Assembly: GCA_049965455.1 (NCBI GenBank)
Contig: JBMFWH010000001.1
Coordinates: 2,874 to 66,873, forward strand
Direction: 5' to 3'
Source: Thermoplasmata archaeon
GTDB taxonomy: Archaea > Thermoplasmatota > Thermoplasmata > Thermoplasmatales > ARK-15
DNA: 64,000 nt
Position numbers and translations under genes: made by a program. Of this stretch, positions 1 through 64,000 are shown one piece after another (the first letter of the stretch is position 1; every line of letters begins with the position of its first letter). The notes under the pieces were generated by a model. It made no database searches. It was not told the DNA's origin and saw only the letters and a list, made by a program, of their open reading frames with translations.

Positions 1-887
<887 letters not shown>

Positions 888-1724
888 TCATCGAGAAATC
901 TCATAAATATTCAATTTTTCAGTATTAGTAAAAACAAAATGCTTATTAGAATCGTATATGGCGGAGGATAATATCAAGAACTTTTTTCTATTTTTGTATC
1001 TGTTGCAGAAAGAGTTTAAGAGTCTGTCAATTTTTACGGCATTGTCGATGATCAATGAAACGTCCTGTTTGGATCTCAGCACGTATCCAAAACCATCGGT
1101 ATCTTCCATGATAGCCCTCTTTTTTACGAGTGTCTTGATCGTTTCAAGATCCGGGTAAAAATAGCTCCAGTCTACAAACACCGGCTTTTTTCCATAGTCT
1201 GTAAGTGCGAATATTCGCTCTGGTTGCTTAGCAAACTTGCAATTCTCATTTTTATATTTAAAATCGTCAAGGGTTATGAAAATGTATGTATCAATCAACT
1301 TTGCCCCCAGCTTTCCCGCTAGCTTCTTCGAAGGCTCGTTCCAGTCAAAAATAGACATCCTCACTTTTTTATATTTTTCAAGAACATATGACGTAAGAAC
1401 ACTAGCCACTCCTTTTCTCCTGTATTCAGGATCCACCCTCATCCCCTCCAGCCATGCACTGCCGTCGTTGCAGGGATTGACATTTAATATTGCCACCGGC
1501 CTGTGATCTATCTCGGCAGTGATCATCGATTTTTTCCTGATCCAAGAATCGTAAACAAAGCTGATATAATCATGCTGGGTATCCTCAAGTCCGGTTTCCA
1601 TGCCTTGCCATGTGTTCTTGCAAAATTCCAGGATGCGTGGCTTATCACGCATTGTTGCGTTTCTGATCTTGATCTCTTGCATGGCAATAAACATCAAGAA
1701 ATCTCTAATAAACTTTTCTTGCAT
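888..1724 (-). CDS. GNAT-family N-acetyltransferase with unassigned C-terminal half
   Basis: 278-aa ORF. A GNAT acetyl-CoA loop pattern (RRKGVASVLTSYVLE) lies in the N-terminal half. Confidence 0.55.
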   Translation of the reverse strand: MQEKFIRDFLMFIAMQEIKIRNATMRDKPRILEFCKNTWQGMETGLEDTQHDYISFVYDSWIRKKSMITAEIDHRPVAILNVNPCNDGSAWLEGMRVDPEYRRKGVASVLTSYVLEKYKKVRMSIFDWNEPSKKLAGKLGAKLIDTYIFITLDDFKYKNENCKFAKQPERIFALTDYGKKPVFVDWSYFYPDLETIKTLVKKRAIMEDTDGFGYVLRSKQDVSLIIDNAVKIDRLLNSFCNRYKNRKKFLILSSAIYDSNKHFVFTNTEKLNIYEISR

Positions 1725-1763
1725 TTACCAAAAATTAAAATAAATATTGCACATTTCACTATT

Positions 1764-2165
1764 ATGAACAGCTTCAAGACCAAATACCGGGTTTCATGGG
1801 TGGATACTGACGCGCTCGGAGTCATGCACTTTTCAAATTATTTCAGGGTCTGCGAAAAGGCGGAAGAAGAGTTTACAAACTCGCTAGGAGTATCGTTCAG
1901 CAGCTCTCAAGACATATCTTTTCCGAGAGTGAAGGCCACTTGCGACTATAAATACCCGCTCAGGTTTAACGATATTGCAACCGTAGAGATAAAGATCAAA
2001 GAGCTTGGCAAAAAGCATATCACGTACCATATCGAGATATTCAACGAAACACAACAGAAAGAGGCAGCCAGATGCGAGCTCACGATCGCATCTATAAACC
2101 GTGATTTTTCGCCGATTCCCATACCGCAAGAGTATGTGAAATTGCTGGAAAAATACAGTGTTTGA
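1764..2165 (+). CDS. hotdog-fold acyl-CoA thioesterase (4HBT/YbgC-like)
   Basis: ATG at 1764 inside tracked ORF 1503..2165. N-terminus YRVSWVDTDALGVMHFSNYFR is typical of 4HBT thioesterases. Confidence 0.65.
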   Translation: MNSFKTKYRVSWVDTDALGVMHFSNYFRVCEKAEEEFTNSLGVSFSSSQDISFPRVKATCDYKYPLRFNDIATVEIKIKELGKKHITYHIEIFNETQQKEAARCELTIASINRDFSPIPIPQEYVKLLEKYSV

Positions 2166-2167
2166 AA

Positions 2168-3346
2168 TTAACGTTTTTCGCGCTCGTGCAGCATGTACAT
2201 TACTACCGTGTAAATCAATGATGAAACGGCAGCAGTGACAAAGATTATGGACCATCTATAATACGAAGATACGGTTATGGAAAATATCACGCCACCATAA
2301 AACGGTCCTGCAGCATGGCCAATGCTGGTGAACAGCCCGTAGGTACCCGTGTATTTCCCAATATCCTTTTTCGGTGCCATGTTTATTGCTGATGCAGTCA
2401 CGGTGGCTGAATACACGATCTCTCCTAACGAGATAATGCTCATTGTGAAAAATAACCATATTATAGAAGAGAAGAATGAGAGCATAAAATAGCCGGCACC
2501 GTAAATGAGTATCCCGAATATCATGAAATAATACGCATTTTTCACTTTTGCGAACTTAGCAATATAATACTGTAGTCCCCCCACCATAAACCCGTTCAGG
2601 GCCCATGTAAGCCCTATTATTGAGGTAGAGATACTGTTTATAGTCTCTTCATATATGGGATACGTGCTGTTCAGCTGCCCAAACACCAAAAACGCGATGA
2701 ATCCCGCTATGCTGAACAATAAAAACTTCACATTTAACAGCGTGTTAGAAAGGTCCCTGAACCTGAAAGTGTATCTGGCCTTGTTGGTTTCTGGTATCCT
2801 GTTTATTAATATTACCAGGGATACAAGCATTATTCCAACCAACAGAAAAGAGAATGTATAATAATTCAGCACGTACAAAAATCCGCTTATTGCAGGGCCT
2901 ATACCCCATCCCAGGTTTGCAGTAGCACGCTGCAGAGCATAGCCCCTGAACCGTTCGTTCTCGTCAAGCACGTCCGCGATCATAGCGTTGAAAGATGAGA
3001 ATACCGCACCGCTCGAGATGCTCTGCACTACCAGCGCGCTGATGATCAGGTACAGGTTCCGGTCCATCAGCGCCACGCCCATCACCATGAACATCAATCC
3101 CTGTCCAGCCTGCCCCAGAATCATGATCTTTTTTCTTCCGATCGAGTCTGATATCGCGCCGAAAACTACCTGAAACACCGCACCCGTTACCCCTGCAAAC
3201 AGCATGTACAATCCCGCGATGGCAATGTTAACGTCAAGCTTGGTGGTCAGAAACAACATTAAAAATGACCATAACGCACCGTACGAAAAAGACCTGAAAA
3301 AGCTAGTAGTAGCAACAATCTGCATTACCTGTTTTTTAACGGTCAT
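2168..3346 (-). CDS. MFS transporter
   Basis: 392 aa with about 12 hydrophobic helices. MFS loop motif GAISDSIGRKK. The start overlaps the upstream gene by 4 nt. Confidence 0.75.
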   Translation of the reverse strand: MTVKKQVMQIVATTSFFRSFSYGALWSFLMLFLTTKLDVNIAIAGLYMLFAGVTGAVFQVVFGAISDSIGRKKIMILGQAGQGLMFMVMGVALMDRNLYLIISALVVQSISSGAVFSSFNAMIADVLDENERFRGYALQRATANLGWGIGPAISGFLYVLNYYTFSFLLVGIMLVSLVILINRIPETNKARYTFRFRDLSNTLLNVKFLLFSIAGFIAFLVFGQLNSTYPIYEETINSISTSIIGLTWALNGFMVGGLQYYIAKFAKVKNAYYFMIFGILIYGAGYFMLSFFSSIIWLFFTMSIISLGEIVYSATVTASAINMAPKKDIGKYTGTYGLFTSIGHAAGPFYGGVIFSITVSSYYRWSIIFVTAAVSSLIYTVVMYMLHEREKR

Positions 3347-3696
3347 GGAGGCTCCTTTTCTTCAAGCTGTTTTAAGAGCATAGCACCTTTTTCAGATAAC
3401 ACATAGTAAGTATGATGCGGGTGAGTGGTAACTCTCCTCTTCAATTTTGCATCTTTTTTCTTTAGCATACCGCTGCCTCTCTTGTCAAGATATCCTTTTT
3501 CAAACACCAGCTTCAAAACTTTGCATGCATCTCTCTTATTCAGATCCAGATCACGCCCCAGAGACTTTGCATAATCTGTGCCATACTTTTTAAAGTGCAG
3601 TAGAACCTTGTACAGCAGCTCGTCAGTTATCTCTATCTCTTTATCCAGATGCATCATTACAGCCGGATATATACACGCAAATTTAAGGATTTTCAA
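3343..3696 (-). CDS. small winged-helix-like transcription regulator (tentative)
   Basis: 117 aa, basic, with a helix-rich pattern. It has 4-nt overlaps with both flanking transporter genes. Confidence 0.4.
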   Translation of the reverse strand: MKILKFACIYPAVMMHLDKEIEITDELLYKVLLHFKKYGTDYAKSLGRDLDLNKRDACKVLKLVFEKGYLDKRGSGMLKKKDAKLKRRVTTHPHHTYYVLSEKGAMLLKQLEEKEPP

Positions 3697-4964
3697 ATAT
3701 TCACTATTTTTTCTTTATGTAACGCGTAAAGTATTATTCCTATCGTAATAAGCACCATGCCAAGGTACAGTGCCTGCGTTCCCAGCGCGAACATGATCAA
3801 TGCCGATAATATGATTGAGAGAATCTGAATAGCAGGATATAATGGAGAACGAAAAGGGCCTTTCATCTTTCTCTTCCGTATTACCATCACTGCTAACCCT
3901 GTAAGACTGTACGAAAATATCACCCCGAAGTTCGAGGCCAATGCAATGTATTTCAGGTTTCCAAGAAACAGCGAGAACACTGTTACCGCTCCGATTATCA
4001 AGACCGCCCTCTTTGGAGAATCGCCAGATATGCCACCGATCCATTTTGGAAACATGCCGTCTTCGCTCATCTGCAACAATGTTCTGGATCCTGCCACAAT
4101 CAGGGATATGGTCACGGTCACAGTTGCCAGGATTGCGACAATGCTGATCATCAGTTCTATGACCGGAGAGGCGTGCACATAGGTCAGTGCGTTGGCAAGA
4201 GGATCTGCCGTGATGCCATAATACTGCCAGGGCATCAGTGCCAGCATGCCCACCACTACCAGAATATATAATACCGTGCTGGTCAAGAGCGCAATGATTA
4301 TTGCCTTCGGCACGTTTTTAGCGCCGTCTTTTACCTCGGGCGTGAGCGTGGCAATAGTGTTGAAGCCAGAATAGGCGAAAAATGCCAGTGATGCAGATTC
4401 AACGATGCTCATAGGACTTCTGGGCAGCAAGGGCGTGAACCTTACAGTGTTCCATGAGCCATAAAATACAGAAACTAATATGAATATTACCAGGCCGCCA
4501 ATAGTGATGAACACCAGAAACTGCTCAATCTTCGCAACCAGTTTCAAGCCTACATAATCGATTATTGTAACTGCGAGAATCATGATTATGGATATCGTGA
4601 TGATCATGACATTTGAGGAGATTTGAAACATGGATAAAAGGTACGATGCAAACCCCAGCGCCACGGCAGACGCGGCGATAGAGTACGATATAGCTCTGAG
4701 CCAGCCTACTATGAACCCCAGAGAATCGCCCATCGTCACTTTTACAAATGAGTACAAGCCGCCATGCGTGATGATCTTGGATGAGAGCTCAGCGCTGTTT
4801 AGCGCAACAGTGGCTGCGAGTATTGCCGTTAATATGAACGCAATTATTGCGCCCGGCCCGGCCTGATAGATCACGGTGCCTGCAAGCACGAATATTCCCG
4901 CCCCTATAATATTGCCCAGCCCTATCGCGGTAGCCTGCCACATTGTGATCTTCGGTATTGCCAT
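3693..4964 (-). CDS. APC-family amino acid permease
   Basis: 423 aa with 12 hydrophobic segments. N-terminal GLGNIIGAGIFVLAG motif. It abuts the cobQ stop with no gap. Confidence 0.8.
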   Translation of the reverse strand: MAIPKITMWQATAIGLGNIIGAGIFVLAGTVIYQAGPGAIIAFILTAILAATVALNSAELSSKIITHGGLYSFVKVTMGDSLGFIVGWLRAISYSIAASAVALGFASYLLSMFQISSNVMIITISIIMILAVTIIDYVGLKLVAKIEQFLVFITIGGLVIFILVSVFYGSWNTVRFTPLLPRSPMSIVESASLAFFAYSGFNTIATLTPEVKDGAKNVPKAIIIALLTSTVLYILVVVGMLALMPWQYYGITADPLANALTYVHASPVIELMISIVAILATVTVTISLIVAGSRTLLQMSEDGMFPKWIGGISGDSPKRAVLIIGAVTVFSLFLGNLKYIALASNFGVIFSYSLTGLAVMVIRKRKMKGPFRSPLYPAIQILSIILSALIMFALGTQALYLGMVLITIGIILYALHKEKIVNI

Positions 4965-6410
4965 TTATATCAGTTCATCAATCTTAATGCTCTTTTTCAC
5001 AACTTTTGCCAGATTGTCAATGCTCGCTTCAACGCTTTCAAACTTTATTTTTAAGGGTTTCAGGGACTTTTTTGCCCTGATCATGTTAATTAACATCTCT
5101 GTAAACTCCAGGTTTTCAAACAGCCCATGAAAATATGTGCCTATCACGTTATTTTCATAAGACCCGTCAAATCTTGAAACATGCTTGTTATTTACCCTGT
5201 AAATCTTCGAAAAATGAGTTTTTGAGATGGTAACACCATTATGTATTTCATATCCTTTTATCTTCAAGTTTTCAAATTCTGACGCAATTACGGTTCCGTA
5301 TATCACGTTTGTATGTTTGACTTGGCGAAAAACAGTTTTTGAATCCAGTATCCCGATTCCTGCAACCTTTCCTTTTCTAGATTCTACATTGTCAATTATG
5401 TATTTGCCAAGCATCTGGTACCCGCCACATATGCCCATTATCATCGTTTCATTATTTTTTTCGTCTTTCAAGACCTCTTCAAATCCCCGCTCTTTCAACC
5501 ATGCCAGATCCAGAACCGTAAGCTTTGATCCCGGTACAATGATCAGGTCCGAGCCACTCAAATGCTCTGGGGTATCTACGTATCTCAACCCCACATCATC
5601 AACATGCTCAAAAACATTGAAATCCGTGAAATTAGAGAGGTTCGGGATCTTGATGATAGATATTCTCAGAGATCCTTCTTTTTCGGGCCAGGATCGCAGA
5701 GAGTCTTCGTCAGGTATTGCGTGCGAGATGTATGGTATGGTACCGAGCACAGGAATATGATATTTTTTTTCTAAAAACTCAAATCCGGGATAAAGCAAAG
5801 ATTCATCACCCCTGAACTTGTTTATTATGATTCCTATCATATTTTTTTTATCAATGAGCTCTAGCGTGCCGACAATGCTTGCAAATGCACCGCCACGGTC
5901 TATGTCTGCGACCAGCACGACCTTTGCACCCACAGCATTTGCAAATTTCAGGTTTGCGATGTCATGCGCAAGGTTTATCTCGGCTGGAGATCCGGCACCT
6001 TCAATCACAATTAGTTCATGCTCATTCTGCAGCGTTTCGAACGATTTTAATGCGGTTCTGTAAACATCCTCTTTTTCCGTATTCATATAATTATTTGCTT
6101 TAATAGTCTTATAATGCTTGCCCAGAAGAACTACATGAGTCCTGTCATTTTCAGGTTTTAAGAGTATGGGGTTCATCAATACTGTCGGCTCTACCCTTGC
6201 GGCCAACGCTTGCAGGTACTGTGCATAAGCCATCTCTCCATCCTGCACTGCTATCGCGTTCAAAGACATGTTCTGAACCTTGAAAGGCGCAACGTCGATG
6301 CCAATATCTGAGAATATGCGACACATTGCAGTAACAAGCAACGATTTTCCAGCTCCCGACGCGGTTCCCAGAACCATGATAGGCGCGTATTTTTTCAAAT
6401 TCTCAGCCAC
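4965..6410 (-). CDS. cobQ: cobyric acid synthase
   Basis: 481 aa. P-loop GTASGAGKS at the N-terminus and a glutamine amidotransferase motif ICGGYQMLG in the C-terminal domain. Confidence 0.9.
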   Translation of the reverse strand: MAENLKKYAPIMVLGTASGAGKSLLVTAMCRIFSDIGIDVAPFKVQNMSLNAIAVQDGEMAYAQYLQALAARVEPTVLMNPILLKPENDRTHVVLLGKHYKTIKANNYMNTEKEDVYRTALKSFETLQNEHELIVIEGAGSPAEINLAHDIANLKFANAVGAKVVLVADIDRGGAFASIVGTLELIDKKNMIGIIINKFRGDESLLYPGFEFLEKKYHIPVLGTIPYISHAIPDEDSLRSWPEKEGSLRISIIKIPNLSNFTDFNVFEHVDDVGLRYVDTPEHLSGSDLIIVPGSKLTVLDLAWLKERGFEEVLKDEKNNETMIMGICGGYQMLGKYIIDNVESRKGKVAGIGILDSKTVFRQVKHTNVIYGTVIASEFENLKIKGYEIHNGVTISKTHFSKIYRVNNKHVSRFDGSYENNVIGTYFHGLFENLEFTEMLINMIRAKKSLKPLKIKFESVEASIDNLAKVVKKSIKIDELI

Positions 6411-7369
6411 CTCGGTATCTTTGGCTCAAACTGTTCCAGTTCATCCAATAGCATGCTGTTTTCATTTTTTCTCTTTATTGAAAACCTGATACAGCAATCC
6501 AATCCGAATGAGCTGCAGTTTCTCACAAGCATGTTTTTCTTTTTTAATTTCTCAGTTACGCCAGCTGCATTCTTAACATCCGCAATAAAATAGTTTGCGT
6601 CTGTTTTTAGGTTTAAACGCGTTTCAACTCTTTTTCGCTCTCTTTCAATTTTTGGAAGGGTGGTAGACAGGTACTCTGAATCCTCAACAATAGCCCTGAC
6701 TACAGAGCATCCCAGCGCTCCGATGCTCCATGGCATCCTGAACATCCGTAGCTGCGATGCAATGCCAGGTTCTGTGATTGCATAGCCGGTTCTTATTCCT
6801 GCAATGTTATAGGACTTGGTAAAAGATCGCAGGATGATCATGTTCTCACGGTACTCTTTAACCGGCTTTTCTACAAAGTCTATAAATGCCTCATCCACTA
6901 TCACATAACTATTTTTCTTTGCGCTGTATTCAGCCAGCTCTTTCAAGAACCGGTAATATTTGCCGGTCGGATTGTTGGGATTGGAAAAATAGAGAACCTC
7001 ATTATGTAGTTTCAAGTCTTCAAGTTCAGGATCTGGATTTGTTACATACCGTATTTTCATATCAAACAATTTTGCAATGCGGGCATACTCTCCGTACGTG
7101 CTTTTTAACATTACTGCAGTTTTGCCCTTGAACAAATATGAGGCCATATTCAACAGCTCTGTCACACCTGCACCTATGACCACCTCTCCACCTATCTCAA
7201 ATCTTTTTTTGATCTGTTTTTCCAGAGTGCTCTCACAGTATGGATACCTATCGAAGCTTGCTGATTTTATGGCGTTTTTTAAAAATTTAGGAGCATACGG
7301 ATTGCTTGAATATGAAAAATCCAGGTATTTGTCCTCGCCTTCTCTAGCTCCACCATGATATACTTCCAT
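6395..7369 (-). CDS. cobD: class-II aminotransferase-fold enzyme, probably L-threonine-O-3-phosphate decarboxylase
   Basis: PLP-lysine context RSFTKSYNIAGIRTGY (HisC/CobD family). The gene is embedded in the cobamide operon with overlaps on both sides. Confidence 0.65.
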   Translation of the reverse strand: MEVYHGGAREGEDKYLDFSYSSNPYAPKFLKNAIKSASFDRYPYCESTLEKQIKKRFEIGGEVVIGAGVTELLNMASYLFKGKTAVMLKSTYGEYARIAKLFDMKIRYVTNPDPELEDLKLHNEVLYFSNPNNPTGKYYRFLKELAEYSAKKNSYVIVDEAFIDFVEKPVKEYRENMIILRSFTKSYNIAGIRTGYAITEPGIASQLRMFRMPWSIGALGCSVVRAIVEDSEYLSTTLPKIERERKRVETRLNLKTDANYFIADVKNAAGVTEKLKKKNMLVRNCSSFGLDCCIRFSIKRKNENSMLLDELEQFEPKIPRWLRI

Positions 7370-8237
7370 TTATTATCACCAATATAATAAGTACTATAAA
7401 AACAAAGAGGTATGAGAAAAACGCAATGTATCCAATCGCTTTTTTTATATCATTCATATCAGGATACTTGGCGCCCGGGATCTTATAGTATCCTGGTTTT
7501 TCTAGAGTGAGATTTAACAGTGCTGCAAATCCGGCAATAGAGTACATACCGTTTATCTTCAGTTTCTTGTACGCTCTGTAATTATCCAGCACCCGTCTTT
7601 TTGAATACAGTACCAAAAACGCGCCGAGTATGCGGGCGGGTACGAAGTTCAGCACATCGTCCGCACGCGCTGCAAACTTGCCGAAATACTCATATTTTTC
7701 AGACCTGTACCCGATCATGGCATCGGCAGTGTTTATGATCCTGTATATTACTGCTCCGAATATGCCAAATAGCAAAAAATAGAACATTGGCCCAATCACT
7801 GAATCTACAATGTTTTCTGCGCCAGACTCTATCGCTGCAGAATAAAGGTGCTCATTATCCAAGCTATTTACGTCGCGAGATACGATCATGGAAACATTGT
7901 GCCGGAGCGTTTCAATGTTGTCAGTACTGCATTTTCTAACGTGCCGGATCAGCGCCCCGATCGAAAAAGTGCTTTTTAAAACATAGATGTATATTATGAA
8001 CCGGATCCAGTAATTCGGTATCTTTGTGATAAGGTACAAAAACAACGAGGCAAGCAGTATGGTCACAATGATCAATACAGTTCCATCTGCAAATTCTCTC
8101 ATGTGACCACGCTTTTTTCTTCTCTTATCAAAGAAATTTATGAACTTTCCGATCCATGCTACCGGATGGATGATGTTCGGGTACTCTATGATTAAATCTA
8201 CTAATACTGCAATAACAAAAATCAGATACCAGATCAT
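7344..8237 (-). CDS. cbiB: adenosylcobinamide-phosphate synthase
   Basis: 297-aa membrane protein. CbiB-type motif ARADDVLNFVPARI. Confidence 0.85.
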   Translation of the reverse strand: MIWYLIFVIAVLVDLIIEYPNIIHPVAWIGKFINFFDKRRKKRGHMREFADGTVLIIVTILLASLFLYLITKIPNYWIRFIIYIYVLKSTFSIGALIRHVRKCSTDNIETLRHNVSMIVSRDVNSLDNEHLYSAAIESGAENIVDSVIGPMFYFLLFGIFGAVIYRIINTADAMIGYRSEKYEYFGKFAARADDVLNFVPARILGAFLVLYSKRRVLDNYRAYKKLKINGMYSIAGFAALLNLTLEKPGYYKIPGAKYPDMNDIKKAIGYIAFFSYLFVFIVLIILVIINGSISWWS

Positions 8238-8758
8238 TTTTCCCTGCTCCTTTCTGCCATGATACTATCTGCCCTTTCCAGATCCTCACGAGTATTTATG
8301 TTCAATGCCAATAACGGGTCTTTGAAATAATAGGGCTCATCGTCAATGTTTCCAGGCACCACGATGTTCAAGCCTACGTAATTGATCTTGTTATCAACTA
8401 TTACGACGCTAGCCATGCTGTTTCTGGTATAATGGTCTATCAGCTCATCTATATGGGTAGACTTGACAAACATGCTGTCTCCGCTTAATGTGAGAAACGG
8501 TACCTTGAATCTTGAGATCAAGAGCGCAATGTCCTCGCAGTAACCGTTGCCTTGCGTGTCAAGCAACCGCTCACGGTTTCCAAGATACCGGGCTGTTAAC
8601 GACGCGTTCGGTGAGATGGCAATATAATACTCTGAAACTTTAGAGTTTTGCATGGCTTCGATAGCATACTCTATTACCACCTTTCCATGAACTTTCAATA
8701 CCAGTTTTTCAGAGCCCATCCGGCTGCTCTTTCCACCCGCCATTATAATACCAAGCAT
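8234..8758 (-). CDS. cobY: adenosylcobinamide-phosphate guanylyltransferase (archaeal CobY type)
   Basis: 174 aa. NTP-transferase loop IMAGGKSSRMG. Located between cbiB and cobS. Confidence 0.65.
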   Translation of the reverse strand: MLGIIMAGGKSSRMGSEKLVLKVHGKVVIEYAIEAMQNSKVSEYYIAISPNASLTARYLGNRERLLDTQGNGYCEDIALLISRFKVPFLTLSGDSMFVKSTHIDELIDHYTRNSMASVVIVDNKINYVGLNIVVPGNIDDEPYYFKDPLLALNINTREDLERADSIMAERSREK

Positions 8759-9453
8759 AATATCACCATCGTCACAGCCCTTGCAATCTCATTCATTGCA
8801 CCCAGCCCGTCCCCGTTCAAAAACCCGAAATTCTTTAGTGAGATCCTTAATATTGCGTATGAGACAATAAAGCCTGTGAAAATGAATAAATAATAAAGCT
8901 TCAGGATGGGGACAAACAAAACTGATAATAGCATTGCAATTATGAATATATTAATGTTAAAATGCTCCATAAACTGTCTTGCCAATCCTGATTCCGGCGC
9001 TTTTTTTGATAGCAATCCTCCAAGCATCGAAAACTTGGCAGACAGCTCAGCTACTAAAAAAAAGGCAACGATGTTGAATATCGAATAGTTCAGAACATCA
9101 ATAGCTATAAACTCTGCCAAAAGCACGAATATGATCATGACCACGCCTGCAGTTCCCGTGTTCACATCTTTCAAGGCCTTGATCTTGCTCTCTACTGATC
9201 CTTTTTTCATCACACCATCCGCAAAATCAGAGAGTCCGTCAAGATGAAGTATTCCAGTCATCAGGTATAGAGAAATCAAAGAAAATAATACTGTGAGGAA
9301 ATGAGGCAGAAAATGCTCTGACACTATATATACTATTATCGGCACCAGAGAGATCAAGAACGCTAAAAACGAGATAAAATAGAGTTGTCCAGTAGCTCGA
9401 CTCAGCTCTCCTTTTACCGGTACTCTGGTAAAAAATCCAAATAGATCCAGCAT
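8743..9453 (-). CDS. cobS: adenosylcobinamide-GDP ribazoletransferase (cobalamin synthase)
   Basis: 236-aa polytopic membrane protein with the HLDGLSDFADG motif. Confidence 0.85.
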   Translation of the reverse strand: MLDLFGFFTRVPVKGELSRATGQLYFISFLAFLISLVPIIVYIVSEHFLPHFLTVLFSLISLYLMTGILHLDGLSDFADGVMKKGSVESKIKALKDVNTGTAGVVMIIFVLLAEFIAIDVLNYSIFNIVAFFLVAELSAKFSMLGGLLSKKAPESGLARQFMEHFNINIFIIAMLLSVLFVPILKLYYLFIFTGFIVSYAILRISLKNFGFLNGDGLGAMNEIARAVTMVILCLVL

Positions 9454-9499
9454 TGCAAAAACTTAAAATACACTTTACATATATCAACTTTGCTTAAAT

Positions 9500-10459
9500 A
9501 TGTTATTCTTGCTCGTCATATCCAATACCAATGTTGCGGAGATACCAGGTATCACAGTTGCGGGCGAAAATCCGGAGATCGTGAAATATACGCCTCCCGC
9601 AGATGCAGAGTACCTTTTTTATGAGCGACCTTTATGCATAGATACAGTACCTGTAACCCCTGCCGGACACCCAACGCCTGGCATAATTACCAAGGCTGTA
9701 AGAGAACTCGTGAACATGCCCGTGATGGTTGTAAGGGCCGGCTCTATAATAGCTCCGAACCTGCCGTATATCCATATTACTGACCGGCATGGAGAAAACA
9801 TTGTGAACGAAACTGCCATAAAAGATATTGAGGTAATAATGAACAATGCCAGAATACTGGCAAGGCAGGTTCACCAGAGCGAGATCATGATAGCAGAGAG
9901 CATACCGGGTGGCACCACTACTGCACAGGCGGTATTGACTGCGCTGGGATACGATGCGCAGGTTTCTTCGGCAGACATTGAAAATCCGATAAGTCTGAAA
10001 AAAGAGGTTGTAGAGAAAGCAATGTCCAGAATAAAGTTTCCAGTAACATGGAAAACTGTACTGAAAGAGCTTGGAGATCCCATGATGGCGTTTATCAACG
10101 GCTTTGTTCCTGAATTTGAAGGTGCTGTATACCTAGCCGGAGGAACCCAGATGCTTGCAGTGGCAGCATTGTTGAAAGAGCAGGGCATAAAAGTGAAAAA
10201 GATCGCAACTACCCGATACATCACAGAAGACAGGCTTTCATCATTTAAAAAAACTGCAGCTGAGATCGGAGCAGAGTATTATTCAGCACCATTAAATTTT
10301 TCTGGATCTAAGTATAAAGGATTGAGAGACTATGAATCTGGAATGGTGAAAGAAGGTGTGGGCGCGGGAGGCGCAGTATATCTTGCCGAAAAGAACGGGA
10401 TAGGCGTCAGCAAGATAACTGAAAGAGTAGAGAAGCTTTATTCTAAGTTTCTCAGATAA
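9500..10459 (+). CDS. cobT: archaeal-type nicotinate-nucleotide--dimethylbenzimidazole phosphoribosyltransferase (UPF0284 family)
   Basis: 319 aa. ESIPGGTTTA motif recalled from the archaeal CobT/UPF0284 family. Divergent from the cob operon. Confidence 0.6.
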   Translation: MLFLLVISNTNVAEIPGITVAGENPEIVKYTPPADAEYLFYERPLCIDTVPVTPAGHPTPGIITKAVRELVNMPVMVVRAGSIIAPNLPYIHITDRHGENIVNETAIKDIEVIMNNARILARQVHQSEIMIAESIPGGTTTAQAVLTALGYDAQVSSADIENPISLKKEVVEKAMSRIKFPVTWKTVLKELGDPMMAFINGFVPEFEGAVYLAGGTQMLAVAALLKEQGIKVKKIATTRYITEDRLSSFKKTAAEIGAEYYSAPLNFSGSKYKGLRDYESGMVKEGVGAGGAVYLAEKNGIGVSKITERVEKLYSKFLR

Positions 10460-12029
10460 CCTCAAACCCGTACATCTTTTTGAGCTCTTCAAACCTGGTT
10501 CTTATCGTTAAAAGCGCTTCTGGCAGATGCTCTAATATGTCTCTAGCGACCATGCCGTCCTCCCCTTTATCCTTGGCAGCCAGGTTCCCGGCCAGGCCAT
10601 GCGCAAACACGCCCATTCTCACAGCATTTTCAGTGTTGAGCCCCAACCCATGCATGGCGGCGATAGTGCCCGTAAGCACATCTCCGCTGCCCGCAGTGGC
10701 CATGCCCACATTGCCGGTCATGTTTATGTACACTTTTCCGGCGGGTGTGCCGATCTGAGTATGAGCGCCCTTTAAAACGAGATAAACATGATTGGCTTGC
10801 GCAAAAGACCTGACAAATTCGATCGAGTCTTCAAGAATGGCGTTTATATCCTTTTTTGCAAGCCTGCTCATCTCTCCGAGATGGGGAGTCAGGATGGTGT
10901 CTGCAGTTCTGGATGTTAATATTTCCGGATGATCTGCAATAGCGCTCAATCCATCGCCATCGATCAATATCGGCTTTTTTATTTCTGACGCCAGCTCTGC
11001 AATAAGAGTCTGCGTCTCAGCATTCAAAGATAATCCTGGCCCCAAAACCACAAAATCCGAGAGTTCTGCAAGGTTTAATATCCCTGTTTTCTCGCTGTAA
11101 TGCACAGATCCGTCATATGTTTCGGATACAGGATAAAACACGATCTCTCTCGCGTCTGAAACAGACTGTATGAGCGATTCTGGTATGACCAGCCTCGCGT
11201 ACCCTCCGCCAGCCTTTAAGAACGATAATGCTGAAAAATAGGGCGCGCCATAATAGTTTTTCGAGCCTGCAACAACAAGCACGTTTCCAAACATGTTTTT
11301 GTACCCTGCCTTACCTCGTGCAGGAATGAAAACAGGATCATTGATCTCTGTAAGCAAAGACTCTGATTCATAAAGGGCTGGGGGAAACGATATGCGCGAT
11401 ACCATGATCTTGCCGCAATATTCAAAGCCGGGATAGAGTACAATGCCGGATTTCAGGGTTCCGAAAGTGACCGTGTAATCTGCCTTTACTGCAATGCCCA
11501 TTATTTTTCCTGAATCGCCATTTATGCCGGACGGGATGTCAATGCTAAATACCGGTTTTTTGCTGTTGTTGATAATCGAAATGGCATCTGCATATTTTCC
11601 TTCTACGTTCTTATATAACCCTGTGCCGAATATTGCGTCTACGATTGCATCACAGTTTTTTACATACTCTTCAGCGCTATTCTTTTCGAATTTTTCTATT
11701 TTTGTAATCTTCTTTATTATCTCAAAGTTCAACTTTGCAGAGCCCTGATACTTGTCAGGGCTTTCAAGAATGAATACCTTAACTTCTGCACCGTTAGAGA
11801 TCAGCTTTCTGGAACTTACAAGACCGTCTCCGCCGTTGTTTCCAGGCCCTGCAAACACTGCAAACTTCTTTTTTAATACATTCGAGAATGTGTTCAAAAT
11901 ACAAAAATAAACAGCATTGCCTGCATTTTCCATCAGGATCTGGTCTGCAATGCCGAACTTGCTTATGGCTGCATGATCCATATCGCGCATCTGTTGAGTC
12001 TTACAAATTTTCATAGCTTCATCACGCAC
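10452..12029 (-). CDS. nnr: bifunctional NAD(P)H-hydrate epimerase/dehydratase
   Basis: 525 aa. N-terminal YjeF_N motif GPGNNGGDG and C-terminal carbohydrate-kinase motif GSGDVLTG. The true start may be the internal ATG (MKICK...). Confidence 0.9.
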   Translation of the reverse strand: MRDEAMKICKTQQMRDMDHAAISKFGIADQILMENAGNAVYFCILNTFSNVLKKKFAVFAGPGNNGGDGLVSSRKLISNGAEVKVFILESPDKYQGSAKLNFEIIKKITKIEKFEKNSAEEYVKNCDAIVDAIFGTGLYKNVEGKYADAISIINNSKKPVFSIDIPSGINGDSGKIMGIAVKADYTVTFGTLKSGIVLYPGFEYCGKIMVSRISFPPALYESESLLTEINDPVFIPARGKAGYKNMFGNVLVVAGSKNYYGAPYFSALSFLKAGGGYARLVIPESLIQSVSDAREIVFYPVSETYDGSVHYSEKTGILNLAELSDFVVLGPGLSLNAETQTLIAELASEIKKPILIDGDGLSAIADHPEILTSRTADTILTPHLGEMSRLAKKDINAILEDSIEFVRSFAQANHVYLVLKGAHTQIGTPAGKVYINMTGNVGMATAGSGDVLTGTIAAMHGLGLNTENAVRMGVFAHGLAGNLAAKDKGEDGMVARDILEHLPEALLTIRTRFEELKKMYGFEVI

Positions 12030-12072
12030 AATTAAAATAATTGTTACCCGTATTTATCGTTTTCTGTAAAAT

Positions 12073-12240
12073 CTATGCCAGAAATAAACCGTTAGACCAC
12101 CTTTATATACTCATAAGTAAAAAGTATCGGAAAATGGCTGATTTCTAAAATATTAAAAGTGTAGGGGGTACGTACTTTTTAAAGAAAATCTATCACAAAT
12201 GCCTTGTAATACATAATAAACTTGGAAGAAAATAGCAATA
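12073..12240. repeat. intergenic repeat, copy A (partner at 22643..22810)
   Basis: Manual alignment gives roughly 9 of 10 positions identical over about 168 bp, in the same orientation. It contains the TATA-like TTTATATA (12102..12109) and a hairpin plus T5 (12155..12180). It begins 44 bp upstream of the tracked nnr start codon. Confidence 0.85.
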
Positions 12241-12399
12241 GGTCACGATTCTGAAGTTAATGGTTCATAAAAATGAGTATTATGCGTAATTTTTACCGTA
12301 TTTAAAGGATAGATAATATATTTTATTTTGTAATAATAAATTAAAAATATATTGTATTAAAGGCACTTTCTTTTAGATTGCCACTTCATAATCGTGACC
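12241..12399. repeat. 159-bp AT-rich segment bounded by 17-nt inverted repeats
   Basis: ggtcacgattctgaagt (12241..12257) versus acttcataatcgtgacc (12383..12399), complementary at 16 of 17 positions. No target-site duplication is visible. Confidence 0.7.
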
Positions 12400-12450
12400 A
12401 GTTACTGCGAATAAAAAAAATATATATATGTTTGAGCATTACCAATTAAC

Positions 12451-12482
12451 TTGACTTTCCATATTAAAATAGGAAAAGTCAA
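12451..12482 (+). promoter_or_regulatory. imperfect palindrome immediately upstream of the island's first gene
   Basis: ttgactttcc-atattaaaata-ggaaaagtcaa ends 8 nt before the ATG at 12490. It could be an operator or a 5' leader hairpin. Confidence 0.35.
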
Positions 12483-12489
12483 AGTTAAA

Positions 12490-13041
12490 ATGGAGATGGA
12501 GAGGGAAAATATGGATGAAACCAAAAAAAAGAAAAACAGCCACGTAAAACACATTAGATCGGCTAGAAAAGGTCTGATCGGAGCTTTTGCGGTATTAACA
12601 ACCTTTGTCTTGGCTTTGATTTTATTAAGTACCAATGTTAATGTATCTAATCTATCTCCGCAAACAATATCTCCTACATGGACCGGCTATGCATCTTCTG
12701 GACTTTATATAGTTCATTATACAAACGGCTTGGGCATCACAGTAGTACAATCAGAATTTGAAGCTAATTGGACATACTATGGAGAAAACGGTACATATAT
12801 GCAGGGATATGCACCATACTGGCACGCAAATGCGCCACTTTGGGGTTCCTCGGTAAAATTAGAATCACCACAATGGGCACAGATTGCTCCAGGAAATGAG
12901 ACAGCGTATGGTGATGGTTACTATATTGCCGGAATGGGTTGGTTTTCGATAACACAAGGATTTTACAGTGCATATAATATCCCACCTAATTCCTATGGTA
13001 CTGGAACATTCTCTTGGGGATGTGGAACTGTAAATTACTAA
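12490..13041 (+). CDS. secreted or pilin-like protein of unknown function
   Basis: ATG at 12490 within tracked ORF 12451..13041. A charged leader is followed by RKG-LIGAFAVLTTFVLALILL, which resembles an archaeal class III (prepilin) signal. The Trp/Tyr/Gly-rich ectodomain carries several N-x-S/T sequons. Confidence 0.6.
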   Translation: MEMERENMDETKKKKNSHVKHIRSARKGLIGAFAVLTTFVLALILLSTNVNVSNLSPQTISPTWTGYASSGLYIVHYTNGLGITVVQSEFEANWTYYGENGTYMQGYAPYWHANAPLWGSSVKLESPQWAQIAPGNETAYGDGYYIAGMGWFSITQGFYSAYNIPPNSYGTGTFSWGCGTVNY

Positions 13042-13051
13042 AGTGGTGAAA

Positions 13052-13870
13052 ATGAAACTTGCAACAAAAAATTTTTTAATTATAATTATTATTTTTTTAG
13101 TGTTGGGGCTGTTTTTCTCAGGTATGTTTGCAGTCCATAATGGGAATATATGTTTTTATTATACAACAAATCAGAAGCCATATCTTCCGGGAAGTTATGA
13201 AAATTATTCTTTAAATGAATTCGCAGTACTCGGGGATATGTCATATAACTTTAAAGGCTATATAAATGTAAGTTCGGGAATATCGTCAACAACGGTAGAT
13301 GTAAATGTTTGGATTTCAGTACTGGCCAAGCCATCTTATTATTTTCATGATGTCAAAACTCTGATTTTCATAGAAAAAAATGGATATTTTTATTATAATG
13401 GAAGCAGAGTAATCCTTCCATTTTTTTATGAAGGTAATACTGTTATATCTGAATTTAGAGGCAATTATAACAATGGCAGTAATGATGGCGGATCAATAAT
13501 TACAGATCCTGGGATATATCAATTCCATCCAGGAATATTTTTATCAACATCCTTTGAAGAGTATGAGTATTCGGCAGATTCCAAACAGCTTTTTATAATG
13601 AGTAGTTTTGTAGATTCAGATCCATTATTTATGGAAGTGTTTGGGATAGCATATAAAGCAGATAACAATACTTATCCTGTTCCATTGCATATAATACTTA
13701 ATAAGACAAACTATATAGTATTCCCTCCAGATTGGCTATATATAATTACTACATTTTCTGTGGTGTTCATAATTATGGGGGCTCCAATAATTGTTCCTGT
13801 GTTAATTATTTTAATATTGATTGCATACAGAAAACACAAGAGGCGTAAATATGAGCGAAATGAACCGTGA
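13052..13870 (+). CDS. bitopic membrane glycoprotein-like protein of unknown function
   Basis: N-terminal hydrophobic signal or anchor, an approximately 215-aa Tyr/Asn-rich ectodomain with many N-x-S/T sequons, then a C-terminal TM helix and basic tail YRKHKRRKYERNEP. Confidence 0.6.
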   Translation: MKLATKNFLIIIIIFLVLGLFFSGMFAVHNGNICFYYTTNQKPYLPGSYENYSLNEFAVLGDMSYNFKGYINVSSGISSTTVDVNVWISVLAKPSYYFHDVKTLIFIEKNGYFYYNGSRVILPFFYEGNTVISEFRGNYNNGSNDGGSIITDPGIYQFHPGIFLSTSFEEYEYSADSKQLFIMSSFVDSDPLFMEVFGIAYKADNNTYPVPLHIILNKTNYIVFPPDWLYIITTFSVVFIIMGAPIIVPVLIILILIAYRKHKRRKYERNEP

Positions 13871-14729
13871 AAAACCAATTATTGAATGCTTAAATCTTAC
13901 CAAGGCATATGAAAATCATTTTGTATTTAAGGATGCAAATTGCAAGACAGGGGGTGGAATCACAGGTTTGGTGGCACCGAATGGGTATGGAAAAACAACA
14001 TTTATTGAAATGTGTGTGGGAGTTAGGAAAAACTATGCTGGTAATATAAATATTCTTGGGAAATCTCCGGATTATGTTAAGAATTCCATTGGATTTGTTC
14101 CGGATAAACCATCATACCCTGCTAACATCAAAGTAGGAGATTACATAGAATTAGTAAATGAGATATATGGAAGAAAGCCTGATAATAATATGATTCAATT
14201 AGCCAATATTGAAAAGGTAATGGATTTAAGAATTGGGGAACTATCAGCAGGGTATCTTAAAAGAGTTTCATTCTTGCTTGCAATAACTCATTCCCCTAAA
14301 ATTGTGTTTGCGGATGAACTGTTTTCAAATGTGGACAAATATGCAGTGTCTATAATGCTAAAAATGATTATGGATCTAAAGAATAGTGGTATTTCATTCA
14401 TTATTTCATCTCATGATATTTCTGAATTGGCCAGCATCGCAGATAGAGTATTAATAATAAATGAAAATAAATTTAAGGAACTATATCCGAGGAAATTGGA
14501 ACTGAGGATCATACAAATATCGTCAGAGAACAATGAACTCCTTTATGAGCTATTAAAAAATTATTTTGAAGCGGAGATAACTGATAATGGATTGATTGTC
14601 AAGTTTGACAATTTAAACAAACTTCTAAGATTGCTGTCCACATTTGATAAGGAAATTTATTCATTGAAAATTTTAGATAGGAGGGAGAGTTTTCTTGATG
14701 AAATCAATAAAGCCATTACTGAAGATTGA
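13851..14729 (+). CDS. ABC transporter ATPase (ABC-2 type, divergent motifs)
   Basis: Walker A APNGYGKTT, signature LSAGYLKRV, Walker B IVFADELFSNVD, H-loop SSHD, plus an extra C-terminal domain. The ATG at 13851 overlaps the upstream gene. Confidence 0.8.
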   Translation: MSEMNREKPIIECLNLTKAYENHFVFKDANCKTGGGITGLVAPNGYGKTTFIEMCVGVRKNYAGNINILGKSPDYVKNSIGFVPDKPSYPANIKVGDYIELVNEIYGRKPDNNMIQLANIEKVMDLRIGELSAGYLKRVSFLLAITHSPKIVFADELFSNVDKYAVSIMLKMIMDLKNSGISFIISSHDISELASIADRVLIINENKFKELYPRKLELRIIQISSENNELLYELLKNYFEAEITDNGLIVKFDNLNKLLRLLSTFDKEIYSLKILDRRESFLDEINKAITED

Positions 14730-15414
14730 ATGGAAAAATCACAATTTTTATTTATATTTATCTATAAACATAACAATATTCTTAGTTTTGATAATGATTA
14801 TAAAAATGGAAAATAATTCTTTAGTAACGGATTGTATTCAATTTTCACTTATTACGTTTATAATATTTGGATTATTCTGGGCTACATCAATGCTTGAGAA
14901 TCTAAAAAATTATAAGGAGAGTGGTATCTTAAAAACATACGTTTCCTATCCTATAAATACTGTTCAATTTGTTGTTTCAAAGCAAATTCCATATTTAATG
15001 TGTGATTTAATATCCTTGATTGTAGGTTCATTTGCAGCATTTATTATAATCGGTGATCTTAAATTTCTAAGTTTGGAATTGTTTCTTATTGCTACACTGT
15101 TTACATTATTATCTTCAAGAGCATTATTTTTCTTGGGATCGATGATGTTAAGGTTAGGATTCTTGCCTGAGATAATAGTAATATTTTACTATGTCATTGT
15201 ATTTTTCATTAATTATGCTCAAATTGGCATAAACACTATATTCTTCACACAGTTCCCATATTTTTATTTATTTGCCACTTTTTTTTCGTTAAATTATACG
15301 GACGTTGATATCTTAAATTTAATAGCAATGCCGATTATATATCTCATACTTATATTTCTAGCCATGGTTAGTTTTAAGATTACAAACTGGAAATTATTAT
15401 TTAATTACAAATAA
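14698..15414 (+). CDS. ABC-2-type permease-like membrane protein
   Basis: About 238 aa with 6 hydrophobic helices. It overlaps the ATPase gene. The stop is followed by a T8 run. Confidence 0.6.
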   Translation: MKSIKPLLKIEWKNHNFYLYLSINITIFLVLIMIIKMENNSLVTDCIQFSLITFIIFGLFWATSMLENLKNYKESGILKTYVSYPINTVQFVVSKQIPYLMCDLISLIVGSFAAFIIIGDLKFLSLELFLIATLFTLLSSRALFFLGSMMLRLGFLPEIIVIFYYVIVFFINYAQIGINTIFFTQFPYFYLFATFFSLNYTDVDILNLIAMPIIYLILIFLAMVSFKITNWKLLFNYK

Positions 15415-15675
15415 TTTTTTTAATTTATAAAAGTTGTTTCATAGATTATGTTCGTTAGATCTTCTGATATGAGAATTTTTTATTTGACCTGCTATTCTCT
15501 ATGCTGAGACTTTAGTGTTTATCAAGCCTGATACCCTCTATCTCTAGATTCACAGTGCACAGTATCTATTTACATATGTAAAAAAATACTCAATCTTTAT
15601 GTTAACTTACATCATAACATCCCCCGGTCACAAAAATTAAAAAAACTTAATAACTTTAACGTATATAACACACTT

Positions 15676-18039
15676 ATGATAATTGAATCTTATGACATTT
15701 ATATGGATGTGGATAGTGCCTCAGACTCTTACAGAGGAACTGAGAAAATTAAAGTATTGGGCGCTAACGAGCAACTGGTATTGAACTCTTTTAACCTGAA
15801 CATAAAAAGCATAAAGCTTGACCGGAAAAACGTGAAATTCAGCATCAATGCTGAAAAAGAAGAGCTCACGATATCAGAGTATGTGGACGGCCAAGTAACC
15901 GTAACAGTGGAATTTGAAGGCAAAATCAACGAGAATCTCATGGGCCTGTACATGGCCAACAGCAAGAATGGCAAGATGTATACGACTCAGTTTGAGCCAA
16001 CACAGGCACGCTGGGCGTTTCCGTGCCTTGACAATCCTTATTATAAGGCAAAATTCAACATCTCTTTGCTGATCGATAAAGATCTAGATGCAATATCAAA
16101 CATGCCCGTTAAATTCAGGAAAGTGTCAGGAAATAGAAAACTGGTCAAGTTCAAAGAAACTCCGAGAATGTCCACTTATCTTGTGTACATAGGGATCGGG
16201 AAGTTCGAGGAGAAATCGCAGCATTTAAAAAACAAGAACGTGATTCTGACCGCTCCTGCAGGAACATTGAAAAGCACGGATTTTCCGATCGATATTGCCA
16301 AGAAAGCAATAACGTTTTACGAGAACTATTTTAATATCAAATATGCAATGCCAAAGATGCACTTGATCTCAGTCCCGGAATTTGCTGCAGGTGCGATGGA
16401 AAACTGGGGCGCGATAACGTTCAGGGAGGTAGTGTTACTCGTGGATGAGACTACAAGCAACGCTGTCAAAAAAAGGGTTGCGGAAGTGATCAGCCACGAA
16501 ATTGCGCACCAATGGTTCGGAGATCTTGTGACCATGAAATGGTGGAATGATCTGTGGCTCAATGAGAGCTTTGCTACGTTTATGGCATATAAGGTTCTGG
16601 ACCATTACTATCCGCAATGGGACTCTTGGGCAGAGCTGATGCTTGGAGATACTTCCGGGGCTCTGAGAGGAGACTCTCTTAAAAACACGCATCCGATTGA
16701 TGTAAAAGTGCAAGATCCAAAAGAGATAACCCAGATATTTGACGAGATAAGCTATGGAAAGGGTGGAAGCATATTGAGAATGATAGAGGCATATGTTGGG
16801 CTCGATAATTTCAGGGACGGAGTGCGCAAGTACCTGACCAAGTTCGCGTACTCGAATGCTGAAGGACAGGATCTATGGAACGAGATAGAGGCAATTACAA
16901 AACAGCCGATGTCAAAGATAATGAAAGCATGGATTGAGAAAGAGGGATATCCAGTGATATCTGCAAGCAGGAATGGAGAGCTGATCAAGATTGAACAGAC
17001 CCGGTTCCTGTTAGATGGAACTATTGAAAAAGATTCTTGGCCAGTACCTTTGACCATTAAAAGAGCGGGCAGCGCAGAATCAATATTGTTAGAGGAAGAG
17101 AGTAAAACCATAAAAAGCGAGGGCTTTATAAAGCTGAACATAAACCAGACCGGATTTTACAGAGTGAAATATGACAGCTACCTGTTTGAAAACATAATAA
17201 GAAACAAAGACAAGCTATCAGAGCTGGATAAATGGGGAATTGTAAATGATGCGTTTGCATTTTTGCTGGCCGGATTGATAAGCAAGGCAGAGTATGTTGA
17301 GAAGATCCGTGCATTTAAAAATGAAACTGAGTACCTTGTTATTAAAGAGATAGAATCCCAGCTGTCCACGCTGTTGCTGATACTGGACAATGATGCAGAA
17401 TTGAGTGATTTTGCCAGGTCTTATTTCAGGACGCATCTGGACAGGCTGGAGCAGGGCATGGCTTCAGAAAACGATCGCATATTGCGTGGCTCTGTCGCTT
17501 TAGACCTGTGCTTGCTGGACAAGCAGTTTGCAGAGTCTATGGCGTCCAGGTTCAGGGACTTTGAAAAATCTGATCCTGATATGAAAAATGCGATTTCGCA
17601 ATCAGCGGCACTCGTGTTCAAAAACCTGGATGCGCTGATGGAGAAGTACAAGGCCACTGACAAGGATGAAGATAAAATGTATCTGATCGGCGCGATGGGA
17701 TGGTTGCCAGAGTCAGAACTGGATAAAGTGGTAAGCCTGATCAGAAGCGGAGACATCAAAAAGCAGGATACTACAAGATTTTATATCTCGGCAGCACTGT
17801 GCCCATACAACAGGGCATATATATTAAAAAACTTTGAAACAATAGTGAAAGAAACGTTAAAAGTGTTTGCAGGCACAGGCTATGCAGGGCGGTTGGTAGA
17901 AATATCGGTACCTTATCTGGGGCTAAAGAAAGAGCATGAAATAAAGAGTATCCTGAGCAAGCTAACGGACCTGGAATTGAAGAGAGGAATAGAGAAAGGA
18001 CTGGAATTATTGACCATATATTCCAAGCTTGTGAGATAA
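15676..18039 (+). CDS. M1-family aminopeptidase (tricorn-interacting factor F2/F3-like)
   Basis: 787 aa. GAMENWG exopeptidase motif and HEIAHQWFGD...E zinc site. Confidence 0.9.
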   Translation: MIIESYDIYMDVDSASDSYRGTEKIKVLGANEQLVLNSFNLNIKSIKLDRKNVKFSINAEKEELTISEYVDGQVTVTVEFEGKINENLMGLYMANSKNGKMYTTQFEPTQARWAFPCLDNPYYKAKFNISLLIDKDLDAISNMPVKFRKVSGNRKLVKFKETPRMSTYLVYIGIGKFEEKSQHLKNKNVILTAPAGTLKSTDFPIDIAKKAITFYENYFNIKYAMPKMHLISVPEFAAGAMENWGAITFREVVLLVDETTSNAVKKRVAEVISHEIAHQWFGDLVTMKWWNDLWLNESFATFMAYKVLDHYYPQWDSWAELMLGDTSGALRGDSLKNTHPIDVKVQDPKEITQIFDEISYGKGGSILRMIEAYVGLDNFRDGVRKYLTKFAYSNAEGQDLWNEIEAITKQPMSKIMKAWIEKEGYPVISASRNGELIKIEQTRFLLDGTIEKDSWPVPLTIKRAGSAESILLEEESKTIKSEGFIKLNINQTGFYRVKYDSYLFENIIRNKDKLSELDKWGIVNDAFAFLLAGLISKAEYVEKIRAFKNETEYLVIKEIESQLSTLLLILDNDAELSDFARSYFRTHLDRLEQGMASENDRILRGSVALDLCLLDKQFAESMASRFRDFEKSDPDMKNAISQSAALVFKNLDALMEKYKATDKDEDKMYLIGAMGWLPESELDKVVSLIRSGDIKKQDTTRFYISAALCPYNRAYILKNFETIVKETLKVFAGTGYAGRLVEISVPYLGLKKEHEIKSILSKLTDLELKRGIEKGLELLTIYSKLVR

Positions 18040-18082
18040 AGTATTTAAATAAAAACATATATCATGAGAAGGTGATCATAAT

Positions 18083-18754
18083 ATGGACTATTTGATATGG
18101 TACGGGCACTCTGCCTTTGAGCTTAACATTGACGAAAAGAAGATACTAATCGATCCCTGGATTAGCAATCCTTTATCCAGTACAAAGCCTGAAGACATCA
18201 AAAACGTGGATGTAATAGTTATTACCCACAGCCACGAAGATCATACGGGGGACGTGGATACGATTCTTGCAAACAATCCAGAAGCAAAGCTATTGGCAAT
18301 GTTTGAGCTTGCAAACAGCTATGAAGAAAAAGGTGCAAAACACGTGATCGGCGCAAACATAGGGGGCGCAGCGATGATCGAGGCCATGAAATTTGTACTG
18401 ACCAGCGCTACACACAGCTCTGCACTGGGCTCTCCTTCCGGAGTGGTCATAATAGGCAAGAACAGCACAGTCTATCATGCTGGCGATACGGGCGCAATGA
18501 TGGACATGAAGCTGATCGGCGAGTTTTACAAGCCTAAGGTTGCAATGCTGCCGATTGGCGGGCACTTTGTGATGGGTCCTTACGAAGCTGCAAAAGCGGT
18601 GGAACTGATCCACCCCAAGATTGCAATACCCATGCATTACCAGACCTTTCCAGCGTTGTGGGGCACTGCCATAGAATTTGAAAACGAAGTGCGAAAATTA
18701 AAGCTTGATACTAAGGTCGTGACACTCAAGCCTGGTGAAAAATTAAATATATAA
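18083..18754 (+). CDS. UPF0173-type metal-dependent hydrolase (metallo-beta-lactamase fold)
   Basis: 223 aa. THSHEDHTGD motif and N-terminus YGHSAFEL. Confidence 0.8.
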   Translation: MDYLIWYGHSAFELNIDEKKILIDPWISNPLSSTKPEDIKNVDVIVITHSHEDHTGDVDTILANNPEAKLLAMFELANSYEEKGAKHVIGANIGGAAMIEAMKFVLTSATHSSALGSPSGVVIIGKNSTVYHAGDTGAMMDMKLIGEFYKPKVAMLPIGGHFVMGPYEAAKAVELIHPKIAIPMHYQTFPALWGTAIEFENEVRKLKLDTKVVTLKPGEKLNI

Positions 18755-18756
18755 GA

Positions 18757-28046: not shown

Positions 28047-28448
28047 TTATTCTACGTTTATCTTCATTTCTGATTTTACAGGCAATGTTATTGTCAGCAA
28101 TCCGTTTTCGTGCTTGGCGCTGATCTTTTCTTTCTCGACCGGAATGGGTATTTTCACGTATCTGTAAATATGATCTGGTCTTTCTCTCAGGTGAACGGTC
28201 CCATCCGATTCCTCTTTTCGCTGTGCTGTGATTTTCAAGTATTCGCCGACCATGCTAAGTTCAATATTCTCTTTGTTGAACCCTGGCAAATCTGCAATAA
28301 TGATCAAAGAATCCTTTTTTTCAATGATGTCTATTGGTGGTAATATAAATCTGTAAAATCCCTTATATCTCTCGCTTAATCTATCGTTAACTCTTTTTTT
28401 TACTTCCTCTTTAATGTCATCAGCAACTAATCTTATCATATCATCCAT
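28047..28448 (-). CDS. small heat-shock protein (Hsp20/alpha-crystallin)
   Basis: 133 aa. Alpha-crystallin domain ending ENGLLTITLP. Confidence 0.85.
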   Translation of the reverse strand: MDDMIRLVADDIKEEVKKRVNDRLSERYKGFYRFILPPIDIIEKKDSLIIIADLPGFNKENIELSMVGEYLKITAQRKEESDGTVHLRERPDHIYRYVKIPIPVEKEKISAKHENGLLTITLPVKSEMKINVE

Positions 28449-28499
28449 AAGTTACTCACCTCGCAAGGTTATTAATATGCCCGGCTATAAAAACATTTC

Positions 28500-30059
28500 T
28501 CAATTTTTTGATCGAAACGATAATACAAACAACAAAACGCTTATTGCTGCACCTATTAAAAAGTATTCAATAGATATGGCAAATAACAGAGCAGACGCAA
28601 TCAGAACACCACTGCCAGCAATAGCATACTCTAACGTAACTACCCTTTTGGCATGCTCTGCAGATAATCTATAATCTATATACGTGTTAATATTATCCGG
28701 TACATCCAGGAGGTTGGATATGGAATTTATGACCCTGTTAACTTCTCTATCTACCATGTAGTTAACGAGTTCTGTTCTCAACCCGGACTTACTTAAAAGC
28801 TCGCCAAGAGTCTCGATCATATTGAACTCTGGATCTAACGTTAGCACTACGCTTTCCATCAGAGAGTACATCCTTATAAACATCACAAGATCATTAGGCA
28901 ATCGGAATGGAAAATTAAAAAACACCTTATTTGCCGCTTTAAGCAGATCCCTGATCTCATATTCATTAATAGTCTTTCCCTCTAGTCCTTTAAATGCCAG
29001 ATTAATGCCTTTTTTGATGATCTCTTTGTTTACATAAGGATCCAGAGCATCAAGCTCGATCATTGCCGTAATGATCTTGTCAGCATCTTTATTGACCAAA
29101 GCATAATACAAATAAAACAATTTTCCACGAACATCTTTTGGGAGTTTTCCAACCATCCCGAAATCGTATAATATTATGGTCCCATCATTCAAGACCGATA
29201 TATTTCCCGGGTGCGGGTCTGCATGAAACTTGGGCTTTACAAGAACTAGCTCAGTAAACACGTACACGATTCTCTTAGCAAGATCTTTACGGTCTATGCC
29301 CGCACTGTTAATTGCCTCAACATTGGTAATCTTGATGCCTGGCAGATATTCCATTGTCAGCACTTTTTCAGTCACGTACTCGTCGTAAACGTCAGGAACC
29401 CTTATTTTTTTATCGTATGAAACATATTCTTTTATATCTTTTAAATTCTGAGCCTCTAGCTTATAGTTCATCTCTTCAAATATGGTATTTTGAATATGGT
29501 CCAGCACAATGGTCATGGAAAATGCAAAATCCCTGCCCACTAAGAACCTGTACCAAGGAACTATGGTCTTCATAGCTTTCAGATCCAGAATCACTCTTTT
29601 TCTTATTCCCGGCCTCAGTACTTTCACTGCAACGTTCTTCCCTTTTAACACGGCCCTGTGAACTTGTCCCAGGCTCGCAGATTGTATGGGCACTTTTTCA
29701 AAGTTTTCAAAAATCTTGTTAAAATTTTCACCCAGCGCTTCTTTCAGTTCTTTTTCAATGTCTTCAAATGGCGCGGGAGGAACAAGATCCTGCAACTCTG
29801 CCATTATCTCTATGTATTCTTCTGGAAACATGTCCGCTCTTGCAGAAAGTACCTGCCCTAACTTTATGAAAGTAGGCCCCAGTTTTATGATAAGATTCAA
29901 GTTTTTTCTAGCTAGAGTCTTGATCTTTAATCTATCACTCTCTTTTTCAGACTTGCTCAACTTATAAACCTTACGCATAATCAGTACCATGTCGAGCACT
30001 GAAAAATAGATCTTACGCCTGTGTTTCTTGATCTCCTTATAAGATACGATATCCATCAC
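28500..30059 (-). CDS. ABC1/UbiB-family atypical kinase with C-terminal membrane anchor
   Basis: 519 aa. ABC1 motifs (ASLGQVHRA, VAVKVLRPG, HADPHPGN) and two C-terminal hydrophobic helices. Confidence 0.85.
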   Translation of the reverse strand: MMDIVSYKEIKKHRRKIYFSVLDMVLIMRKVYKLSKSEKESDRLKIKTLARKNLNLIIKLGPTFIKLGQVLSARADMFPEEYIEIMAELQDLVPPAPFEDIEKELKEALGENFNKIFENFEKVPIQSASLGQVHRAVLKGKNVAVKVLRPGIRKRVILDLKAMKTIVPWYRFLVGRDFAFSMTIVLDHIQNTIFEEMNYKLEAQNLKDIKEYVSYDKKIRVPDVYDEYVTEKVLTMEYLPGIKITNVEAINSAGIDRKDLAKRIVYVFTELVLVKPKFHADPHPGNISVLNDGTIILYDFGMVGKLPKDVRGKLFYLYYALVNKDADKIITAMIELDALDPYVNKEIIKKGINLAFKGLEGKTINEYEIRDLLKAANKVFFNFPFRLPNDLVMFIRMYSLMESVVLTLDPEFNMIETLGELLSKSGLRTELVNYMVDREVNRVINSISNLLDVPDNINTYIDYRLSAEHAKRVVTLEYAIAGSGVLIASALLFAISIEYFLIGAAISVLLFVLSFRSKN

Positions 30060-30099
30060 CTTAAAATGATAATCATATTATATAACTTTTCTTTTTAAA

Positions 30100-30254
30100 G
30101 ATCATGTCAACTCTTCGTTGATACTTGCTTATTATTTCATTTTGTCGAAGGCATAGCTTTTATCTGGATCATTTAATTTGAATATTTTTTGAAATATGTG
30201 TAGTATGATAACTGATGCTATTTTTAATATTTTCAACGAAAAATTGACAGCGTC
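30100..30254. mobile_element. 155-bp MITE, copy A
   Basis: 151/155 nt identical to 34085..34239, with unrelated flanks. Imperfect terminal inverted repeats: GATCATGTCAACTCTTCGTTGA against the reverse complement of TCAACGAAAAATTGACAGCGTC. Perfect 8-bp TSD tttttaaa at 30092..30099 and 30255..30262. Confidence 0.9.
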
Positions 30255-30313
30255 TTTTTAAAAGTTACAAAATTTAGAAAAGATAATATTTGCATAAGTA
30301 ATAAGGGTATAGG

Positions 30314-30688
30314 ATGAAAGATAAAGCAGAGCAATATTTCAACTGCACTATGCGCGATCGTGCAATATTCGAGGCGGGGATCAAGCTGGGGACTGTTTAT
30401 CATCAGTTTGTGGGAGTACCGATCAACAAGGACAATGTTGAGATACTGGAAAAGGCAATAGAAGAGAGCATCAAGGTTCAGCCATTTGTGGATTCTGTAT
30501 CAGTTCAGATAGACAGGTCCCTATTAAAAAAAAGTGCTGGGCCATATAAATATTTGACGCTTACTGGAAACATGATACATGTAGAATTAACCATAAAGTA
30601 TCAGAGAGTAAAAGTAATATGCAAATTGAACTATATTGCAGAGATAGATTATCCATTAATGTACATATCAGATATATTAGAGGAATAG
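30314..30688 (+). CDS. small archaeal protein, probably COG2098/MptD-like dihydroneopterin aldolase
   Basis: 124 aa. The motif RAIFEAGIKLGTVYHQFVGVPI is recalled from the MptD family. Assigned from memory only. Confidence 0.5.
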   Translation: MKDKAEQYFNCTMRDRAIFEAGIKLGTVYHQFVGVPINKDNVEILEKAIEESIKVQPFVDSVSVQIDRSLLKKSAGPYKYLTLTGNMIHVELTIKYQRVKVICKLNYIAEIDYPLMYISDILEE

Positions 30689-30690
30689 AA

Positions 30691-31227
30691 ATGTTTGTAA
30701 AAATAGGATTAAGCGGACTTCCAAGCATTGGCAAAACCACTACACTGCTAAAAACGATTAACATACTCGAGTCTCAAGGCTACAAGATTGGGGGTATTGT
30801 CACTGAAGAAGTGGTCGAAGACGGGAAAAGAGTGGGGTTTTATCTGTTAGACTGGACTACAAAAGAGAAAAAAATATTTGCGCACAAAGACTTTCAGAGC
30901 AGGTACAAGGTTGGAAAATATGGTTTGGACATCAAGTTACTGGAAGATTTAGGAATCCGTGCTCTGGAAGAGGCAAAAGAAGCAGACGTAATAGTGATTG
31001 ATGAGCTGGGAAAGATGGAATCAGAGAGCAAAAAGTTTGTGAGTGCGGTCAAAGAGATACTGGACATGGACAAGAACATCATCATCACGGTGCACAAAAA
31101 ATCCAGGAACTCGTTATTGCAGGAAATACGAAGAAGAGATGATATCAGGATATTAGAGGTTACGCAGGTTAACAGGAACGTACTGCCATTTAAGATAGTA
31201 AGCTTGGTCAAGGGAGAGCGCGTGTGA
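30691..31227 (+). CDS. THEP1-type nucleoside-triphosphatase
   Basis: ATG at 30691 inside the tracked ORF. P-loop GLPSIGKTT and Walker B VIVIDELGKME. Confidence 0.8.
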   Translation: MFVKIGLSGLPSIGKTTTLLKTINILESQGYKIGGIVTEEVVEDGKRVGFYLLDWTTKEKKIFAHKDFQSRYKVGKYGLDIKLLEDLGIRALEEAKEADVIVIDELGKMESESKKFVSAVKEILDMDKNIIITVHKKSRNSLLQEIRRRDDIRILEVTQVNRNVLPFKIVSLVKGERV

Positions 31228-32270
31228 GCATATTAAAAGTGAAAGAGGGGCTTGCAGAAATTTACATCCCAAAAATATCTACAGAACTGGGACCTGGCAA
31301 AAAAGGAGGGGGATACTATAGCAAGCCTATGATTTTTTCCCGAGACCTGACAGTAATGGTTTTAAAAGCTGTGGATAATCAGGGTATCAAAGCGCTGGAC
31401 GGGCTTGCATCTTCTGGTATTAGAGGATTGAGAATCGCAAAAGAAACGGGCATAAAGATAGACCTAAACGACAAGAGTCAGTATGCAGTGAATCTTATCA
31501 GGAGGAACGTGGAGCTGAATGACATCGATTTAAACGTGACTCAGATGGACTTGAATTGTCTGTTACAGTCTAAAAAATATGATTATATAGATATCGATCC
31601 ATACGGCTCGTTCGCACCCTATTTAGAAAGTGCAATCGGGAGCATTAACAATAACGGAATTATGGGCATTACTGCCACTGATCTCCCGAATTTTACAGGT
31701 ACAAACAAGAATAAAGGATTGAAGAAATATGGAAGCATTGGAATAAGAAACTATTTGAAACAGGAAGCAGGGTTAAGAATCATGCTCGCATACATAGCAA
31801 AGGTAGCAGTTGCAAACAACATGGGCATCGAGCCATTGGTATCAGTATACAGAGATTACTATTACAGGACATTCATCAGGTTCAAGAAAGGAGCAAGATA
31901 CAGCACTAGGACTTTAAACAATGTCCAGACAATAGCCATGGTATCCATTATGCCAAAGCATTACGGGCCGTTCTGGATCGGCGATCTTCACAACATAGAC
32001 TTTATAAAAAAACTGAAAAACGAATCGTATTTTGCATCATATAAGCTTATAGAGAAATATCTGGGATATTTCAATCTTGAAAATATGCTATTTTTTTATT
32101 CTACGGAAGAACTCTGCAACAGATTAAAGGTGTCGCAGGTAAAAGTGGATACTGTAATATCCAGGTTAAAGAGTATGGGGTTCAACGCTTCAAGGACCCA
32201 GTTTGATCCCTTGGGAATAAAAACGCATGCATCGTATATGAAAATGAAAGAAGCAATATTATCACGCTAA
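31224..32270 (+). CDS. trm1: tRNA (guanine26-N2)-dimethyltransferase
   Basis: 348 aa. Motifs LDGLASSGIRGLR and DIDPYGS. Confidence 0.85.
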   Translation: MSILKVKEGLAEIYIPKISTELGPGKKGGGYYSKPMIFSRDLTVMVLKAVDNQGIKALDGLASSGIRGLRIAKETGIKIDLNDKSQYAVNLIRRNVELNDIDLNVTQMDLNCLLQSKKYDYIDIDPYGSFAPYLESAIGSINNNGIMGITATDLPNFTGTNKNKGLKKYGSIGIRNYLKQEAGLRIMLAYIAKVAVANNMGIEPLVSVYRDYYYRTFIRFKKGARYSTRTLNNVQTIAMVSIMPKHYGPFWIGDLHNIDFIKKLKNESYFASYKLIEKYLGYFNLENMLFFYSTEELCNRLKVSQVKVDTVISRLKSMGFNASRTQFDPLGIKTHASYMKMKEAILSR

Positions 32271-33230
32271 TTTTTCATCGCAGAACTCGCGTCTTGAGCA
32301 TCCAAGACACCGGTTAGGGTTGTTATGGTTTCTATGCGCGATGCCCGTTAATTCTGCCTGCTTGATCTCTGCCACTTTTTTTAAGACCAGTTCTTTCAGA
32401 TCATCGGTATATTCTATTTGAAAATCTTTTTTGCCGTATTTGATAATGCCGTATGGTGGAGTTTTGCCATACTTTTCCTCCACCAAAATGCAATAAGCAG
32501 TGACCTGTATTATATGCGAAAACAGAGGTCCCCTAGGTACCCTCCCGCTTTTGTATTCTATTGGGATATAGTCACCTTTAACAAGAACCACGAAGTCAGG
32601 CCTACCGCTGATATCATACTTGTCCGAGAAAAGAACTGGGGTATTGTCTTCTAGATCGTCAACATATACGATTTGCCCTTCTGGTAGCCCGTATTTTTTA
32701 TGCAGGATATTTAGCTTGTTTTCTTTCAATAATGAATAGTAGAGCGCAAAAGAAGCTCCTGCGAGCCACAATACCCCCACAATCTCAAATATTATGCCAA
32801 CTTCTCTCCTACCCGGCAAAAAATAATATATAAACAACGATAACACGATCAATAAAAATGATGAGTAAAGTACTATATTTAACCATTTATTATAGTGTGT
32901 AAGATGCGAGATCAAAATCTCTATTATTCCTACAAGGATCCAGATAAATGAAATAATGAGCAATAATTGAAATATTGAGAGAGGCTTGATAAAGAAAGTA
33001 AGCCCAAAGATAGAAAGTATCGTTCCCACAACCGAGAATATCAATATTATAGTTTCAAGCTGTTTGAGGTCATCAATCAACATTTTCTGCAATAACCCAC
33101 CTCTTGCAGCATCTTTATGTTTTGAGACGCCACCGGAAATATCCACTTTTCTGGTTTTACTGATCTTCCAGTTAACAGGACAATACGAAAACTTTTCTAA
33201 ATCTCCAGCAGAAATATAATGTTTTTGCAC
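32262..33230 (-). CDS. Cas4/DUF83-family PD-(D/E)XK nuclease with a four-helix transmembrane insertion
   Basis: N-terminal Cys (FSYCPVNW). Nuclease motifs GRPD, IEYK and QVTAY. C-terminal CLGCSRREFC (C-x2-C-x5-C). Four hydrophobic helices span roughly aa 57-168, between the first Cys and the core. Confidence 0.75.
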   Translation of the reverse strand: MQKHYISAGDLEKFSYCPVNWKISKTRKVDISGGVSKHKDAARGGLLQKMLIDDLKQLETIILIFSVVGTILSIFGLTFFIKPLSIFQLLLIISFIWILVGIIEILISHLTHYNKWLNIVLYSSFLLIVLSLFIYYFLPGRREVGIIFEIVGVLWLAGASFALYYSLLKENKLNILHKKYGLPEGQIVYVDDLEDNTPVLFSDKYDISGRPDFVVLVKGDYIPIEYKSGRVPRGPLFSHIIQVTAYCILVEEKYGKTPPYGIIKYGKKDFQIEYTDDLKELVLKKVAEIKQAELTGIAHRNHNNPNRCLGCSRREFCDEKLA

Positions 33231-33345
33231 GTGCTCTTTTAATCGCTCAATACTATTAAAATGTTTCTTAATTGATTTTTGCGGGGATGAGATTTTTAGT
33301 ATTTGTGCTAGAAATATTAATATATAATAATCTTAATTCCTTATT

Positions 33346-34038
33346 ATGATCGGAGCAATTTTAGCAGGTGGTTACGGCAAGAGACTATTGCCACTTACCG
33401 AGAGCAGGCCGAAAGTGTTGCTTGAAATCAAAGAAAATTATACAATACTGGATAAACAACTTTTAGATATGAAAAATGCAGGCATAAAATCAGTGTACCT
33501 TCTCACCGGTTATAAAGGAGAGATAATTGAAAACAGGTTTAAAAATGAATATAAAGGCATTGAGCTCGTTTATTTGAAAGAGGATACGCCGATGGGGACG
33601 CTCTGGTCTATCAAGAACCTGTTTGAATATATAGATGATGACATATTACTTAGGAATGGAGATACTATCTGTGACGTGGATTTTAAGAAGCTATTTAAAT
33701 TTTACACTAAGTACCAGAAGATCCTGACATTGGTTGCGGTCAAAATGAGAAGTCCATACGGTATACTCAAGCTTGATAGGGCAAGCATCATACAGTTTCA
33801 AGAGAAGCCGTTATTAAACTATTATATGAACGCGGGATACTACATAATCAAAAAAGAGGTTCAATCATATTTGAAAAGATCGTATTCAGAAACAGATATA
33901 GAAAAAACTGTATTTCAGGATCTTGTCAATGATCGAGAGGCGGTGGCATATAAACATAAAGGGTACTGGGCTTCACTGGACTCTGTGAAAGATTATGAAG
34001 AGATTACTAAATTTTATAAGAATTTTGAACCCATCTGA
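33346..34038 (+). CDS. sugar-phosphate nucleotidyltransferase
   Basis: 230 aa. N-terminal loop ILAGGYGKRLLPLT. Confidence 0.75.
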   Translation: MIGAILAGGYGKRLLPLTESRPKVLLEIKENYTILDKQLLDMKNAGIKSVYLLTGYKGEIIENRFKNEYKGIELVYLKEDTPMGTLWSIKNLFEYIDDDILLRNGDTICDVDFKKLFKFYTKYQKILTLVAVKMRSPYGILKLDRASIIQFQEKPLLNYYMNAGYYIIKKEVQSYLKRSYSETDIEKTVFQDLVNDREAVAYKHKGYWASLDSVKDYEEITKFYKNFEPI

Positions 34039-34084
34039 TACACATAAGTTTCAAAATCAAAATTTTTGCAGAGTATTTTGTTAG

Positions 34085-34239
34085 GATCATGTCAACTCTT
34101 CGTTGATAATTGCTTATTATTTCATTTTGTCGAAGGCATAGCTTTTATCTGGATCATTTAATCTGAATATTTTTTGAAATATGTGTAGTATGATAACTGA
34201 TACTATTTTTAATATTTTCAACAAAAAATTGACAGCGTC
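34085..34239. mobile_element. 155-bp MITE, copy B
   Basis: Same orientation as copy A. Perfect 8-bp TSD tttgttag at 34077..34084 and 34240..34247. It lies 81 bp upstream of the L7Ae start codon. Confidence 0.9.
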
Positions 34240-34320
34240 TTTGTTAGATAAACTATTTATATTATGATCCTTTTACATCTCTTTACCTATGATCGAACAG
34301 ATGAAAGAGGTAGATAGAAT

Positions 34321-34689
34321 ATGGCTAAACCAATATATGTAAAATTTGAAGTACCAAAAGAGCTACAAGATAAAATATTGAGCGTTGTCGAAAAAGCAAA
34401 AGAAAGCGGAAAAATAAAAAAAGGAACCAATGAGGTTACTAAAGCGATAGAGAGAAATGAGGCCAAATTCGTAGTAGTTGCAGAAGATGTAAACCCGCCA
34501 GAAGTAGTAGCACATGTGCCATTGCTTTGCGATGAGAAAGGAATAGTGTACGGATTTGTATCTACGATGAAAGATCTCGGCAGTAAAATCGGGCTGAAAT
34601 CTACAGCCAGCGTTGCAATATTGGATCTTGGCAAAGGTGAAGAGAGCTTTAAGAGTGTCAGTGAAGAAATATCCAAGATTAAAAAGTGA
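34321..34689 (+). CDS. rpl7ae: ribosomal protein L7Ae
   Basis: 122 aa. GTNEVTKAIERNEAKFVVVAEDVNPPE signature. Confidence 0.95.
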   Translation: MAKPIYVKFEVPKELQDKILSVVEKAKESGKIKKGTNEVTKAIERNEAKFVVVAEDVNPPEVVAHVPLLCDEKGIVYGFVSTMKDLGSKIGLKSTASVAILDLGKGEESFKSVSEEISKIKK

Positions 34690-34695
34690 TTTTAA

Positions 34696-34908
34696 ATGGC
34701 TGAAGATAGTGCAACACCCTCCGAGGTTGTTGAAATTATGGGAAGAACCGGAATGACTGGAGAAGTCATTCAAGTTAAGGTCAGGGTATTAAGCGGTACT
34801 GACAAAGGCAGGATAATTACCCGAAATATTATAGGCCCAGTACAGATAGGGGACATATTAATGCTCAGAGAAACAGCAAGAGAAGCAAGAAAACTTGTGG
34901 CTAGGTGA
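34696..34908 (+). CDS. rps28e: ribosomal protein S28e
   Basis: 70 aa. Motifs [16 protein letters not shown] and [14 protein letters not shown]. Confidence 0.95.
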
Positions 34909-34916
34909 AAAAAATC

Positions 34917-35162
34917 ATGGTAAGCAAGAGAGTATGTTCTTTCTGCGGAAACCCGTTTGAAGTGGGAACCGGAACAATGTTCATAAGGAAAGATGGCACG
35001 ATCCTCTATTTTTGCAGCAGCAAATGCGAGAAAAACATGTTGAAATTAAAGAGAATCCCGAGAAAAGTGTTATGGACCCAGAGCTATAAAGAAGAGAAGA
35101 AAGTAAGAATACATATGGTGAAAAAGAGTGACGAAACAAACGTTAATATTACTAAAGCCTGA
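34917..35162 (+). CDS. rpl24e: ribosomal protein L24e
   Basis: Zinc-ribbon CSFCG...CSSKC. ATG at 34917; the tracked GTG at 34905 is also possible. Confidence 0.9.
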
Positions 35163-35577
35163 TGCAGTGCAAAGAAGCTTGATCGGTGAAATAATCCGCA
35201 GGATAGAGAAAAAAGGGCTGAAAATCGTAGCTTTGAAGATGTTGGCGGTCTCTCCTGCTCTGGCAGAAAAGCTGTATGAGGTCCATAAAGACAAGAAATT
35301 TTACACGGATCTAATGCTTTACATCACTTCAGGGCCGATCGTGGCCATGGTGGTGGAAGGAGAGCAGGTTGTAGAAGTAGTGCGCTTGTTGATAGGCAGC
35401 ACTGACGGTGCTAAAGCCTCACCCGGCACCATAAGAGGGGACTTTGCTCTCAACATCCAGAAAAACGTAATACATGCATCTGATTCTGAAGAACGAGCTA
35501 AATTTGAGATTTCAATATTCTTTAACAGTGCAGAGATATTGAACTATAAGAAATCAGACATGAACTGGATATATTAA
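35128..35577 (+). CDS. ndk: nucleoside diphosphate kinase
   Basis: GTG start overlapping the L24e end. Motifs [11 protein letters not shown] and active-site NVIHASDS. Confidence 0.9.
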
Positions 35578-35579
35578 CT

Positions 35580-37043
35580 CTATTCCTCTTTTTTTATTGC
35601 GAGTATCGGATATAACAACACTTCTTTTAAGCTAGTTTGCGCGGTTAAAAGCATTACAAGCCGGTCTATGCCAATGCCAATCCCGCCTGCATTGGGCATT
35701 CCCACCCTCAAGGCATCGATAAAATCTTGGTCAAACTGCTGTGCCTCTTCATCTCCCAGATTCCTCAGCGCAGTTTCTTCCCTCAAAGTTTGCTCCTGCC
35801 TGATCGGGTCGTTCAGCTCAGAATAGCCGTTTGCAAGCTCCATGCCGTTCACGAAAAACTCAAATCTCTCGATGAGTTCAGGGTCATCCCTGTGGATCTT
35901 GCACAGCGGAGTGCTCTCTTTCGGATAGTCTATGACAAATGTGGGTTCAATAAGTTCTTCTTCGCATAACGATTCGAAAAGCTTTGTGATTGCCAATCCC
36001 CTGCTATATTTTACTAGTTTTATTCCATGCTGCAAAACCAGTTTTTGCAGTTCTTCGTCGGTGATAGTTTTGGGATCTATCCCTTTTTCGCGCAATAGTG
36101 AGTACATGGTCACGCGTCTCCAGGGCTTGGACAGGTCCAGCTGGTGATCTTTGAAATCTATCATGTAAGAACCGTTCACTTTCAAAGCCACAGCTTTCAG
36201 CATCTGTTCTGCCAGGTCCATCATGTCATTGTAATCTTTGTACGCTTCATATATCTCAATCATAGTAAATTCAGGGTTATGAGTGGTGTCTATGTCCTCG
36301 TTCCTGAAATCTTTGGCAATCTCGTAGACTTTTGTATAACCTCCGACAAGCAACCTTTTTAGATATAGCTCGTCAGATATCCTGAGATAATAGTTCTGCT
36401 TTATCGAATTTACCAACGTGATAAAAGGCCTGGCATTCGCGCCGCCATATATGGGCTGTAAAACCGGGGTTTCAAACTCTATATATTCTCTTTGATCAAG
36501 ATAGTTTCTGACCTCTCTTATGATCCTGGATCGCTTCAAGAAAATTTCAAACACGTTTTTATTAAGCAGCAGGTCTAGATATCTGGCCCTGTATCTAGTC
36601 TCAACGTCTTCAAGCCCGAACCACTGGTGTGGCAGGTCATATAAAGACTTTGCAAGAATCTCGAATTTTAAAACTAATATGCTCAGCTCTCCGCGCTGTG
36701 TTCTTGTTATTGTACCTTCACACCATATAAAATCGCCACGGTCCAGGTACTTATTAAAAAACTCAAACCTCTCTTTTAAAACCTCGCTTTTCAGGTATAG
36801 CTGTATTTTAAAGCCATTATCTACAAGATCTCCAAATGCCACTTTTCCATGAAACCTAAGCGCGAATATACGCCCTGATATCTTTTCAGTATGTTCCATG
36901 AAAAGTTCTGGATTACTTACTATTTTTTCAATAGTAGTGCTATTTTCCAGTTTTGATGGATAAAGATTAACATGCATCTGCCCCAGTTCTTCCACGAGTT
37001 TCAGGCGGTGTTCAAGATCTTTCCGCTGAGTCATTTTATTCAA
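35580..37043 (-). CDS. lysS: lysyl-tRNA synthetase, class II
   Basis: 487 aa. Class II LysRS motifs FRNEDIDTTHNPEFTMIEIYEAY and GIGIGIDRLVMLL. Confidence 0.9.
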   Translation of the reverse strand: MNKMTQRKDLEHRLKLVEELGQMHVNLYPSKLENSTTIEKIVSNPELFMEHTEKISGRIFALRFHGKVAFGDLVDNGFKIQLYLKSEVLKERFEFFNKYLDRGDFIWCEGTITRTQRGELSILVLKFEILAKSLYDLPHQWFGLEDVETRYRARYLDLLLNKNVFEIFLKRSRIIREVRNYLDQREYIEFETPVLQPIYGGANARPFITLVNSIKQNYYLRISDELYLKRLLVGGYTKVYEIAKDFRNEDIDTTHNPEFTMIEIYEAYKDYNDMMDLAEQMLKAVALKVNGSYMIDFKDHQLDLSKPWRRVTMYSLLREKGIDPKTITDEELQKLVLQHGIKLVKYSRGLAITKLFESLCEEELIEPTFVIDYPKESTPLCKIHRDDPELIERFEFFVNGMELANGYSELNDPIRQEQTLREETALRNLGDEEAQQFDQDFIDALRVGMPNAGGIGIGIDRLVMLLTAQTSLKEVLLYPILAIKKEE

Positions 37044-37870
37044 CCGGTAACAGTGTTCTTGATATTTTCCAATCTTGCCTGGATCCTGGATATTGCAAAT
37101 TCAAGTGCTTCCCTGGCTTTCAGAGAGCCGTCAGTCTCAAACTGGAATATTATGTCTGTATCATCTTCCATATACTTAATCTGTTTATCTGAATAAAGCT
37201 CACCATTTAACGGAGTCGGATAAATGTCAGTCACGACCAGATAATCTTCTTCAGTTCTGACAACGTTTTTCTTTGCTTTTTCAATAAACTTCGCTGCAAG
37301 AGCTGAGCTTTTTGGAAGCATGTATTCTCTGTAGTACCTATACGATACCCCGCTCGTAACCTGCCATTTGGCATGCTCTTTCGCAGTGCCCAAAATTGCC
37401 TCGGCTTCAATCAGGATCGCCTGTTTTTCCTTTAATTTGAGGATGGGTATATTCTTTTCAACAGGCTCAAATTCTTTCGCGTTGCCTATTGGTATCAGAT
37501 CCCCGGAATATACAACTGCAGGCCCAAACTTGTTCATATAATAAGCTACAGTGCAGCTTGGACAGCTCTGGTCTGCTGGATGGGAACAGTCTTTTCTAAA
37601 CTTCATCTTCAAGTCTGTGGGCAGTGGAATCAAGCCCAATCTTAAAGAAATTACCTCGTCGAAAAGAGGAGTTATACTGTCATATGAGTTTTTGTCCTGA
37701 TCCTGCAACCTGCCATGATGAAACTTAACCTTGTCGATTGCAAGTTTTGGAATGTCATTTATCAATGTTCTTCTCAGCATATTGGCGACAGAATAATTTA
37801 TATTTGTAACCTCGAATCTTATAAATCGTTCTTGATCTTCCAAGATTTTAATATTCATATTTTCCTCCAC
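37040..37870 (-). CDS. rpoD: DNA-directed RNA polymerase subunit D (Rpo3)
   Basis: 276 aa. N-terminus FEVTNINYSVANMLRR and the Cys cluster CSHPADQSCPSC. Follows the S13-S4-S11 block. Confidence 0.9.
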   Translation of the reverse strand: MEENMNIKILEDQERFIRFEVTNINYSVANMLRRTLINDIPKLAIDKVKFHHGRLQDQDKNSYDSITPLFDEVISLRLGLIPLPTDLKMKFRKDCSHPADQSCPSCTVAYYMNKFGPAVVYSGDLIPIGNAKEFEPVEKNIPILKLKEKQAILIEAEAILGTAKEHAKWQVTSGVSYRYYREYMLPKSSALAAKFIEKAKKNVVRTEEDYLVVTDIYPTPLNGELYSDKQIKYMEDDTDIIFQFETDGSLKAREALEFAISRIQARLENIKNTVTG

Positions 37871-37948
37871 TGTTTGATTTATGCCACGAGTTTTTATTTA
37901 ATGTGAACACTATTATGCATCTACCTTTCAATAAAATAAAGGGAAAAA

Positions 37949-38341
37949 TTACACTCTTCTGCCTCTTTTGCCACCCTTTCTTCTGGTGCCATCATGAGGT
38001 ACGGGAGTAACATCTTCAATTCTGGTAATCTTGAACCCTGCCCTAGTCAGCGCCCTTATAGCGGCCTGGGCTCCAGGACCAGGATTGTGGCTTTTGCTGC
38101 CACCGGGGGCACGAACTTTTATTATCAGATCCGTAATTCCTTTCTCTCTCAACTTTTCTGTGATGATGTCCGAAGCTTTCATTGCAGCGTACGGAGAGGA
38201 TTCATCCCTGTCCGCCTTGACTACCATTCCTCCTGTAGCCTTTGCCAGAGTCTCTGCACCGGTCAGGTCAGTAACGGTTATAATCGTGTTGTTGTGAGAT
38301 GCGAATAAGTGTGCCACTGCCGTTTTACTCATTTGTCTCAC
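37949..38341 (-). CDS. rps11: ribosomal protein S11
   Basis: 130 aa. Typical S11 core ([17 protein letters not shown]). Confidence 0.95.
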
Positions 38342-38879
38342 CCTCTTTCGGCGCTTCTTTAACGCGCATTGGATGAAGCTCGTTGCTTAATGGTGAATTT
38401 TCTTTATAAGTTAGCAATGGCTCTTCCTCTTTCTTGACCATGTAGCTGGGAATGCTTACAGCCCTGCCATCTATTGATATGTGTCCATGAACTATAAATT
38501 GGCGTGCCTGTCTCGGCGTGTTTGCCAAGCCTTTCATGTACACTAATGTTTCTAATCTGCGATCTAATACGTTTTCAACGGTTAATGATAATATGCTATC
38601 TAAATTGGCGCTGTTTTCATTGAGCATGCCGTAATTTATTAGCTTTTTTGACAGTTCTTTCAGCTCTTTTTGAGCTTGTACGTCATTATATCTCAGCTTG
38701 GCCTGTAACTCAATGGCTTTTGCCCTGTATGACCTCAATACAGACATAGCTTTCCAGATCTCTCTCTTGTTTTTCAATCCGTACTTGGATCTCAGGTTGT
38801 TCTCATCTTTGATACGCTTCATTTCCCAAGGATTTCGTGGAGATTCATATGTTTTTCTGTCGAATTTAGGATCGCCCAT
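38325..38879 (-). CDS. rps4: ribosomal protein S4
   Basis: 184 aa. S4 domain ([17 protein letters not shown]). Confidence 0.95.
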
Positions 38880-39385
38880 TATTTCACCTCTGCTTTAGTC
38901 TCTGTTTTAGCCTCTGGTTTCTTCTTGCCAAGGCTTATAGACATTCCGACCCTGCCATTGGCTTTTGTTCTCTGGCCCCGAACCGGCAATCCACGTTCGT
39001 GCCTGACCCCTTTATATGCCCTCATCTTTTTCATTATATTTACATCATCCTGTACCTGCAAGTCTAGATCAACACCTATCTTGTGGAAACTTTCTCCTGT
39101 AATAGGATCCTCTCTTCTGTTCATCATCCACTCTGGAATGTACTGGTTTAGGTCTTTTTCAATCGCGTTTTTAAGGATCTCTACCTGTTGATCGGTCAAG
39201 TGACCCATCTTTTCCTCTGCAGGAACATCAATTTGCCTGATTATAGAATTAGCTAATCTATACCCTATTCCTTTAATCTCCGCTATACCATAAAGTACAG
39301 ATTTATTACCATCAATATTTGTATTTGCAATCCTGACAATATATTTGAAGTCTTTCTTATCTACTTTATCCACCATAATGACCAC
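38879..39385 (-). CDS. rps13: ribosomal protein S13
   Basis: 168 aa. [11 protein letters not shown] and [18 protein letters not shown]. Confidence 0.95.
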
Positions 39386-39528
39386 TCAAATTTTTTTAAT
39401 GATTTGTAAAAATCCAATAATGGTAACATATATATGAATTTTGCTTCAATCGATCTATCTTGTTAATATATAGATCTTTTTTAAACGTATCAAAAATATT
39501 AATTAAAAAAGCAGTATTAGGTTTGCAT

Positions 39529-40113
39529 ATGATAACATGGAAAATTGATAAAAATATATTTCATATATTTTTCAATGAATCGAAAAATGTGCTGAACACA
39601 TCGATCAATGGAATCGGGCTGGACATGGCGGAAGAACTACAGAACATTACAGTGACAAAAGATTTTAAGATTACGGCTGATGAGTTCATGAAATCGCATA
39701 ATGCTAAAAACGCACTGATATTTTTAACTGCAGTAAACATAGAAAATACTGTGCACTTGACCGGCAAGCATGCAGAGGTTTTTTTAACATGCGGGTACTC
39801 AAATGCAACAACCCCTATGAAAAAAGATAATAAGATAGGTACGGTAAATATTTTTATTAGCTCTTTTTCCGAGCTTAGCATAGCAGGTGCATTAAATCTG
39901 GTAATGGTAGCGACGGAGGCCAAGGCACTGGCATTTGTAAACTCCAGCATAAAAGATGGGGATGGAAACATTGCAACCGGGACAGGAACTGATGCCATTG
40001 CGGTTTTTCCAGTCTCTGAAAACGGCGAAAAGTATACTGGCATGCATACTGATCTAGGTAAGGGAGTTGGTTCGCTGGTATATAATGCGTGCATGAAATC
40101 CATACACCAGTAA
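39529..40113 (+). CDS. cbiZ: adenosylcobinamide amidohydrolase
   Basis: ATG at 39529 inside tracked ORF 39460..40113. CbiZ-like motifs GTVNIFI and ATGTGTDAIAV. Confidence 0.7.
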   Translation: MITWKIDKNIFHIFFNESKNVLNTSINGIGLDMAEELQNITVTKDFKITADEFMKSHNAKNALIFLTAVNIENTVHLTGKHAEVFLTCGYSNATTPMKKDNKIGTVNIFISSFSELSIAGALNLVMVATEAKALAFVNSSIKDGDGNIATGTGTDAIAVFPVSENGEKYTGMHTDLGKGVGSLVYNACMKSIHQ

Positions 40114-40176
40114 TTAAAATAAACTTTAAAAAAATAAAGTAAACTTTAAATAACGCCCGTAAATTATCTATATTTG

Positions 40177-42252
40177 ATGATACTAAATATATTAAAAAGA
40201 GATGGAACAAAAGAGCGTTTTGATGAAAACAAGATTGTCGAAGCAATCTGGAAATCGGTTCAGATAAAATATCCCAATAATAAGGATCTTGCACATGCAC
40301 TCTCAGAAAAAGTTTTGCGGAGATTAGAACAGATGTATGAGTCTCCTACGGTTGAACAGGTACAGGATTCTGTGGAAAACATCTTGATGGAGACAGGGAA
40401 TTACGATATTGCAAAAGCATATATCCTGCACAGGGCACTTCATGCACAGATCAGAGAATTCGTTGACGGATATCTTGAGGATAAAAGCTGGATGGTGAGA
40501 GAAAATGCGAACAGCACTTATTCTCTCCAGTCTCTAGATTTTCATGTCTCTTCAAGAGTAATATCTGATTACTGGCTTCAGAGAATTTACTATAAGAAGA
40601 ATCCAAAGATAGCAACAGCGCATATGGATGGAGCATTTCACATTCATGATCTCGGCATATTAGGGCCATACTGTGTGGGCTGGGATCTCAAAGATCTGCT
40701 TATCTCCGGGTTCAAAGGAGCGCGAGGGAAGATATCCTCCAACCCAGCCAGGCACTTTAGGGTTGCATTGGGACAGATTACCAACTTTTTCTTCACGCTA
40801 CAGGGAGAAGCTGCAGGAGCACAGGCATTTTCTAATTTTGACACCTATCTGGCACCATTCATAAGATACGATAAAATGGACTATGGTGCAGTAAAACAGG
40901 CTTTGCAAGAGTTTATATTTAACATGAATGTGCCAACAAGGGTCGGATTTCAAACGCCATTTAGCAACATCACACTTGACTTATCTGTTCCTGAATTCAT
41001 AAGGAACGATAGGATCATAATTGGCGGGGCAATAAAAGATGAAGTATATGGTGATTTTCAGGAAGAAATGAACATATTCAATGAAGCATTTGGAGACGTG
41101 ATGGAGGAAGGGGACGCGGATGGGAGGGCATTCACTTTTCCAATACCCACAATAAATATTACGAGGAACTTTGATTGGGATAGTTCAACCGCTTCAAAGA
41201 TTTTTGAGATGAGCTCAAAATACGGAATCCCATATTTTGCGAATTTTGTGAACTCTGATATGAATCCTGATGATGTAAGGAGCATGTGCTGCCATCTGCG
41301 TCTGGACAATAGAGAATTAAGAAAAAGGGGGGGAGGGCTGTTTGGCGCAAATCCCCTCACAGGCTCTGTTGGCGTGGTTACTATAAATATGCCTAGGATA
41401 GGCTATACATCAAAAAATGAAACTGAATATTTTGAAAACCTGCAAAAGATGATGGACCTGGCCAAAGAGTCACTAGAACTAAAAAGGGAATGGATTGAAA
41501 AACTAACAGAGAGAGGCTTATACCCATATTCAAAATATTATCTGAGAGGAATAAAAATGCCACTCGGTGGATACTGGCATAATCATTTTTCAACAATAGG
41601 GTTACTGGGGATGAATGAGAGTGTTTTGAATTTTATGGGCATCACGATAGGGGATCCTGAAGGTCTGAAATTTTCAGAAAAGGTGCTTGATTTTATGCGG
41701 GAGAGAATAATGAATTACCAGGAAGAAACAGGGAACTTGTACAATTTAGAAGCCACGCCTGCAGAAGGCGCATCATACCGTCTTGCTTGGGAAGACAAGA
41801 AAAAATATCCTGGGATAACAGTGGCTAATGAAAACGAAACTAAAAAAGGAGCCAAGCCATATTATACAAACTCTACACAGTTGCCGGTATATTACACAGA
41901 TGATCTATTTGAGGCACTGAAACTGCAAGAGCCTTTACAAACCAAATACACTGGTGGTACTGTGTTTCATATCTGGTTAGAAGATAGCAACCCCCCAGCT
42001 AGATCAGTTATGTCATTGATCAAGAAAGTTACTGAAAAGTACAGGTTGCCATACTACACTATTACCCCGACATTCAGTATCTGTCCTGCTCATGGTTATT
42101 TGTCAGGGGAGATTTGGACCTGCCCGCAATGTGGAAGAGAGACCGAAGTTTACTCTAGAGTAGTTGGATATCTGAGGCCGATAGAGCACTGGAACGCGGG
42201 GAAAAAGCAGGAATTCAAACAGCGCCGGCACTTTGACAAGGCGATTTCATGA
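40177..42252 (+). CDS. nrdD: anaerobic (class III) ribonucleoside-triphosphate reductase
   Basis: N-terminal ATP-cone (ILKRDGTKERFDENKI). C-terminal Zn ribbon CPAHG...CPQCG and glycyl-radical tail SRVVGYLRPIEHWNAGKKQE. Confidence 0.9.
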   Translation: MILNILKRDGTKERFDENKIVEAIWKSVQIKYPNNKDLAHALSEKVLRRLEQMYESPTVEQVQDSVENILMETGNYDIAKAYILHRALHAQIREFVDGYLEDKSWMVRENANSTYSLQSLDFHVSSRVISDYWLQRIYYKKNPKIATAHMDGAFHIHDLGILGPYCVGWDLKDLLISGFKGARGKISSNPARHFRVALGQITNFFFTLQGEAAGAQAFSNFDTYLAPFIRYDKMDYGAVKQALQEFIFNMNVPTRVGFQTPFSNITLDLSVPEFIRNDRIIIGGAIKDEVYGDFQEEMNIFNEAFGDVMEEGDADGRAFTFPIPTINITRNFDWDSSTASKIFEMSSKYGIPYFANFVNSDMNPDDVRSMCCHLRLDNRELRKRGGGLFGANPLTGSVGVVTINMPRIGYTSKNETEYFENLQKMMDLAKESLELKREWIEKLTERGLYPYSKYYLRGIKMPLGGYWHNHFSTIGLLGMNESVLNFMGITIGDPEGLKFSEKVLDFMRERIMNYQEETGNLYNLEATPAEGASYRLAWEDKKKYPGITVANENETKKGAKPYYTNSTQLPVYYTDDLFEALKLQEPLQTKYTGGTVFHIWLEDSNPPARSVMSLIKKVTEKYRLPYYTITPTFSICPAHGYLSGEIWTCPQCGRETEVYSRVVGYLRPIEHWNAGKKQEFKQRRHFDKAIS

Positions 42253-42971
42253 ACATTAAATGGTTTCAGAAGATAAGTCTGATAGAATACCCTGATAAAA
42301 TAGCAATGGTACTATTTAGTGCTGGGTGCAATTTCAGGTGTCCATTCTGCTATGTGCCACAGCTGGTGATACCAGAAAAATATATGACTATTGAACCTGT
42401 TAGCAGTGAAAAGATATTTTCTTATCTGGAACGTGTCAAGAAAATGATAGATGCAGTAGTGATCACGGGAGGAGAGCCTACTGTTAACGAAGATCTGCCA
42501 GATATGCTGAGAAAGATCAAGAGTTTTGGATATTTAACAGGGATATATACCAATGGAACCAATGATATGATGATACGCGAAATAATAGATGAAGGCATTA
42601 TAGATTATATTGCAATGGATATAAAAACAAGGCTTGATATGGTTTCATACAGCAAAGTTACAGGAACAAACATTGACAATAAAACATTAGAAAGCATTAA
42701 AAAATCCATTAAAATAATCATGGGTTCGAATATTAATTATGAATTCAGGACCACTTTAGTGAAGGAACTCCATTCAATGGAAGACATATGGGAGATATGT
42801 CAGTATATCAAAGGTGCAAGAATCTATTATCTTCAAAACTTGTTCAATGCAACATATTTAGGCGCTGGAAAACTTAGTCCATATCCTTTAAATGAACTTC
42901 AAGCCTTGATTTCAAGATGCAAAAACATCGTAAATGCAAAGTACAGGAATCAAAATAGAAGCAAATATTAA
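42249..42971 (+). CDS. nrdG: class III RNR activating radical-SAM enzyme
   Basis: 240 aa. CNFRCPFCY radical-SAM cluster motif. 4-nt overlap with nrdD. Confidence 0.85.
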   Translation: MNIKWFQKISLIEYPDKIAMVLFSAGCNFRCPFCYVPQLVIPEKYMTIEPVSSEKIFSYLERVKKMIDAVVITGGEPTVNEDLPDMLRKIKSFGYLTGIYTNGTNDMMIREIIDEGIIDYIAMDIKTRLDMVSYSKVTGTNIDNKTLESIKKSIKIIMGSNINYEFRTTLVKELHSMEDIWEICQYIKGARIYYLQNLFNATYLGAGKLSPYPLNELQALISRCKNIVNAKYRNQNRSKY

Positions 42972-43003
42972 TCGACGAAGGAATCTCTTTTTTGCTTGCC
43001 TAA

Positions 43004-43027
43004 ACTTCATAATCGTGACAAGTTACT
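43004..43027 (+). promoter_or_regulatory. 24-nt motif shared with 12383..12406
   Basis: acttcataatcgtgacaagttact is identical at 23/24 positions to the right arm plus flank of the 12241..12399 inverted repeat. Both copies sit 60-95 nt upstream of plus-strand start codons and just upstream of A/T-rich TATA-like sequence. Confidence 0.45.
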
Positions 43028-43088
43028 TCAGATAAAAAGATTTTTAAACAATATTATCATTTATTATAATACTCAAAAGGTGAGTTAA

Positions 43089-44087
43089 TTGAAAGTAAAG
43101 TTTGATAAAACGGTAAAGGACATGAAGGCAGTATGGTTTGAAAATGAAAAGGTGATGTTTTTAGATCAGAGAAAGATACCTGACTCAATAGAGCTATATA
43201 CAGCTAAAGATTATGAAGACGTCGCATATGCCATAGAGACGATGGTCGTTCGTGGCGCGCCCGCGATAGGCGTTGCTGCTGCTTACGGCATTGCCCAGGC
43301 AGCATTGCAGAACAAGAACTTAGATATGGTGTTTGAGCGCCTAAAAAAGACCAGGCCTACAGCATATGATCTTTTTTATGCACTAAACTACATGAAAAAC
43401 AATATGGCTAACAAAGACCCTGTGGCGATAGCAGAAGAATATGCATCATCTATAACGTCAAAATGCGAGAAGATAGGCATATATGGAAACGAGCTGATCA
43501 GGCAGAATGACAGGATACTTACCCACTGCAATGCCGGAGCTCTGGCGGTTGTAGACTGGGGCACTGCACTGGCACCGATGAGAGTGGCTAAGAATATGAA
43601 CAAAGAAATATTTGTATGGGTCGATGAGACCAGACCAAGACTGCAGGGTGCCAGATTGACCTCATGGGAACTGATTCAGGAGGACATTCCACACAAGGTC
43701 ATTGCCGACAACGTTTCAGGATCGTTGATGTACAGGAAACAGGTGGATATGGTCATCGTGGGCGCTGATAGGATCGCTAAAAACGGGGATTTTGCGAACA
43801 AGATCGGTACCTACGAGAAGGCAGTGCTGGCTAAGGAGAACAATGTGCCGTTCTATGTAGCAGCTCCGATATCCACTATTGATTTCAGCATTAATGACGC
43901 TTCACAGATCCCTATAGAGGAAAGAGATGAGAATGAGGTCAGGTACATAGGATCTTGCAAGATAGTTGATGATAGAGCAAAAGTTTACAATCCTGCATTT
44001 GATGTCACACCTGCAAAATACGTGACAGGATTTATCACGGAGTTCGGATTGATCAAGCCAGGCAAAATAAAGGACCTCAAAAAATAA
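43089..44087 (+). CDS. mtnA: eIF-2B alpha/beta/delta-like isomerase (methylthioribose-1-phosphate / ribose-1,5-bisphosphate isomerase family)
   Basis: 332 aa. VRGAPAIGVAAAYG and HCNAGALA motifs. The start is TTG 43089 or ATG 43122. Confidence 0.8.
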   Translation: MKVKFDKTVKDMKAVWFENEKVMFLDQRKIPDSIELYTAKDYEDVAYAIETMVVRGAPAIGVAAAYGIAQAALQNKNLDMVFERLKKTRPTAYDLFYALNYMKNNMANKDPVAIAEEYASSITSKCEKIGIYGNELIRQNDRILTHCNAGALAVVDWGTALAPMRVAKNMNKEIFVWVDETRPRLQGARLTSWELIQEDIPHKVIADNVSGSLMYRKQVDMVIVGADRIAKNGDFANKIGTYEKAVLAKENNVPFYVAAPISTIDFSINDASQIPIEERDENEVRYIGSCKIVDDRAKVYNPAFDVTPAKYVTGFITEFGLIKPGKIKDLKK

Positions 44088-44095
44088 TTTCATGT

Positions 44096-44650
44096 ATGTT
44101 AAAAATTGATGCAATAGTGCTTGTGGGTATTTCAAAAAGGCTTGAAAACAAGCACATGATGAAGCTCGGTTCGGTGAGTTTGATAGAATACGTGATACAG
44201 AACATTAAATCTTTCAATATTTTCGATACTATATATCTGTCCACGATCAGGAATATTCATGTTCCCGGCGCGGTCACTGTTATAGACAATATTGGAACCG
44301 GGCCGTTGAGCGGTATTTACTCTGCTATGAACCGGATCGATAATCCTGCATTTGTGTTTGGTGGGGATATGCCATTCATCAAGAAAGAAGCAGTGGAATT
44401 CATGATCTCTAAATTTGAGGGAAAAAGCGTGATACCAAGATGGTATAATGGGTATATTGAACCTTTACACTCCCTGTATTTCATTTCAGATTTTCCAGAT
44501 ATTGAACTTTCAAGTGCACTTCACGAACTGGTAGCGAGGATCGATAAGGAGTATGTTTCTGCCGAACATTTTGATGCCATAACATTCTATAACATCAACA
44601 CCGCATCAGACATGGAACTTGCAGTTCAGATATATAAAACTTTGAAATAG
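44096..44650 (+). CDS. MobA-like nucleotidyltransferase-fold protein with degenerate N-terminal loop
   Basis: 184 aa. VLVGISKRLENKH replaces the canonical LAGG.S.RMG loop, and a GGDMPFI motif is present. Confidence 0.5.
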   Translation: MLKIDAIVLVGISKRLENKHMMKLGSVSLIEYVIQNIKSFNIFDTIYLSTIRNIHVPGAVTVIDNIGTGPLSGIYSAMNRIDNPAFVFGGDMPFIKKEAVEFMISKFEGKSVIPRWYNGYIEPLHSLYFISDFPDIELSSALHELVARIDKEYVSAEHFDAITFYNINTASDMELAVQIYKTLK

Positions 44651-46356
44651 ACAAATATCAGAATCGCAAATCCTATCCCTATCAAAGCAAAAACTATGGA
44701 CGTTTTCACTTTCTTCATGATCTTTTTTGTTATCACTGTGAGGTTGTCTATGTATCCTTTTCCGGCCACATGCACCCTCAATTTCACAGTTTTGGAGGCG
44801 GTCATTGCCGGCTCTAGATCCTTTATTGCAAGGTCTATCAGAGTATCTGTGACCTCTATGATCCTATCTAATTCTTCATAATTGCCTACAGGGTTCATAT
44901 CATCAGCCTTGACATTCACAATATGATTGTCAGTGCTTGCAATCACTATGTTTTTTATTCTGTCTCCTGTCTTTTCTTCCAATCGCTCTCTCAATCCCTT
45001 GATTATGTTGTTGCCATCATATAGTACATAAGCGTCCATCTCTTCGCCAACTTTTATCACAGCAACGCTTATCCCGAGCGGCCCTAAACTTTTCATGTGC
45101 TCAGTTTTGCCAGATACGCCGATTTGGAGTGGCTGGTCAGCTTTCAGGCTGCTTAACGATTTTTTTAGCTCCAGTATCTTGTTGTTGTCTAGATCCCTCA
45201 AGGGCGTGTAATGGGGATCAAAGCTGTTATGCGAATCCACGACCGCAACGTCCCTTATGGAACTTTTTCTTAATTTTCGTATAAGTTTCATGCCCAGGTC
45301 AAAATCAATATCATCAAACCCGTAATTTTTGGGGGAGAGAGACAGGACCATAGAGCGCCCAAACAGCTGTGCCTGATATCGGATATCTGTTTCAAATGTT
45401 TTAATGCCGCTGCCTTTTTCTTCAAAATAAAGATTTGTGACATGCTCTTTGAGTGCTCTTTTCATGTGCTCTACGTCATCATCACCGCCACAATTGTCGT
45501 CATGAGTGGTGCTAGTATGAAATATGAATATGTTTTCAGAGACATCGGACAGCATGTTTTTTAGCTTGTACTGAAAATTACTGCAACCAACCTCCCCAAA
45601 TGGGCCTGGATGAACATAAGGAAACAGAAATAGAGCCTTATTCCTATTTCTTGATTTAAACACAATGAAGCTCAAGGGAATCTCTTTTATCGAGTACATT
45701 TTCTGCATGAACTTGCTCAATGATTTCATGTCTTCAGCAGCCTGCGTGCTCATATAATTTACAAAAGTGCCCACATAGTTTAAAGGGTTATCATTATACT
45801 CTTTTACAAAATCAGAGATCAAAAATTTCAAGAACAATCTGGCAGTGATAATGAAGACCAGTCCAGAAAGCAGGAGCGGAACGAGATATATGAGATCTTT
45901 GTCATGAATGTAATATAGTATTGCCAGCACCAGAACATAGTTATATGATATAACATTGTATTTTATATTGTTGATGTCCAGAAAAGGGCTGTAAAAGATG
46001 AATCTTATAAATGGCGATATTGAAAATGAAAACAGAAGGCTGAAACCAAAGTCCCTCGTAATTATATATAATATTATGAATATAACAAAACAGATAAAAA
46101 ATGTGATTTCGTTCAAAAGCGATATCCTATTTACAGGAAAAAATATTTTATATAATTTAATAAAAAAATAATCTAACAGGATCACTAGTATGAAAGGTAA
46201 GATCAACAGTAACAAAATGCTAAATAATGATAATCTAGCAAAAAGCTCGAAAATCAAGATTACTATTATGATCACTAATGAAGTCCATGTAAAATTAGGT
46301 GCTTTAAACATCCTGTTTTTCAAGTTTAAGAAATATTTCTCTCCTTTTAGATCCAT
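44626..46356 (-). CDS. large polytopic membrane protein with soluble C-terminal domain (DUF2070-like, from memory)
   Basis: 576 aa. About 6 N-terminal helices and one C-terminal helix. No catalytic motif recognised. Confidence 0.5.
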   Translation of the reverse strand: MDLKGEKYFLNLKNRMFKAPNFTWTSLVIIIVILIFELFARLSLFSILLLLILPFILVILLDYFFIKLYKIFFPVNRISLLNEITFFICFVIFIILYIITRDFGFSLLFSFSISPFIRFIFYSPFLDINNIKYNVISYNYVLVLAILYYIHDKDLIYLVPLLLSGLVFIITARLFLKFLISDFVKEYNDNPLNYVGTFVNYMSTQAAEDMKSLSKFMQKMYSIKEIPLSFIVFKSRNRNKALFLFPYVHPGPFGEVGCSNFQYKLKNMLSDVSENIFIFHTSTTHDDNCGGDDDVEHMKRALKEHVTNLYFEEKGSGIKTFETDIRYQAQLFGRSMVLSLSPKNYGFDDIDFDLGMKLIRKLRKSSIRDVAVVDSHNSFDPHYTPLRDLDNNKILELKKSLSSLKADQPLQIGVSGKTEHMKSLGPLGISVAVIKVGEEMDAYVLYDGNNIIKGLRERLEEKTGDRIKNIVIASTDNHIVNVKADDMNPVGNYEELDRIIEVTDTLIDLAIKDLEPAMTASKTVKLRVHVAGKGYIDNLTVITKKIMKKVKTSIVFALIGIGFAILIFVYFKVLYI

Positions 46357-46466
46357 TATTTTATGTATATATTAATACTCTATATTTTTTTTTCTGAACT
46401 TATAGAAAAAAATTAAAGATTGATAACCCTGAAAATCAGCAATTGCTTTAAATCTGAGTTTTTAAG

Positions 46467-48779
46467 TTAAAGGTCACATTTTCCAGTCTGGCAAGCAGGA
46501 TCAAAAGTGGCACTTACTTTCAGATACTCCTCGTTTTCTTTCTTTTCTAGTATCAGATCTAGTGACTTAACCTCCCTGTCCGCTTTATTCTTATTGCCAG
46601 AACCTTTATATATCACCTGAACGCTCTTGCTGCCATCCCTGTATATTGTTATGCCTTTGCATTTTAATCTGTAAGCGTCTAGATACGATTTTTCCACATC
46701 GATCATCGTAGCATCGTTTCTCAGGTTTATGGTTTTTGAAACAGCATTATCCACATACTTCTGAAACGCGGCCTGCATTAATACATGCCATTTTGGGTCA
46801 ATGTCATGGGCAGTAATATATATCTTTTTTGCATCGTCGGGAATGTCCAGATGCTGGACTGATCCAGTCTTTGCAACCTCTGCCATGAGTGCCTCAGAAT
46901 AAAACCCATGTTTTTTAGAGTACTCTTCAAACAGCGGATTAATTTCAAGTAGCTGTGTGCCATCCATCACGTTTCTTATAAATGCGAGCGCAAATAAAGG
47001 CTCGATGCTGGACGTAGTATCCGCTATTATGGAAATTGTGCCGGTAGGTGCGATCGTGGTAGTGGTCGCATTGCGCATCTTTCTGGGATACCATTTTGAC
47101 TCTTTCCAAGCCGGGAAGTTGCCTCTTTTTTCAGCAAGTTCTTCGCTCATCTGATGGCTTTCATCGTTTATGAATTTCATTACTTTCTCTGCAATGTCCA
47201 AGGCCTCGTCAGAGTCATACGGCACATTTAGCTTGAGTAACATCTCTGCAAAGCCCATCACTCCCAGCCCTATTTTTCTGGTGAGTTTGGTCATCTCTTC
47301 GATGCTTTTTAATGGGAATTTATTGGCGTCAATTACATTGTCCAGAAAATGAACAGATTCCCTGACAATCTCTCTAAGCAGATCCCAGTCTATCTTTCCG
47401 TCAGTAACGACAAGAGAGAGGTTAATAGACCCTAGGTTACAGGATTCATATGGCAATAACGGTTGTTCCCCACACGGATTTGTGGACTCGATCTCTCCTA
47501 ATTGCGGCGTTGGATTTTTTCTATTGATCTCATCGATAAATATTATGCCTGGATCTCCTGTCTTCCAAGCCTGTGATATTATCAGGTCCCAGACTTTCTT
47601 TGCGTTTTCGGTTCTAACAACGCTTTTATCCCTGGGATTATAGAGGTTGTACTGTGAGTTGGAAAATAATGCGTCCATAAACTCATCAGTGACTGCCACG
47701 GATATGTTAAAATTGCTGAATATCTTGTTGTCTGAATCTTTAGAAGTGATAAAATCCAGAATATCGGGATGATCCACCCTCAAAATGCCCATATTTGCGC
47801 CCCTTCTTTTTCCACCCTGCTTGATCACGTCTGTAGCCACATCAAATATTCTCATGAAAGATAATGGGCCAGAAGCAACACCTTTTGTAGATCCTACAAG
47901 GTCCCCAGAGGGCCTGAGCCTCGAAAACGAGAATCCGGTTCCACCTCCAGACTTGTGAATCAATGCTGCATTTTTTACGGCATCAAAAATGCCGTCCATG
48001 GTATCTTCAACAGGTATTACAAAACATGCAGAAAGTTGCCCGATATTGGTAGAGGCATTCATCAATGTCGGAGAGTTTGGCATAAAGTATTTCTGGCTCA
48101 TCAAATTATAAAATTTTACAGCTGTATCTAATATGCTGTCTTCCTTGTCATTCAGTATTTTCAGAACTTTTGAAAATGGTACTTTCATCATTTTTTCGTT
48201 ATTAAGATAGCTATATGCATGTTTCAGCATATTATATTCGACTGAGGATAGGTTATGGTCTGTATCTTCAATATTCCAAATTTTCTGTGTCGCATTTTTA
48301 TCAAATATTTCATCAATGTAGAGAATATCGATCATGGCAATATATTTTGAAACACGTTCATACATCTGCCTTGGCGTTTCTATGATTTCACCTTTTTCGT
48401 TTTTCAATAAATACCTGTTTTCAAGGACCTTAATGGCGTTAATAGAATGTTTTAGATCATCTTTCACGCCATATGACTTCTTAATTTCCCTGATCAGTTT
48501 TCTCTTTTCCCTGTATATTATATATGCTTTAGCAACTTTAGTATACCCTTCAACCATAAGCACTTCTTCTATAATGTCCTGGATCTCTTCAACTTTAGGA
48601 GTGGTAATGTGCTCCATTTCAAGCTTTTTCACTACCTTCTCAGCTAATTTTTTTGAAGTGCCATAATCTTCAGAATCAACTGATTTTAGTGCTTTGTATA
48701 TTGCGTTAATTATCTTTTTAATATCGAAAGCCGCGACGCTTCCGTCTCTCTTAACAACACTCTCAATCATAAAAATCAC
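46467..48779 (-). CDS. nrdJ: adenosylcobalamin-dependent (class II) ribonucleotide reductase
   Basis: 770 aa. ATP-cone ([16 protein letters not shown]), [13 protein letters not shown], active-site NPCGEQPL and a C-terminal redox tail CQTGKC. Confidence 0.9.
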
Positions 48780-48841
48780 TTTTTTTTAAAGGGTAGAAAA
48801 GAATAAGAAACAAGTATAATTTAAAATTTTTTAGTACTGAA

Positions 48842-48897
48842 CATGGTAAGATATAATTATCATGTTAATATATAGCACATGTTAAAAAACATGGTAA
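48842..48897. promoter_or_regulatory. four direct CATGKTAA boxes upstream of nrdJ
   Basis: catggtaa at 48842, catgttaa at 48861, catgttaa at 48878, catggtaa at 48890. They lie 63-118 nt upstream of the tracked nrdJ start on the minus strand. Confidence 0.35.
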
Positions 48898-48900
48898 AAA

Positions 48901-49629
48901 TCATTTTTTGTAAGTAAAAAGATTGCGGTAAGCATCGATGCTGCCTATATCCACCCATGTTCCCTCATATCTGATCCCATATAGCTCTGTCTTTTTCAAG
49001 AGCCAGGAAATGAAAGTGCCTAAAGTATCTTTATTTTCACTGTTTTCTACGTACTCCTCTAAAAACTTCTTGATCTCTTTTTTAAACAGATAAACGCCCA
49101 TGCTTATTAAGGTGCTGTCTGGCTCTTCAGGTTTCTCCGTGATATTTATTATTTTTCCATCAGAATCAATATTTACAACGCCGAATCTTTTAGCCTCTTC
49201 AAGTTCCTTTATGTCATATAACCCAATTACAGATTCGTTGAGCGACCTGAACTTTTCAAAAGAGGTATAAAGATCAAAATCAAAGAAATTGTCTCCTGCG
49301 ATCACCATAAAATCAGAATTTACATTTAACGTATCTAATACATACCCAATTCCCTTAACAGCGCCAAACTTCTCGGACTCAGATTTTGTAGGCTCAATGA
49401 TCAGCTCCATATTCTTGTAAGAGGGATGGGTTTTGATATAATATTTAAATTGATCTGCAAACTTGGAATTTGTAGATATTATTATCTTTTCAAAATCTAG
49501 ATTTTTGACATGATCCAGGATATGGTCTATTATGGGCCTGCCAGAAACCGGAAGCAATGGCTTTGGAATAAACTCAGAGATCGGCATCAGCCTTTTTGCA
49601 AATCCCCCTGCAAGTATTATCAATATCAT
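48901..49629 (-). CDS. sugar-phosphate nucleotidyltransferase (glucose-1-phosphate thymidylyl/uridylyltransferase-like)
   Basis: 242 aa. ILAGGFAKRLMPISEFIPKPLLPV loop. Confidence 0.8.
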   Translation of the reverse strand: MILIILAGGFAKRLMPISEFIPKPLLPVSGRPIIDHILDHVKNLDFEKIIISTNSKFADQFKYYIKTHPSYKNMELIIEPTKSESEKFGAVKGIGYVLDTLNVNSDFMVIAGDNFFDFDLYTSFEKFRSLNESVIGLYDIKELEEAKRFGVVNIDSDGKIINITEKPEEPDSTLISMGVYLFKKEIKKFLEEYVENSENKDTLGTFISWLLKKTELYGIRYEGTWVDIGSIDAYRNLFTYKK

Positions 49630-49664
49630 TAAAGAGAAAATAAGATGAAAATATTTATAGTTTT

Positions 49665-51521
49665 TTATACCCCCACATCAGTAATGAGATCTGACAGGTC
49701 CATGATCTGCAACTTCACTTTTGTGGGCACTCCTTCCCTGGACCAGCCACGTACCTGATAGTAGTCATCAAGCATCTTTTGCAGCTCTTCTTCTTTTACG
49801 TACGATCCTTTAGACACGCCTTTAGGGATAGGATCATGCGTCACACGATACGGTAACTTGTCATCTTTTCTCGACAATCCTTCTCTGACATTAAAGCTTT
49901 TTTGTATATTGTAAGATCTCTCTCCGACAAGCATAAGCTCTGACGGGCTCATGTCAAATCCAGTCGCCGCATATATAAGGTCAGGAAAACCCTCAAGGAA
50001 AAACATATGCCTTGAAAATTTGCACATTCCTACAGTATCATAGACGGTCATCAAATCTTCCATGGTCTTGACTTCAAATCCCTTGTTATTGGCTGATAAC
50101 CTGTCTATGCCCTCAAATTTCCACCATTTTCCAGTCAGCTCCAGTCCATATACACCCGCAGTCAAATGGCAGGCTCCCCTGACAGATACCGCTTCGGCAA
50201 GAGCCATGCCTTTTATGCCTCTCACATCATATGCGGGTGGTTCAAGACCTTTTACATGCATTGCGAACTCTTCCCCTTTTCCAAGCTTTTCTACGGCACT
50301 TTTCACGCCATCTGCCAATAAGTTTCCTAGATATCCCTCTCTGAAAGCCATCTCTTTCAACAGCTTTGCTGTACCTTCAACGTCTCCGAATTTTGGAGCA
50401 TCCAGCAATATTCCTCTTTCTCGAGCCTCCATTGCCCATGAGATAGTCAATCCTGCAGAAATGGTATCAAATCCATACAGGTCGCATAATAGATTTAAAT
50501 ATGCTACCGCCTCAGGATCATCAACTTCAAGATTCCCACCTAAAGAGTAAAGTGTTTCATACTCGATTCCATCCACTGACACGCCCTTGTATTTTCCGTC
50601 TTTTATCTCGAACATGTGCCCGCAAGGCTTGTTGCAGTTAGGGCAAGGATGAAACTTCTTTGCATAAATAGGTGCCCAGTAATAGGGATCAATATGCGAT
50701 TTCTCGCCCTCTTTTAGGGTATCAAACGCGCTCTGAAAATATCCTTGCTGCCAGTTTCTGGATGGGAATGTACCACGCTGGGTGTTCATCCAGCTATAAA
50801 ACTCGCCAGTGCCATAATTCATATCTTCTTTTGCAGCAGGGTGCTCTCTCAGTATCTTTGCCCATTTTTGTACCAGTTCTTTAAAATGCTGCGGATCAAA
50901 TATTTCTATTGATCCAGAACCTTTTACAGCTAATCCTTTTAATTTTTTAGAGCCGAACACAGCACCAATACCTGTTCTTGCCGCCTGCCGCTCTTCACAA
51001 TCCACGCCTCCAATTTTTGACAGGTTTTCTCCAGAAGGCCCTATTGCGGCAGTTGCTACTTTGCCATATATCTCTTTTAGCTTGTTCTGTGTCTCTCTAG
51101 TATCTAACCCCCACAGATCTGTTTTCTCTATTTTTATGTTATTATCATCTATGCTTATAACGACAGGCTCTTTGCTCTTTCCTTTGATTATCATCAGATC
51201 ATAGCCTGCTTTTTTGAGATGCACTCCTAACGTGGCACCAACCACAGCTCTTCCCAAGCCTCCTGTAGCCGGAGATTTCGTCAAAAAAACAGTTTTTGAA
51301 GCAGTTGGCACACCTATAGGCACAAACAATCCAGGCGCTATGATGATAGGGTTCTGTTCATCAAATGCATCCGTACCTTTTTTAGAGTCTCTGTAAAGAT
51401 AATAAGAAGCAAGTGCTAGACCACCAAGATATCTCCTCGCAATTTTTTGATCTAGTTCTTCTTCTGAAACCTGGCCAGCAGTCAAATCTATTTTCAAAAT
51501 CTTACCTGTAAATCCGAACAT
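49665..51521 (-). CDS. aor: aldehyde:ferredoxin oxidoreductase family (tungstopterin) enzyme
   Basis: The likely start MFGFTGKILKIDLT (51521) lies inside tracked ORF 49665..51590. The AOR N- and C-domain pattern runs throughout. Confidence 0.85.
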   Translation of the reverse strand: MFGFTGKILKIDLTAGQVSEEELDQKIARRYLGGLALASYYLYRDSKKGTDAFDEQNPIIIAPGLFVPIGVPTASKTVFLTKSPATGGLGRAVVGATLGVHLKKAGYDLMIIKGKSKEPVVISIDDNNIKIEKTDLWGLDTRETQNKLKEIYGKVATAAIGPSGENLSKIGGVDCEERQAARTGIGAVFGSKKLKGLAVKGSGSIEIFDPQHFKELVQKWAKILREHPAAKEDMNYGTGEFYSWMNTQRGTFPSRNWQQGYFQSAFDTLKEGEKSHIDPYYWAPIYAKKFHPCPNCNKPCGHMFEIKDGKYKGVSVDGIEYETLYSLGGNLEVDDPEAVAYLNLLCDLYGFDTISAGLTISWAMEARERGILLDAPKFGDVEGTAKLLKEMAFREGYLGNLLADGVKSAVEKLGKGEEFAMHVKGLEPPAYDVRGIKGMALAEAVSVRGACHLTAGVYGLELTGKWWKFEGIDRLSANNKGFEVKTMEDLMTVYDTVGMCKFSRHMFFLEGFPDLIYAATGFDMSPSELMLVGERSYNIQKSFNVREGLSRKDDKLPYRVTHDPIPKGVSKGSYVKEEELQKMLDDYYQVRGWSREGVPTKVKLQIMDLSDLITDVGV

Positions 51522-51616
51522 ATATATCCTTTGAACGATAATACCAACAATAATATTAACTGTTCGATATGTATAACCGTACATTTTCAAACTTGCAATT
51601 TTGACTGCTAAAAAAA

Positions 51617-52750
51617 TCAGATATCAAGTGACAAAAATTCAACGGTTTCTTTTATCCGCTCAATACCTTTTCTGATATTTTCAGGAGAGGTGGCATAAGA
51701 TATCCGGATATGATTTGCGCCATTGTTTCCAAATGCTGAGCCGGGAGCAACTACAACCCCATTTTTAAGCAGGGAGATCGCAAAGGCATCATCGTCTAAG
51801 TTGAGCGAATAGGCGGGAAACAGATAGAAAGTCCCCTCCGGAACATGCTGTGAAAATTGTGAAATTCCAGAAAACAGGTGCAATGAAAGGTCCCTTCTTT
51901 TTTTGAACGACCTTACCATGTTCCTGGTAAACTGGTCCGAGTTTTGGACCGCTGCCAGGGCGCCGTACTGTAAAGGAGTTGCAGGGCAAGCGATTAAATA
52001 GTACTGTAATTTTGAGATTGGCTCAATGAGTTTTCTTGAAGAGATCAAATACCCGATTCTCCACCCTGTCATCGCATATTCTTTGGAGAATGAGCTTATA
52101 AATACCAGCTTATCATATTTTCCGAGAAAAGTAGTTTCATCCCTATCAAAGACTATCTTCATATAAACTTCGTCAGAGATGATATATAAATCATGAACGG
52201 TGGCAAACTCGATAATGTTTTTGATCTCTCTATCTGACAGTACTGTGCCTAAAGGATTGCTGGGGCTGTTGATGATTATTGCTCTGGTTCTAGGGGTGAT
52301 GAGTGGTTCTAGATCTGCAATATCTAAAACGAATTTTTTAGAGCTTTGCAAAGGATAAGAAACAGGATTACCTCCAGCTAACGTGACATGAGGTGCGTAT
52401 ATTACAAATCCGGGATCAGGAACCAAAACTTCATCACCAGGCTCTAGCAGTGAATATAAAGCCAAGTAAAAAGCTTCAGTGCCACCCATTGTGATTATGA
52501 CATTCTCTGCCTTCAAATCTGCGTATTTTCTATATTTTTGTGCAATAGCCTCCCTCAGCTCAGGCAATCCGGATGAAGGACCATATTTGTTGAACCCCAT
52601 CGTGATCGCTTTTTTTGTAGCCATCTGAACATATTTGGGAGGTTGAAAATCAGGTTCTCCAATCCCCAGATTTATGGATTCTTTAGATGCCAAATTAAAA
52701 AATTTTCTTATCCCAGAACCTGGAATGCTGGATACTAATCCATATGCCAT
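51617..52750 (-). CDS. class I aminotransferase (aspartate/aromatic type)
   Basis: 377 aa. PLP-lysine context SFSKEYAMTGWRIGY. Confidence 0.85.
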   Translation of the reverse strand: MAYGLVSSIPGSGIRKFFNLASKESINLGIGEPDFQPPKYVQMATKKAITMGFNKYGPSSGLPELREAIAQKYRKYADLKAENVIITMGGTEAFYLALYSLLEPGDEVLVPDPGFVIYAPHVTLAGGNPVSYPLQSSKKFVLDIADLEPLITPRTRAIIINSPSNPLGTVLSDREIKNIIEFATVHDLYIISDEVYMKIVFDRDETTFLGKYDKLVFISSFSKEYAMTGWRIGYLISSRKLIEPISKLQYYLIACPATPLQYGALAAVQNSDQFTRNMVRSFKKRRDLSLHLFSGISQFSQHVPEGTFYLFPAYSLNLDDDAFAISLLKNGVVVAPGSAFGNNGANHIRISYATSPENIRKGIERIKETVEFLSLDI

Positions 52751-52906
52751 AATCTTATATTACAATTTAGGTTATAAATGTTTAGTAAAATAATTTTCTA
52801 ATAAATTGACTAATTTATGAAACAATATCTAATGTAAAAAAACAGATATAGAAATATTTATTATCTTCTTTTTTTATTGATACTCATTAACAAGAGGTGA
52901 ATTTTA

Positions 52907-53410
52907 ATGCATAAAATGACAGAAGCGGCTTTAAAAGAAGCCTATGCCGGAGAGAGTCAAGCGCACATGAGATACCTGATTTTTGCAGACGTCGCTGAAA
53001 AGGCGGGATTTAAAAATGTGGCAAGGCAGTTCAGAGCAATTGCCTATGCAGAACAGATACATGCCACAAATCATTATAAGAACCTGGGAATGATCAGAGA
53101 TTCTTCGCAGAATCTGCAGGTAGCAATTGACGGAGAAGCTTATGAAGTAGAGGAGATGTATCCTGTATTTAATCAAACAGCAAAATTTCAGAATGAGAAA
53201 GGAGCTGAGATGAGCACTCACTATGCTTTGGAAACCGAAAAAGTTCATTTACAGATGTACAAGGATGCAAAGAAAGCTGTGGATGAGAAAAAGGATATTG
53301 ATCTCGGAGACATTTACATATGTACTGTCTGTGGATTCACGGTTATAGGTAAGTTGCCTGAAAAATGTCCTGTATGCGGAGCACCTGCATCGGCGTTCAA
53401 GAAATTCTAA
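52907..53410 (+). CDS. rbr: rubrerythrin
   Basis: Diiron four-helix motifs (E..AH.RY, E..H) plus a C-terminal rubredoxin-like CTVCG...CPVCG. Confidence 0.9.
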   Translation: MHKMTEAALKEAYAGESQAHMRYLIFADVAEKAGFKNVARQFRAIAYAEQIHATNHYKNLGMIRDSSQNLQVAIDGEAYEVEEMYPVFNQTAKFQNEKGAEMSTHYALETEKVHLQMYKDAKKAVDEKKDIDLGDIYICTVCGFTVIGKLPEKCPVCGAPASAFKKF

Positions 53411-53458
53411 AAATGTTTGGAATTTCTATTTTTTATTTTGTGAATAGAGGCATATAAA

Positions 53459-53881
53459 ATGTTAAAAGAGAACGATAATGTAGTGTTCGTTAACACCTAC
53501 TTGCCTGAAAAAGCAAGCGGAAAGTGGGTAGTGTTATACTTTTACCCTGCAGACTTCACGCCGGGATGCACAAGAGAGGCACAGGAATTCAGGGACTTAA
53601 AACCGCAGTTTGACGCAGAGAATGTTGAAATAGTGGGCGTAAGCGTGAAGAGCGAAGAGATACAGAGCAGATTTAAAGAGAAGTACAATCTGAATTTCAG
53701 CCTTATTAGCGACAAAGACAAGGTTTTAATAGAGAAGTTTGGAGTAAACTCGATGGGTAGGGCAAAAAGAACCACTTTTATTCTTGATGCAGATCGAAAG
53801 ATCAGAAAAGCATGGGAAAAAGTGAGCGTAAATGGTCACGCTGAAGAAGTTTTAAAATTTATAAAAGAGGTGAAAAAATGA
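53459..53881 (+). CDS. bcp: peroxiredoxin (Bcp type)
   Basis: 140 aa. Active site [12 protein letters not shown]. Confidence 0.85.
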
Positions 53882-54039
53882 GCGATAAATATCAATGTTC
53901 GGTTTGTGGATACATATATGATCCAGAGCAGGGAGATCCTGACAATGGCGTAAAGGCAGGTACTGATTTTGTAAATATACCGGCAGACTGGGTATGTCCA
54001 GTATGCGGCGCCCCAAAGGATATGTTTGAAAAGATATGA
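53878..54039 (+). CDS. rubredoxin (53 aa, absent from the supplied ORF track)
   Basis: My own translation is [53 protein letters not shown]. Both CxxCG knuckles are present. ATGA overlap with the bcp stop. Confidence 0.9.
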
Positions 54040-54049
54040 AGGTGTAAAA

Positions 54050-55786
54050 ATGGTAAAAGTCGATGATTTGGCAATAAAGATTGGGGGACAGGCAGGAGAC
54101 GGTTCTCTGGCCACGGGAGAAGTTTTAGCAAAAGCCTATAAGAAGATGGGATTGAATGTGGCCACAGACAAGGATTTTCCGTCCAGAATAAGGGGGGGAC
54201 ATACCAGCTATACTATTCGTGGCGCAAAAAAGTCAGTGTATAGCATTGGAAATAACATAGATGTACTGCTTGCGTTTGATGAAGACTCTATAAAAATAGA
54301 CCTGCCAGAACTAGCTGATGATGGGGTATTGATTTTTGATAACAGCAAGGCAGATTTAAACATACAACCAAACAACTTTAAAATTTACAAGATCCCTCTC
54401 GCAAACATGGCCAAGACGGAACTTGGGCTGGAACTAATAAAAAACACATTGGCACTGGGTGTGATCAAAGTTCTATTTGATCTTGATTCAAACGTGTTTA
54501 AAGATACGATAAAAGAGATGTACAGCAACAAGAGTGCGAAGATAATTGACGAGAACATCAAGGCATTTGAGCTTGGAGAAGCTTATGCTTCCGAGCATTT
54601 TGAGAAAGTAAGCAACTACAAGGTTCAGAAATACGAGGACAGCAAAGAGCGGATGCTCATAATGGGAAACGAGGCGATAGGAATTGGAGCGATAATAGCA
54701 GGATGCAGGTTCATAGCAGCCTATCCTATCACGCCCGCATCTGACATATTAGAGTACATGGCCCGCTTTTTGCCAGAGCAGATGGGCGTGGCAATACAGG
54801 CCGAGGTTGAAATTGCAGCAGTGAACATGGCGATCGGTGCCTCATACGCGGGAGCAAGAGCAATGACTGTTACTTCAGGGCCCGGTCTGGACCTGAAAAC
54901 AGAGGCAATAGGGTTAGCGGGAATGATCGAGACCCCGCTGGTGATAGTAGAGGCGCAGAGGGCAGGACCGAGCACTGGCATGCCCACAAAGACAGAGCAG
55001 TCTGACATAAATCATGTGACGGTGGGAGGGCACGGTGAGATTCCAAGAATAGTAATAGTTCCAGGCACTGTGGAAGAAGCATTTTATTTTACAGTCTCCG
55101 CGTTCAACTTTGCAGATAAGTACCAGTGCCCGGTGATAATACTTACCGATGAGCTGATAAGCTGGAACAAGCAGACTACCAGGAGATTCGATCTTGATAA
55201 ATTGAGCATAGATCGTGGCAAGTTATTGCTGAACATAGACTCTATTGATCGTGAATTTAAGAGATACTCGTTCCAGGAAGATGGCATATCTCCAAGACCG
55301 ATACCTACCGTGAAAAACGGCGTACATCTCGAAACAGGAGATGAGCATGATGAGTACGGGCATATCACCGAAAAGGTAGATCTTAGAAACAGAATGATGC
55401 AAAAGAGGATGCACAAGCTTGACATTGCAGCGAAAGAATTGTACGATTGTGTCACGTATGGCGAAGAATCTGAAAATATAGTGATCGGAATAGGATCCAC
55501 AAAAGGCCCAATACTGGAAGCAATGGAATATCTGAAAGATAAGCGGATAAATTTAAAATTTGTCAGAATAAGAACCTTATGGCCATTTCCAGCAGAGGAG
55601 CTTAGAGGACTGTTAAAAAATGCAAAGCGCATATTTGTGGTAGAAAACAATTACACAGCGCAACTGGCAACTCTTATTAGATCCCAGCTCGGAACTTTGA
55701 ATATCATATCGATCCTGAAATATGATGGTCGAGCATTCAAGCCCCGGGACATTTATAAGAAAATAGAAGAGGTGATTAAACAATGA
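54050..55786 (+). CDS. 2-oxoacid:ferredoxin oxidoreductase, fused gamma-alpha subunit
   Basis: Gamma-like N-terminus GGQAGDGSLATGEVLAKA, then an alpha domain (AAYPITPAS). ATG at 54050. Confidence 0.85.
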   Translation: MVKVDDLAIKIGGQAGDGSLATGEVLAKAYKKMGLNVATDKDFPSRIRGGHTSYTIRGAKKSVYSIGNNIDVLLAFDEDSIKIDLPELADDGVLIFDNSKADLNIQPNNFKIYKIPLANMAKTELGLELIKNTLALGVIKVLFDLDSNVFKDTIKEMYSNKSAKIIDENIKAFELGEAYASEHFEKVSNYKVQKYEDSKERMLIMGNEAIGIGAIIAGCRFIAAYPITPASDILEYMARFLPEQMGVAIQAEVEIAAVNMAIGASYAGARAMTVTSGPGLDLKTEAIGLAGMIETPLVIVEAQRAGPSTGMPTKTEQSDINHVTVGGHGEIPRIVIVPGTVEEAFYFTVSAFNFADKYQCPVIILTDELISWNKQTTRRFDLDKLSIDRGKLLLNIDSIDREFKRYSFQEDGISPRPIPTVKNGVHLETGDEHDEYGHITEKVDLRNRMMQKRMHKLDIAAKELYDCVTYGEESENIVIGIGSTKGPILEAMEYLKDKRINLKFVRIRTLWPFPAEELRGLLKNAKRIFVVENNYTAQLATLIRSQLGTLNIISILKYDGRAFKPRDIYKKIEEVIKQ

Positions 55787-56640
55787 ACGATCCTAAATTT
55801 TATGATAAAGAAAAGCCTACATGGTGCCCAGGATGCGGGGATTATGGAGTTTTGATGGCATTGAAGAAGGCAGCGGCAGAGCTAAACCTCGACCCTGCAA
55901 ACACGGTCGTGGTGACCGGTATCGGATGCTCTGCTAAGCTTAGCAGCTATTTTTACAGTTACGGGCTTCACGGAATACATGGCCGCGCACTGGCTCTGGC
56001 TACAGGCGTGAAACTTGCAAATCCGCAATTGACAGTAATAGCTGCAGGCGGTGATGGCGATGGCTATGCAATAGGCATGGAACATTTTATGCATACGGCC
56101 AAGAGAAACATAGACATCACGTATGTTATCATGGATAACCAGATTTACGGGCTTACCAAGGGCCAATTCTCGCCAACGAGCAATGAAGGGTTTGTGACAA
56201 ATACCTCCCCGTTCGGAAATATCGAAACGCCTGTAAACGGACCTTTGCTAGCACTGGCAGCAGGTGCTACTTACATTGCGAGAGGCTTTGTTGGAGACAT
56301 TAACCAGGTTGCAGAGCTGATCAAAGGTGGTATAGAGCACAGGGGATTTTCGCTGATAGATATATTCAGCCCTTGCGTTACGTGGAACAAGGTAAACACC
56401 TATGACTGGTACAAGGCAAACACCTATGACCTGAGATCTGTGAACCATGATTTTAGAGATAAACAAAAAGCATTCGAAGTGCTATTAAACGAACAGAAGT
56501 TCCCGCTGGGATTGATATACAAGGAAGAGAACAAGAAAACATACGAATCACTGGCCCTAAAACATCCGGAAAAGCCAATGGCACTGCAAAAGCTCAAGGA
56601 TCCGAAAGAATACGAATCACTATTAGACGTATTCGTGTAA
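55783..56640 (+). CDS. 2-oxoacid:ferredoxin oxidoreductase, beta (TPP) subunit
   Basis: WCPGCGDYG and GGDGDGYAIG motifs. 4-nt overlap with the alpha gene. Confidence 0.9.
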   Translation: MNDPKFYDKEKPTWCPGCGDYGVLMALKKAAAELNLDPANTVVVTGIGCSAKLSSYFYSYGLHGIHGRALALATGVKLANPQLTVIAAGGDGDGYAIGMEHFMHTAKRNIDITYVIMDNQIYGLTKGQFSPTSNEGFVTNTSPFGNIETPVNGPLLALAAGATYIARGFVGDINQVAELIKGGIEHRGFSLIDIFSPCVTWNKVNTYDWYKANTYDLRSVNHDFRDKQKAFEVLLNEQKFPLGLIYKEENKKTYESLALKHPEKPMALQKLKDPKEYESLLDVFV

Positions 56641-57420
56641 TTTTACTTTTTTATATATTTCCACTATTTTTTTAGCCTGTTCTTCCACAGTGCCCTCTAT
56701 ATACTCTTTTTTTCGGGCTGGAGGCACGGTCTCTGTAAGCTTTGCAACGGTTGTATAAGAGCCGTTCAGCCCCGTCTCATCATCTTTCAGGCCCAGGTCC
56801 TTGGCGGTCCATACAGTCACCTTGAAATCTTTGTCAGCCCATCTTTTTCTTTTAAAGTCCGGGAAACGGGGCTGATTCACGCCCAGCTCTATGCTCAGTA
56901 GCGCTGGAAGCGTGGATTCTAATATCTCATGCCCCCCTTTTATTGTGCGTTTTGCCCTAACGTACGTATCGGATACGTCAAGGCTTGACACAAATGTGAT
57001 CTGCGGAATATCCAAAAATTCAGCCATCTGTGCTGGAACCTGAGAAGTACCGCCATCAGAAGACTCTTCGCCGCATAGCACGAGGTCATATGTGCCAATA
57101 TTCTTAATGGCATGTGCCAGTACCAGTGCTGTCGCATAAGAGTCTGCGCCGGCAAAAGCACGATCAGAGAGCAATACGGCATCATCTGCACCCATCGCAA
57201 TGCTCAGCTTTAAGTGTGTTTCGAAAAATGGTGGGCCCATAGATATGATAGTCACTTTCCCGCCCATCTTAGCACGAACTTGCAATGCGTATTCTAGCGC
57301 ATTTTTGTCAGCCTCGTTGATCTGGTTTTCTGCATGAGCTCTGTTGATGGTTTTCGTAACAGGATCAAAAGATATGTCTTCTGTTTTTGGCACTATTTTC
57401 ATTGCTACTATAATATTCAT
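56623..57420 (-). CDS. etfB: electron transfer flavoprotein, beta subunit
   Basis: 265 aa. N-terminus IVAMKIVPK and the LCGEESSDGGTSQVPAQMAE motif. Confidence 0.9.
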   Translation of the reverse strand: MNIIVAMKIVPKTEDISFDPVTKTINRAHAENQINEADKNALEYALQVRAKMGGKVTIISMGPPFFETHLKLSIAMGADDAVLLSDRAFAGADSYATALVLAHAIKNIGTYDLVLCGEESSDGGTSQVPAQMAEFLDIPQITFVSSLDVSDTYVRAKRTIKGGHEILESTLPALLSIELGVNQPRFPDFKRKRWADKDFKVTVWTAKDLGLKDDETGLNGSYTTVAKLTETVPPARKKEYIEGTVEEQAKKIVEIYKKVKLHEYV

Positions 57421-58388
57421 TGTCCGTTCATCTCCTTAATCAGTGCTGGCAGCAATTTCATTGCGTCAGCAACCACGCAGTAATCTGCATAATTGAAAAT
57501 ATTAGAGTTTCGGTCATTGTCAACCGCGATCACGATCTTGCAGTTTGCAATTCCGGACACAAAATGCTCAGCGCCGCTTACTCCCAGCACCAGCGCGAGC
57601 CTAGCTTTCAATGATATGCCCGTAGAGCCAATCTGTATGTCTCTCGGAGCAAGTCCTCTATCTGCCAGAGGCCTTGTAACACCTATTTCAGTTTTCGCAG
57701 CCTTTGCAAATGCGGTTGCAAGAGCCATGTTAGAAGCCACACCATTTCCAGCAACAGTGACAAACTCGGATCTTGAGATGTCTACAAACTCTTTTTTAAC
57801 TTGTTCGATCACTCTTACCCTGCTCACAAAATTAGTGAGGTCTGGCTCGATAACTTCAATCTTTCCAGACCTGGTCTCGTCCATGCTCTTCTCAAATATT
57901 CCAGGTCTCACAGTAGACATCTGCGGCCTGTTCTTTGTGCATACAATCTCTGCTATGACTTTACTGCCATAGCCGGGCACTCCTGCATACAGCGTCAAGT
58001 TCTCGTCAATGTCTAGGGATATGGCGTTGGCAGTCAACCCTGTTTTCAATCTTGCCGCAATACGCGCTGCAAGGTCCCTGCCATTATATGTGCCACCGAG
58101 CAAGAATATGTTCGGTTCTCGTATCCTGACCAGATCTGTTATGCACTTTGTGTAATAGTCAGTACTGTATTTTTCAAATGCCGGGCTTTTTAAAAATATG
58201 ACTTCATCCGCACCGTACTTTATCGCAATTTCTCCAAGATTGCCAGGATCAGTACCCAGAATCAGTCCCACTACTTTCTCATTCACTTTTTTTGCGAGTG
58301 TTTTGGCTCTTGAAAGAATTTCCAATGACACATCCTCAAACTCTTTATTTTCATGCTCCAGATAAACCCAGATACCTCTCGAGTTCAT
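57417..58388 (-). CDS. etfA: electron transfer flavoprotein, alpha subunit
   Basis: 323 aa. C-terminal FAD motif LVLGVSGAEHFVSGI...IVAVDNDRNSNIFNYADY. Confidence 0.9.
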   Translation of the reverse strand: MNSRGIWVYLEHENKEFEDVSLEILSRAKTLAKKVNEKVVGLILGTDPGNLGEIAIKYGADEVIFLKSPAFEKYSTDYYTKCITDLVRIREPNIFLLGGTYNGRDLAARIAARLKTGLTANAISLDIDENLTLYAGVPGYGSKVIAEIVCTKNRPQMSTVRPGIFEKSMDETRSGKIEVIEPDLTNFVSRVRVIEQVKKEFVDISRSEFVTVAGNGVASNMALATAFAKAAKTEIGVTRPLADRGLAPRDIQIGSTGISLKARLALVLGVSGAEHFVSGIANCKIVIAVDNDRNSNIFNYADYCVVADAMKLLPALIKEMNGQ

Positions 58389-59515
58389 AATATCACATCT
58401 CTCAATATCTCTGCCAGATCCTTCACCTCTATGCCCAAGGACCGGGTCTTTGAACTGTCATGCAGGTTCATGTTGCAGTATGGGCATGCAGTGACCAGAA
58501 TCTCAGCGCCAGTCTGCTTTGCCTCGTCAGTCCTGACGTCAGCAAGCCTCTTTCCATGAAACTCCAAAAACATCCTGTTTCCGCCACCGCCACAGCAAAT
58601 GCTCTCTTCTTTCGCGTTTTTCATCTCTTTCAGTTCTAATCCATGAATATTCTGCAGCATCTCTCTAGGCCCATCGTTAAAATGGTCGGTTCTGCTCAGT
58701 ATGCAGGGGTCATGATACGTGACTTTCAGATCCTTCGAATTTTTAAAGTCGATCACTCCCTCCATGTAAAGCTGGTAAAAATACTCTGCATAATGCATCA
58801 CTTTCACGTCAAGCCCAAACTTTGTGTACACTTCCTTGAACGTGTTGGAACAGTGTGGAGAAACGGTAACAATCACTTTTGCATTCGTGTTTTTAAAATC
58901 GTTGATGTTCTTTGTTGCTAGCTCTTCCATATAGTCCCATTCTCCCGCGTTTCTTAGAGGCTCGCCACAACAAAGCTCTTCATTGCCCAGTATTCCAAAA
59001 TCTATGTTTTTGGCTTTTAGAATCTCTGCAATAGCTTTGGTCACACTGTGTATTCTTTTGTCATACGCTGCTTCGCAGCCCACATATAAAAGAACATCCA
59101 CACCTTTCTTCGCATCCTTAATCTGCATGCCTTCTGCCCATTTTGCCCTCTCTGATTTCTTTCCGCCCCAAGGATTGCCGTTTTCATAAATGTCCCACAC
59201 CACCTTCTCTATCTTTTCAGGTACTTTATGCTCTTCAAACGCCAGCTTTCTGAGCCCTAACAGCACATTCACAATTTTTACGTCTCTCGGGCATGTGGTT
59301 TCACAGAGCTTGCAAGTGGCACAGCTCCATAAGTTGTCAGTGTAGTCAATGCCGATCTGCGCAGAACGAACCAGTTTCCGGACGTTCAGCAGATCATCAG
59401 ATACTGCCCCGATCGGGCATCTGGCAGTGCATACTCCACACTGATAGCATATGTTTCCAACGTTTTCTGTAAGCTCATTTACATGCTCCCAGCGGCTATC
59501 ATCTATATTAATCAT
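58385..59515 (-). CDS. HdrD-like iron-sulfur oxidoreductase (2x[4Fe-4S] plus two CCG domains), apparently soluble
   Basis: CYQCGVCTARCP and CATCKLCETTCP. CCG modules VGCEAAY...ELCCGEP...SPHC and HDPC...ICCGGGG...ACPYC. No hydrophobic helices. Confidence 0.85.
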   Translation of the reverse strand: MINIDDSRWEHVNELTENVGNICYQCGVCTARCPIGAVSDDLLNVRKLVRSAQIGIDYTDNLWSCATCKLCETTCPRDVKIVNVLLGLRKLAFEEHKVPEKIEKVVWDIYENGNPWGGKKSERAKWAEGMQIKDAKKGVDVLLYVGCEAAYDKRIHSVTKAIAEILKAKNIDFGILGNEELCCGEPLRNAGEWDYMEELATKNINDFKNTNAKVIVTVSPHCSNTFKEVYTKFGLDVKVMHYAEYFYQLYMEGVIDFKNSKDLKVTYHDPCILSRTDHFNDGPREMLQNIHGLELKEMKNAKEESICCGGGGNRMFLEFHGKRLADVRTDEAKQTGAEILVTACPYCNMNLHDSSKTRSLGIEVKDLAEILRDVIL

Positions 59516-62500
59516 GATTTCACCCCCTTCAGCTTTGCTGGTGTTTCATGAATTTCGTCTTTAGAAAGCTCTTTTATAAGCTTGTCCATCTCCCTAATCT
59601 TGTACGCAAACCTGTTTCCCTCAGCAGCACTGACCCACCAAAGCTGCAGCCGGTCTGGATTAATGTTTCTGTTCTGCAAAAACTTGCGCCATCGTTCAAC
59701 CCTCTTCTCTGTATCCACGTTCGCATTGATGTAATGGCAATCATTGATGTGGCATCCTGTAACCAACACTGCAGCCACACCACGCTCAAAAGCGCGCATT
59801 ACTAGCTTTTGTGAAATCCTGCTTGAACACATGGTTCTTATCACTCTCGCGCTGGAAGGATACTGGATCTTTGAGATTCCAGCCTGGTCTGCGCCTGCAT
59901 ATGAACACCAGTTACATGCAAACACTACCAGTTTCTCGTCCGCATTAGTCTCCGTTGCAGCATCCACCTGCGTCAGAATCTCGGCATCCGTGAAGTTGGG
60001 CATGGATATCGCGTTTGTTGGGCATTCTGCTATACAGTCTCCACAGCCCATACACATTGCCGGCACAATCTCTACATGCTTTTTCAACTCTCCCTTGATC
60101 GCCCCGTACGGGCAGACAGTAGTGCATTTCATGCATTTTATGCACTTGTCCTGATCAATGTACGCAATAAGCGGCTCTTTCGTGATCTTATCCTTGAATA
60201 GTATCTTTGAGGCTTTGGCTGCAGTTGCCAGACCTTGCATCATTGACTCTTTTGCATCTTTTGGCCCCTGCGCAGTGCCTGCCAGGAACACACCAGAAAC
60301 CGCAGCTTCTACAGGCCCCAGTTTAGGGTGCAGTTCTAACAGAAATCCTTCTTGATCCTTCGATAGTTTTAGCTGATTTATTATTTCGTTATCTTTCGGC
60401 ACCAATCCTATATTCAGGACCAGCAGATCAGTAGGTATGTTGAGAGTTTCGCCAGTAAGCTCATCAGGTATCGTCACCGCACCATTTTCAAACTTTACTA
60501 CCTCTTCCGGTACCTTCTCCTGGTCATATTGGAAAAACTGCACTCCCTCATCGCTCGCTTTTTTGTACAGTTCTTCCGCAAACCTTGCATATGCCCTAAT
60601 ATCTTTGTAAAGAACCCTCACTTTTTTGCCCTTCTCTCGCAATCTGATAGCCTGATTAAGCATTGTGGAACAGCAAAATCGAGAACAGCCACGATCCTTG
60701 GTCCTGGACCCTACGCATGATACAATCGTGATTTTATCCTCCTTTATGTCATTTATCCTCTTCTCCAGTTCCATAGAGGTCATGATGTTTCCAGGGCTGA
60801 ACTCTTTCGGTTCGTAAGGATCCGCACCAGTAGCCATCACTATAGCTCCACTGCTTATGTTCCCCCCATCTGATAACTGGATATTGAAATTGCCAACAAA
60901 CCCGGTCACCGTTTTAACGGTGGTCGATAAATGTATCTTTGCACCAGACTGCTCAAGCTCTTTTATTTTCATGTCCAAAAGCTCTTTTGCATCCTGTCCC
61001 ATCGGCGCAAGATCACTTAGGTTATTTAACAACCCACCTAACTTATCCTCTTTCTCAATTAAATGTGTGCTAATTCCCATCTTTTCCAGTGCTGTCGCAG
61101 CAGTTATGCCCGCGATGCCACCACCCACAACTACCGCAGTATGAGTGACAGGAATTTCCATCTCTTCCAGAGGTTCTAAATAGCGAGCCTTTGCTACAGC
61201 CATATCCACCATATCAAACGCTTTTGCAGTCGCTGCCTCTTTCTCGTTTTTATGAACCCAAGAATCCATGTTCCTCACATTTGCCATTTCGAACAGATAT
61301 GGATTTAAGCCGGCCCTGGCGCAAACTCTCTGAAATGTTATGCCATGCGTCTTTGGAGAGCATGCACCAACCACCACCCTGTTCAGGTTGTGTTCTCTGA
61401 TCTTTGAAACCATGCTGTCCTGTGTGCTGCCAGCACAAGTATACTTATTCTCTTCCACGTAAACCACATCTTTTATACCTTTAACCCGTTCTTTCACGCT
61501 TTTAACATCCACCACGCCCGCAATGTTAGACCCACAATCACACAAAAATACGCCTACACGAGGCTCTGGTGTGAGCTCTAAAGGCTCTGCAACAGGCATC
61601 TTGATCCATATCTTTTCATCTATGTACTGCAAAGATTCTGCTGCAGCAGCAGAAGCTTCCGTCACGCTGTCTGGTATGTCTTTTGGCCCAGACGCGCAGC
61701 CAGCTATAAATATGCCCTCTCTAGTACTTTTTACCGGGCTAGAGGCAGCGATCTTGAAAAAGCCGTCTTTGTCAAGCTCTATCCCCAGCACTGTAGAAAG
61801 CTCTTTCGTGCCCTTGCTGGGTATTGCAGCTGTGGCCAATACAACCATGTCATAACTCTCTTCGACCACTTTCTCGTTTTCAAAGCTTTCATAACGAACC
61901 TTGATATGCTCTCCCTCTCTCCTGATATTAGAGGGCCTCGAGCGTATGTATCTTACCCCACTCTCTTTCGAGCGATTGTAAAACTCGTCAAAGCCCTTGC
62001 CATAGGCTCTGATGTCCATGTACAGAAGCGTGATGTTTTTTATGCCATGATCCTTGGCCTGTATGGACTCTTTTACAGAATACATACAGCAAAACCGAGA
62101 ACAGTATGGCACGTACCTCTGGTCCCGCGAGCCTGCACATAACACAAACAATACGTTTTCAGGCTCTTTGTGCGTGCTTGGAACTATTACTTCGCCATCG
62201 CTGGGTCCGGCAGCATTGATCAATCTCTCAAATTCCATAGACGTCAAAATATCTGGATCAGTACCGTACCCAAACTCTTTCAGCAGGCTGGCATTGAACA
62301 ACTCAAATCCTGTGGCAACAATGATTGCGCCTACATTTTCAGTGATATGCTTTGGCCGCATGTTAAAATCTATGGCGTTTGGACCACATGCATTCATGCA
62401 CCTGTTGCATGGCAGGTAGTTTGGCGGCTCGTTAAGGCAGCTGTCTATGTCTATCACATACATTCCTGGCTCTGCCTGACTGTAAGGAGTATAAATCGCT

Positions 62501-62889
62501 TTTCTGACACCTACTCCATAATCAAACTCGTTTTTGCGTAGCTGCGGGCACGCCTGAGTGCATAGATCACAGGTTGTGCATGCACTGGTAACGAATCTAG
62601 GTTTTTGATATATCGACACAGTAAAGTTACCCTCCTTTCCCTCCACTTTTTCTACCTCAGAAAGAGTTAGCACGGTGATATTGGGATTATGTGTTACATC
62701 GCTCATCTTTGGAGCCTCTATGCATATTGAGCAATCCAGCGTGGGAAAGTTTTTGTCCAGCCCCGCCATCTTCCCACCTATTGCAGCGCTGCGCTCTACC
62801 AGTATTACCTTTGATCCGGCTTCTGCAAGATCCAGAGAAGCCTGTATGCCCGCAATCCCGCCACCAATAATAAGTACAGAATCACTCAT
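59512..62889 (-). CDS. hdrA: tandem HdrA-like flavoprotein fused to ferredoxin and MvhD domains
   Basis: 1125 aa from the ATG at 62889. Two FAD modules (IIGGGIAGIQASLDLAEAG and VVGGGIAGITAATALEKMG), an FLCDCGSNIAG Cys module, CIKCMKCTTVCP and CMGCGDCIAECP, and a C-terminal MvhD signature FACNWCSYAGADQAG...GCHINDCHY. Confidence 0.85.
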   Translation of the reverse strand: MSDSVLIIGGGIAGIQASLDLAEAGSKVILVERSAAIGGKMAGLDKNFPTLDCSICIEAPKMSDVTHNPNITVLTLSEVEKVEGKEGNFTVSIYQKPRFVTSACTTCDLCTQACPQLRKNEFDYGVGVRKAIYTPYSQAEPGMYVIDIDSCLNEPPNYLPCNRCMNACGPNAIDFNMRPKHITENVGAIIVATGFELFNASLLKEFGYGTDPDILTSMEFERLINAAGPSDGEVIVPSTHKEPENVLFVLCAGSRDQRYVPYCSRFCCMYSVKESIQAKDHGIKNITLLYMDIRAYGKGFDEFYNRSKESGVRYIRSRPSNIRREGEHIKVRYESFENEKVVEESYDMVVLATAAIPSKGTKELSTVLGIELDKDGFFKIAASSPVKSTREGIFIAGCASGPKDIPDSVTEASAAAAESLQYIDEKIWIKMPVAEPLELTPEPRVGVFLCDCGSNIAGVVDVKSVKERVKGIKDVVYVEENKYTCAGSTQDSMVSKIREHNLNRVVVGACSPKTHGITFQRVCARAGLNPYLFEMANVRNMDSWVHKNEKEAATAKAFDMVDMAVAKARYLEPLEEMEIPVTHTAVVVGGGIAGITAATALEKMGISTHLIEKEDKLGGLLNNLSDLAPMGQDAKELLDMKIKELEQSGAKIHLSTTVKTVTGFVGNFNIQLSDGGNISSGAIVMATGADPYEPKEFSPGNIMTSMELEKRINDIKEDKITIVSCVGSRTKDRGCSRFCCSTMLNQAIRLREKGKKVRVLYKDIRAYARFAEELYKKASDEGVQFFQYDQEKVPEEVVKFENGAVTIPDELTGETLNIPTDLLVLNIGLVPKDNEIINQLKLSKDQEGFLLELHPKLGPVEAAVSGVFLAGTAQGPKDAKESMMQGLATAAKASKILFKDKITKEPLIAYIDQDKCIKCMKCTTVCPYGAIKGELKKHVEIVPAMCMGCGDCIAECPTNAISMPNFTDAEILTQVDAATETNADEKLVVFACNWCSYAGADQAGISKIQYPSSARVIRTMCSSRISQKLVMRAFERGVAAVLVTGCHINDCHYINANVDTEKRVERWRKFLQNRNINPDRLQLWWVSAAEGNRFAYKIREMDKLIKELSKDEIHETPAKLKGVKS

Positions 62890-63400
62890 GTTTAATCCCC
62901 TCCTTATATCCTCTCTCAAACGCTTCAATGTTCACCTGCTCATATTTTGGAAACCTGCGCCTTATTGCAGATGTGGCAGAATCCTTGGAAATAACCTGCG
63001 AAGCGCCTGCAAAAGCTCCTAACATCACAATATTAGTAACTCTGCTGTTCTTCAATGATTCTGCAATCTCTTTTGCAGGAACTGCTATCGCGTTTGAACC
63101 TTCATAGTCTACAATGCTGCTCTCCAGTATTATTATTCCGTCCTGTTTCAAGTTTTGAATGTTTGTGTCTAACCCTTCCTGTGTTAAAGTGATTAAAAAG
63201 TCTAGCCCAGTTACCATCGGATAGTCTATATGTTCATCCGAGATAATCAGGTCTGCGCGGGACCAACCTCCGGTTACATAAGGGCTGTACTCTTCAGTCA
63301 TGATCACGCTTTTTTTATCTTCAATCGCTGCCTCTCCTATTAGATGCCCTATCGTAATGATCCCCTGCCCCCCGGATCCATATACTCTCAACTCTTTCAC
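62882..63400 (-). CDS. 2-oxoacid:ferredoxin oxidoreductase, gamma subunit
   Basis: 172 aa with a GTG start. YGSGGQGIITIGHLIGEAA motif. The stop overlaps the hdrA-like start by 8 nt. Confidence 0.85.
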   Translation of the reverse strand: MKELRVYGSGGQGIITIGHLIGEAAIEDKKSVIMTEEYSPYVTGGWSRADLIISDEHIDYPMVTGLDFLITLTQEGLDTNIQNLKQDGIIILESSIVDYEGSNAIAVPAKEIAESLKNSRVTNIVMLGAFAGASQVISKDSATSAIRRRFPKYEQVNIEAFERGYKEGIKHE

Positions 63401-64000
63401 TATTTTTCACCTCTTGCGATCTTAATCAACCTCTGCTCTGATTCTAAATATGATTCTCTCTGCTTGTTAACAAAATCCCCCACCACGATAGGCTTTTTTG
63501 AAGATATGTCAATGCCTATCTCTTCCAATTTTGCGTTATTGTCCACGACCGAATAGTTTCTGTAATGGTCCATCTCTGCCAGACCATCTGAAAAACTGTT
63601 GTACTTCCCAAAATTTGGAGGACATGGTGACAGAATTTCAATGAATGCAAACCCTTTCACTTTCATAGCATTCTGGATCGAATTGACAAGCTGCCTGACA
63701 TGCAGGGTGGTCCATCTAGCAACATAAGACGCACCCAACGCAGTCATCATGTACGGTAAATTGAAACTTTGTTCTGCATTTCCGAATGGTGTGGAAGAGG
63801 TTCTTGCACCTGTGGGCGTGGTAGAACCATGCTGCCCACCAGTCATGCCATAGTTGAAATTGTTCACGCAGATCACTAATAGGTCCATGTTCCTGCGTGC
63901 AGCATGGATTATGTGGTTTCCTCCTATATTGAACAGGTCTCCATCACCACTTATTATCGCGACTTTCAGGGCTGGATTTGCAATCTTCATGCCCGTGGCA
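63400..64000 (-). CDS. 2-oxoacid:ferredoxin oxidoreductase, beta (TPP) subunit (5' end off-window)
   Basis: The frame is open to the window edge. TPP motif ISGDGDLFNIGGNH. The stop shares 1 nt (TAGTG) with the gamma start. Confidence 0.85.
   Translation of the reverse strand, partial: ATGMKIANPALKVAIISGDGDLFNIGGNHIIHAARRNMDLLVICVNNFNYGMTGGQHGSTTPTGARTSSTPFGNAEQSFNLPYMMTALGASYVARWTTLHVRQLVNSIQNAMKVKGFAFIEILSPCPPNFGKYNSFSDGLAEMDHYRNYSVVDNNAKLEEIGIDISSKKPIVVGDFVNKQRESYLESEQRLIKIARGEK

Follow-up and report, generated by a model that had tools for sequence, protein, structure and literature searches.

The operon described here couples a 2-oxoacid:ferredoxin oxidoreductase (OFOR) to an Hdr-like/Etf electron-splitting core, and its product appears to be an energy-coupling enzyme of a kind not characterised so far. 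Its eight genes, in the order delta, alpha, beta and gamma OFOR, HdrA2/MvhD, CCG protein, EtfA and EtfB, very likely form, in a non-methanogen, one functional module centred on a bifurcating flavin of the HdrA type. A preliminary description had proposed a module on one Hdr scaffold, and this proposal is supported by conserved gene order and by the Hdr-like core, which, as judged by alignment, is homologous domain for domain to the BamDEF subunits of class II benzoyl-CoA reductase (BCRII). Six of the genes lie in the 64-kb window (the whole stretch of DNA analysed); the off-window genes were read on the source contig, L001, of the Thermoplasmata archaeon MAG GCA_049967915.1. The features are as follows.

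L001 3839-4135, off-window: OFOR delta, 2x[4Fe-4S] ferredoxin subunit, 98 aa.
L001 4138-5277, off-window: OFOR alpha, 379 aa, preceding beta.
63400..64000, minus strand: OFOR beta, TPP-binding, 3' part (Pfam TPP_enzyme_C 7.9e-25); the gene runs off-window.
62882..63400, minus strand: OFOR gamma, 172 aa (Pfam POR 9.1e-36; NCBIfam 2-oxoacid:Fd oxidoreductase gamma).
59512..62889, minus strand: BamE/BamF-type fusion, a fused HdrA dimer with MvhD domain, 1125 aa (HdrA/MvhD matches, BamE alignment).
61600..62889, minus strand, aa 1-430 of the fusion: TrxR-like flavin domain 1 with inserted 2x[4Fe-4S] Fd domain, aligning to HdrA residues 145-518.
61150..61566, minus strand, aa 442-580: HdrA N-terminal-type cluster domain, aligning to HdrA residues 3-158, with CDCGSNI at aa 450-456.
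60175..61149, minus strand, aa 581-905: TrxR-like flavin domain 2 (alignment with BamE).
59527..60174, minus strand: C-terminal 2x[4Fe-4S] Fd domain (aa 906-980; Pfam Fer4 families), then MvhD [2Fe-2S] domain (aa 984-1121; FlpD 6.7e-45).
58385..59515, minus strand: soluble BamD/HdrD/EtfD-like (CCG) protein, 376 aa (Pfam CCG 1e-35, two stretches; Fer4_8).
57417..58388, minus strand: EtfA, 323 aa (Pfam ETF and ETF_alpha; closest PDB chains are bifurcating Etfs).
56623..57420, minus strand: EtfB, 265 aa (Pfam ETF).

All six minus-strand ORFs of the preliminary description were recovered at its coordinates, and its picture of coupled genes without intergenic space holds at each of the five junctions, which were read directly in the sequence: a TAG/GTG overlap at 63400 joins OFOR beta to OFOR gamma, the 8-nt overlap ATGAGTGA at 62882-62889 joins the gamma stop to the HdrA-like start, upstream of which lies a GGAGGGG ribosome-binding site, and ATGA overlaps follow at 59512-59515, 58385-58388 and 57417-57420. 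Pfam upheld the domain assignment of all six proteins (OFOR beta/gamma, HdrA-type/MvhD, CCG, EtfA and EtfB), and searches of the window found, as described before, no hydrogenase, formate dehydrogenase, HdrB/C or methanogenesis gene within its 64 kb. The 5' end of OFOR beta and the alpha gene had been placed off-window, and this is where they are found on L001 (full beta, 280 aa, L001 5274-6116), together with a delta ferredoxin that had gone unmentioned. The OFOR is of the four-subunit Oor/Kor type, with the beta subunit having 2-oxoglutarate Fd oxidoreductase beta as its best NCBIfam match. All eight operon proteins are soluble, as a hydropathy scan returned no transmembrane-like segment in any of them (maximum KD19 1.52). 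The same gene order occurs in 12 loci, 11 of them distinct and two truncated where their contigs end. Together they span no fewer than five archaeal and bacterial phyla (Thermoplasmata, Nitrososphaerales, Ca. Calditenuaceae (Aigarchaeota), Chloroflexota/Dehalococcoidia and Armatimonadota) with orthologue identities of 31-67% per protein; the order is conserved over two domains of life and is not unique to one genome. Where coordinates were compared (the window, L002, L088, L089 and L090), the end of the gamma gene overlaps the beginning of the HdrA-like gene. Because the flanking genes vary from locus to locus and all eight proteins are soluble, the cluster may represent a self-contained system. 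It is also present in apparently respiratory lineages, which counts against the reading preferred below.

The 1125-aa protein, for which a start at the ATG at 62889 is consistent with its homologues, is collinear with BamE(+BamF) at 37-41% identity (~30 Bam clusters). Pfam places two Pyr_redox_2/FAD stretches, Fer4 domains and FlpD (MvhD) in it, and three stretches match HdrA 5odc_A and one MvhD 5odc_D. Flavin domain 1 carries Cys53/Cys56 (window 62722-62733) and Lys273 (62071-62073), its DCSIC and CCMYSVK aligning with BamE Cys59-Cys62 and Lys280, and is predicted to be the bifurcating FAD site. The cysteine pair is argued to be redox-active since a TGA, probably for Sec, replaces Cys56 in one orthologue and in four BamE homologues. 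GGGIAG is common to both flavin domains, but the HdrA bifurcation hallmarks are present in the first only; the second lacks the Cys pair, the Lys (CCSTMLN instead) and the inserted Fd domain. The same distribution of Cys pair and Lys is seen in BamE, whose second FAD has been described as non-bifurcating, and by analogy flavin domain 2 is predicted to be non-bifurcating and structural. The "two complete HdrA modules" reported earlier are thus not upheld, and the two ferredoxin motifs counted in this protein are actually four by motif scan (aa 104 and 151-168 in the inserted domain; aa 916 and 946 in the C-terminal domain), while the CxCGxNI module and the C-terminal MvhD domain were both found. 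MvhD chains match the C-terminal region at 1e-33; it is through this Fd/MvhD region that electrons enter or leave Hdr and BCRII.

By homology, the operon Etf is derived from a bifurcating (two-FAD, NADH-binding) lineage, with EtfB scoring 133-166 bits with bifurcating Etfs versus 57-89 bits with non-bifurcating ones. EtfB keeps the NAD-binding segment (RAFAG, aa 87-91), and RxFxG is found in 10 of the 11 family members, the eleventh having K for R; because of this retention, the earlier suggestion of NAD(H)-level electrons passing through Etf is plausible. Of the bifurcation-type residues sought in EtfB (motif definitions: PMC9232219), the NAD-binding segment is therefore kept, but the beta-FAD motif (DGGTSQVPA, aa 122-130; SDG[GA]T.QVP in the family versus DGDTAQVGP) and SPT (SYT, aa 221-223) are only partial, so that EtfB may carry either FAD or AMP. 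The EtfB recognition loop NQPRFPDFKRKRW is conserved, in keeping with docking of the Etf to the CCG protein. EtfA, which has no N-terminal ferredoxin domain, carries SGAEHF (57561-57578) in place of SGAIQH at the alpha-FAD site (His to Phe), and its Val137 (57978-57980) stands where an Arg contacts N5 of beta-FAD. This Arg, the loss of which abolishes Etf bifurcation, is replaced by Val or Thr in all 11 family EtfA proteins (Val in ten), which speaks against the Etf itself being bifurcating.

The reading that we tentatively prefer, while giving it somewhat less than an even chance, is a BamDEF-type bifurcating or confurcating core in which OFOR forms the low-potential arm, the CCG arm ends in an Etf that is linked to NAD(H) and does not itself bifurcate, and ferredoxin uses the MvhD port. 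The operon product would be one soluble multi-subunit redox complex, with OFOR and a dedicated Etf hard-wired to the core. Since the Etf keeps the NADH motif and most of the beta-FAD motifs but lacks the essential Arg, it may have lost its bifurcating role and now serve simply as an NAD(H) port. It would occupy the high-potential arm, where electrons could pass from the HdrA cluster to the CCG protein, alpha-FAD, beta-FAD and NAD+. OFOR, via its delta ferredoxin, would serve the low-potential arm at the Fd domain inserted in flavin domain 1, a port that we infer from thermodynamic coherence only, and diffusible ferredoxin would dock at the C-terminal Fd/MvhD port. The reaction could be written as 2-oxoacid + CoA + NADH + 4 Fd(ox) <-> acyl-CoA + CO2 + NAD+ + 4 Fd(red), where the mean of ~-500 mV and -320 mV would be ~-410 mV, a typical ferredoxin potential. 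Running forward in a peptide fermenter, it could upgrade NADH electrons to ferredoxin level; an in vivo ferredoxin near -500 mV would make this direction unfavourable. Were the ferredoxin pool strongly reduced, the reaction would go in reverse and the complex would act as a boosted 2-oxoacid synthase. The complex is predicted here from genes and homology, with a proposed stoichiometry and with either direction possible.

An alternate scenario, which we consider rather unlikely, swaps the ports, such that OFOR would be the donor at the C-terminal Fd/MvhD port, Etf the high-potential acceptor leading to acyl-CoA dehydrogenases or a quinone reductase, and the inserted Fd domain would supply a free ferredoxin or an unlinked enzyme, such as an AOR/BamB-like tungstoenzyme, with electrons far below -500 mV for a difficult reduction. 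The co-encoded substrate dehydrogenase does dock at MvhD in every characterised Hdr complex (BamGHI in BCRII; Mvh and Fdh in Hdr complexes), the BCRII ETF is a high-potential acceptor (~+16 mV), and an AOR-family gene lies 5 kb from the operon in the window and an acyl-CoA dehydrogenase near the cluster in L089. However, a low-potential acceptor enzyme adjoining the cluster is not conserved in the compared loci, bifurcation would make no sense if the acceptors were NAD+ or an ordinary ferredoxin, which both lie above the potential of the donor, and the Etf, encoded in the operon and specific to the family, has retained the NADH-binding segment that BamOP-like and EtfD-associated Etfs lack. It is likewise unlikely that the products are co-transcribed but physically separate, with an ordinary OFOR reducing ferredoxin and an independent HdrA2-CCG-Etf complex using it together with NAD(H) and a third partner encoded elsewhere. 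Such a division would recall Geobacter, where a separate KGOR gives ferredoxin to BCRII, and Bam locus L013, where OFOR genes are merely nearby; OFOR-Hdr fusion proteins were also absent among 120 homologues. However, the strict gene order in every complete locus and the gamma stop/HdrA-like start overlap, shared by the five compared loci of distant phyla, argue against it, as does a second, independent OFOR of two subunits that the window and L088 each carry and that serves ordinary ferredoxin reduction. A simple non-bifurcating NAD+-dependent 2-oxoacid dehydrogenase, in which the Hdr-like proteins and Etf merely wire OFOR electrons to NAD+ analogously to phenylglyoxylate:NAD+ oxidoreductase PadEFGHI, appears improbable: the OFOR subunits weakly match the PadE/G/I models (NCBIfam), the EtfB NADH segment is retained and the Etf's own bifurcation Arg is absent, but conserved HdrA hallmarks (Cys/Sec pair, Lys) and three separate cluster chains leaving the flavin would be hard to explain in a linear wire, a PadH/GltD-like subunit is absent, and some ~1800 aa of additional redox protein would serve no purpose.

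The CCG protein agrees with its earlier assignment as a soluble HdrD-like protein, having no TM segment, two cubane Fd motifs (C23-C33, C65-C75) and two intact CCG motifs (C147, C182, C183, C222; and C271, C307, C308, C344, C347) by Pfam and motif scan. Its best PDB match is mycobacterial EtfD 9ojn_A (5.5e-52 by protein, 272 bits by profile), and it is 36-41% identical to BamD. In both relatives single electrons travel through the CCG clusters to or from the ETF alpha-FAD, BamD-ETF docking has been seen in situ in BCRII, and the CCG protein is by analogy predicted to be an ETF-docking electron wire. The reduction of a thiol or disulfide first suggested for it is at odds with these relatives, and such a role is unlikely because three of the 11 distinct same-operon orthologues (L005, L010 and L088) no longer have the cysteines of CCG1, and in HdrB both non-cubane clusters are required. 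The window protein differs, however, from BamD in that Asn, here and in class I, takes the place of His230, which together with two further residues blocks the heterodisulfide site, and from EtfD in having the Hdr-type "supernumerary" cysteine (CCG versus CTG), and with both CCG motifs and this Asn a thiol substrate is possible in this organism. That the protein is a true heterodisulfide-type reductase for a thiol/disulfide or sulfur carrier, with OFOR and Etf feeding or draining the HdrA flavin, is nevertheless very improbable even with TfrB (thiol:fumarate reductase subunit; 190 bits, below cutoff) as its best NCBIfam match, as no thiol-cofactor or DsrC/TusA-type gene is linked and the Etf gene directly follows the CCG gene in all loci.

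No paper on this cluster was found in the literature, and the earlier statement that no complex of this composition has been characterised still holds as far as the literature covered shows. Its known part looks like the BamDEF-type core, as in class II benzoyl-CoA reductase, where the core was recently solved and both bifurcation and ETF docking have been demonstrated structurally; the uncharacterised part would be the joining of that core with OFOR and a dedicated Etf. The low-potential-arm place proposed here for OFOR belongs to BamBC in benzoyl-CoA reductase and, in the Hdr supercomplexes of methanogens, to the polyferredoxin-linked formylmethanofuran dehydrogenase (Fmd).

The minus strand carries, from position 56623 to the end of the window, six head-to-tail open reading frames that overlap at every junction, and the gapless six-gene run claimed in the preliminary description was recovered with all five of its overlaps:

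63400, minus strand: junction of the beta and gamma genes of a 2-oxoacid:ferredoxin oxidoreductase (OFOR), TAG/GTG
62882-62889, minus strand: junction of OFOR gamma and the gene for the 1125-aa Hdr-like protein, ATGAGTGA, with GGAGGGG upstream
59512-59515, minus strand: ATGA junction of the Hdr-like and CCG genes
58385-58388, minus strand: ATGA junction of the CCG and EtfA genes
57417-57420, minus strand: ATGA junction of the EtfA and EtfB genes

Pfam assignment gives, in agreement with the identities first proposed from motifs, OFOR beta (TPP_enzyme_C), OFOR gamma (POR), an 1125-aa protein in which two FAD/pyridine-nucleotide-disulfide-oxidoreductase stretches and ferredoxin domains precede a FlpD/MvhD domain at the C terminus, a 376-aa protein combining a 2x[4Fe-4S] domain with two CCG stretches, EtfA (ETF and ETF_alpha) and EtfB (ETF). 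Hydropathy revealed no transmembrane-like segment in any of the six products. On contig JBMFRU010000002.1 of a Thermoplasmata archaeon MAG (GCA_049967915.1), the operon extends upstream by the rest of beta, alpha and a 98-aa delta ferredoxin, making eight genes, with a 120-bp AT-rich spacer 5' of the delta gene. The remainder of the window holds housekeeping genes, amino-acid permeases, a peptidase, aminotransferases, an AOR-family gene and oxygen-defence genes; a search of the window found no hydrogenase, formate dehydrogenase, HdrB/C or methanogenesis gene, as had been noted before. Among the neighbours are the following:

23984-25162: flavodiiron protein
40174-42971, plus strand: class III ribonucleotide reductase NrdD with its activase NrdG
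46467-48779, minus strand: second large ribonucleotide reductase (ATP-cone plus Ribonuc_red_lgN/lgC)
49665-51521, minus strand: AOR-family tungsto/molybdopterin enzyme (AFOR_N plus AFOR_C)
52907-54039, plus strand: rubrerythrin, peroxiredoxin and rubredoxin, between an aminotransferase and the two-subunit OFOR
54026-56640, plus strand: two-subunit OFOR (fused gamma-alpha plus beta), convergent to the operon

The oxygen-defence trio and the flavodiiron protein are consistent with an oxygen-exposed anaerobe, and the two ribonucleotide reductase systems lie within 9 kb. The stretch at about 12000-16000, with a G+C of 0.30-0.33 against about 0.41 elsewhere and no Pfam match except one ABC ATPase, may be an acquired island. 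The AOR-family enzyme matches the NCBIfam aldehyde:ferredoxin oxidoreductase model weakly (181 bits against a cutoff of 868); its gene lies 5 kb from the operon, beyond unrelated genes, and is 24-33% identical to BamB-like genes.

The conservation of the operon was surveyed by seeking homologues of the CCG and Hdr-like proteins, fetching the contigs and scoring all loci by tblastn. The order delta, alpha, beta, gamma, double-HdrA/MvhD, CCG, EtfA, EtfB recurs on two Thermoplasmata-like metagenome contigs (L002/L003), a 1.36-Mb metagenome contig (L004), Dehalococcoidia and Chloroflexota genomes (L005-L008, L010), a Nitrososphaerales MAG (L088), Ca. Calditenuaceae archaeon HR02 (L089) and an Armatimonadota MAG (L090); loci of this order, 11 of them distinct, are referred to as the family, or class I. 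In tblastn the Hdr-like proteins are 52-66% identical to the window's, the CCG proteins 38-59% and the remaining ones 31-67%, and the flanking genes vary from locus to locus. The protein collection further contains at least 120 clusters (90% identity) of 1090-1166-aa Hdr-like homologues at 54% identity or more, whose named sources are the same taxa, and the full cluster was present in all three loci inspected among them. The matches listed in a genome-contig scan were mainly Bam clusters (class II benzoyl-CoA reductase) and EtfD-like genes at no more than 43% identity, with no close Thermoplasmata relatives among them; the latter came from a lookup of contigs encoding protein homologues. The preliminary description had left room for a gene order unique to this genome, but the porB-porG-hdrA-hdrD-etfA-etfB order is conserved in archaea and also in bacteria. 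Conservation across phyla is not chance and argues for a single functional unit. Because identity between the domains is no lower than identity between phyla within the archaea, the operon seems to be passed as one block between archaea and bacteria.

The centre of the proposed unit is the 1125-aa protein. Its first flavin domain (aa 1-430) has GGGIAG at aa 9-14, DCSIC at aa 52-56 (Cys53/Cys56), CCMYSVK (Lys273) and an inserted 2x[4Fe-4S] domain; the Cys pair and the Lys align with those of HdrA (5odc_A) and with C59, C62 and K280 of BamE, and the domain combines the HdrA hallmarks of a TrxR-like FAD fold, a Cys pair by the flavin and a Lys at N5. Next come a domain of the HdrA N-terminal type, with CDCGSNI at aa 450-456, flavin domain 2 (aa 581-905), a 2x[4Fe-4S] domain and MvhD. 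Two complete HdrA modules had been described; two FAD units with GGGIAG are indeed present, but the second lacks the Cys pair, the Lys (CCSTMLN) and the insert. All HdrA cluster domains (inserted, N-terminal and C-terminal) are found, permuted over two fused units as in BamE, the fused dimer in which two TrxR units share one chain and the second is without hallmarks and inserted ferredoxin domain. The whole protein is collinear with BamE(+BamF) at 37-41% identity, tblastn matches covering query residues 5-978 or 5-1108. About 30 loci, in taxa including Desulfobacterota, Geobacter and Syntrophorhabdaceae, have by tblastn an AOR-type gene, then a CCG protein, then a Hdr-like protein of about 1000 aa, with or without a separate MvhD gene, which is the gene order bamB-(C)-D-E-F known from class II benzoyl-CoA reductase. 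MvhD is apparently fused in some Bam loci also (one tblastn match spanning residues 5-1108), and two of them (L014 and L019) have an in-frame non-TGA stop before the MvhD part. Residues of BamD and BamE were mapped via a Geobacter sp. MAG locus (L037), with consistent offsets of +6 for BamE and +1 to +4 for BamD. In the Dehalococcoidia orthologue L005, whose gene was split by the gene caller into 55-aa and 1078-aa pieces, an in-frame TGA (CP070630.1, 6772-6774) aligns with Cys56, the second Cys of DCSIC, and TGA also stands at residue 56 in four BamE homologues (L013, L014, L019, L047). This codon probably encodes selenocysteine, which supports a redox-active role for the Cys pair. In a further set of loci (L045, L046, L048, L051-L053, L033, L009), BamD-like CCG proteins accompany single or split HdrA-like genes with no AOR, OFOR or Etf gene nearby, and a BamDE-like core appears to be combined there with further partner modules.

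The best solved match of the CCG protein is EtfD (9OJN chain A, 5.5e-52), confined to the soluble CCG part of that chain (residues 399-739), and the family profile ranks EtfD (272 bits) over HdrC (92 bits) and HdrB (38-50 bits); identity to BamD is 36-41% over the full length. No transmembrane segment of the kind that anchors EtfD was found in the CCG protein (maximum KD19 hydropathy 0.79), and identity as an EtfD or ETF:quinone oxidoreductase fails on this point. 9OJN is the mycobacterial ETF:menaquinone oxidoreductase, whose CCG-domain clusters take electrons from ETF (PMC13083937). EtfD and BamD, the two characterised relatives, both take part with ETF and are hence ETF partners, not disulfide reductases. 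In the window protein the cysteines of both CCG motifs are complete (4 and 5 Cys), and at the three positions by which BamD is said to block the heterodisulfide site, His is replaced by Asn and Trp by Phe, with Tyr kept; in the orthologues of L005, L010 and L088 the first CCG motif is destroyed (VGD/SCG/SPHS and similar). As both clusters are required for the chemistry of HdrB, disulfide reduction is unlikely to be a conserved function, and the thiol or disulfide substrate once suggested for this protein finds no support in its relatives or in the three orthologues. Neither the protein nor the operon would represent a heterodisulfide reductase in any demonstrated sense.

EtfA and EtfB score 133-196 bits against bifurcating Etfs (5OL2, 6FAH, 7QH2, 4KPU, 7KOE) and 57-92 bits against non-bifurcating ones. 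Motif definitions were taken from PMC9232219 and PMC5691135, with the hallmarks as defined and mutated in Ldh-EtfAB.

Flavin and NAD motifs of the window Etf and of the 11 family members
EtfB NAD segment RxFxG: RAFAG at aa 87-91; kept in 10 of 11 members, KAFAG in L089
EtfB beta-FAD motif DGDTAQVGP: DGGTSQVPA, partly kept; family [SA]D[GSA][GAS]T.Q[VT]P, with D, T and Q in all members and G and V each replaced in some (L004, L089; L088)
EtfB SPT anchor: SYT; SPT in 4 of 11 members, S.T in all
EtfA Arg at N5 of beta-FAD (C. difficile R136, LctC R205): Val137; Val in 10 of 11 members, Thr in 1
EtfA alpha-FAD motif SGAIQH: SGAEHF; family SGA(E/A/S/F/M)(H/Q)F, His to Phe family-wide

The residues for a second FAD in EtfB, which the preliminary description had singled out, are thus present in part: D, T and Q of DGDTAQVGP are kept, but D124 and G129 are replaced. 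It had also held that loss of flavin residues from EtfB and the Hdr-like protein would tell against bifurcation, and here flavin domain 1 of the latter keeps both Cys pair and Lys. That the Etf itself bifurcates is not supported: one defining feature, the EtfA Arg, is missing in all 11 members, and every other Etf aligned has Arg or Lys where class I EtfA has Val or Thr. In Ldh-EtfAB the R205A exchange abolished bifurcation and confurcation fully and left NADH:DCPIP activity (PMC9232219). Across the family the EtfB recognition loop, NQPRFPDF[KR]RKRW, shows strong conservation, as a fixed partner would lead one to expect. On these residues, the Etf appears to be dedicated and NADH-binding, probably with a second FAD, to have lost bifurcation, and to have a retuned alpha-FAD environment. 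On L002/L003, the genes directly downstream of the cluster (13014-15064) encode a Rieske protein and a fusion of EtfB and EtfA (577 aa) with its own divergent alpha-FAD motif, GISGHDNH.

The OFOR is of the four-subunit Oor/Kor type, with Pfam POR_N/PFOR_II, TPP_enzyme_C, POR and Fer4 in delta-alpha-beta-gamma order. Alpha scores 509 bits, over the cutoff of 411, with NCBIfam NF006412 ('2-oxoacid:acceptor oxidoreductase subunit alpha'), and for beta, gamma and delta the nearest models are those of 2-oxoglutarate enzymes (Oor/Kor); the gene order is that of oorDABC. The two-subunit OFOR overlaps the 3' end of etfB by 18 nt (56623-56640), and a two-subunit OFOR also lies near the cluster in the Nitrososphaerales locus L088 (16100-18707); an ordinary ferredoxin-reducing OFOR may be recurrently paired with the Hdr-coupled one. 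In an uncultured deltaproteobacterial Bam cluster (L013, 193-2913 and 7401-14893), a four-subunit OFOR (delta-alpha-beta-gamma), 26-43% identical to the window's, stands just upstream of bamB, which may hint at how an OFOR joined a BamDEF-like core.

Taken as a whole, homology shows the parts of a candidate complex: a putatively bifurcating HdrA-type flavin with three chains of clusters, a CCG protein as wire and an Etf as its partner. As no third-enzyme candidate occurs in the cluster and the neighbours vary, the remaining partners should be common soluble carriers. We tentatively prefer a model in which OFOR would occupy the low-potential arm, NAD(H) the CCG/Etf arm and ferredoxin the middle, a reading with a serious chance of being right. 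If OFOR holds the low-potential arm and NAD(H) (-320 mV) the other, the middle couple should be near -410 mV, a value typical of ferredoxin. The reaction would be 2-oxoacid + CoA + NADH + 4 Fd(ox) <-> acyl-CoA + CO2 + NAD+ + 4 Fd(red), with a coupling logic analogous to NfnAB or confurcating hydrogenases; BamBC is a precedent for direct channelling, as is the methanogen Hdr-Fmd supercomplex. The reaction may run in either direction: forward, in a peptide-fermenting host, electrons of NADH would leave as ferredoxin-dependent H2, and in reverse, with a strongly reduced ferredoxin pool or in respiratory carrier lineages, the complex would be a boosted 2-oxoacid synthase.

Among the alternatives, the same complex with its ports swapped survives best and is nevertheless unlikely; it draws on the same conserved parts, but with OFOR (about -500 mV) as donor and NAD+ or ordinary ferredoxin as acceptors, bifurcation would be without purpose. 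Ranked after it, and likewise unlikely, is co-transcription of separate enzymes. In its favour, the best 120 homologues included no OFOR-HdrA, HdrA-CCG or CCG-Etf fusion from which the subunit topology could be read; against it, cross-phylum conservation of the order speaks for one unit. A linear NAD-dependent OFOR is quite improbable; it would suit an Etf that has become a plain NADH dehydrogenase, and the bifurcation hallmarks of flavin domain 1 stand against it. A true disulfide reductase, for which the intact CCG motifs of the window protein might speak, is very improbable given their loss in the three orthologues.

With the OFOR low-potential arm, NAD(H)-Etf port and ferredoxin middle couple as the preferred arrangement, it is possible, if somewhat less likely than not, that this operon is the first known member of an unrecognised, widespread class of flavin-based electron-bifurcating enzyme. 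Here an OFOR would be built into an HdrA-type core, an Etf of bifurcating ancestry would be a plain NAD(H) port, and 2-oxoacid/acyl-CoA, NAD(H) and ferredoxin would be balanced reversibly, upgrading NADH to ferredoxin in amino-acid fermentation or boosting reductive carboxylation for CO2 assimilation, in an operon that would pass as one block from one domain of life to the other. Only some dozen kinds of enzyme are known to carry out flavin-based electron bifurcation, and none of them is known to contain an OFOR. A literature search returned no description of an OFOR-HdrA-CCG-Etf cluster and only generic mentions of double-HdrA/MvhD fusions in archaea, where one survey found them common; public annotation of the genes is generic ('hydrogenase iron-sulfur subunit', '(Fe-S)-binding protein', 'FixAB'). 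What is new is the combination of known modules with a family-specific Etf, widespread in uncultured lineages. If correct, 2-oxoacid oxidation or synthesis would be tied to NAD(H) and ferredoxin, changing redox-balance and energy-yield models for uncultured lineages that are abundant in sediments and hot springs (Thermoplasmata, Nitrososphaerota, Aigarchaeota, Dehalococcoidia and Armatimonadota). The operon would also be the second natural example of combined Hdr-type and Etf-type modules, after class II benzoyl-CoA reductase, and a natural experiment on an Etf turning from bifurcator into plain NADH dehydrogenase (Arg to Val). Purified protein and three cheap substrates would allow a direct test of the hypothesis.

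Several known systems resemble parts of this arrangement. Identity with FixABCX/EtfABCX was rejected as FixC and FixX are missing. QmoABC of sulfate reducers shares two HdrA-like flavoproteins, one with an MvhD-like domain, and an HdrC-like iron-sulfur protein; however, the operon has no membrane QmoC (a weak NCBIfam match for QmoC was seen) and no aprAB/sat context, its flavoproteins are fused and it has CCG domains, and QmoAB-type identity was rejected for want of membrane QmoC and sulfate-reduction genes. In PadEFGHI phenylglyoxylate:NAD+ oxidoreductase, OFOR electrons end on NAD+ via an extra flavoprotein, whereas the operon has no PadH-type subunit, its extra proteins are Hdr/Etf-type, and its OFOR matches PadE/G/I weakly, far below the NCBIfam cutoffs. 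The methanogen MvhAGD-HdrABC and Fdh-Hdr(-Fmd) complexes (5ODC, 7BKB, 8RVU) are the best solved matches of the flavoprotein and MvhD parts and have the same bifurcating FAD environment; their Fmd is a precedent for low-potential electrons being channelled directly into a CO2-fixing enzyme. The operon differs in having no HdrB/HdrC, CoM-S-S-CoB, hydrogenase or formate dehydrogenase, a duplicated and fused HdrA, and Etf instead of heterodisulfide as high-potential partner. The closest solved relatives of its Etf are the bifurcating EtfABs (Bcd-EtfAB 5OL2, CarCDE 6FAH, Ldh-EtfAB 7QH2, EtfABCX 7KOE), with which it has RxFxG and part of the beta-FAD motif in common, but the EtfA Arg, SGAIQH and D124/G129 are altered and a CCG iron-sulfur protein takes the place of the flavin dehydrogenase as partner. 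Mycobacterial EtfD (9OJN; PMC13083937) has the same two cubane and two CCG-bound clusters, there accepting ETF electrons; however, EtfD is a membrane protein with five transmembrane helices that reduces menaquinone, whereas the window protein is soluble and keeps the Hdr-type CCG doublet.

The nearest likeness is to Bam[(BC)2DEFGHI]2 of Geobacter metallireducens. In cryo-EM of the Geobacter enzyme, BamE is a fused HdrA dimer of which only the N-terminal flavin bifurcates (Lys280 at N5, Cys59-Cys62 nearby), the second being structural; BamGHI feeds in electrons via the C-terminal ferredoxin domain together with MvhD-like BamF, the low-potential electron exits by the inserted ferredoxin domain to BamC/BamB, and the high-potential one passes the two cubane and two CCG-bound clusters of BamD to an electron-transferring flavoprotein, seen docked on BamD by tomography (bioRxiv 10.64898/2026.04.10.717634). 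The operon shares the fused HdrA dimer with Cys pair and Lys at the N-terminal FAD only, the inserted and C-terminal ferredoxin domains, the MvhD adaptor (fused in its case), the HdrD-like CCG subunit on the high-potential arm and the ETF partner. It differs in gene order (HdrA-CCG against BamD-BamE), in an intact distal CCG motif in the window protein and in an operon-encoded Etf of NADH-binding lineage, not of the high-potential BamOP type. In place of the tungsten reductase BamB/BamC, absent next to the core in class I loci, stands the four-subunit OFOR, and NuoEFG-like BamGHI genes are absent both from the window and from the 8-10 kb around those class I loci whose called genes were listed (L001-L005, L088-L090); with BamB/C and BamGHI missing, membership in class II benzoyl-CoA reductase was rejected. 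The system encoded by the operon would instead work like a class II benzoyl-CoA reductase from which the modules for catalysis and electron input have been removed.
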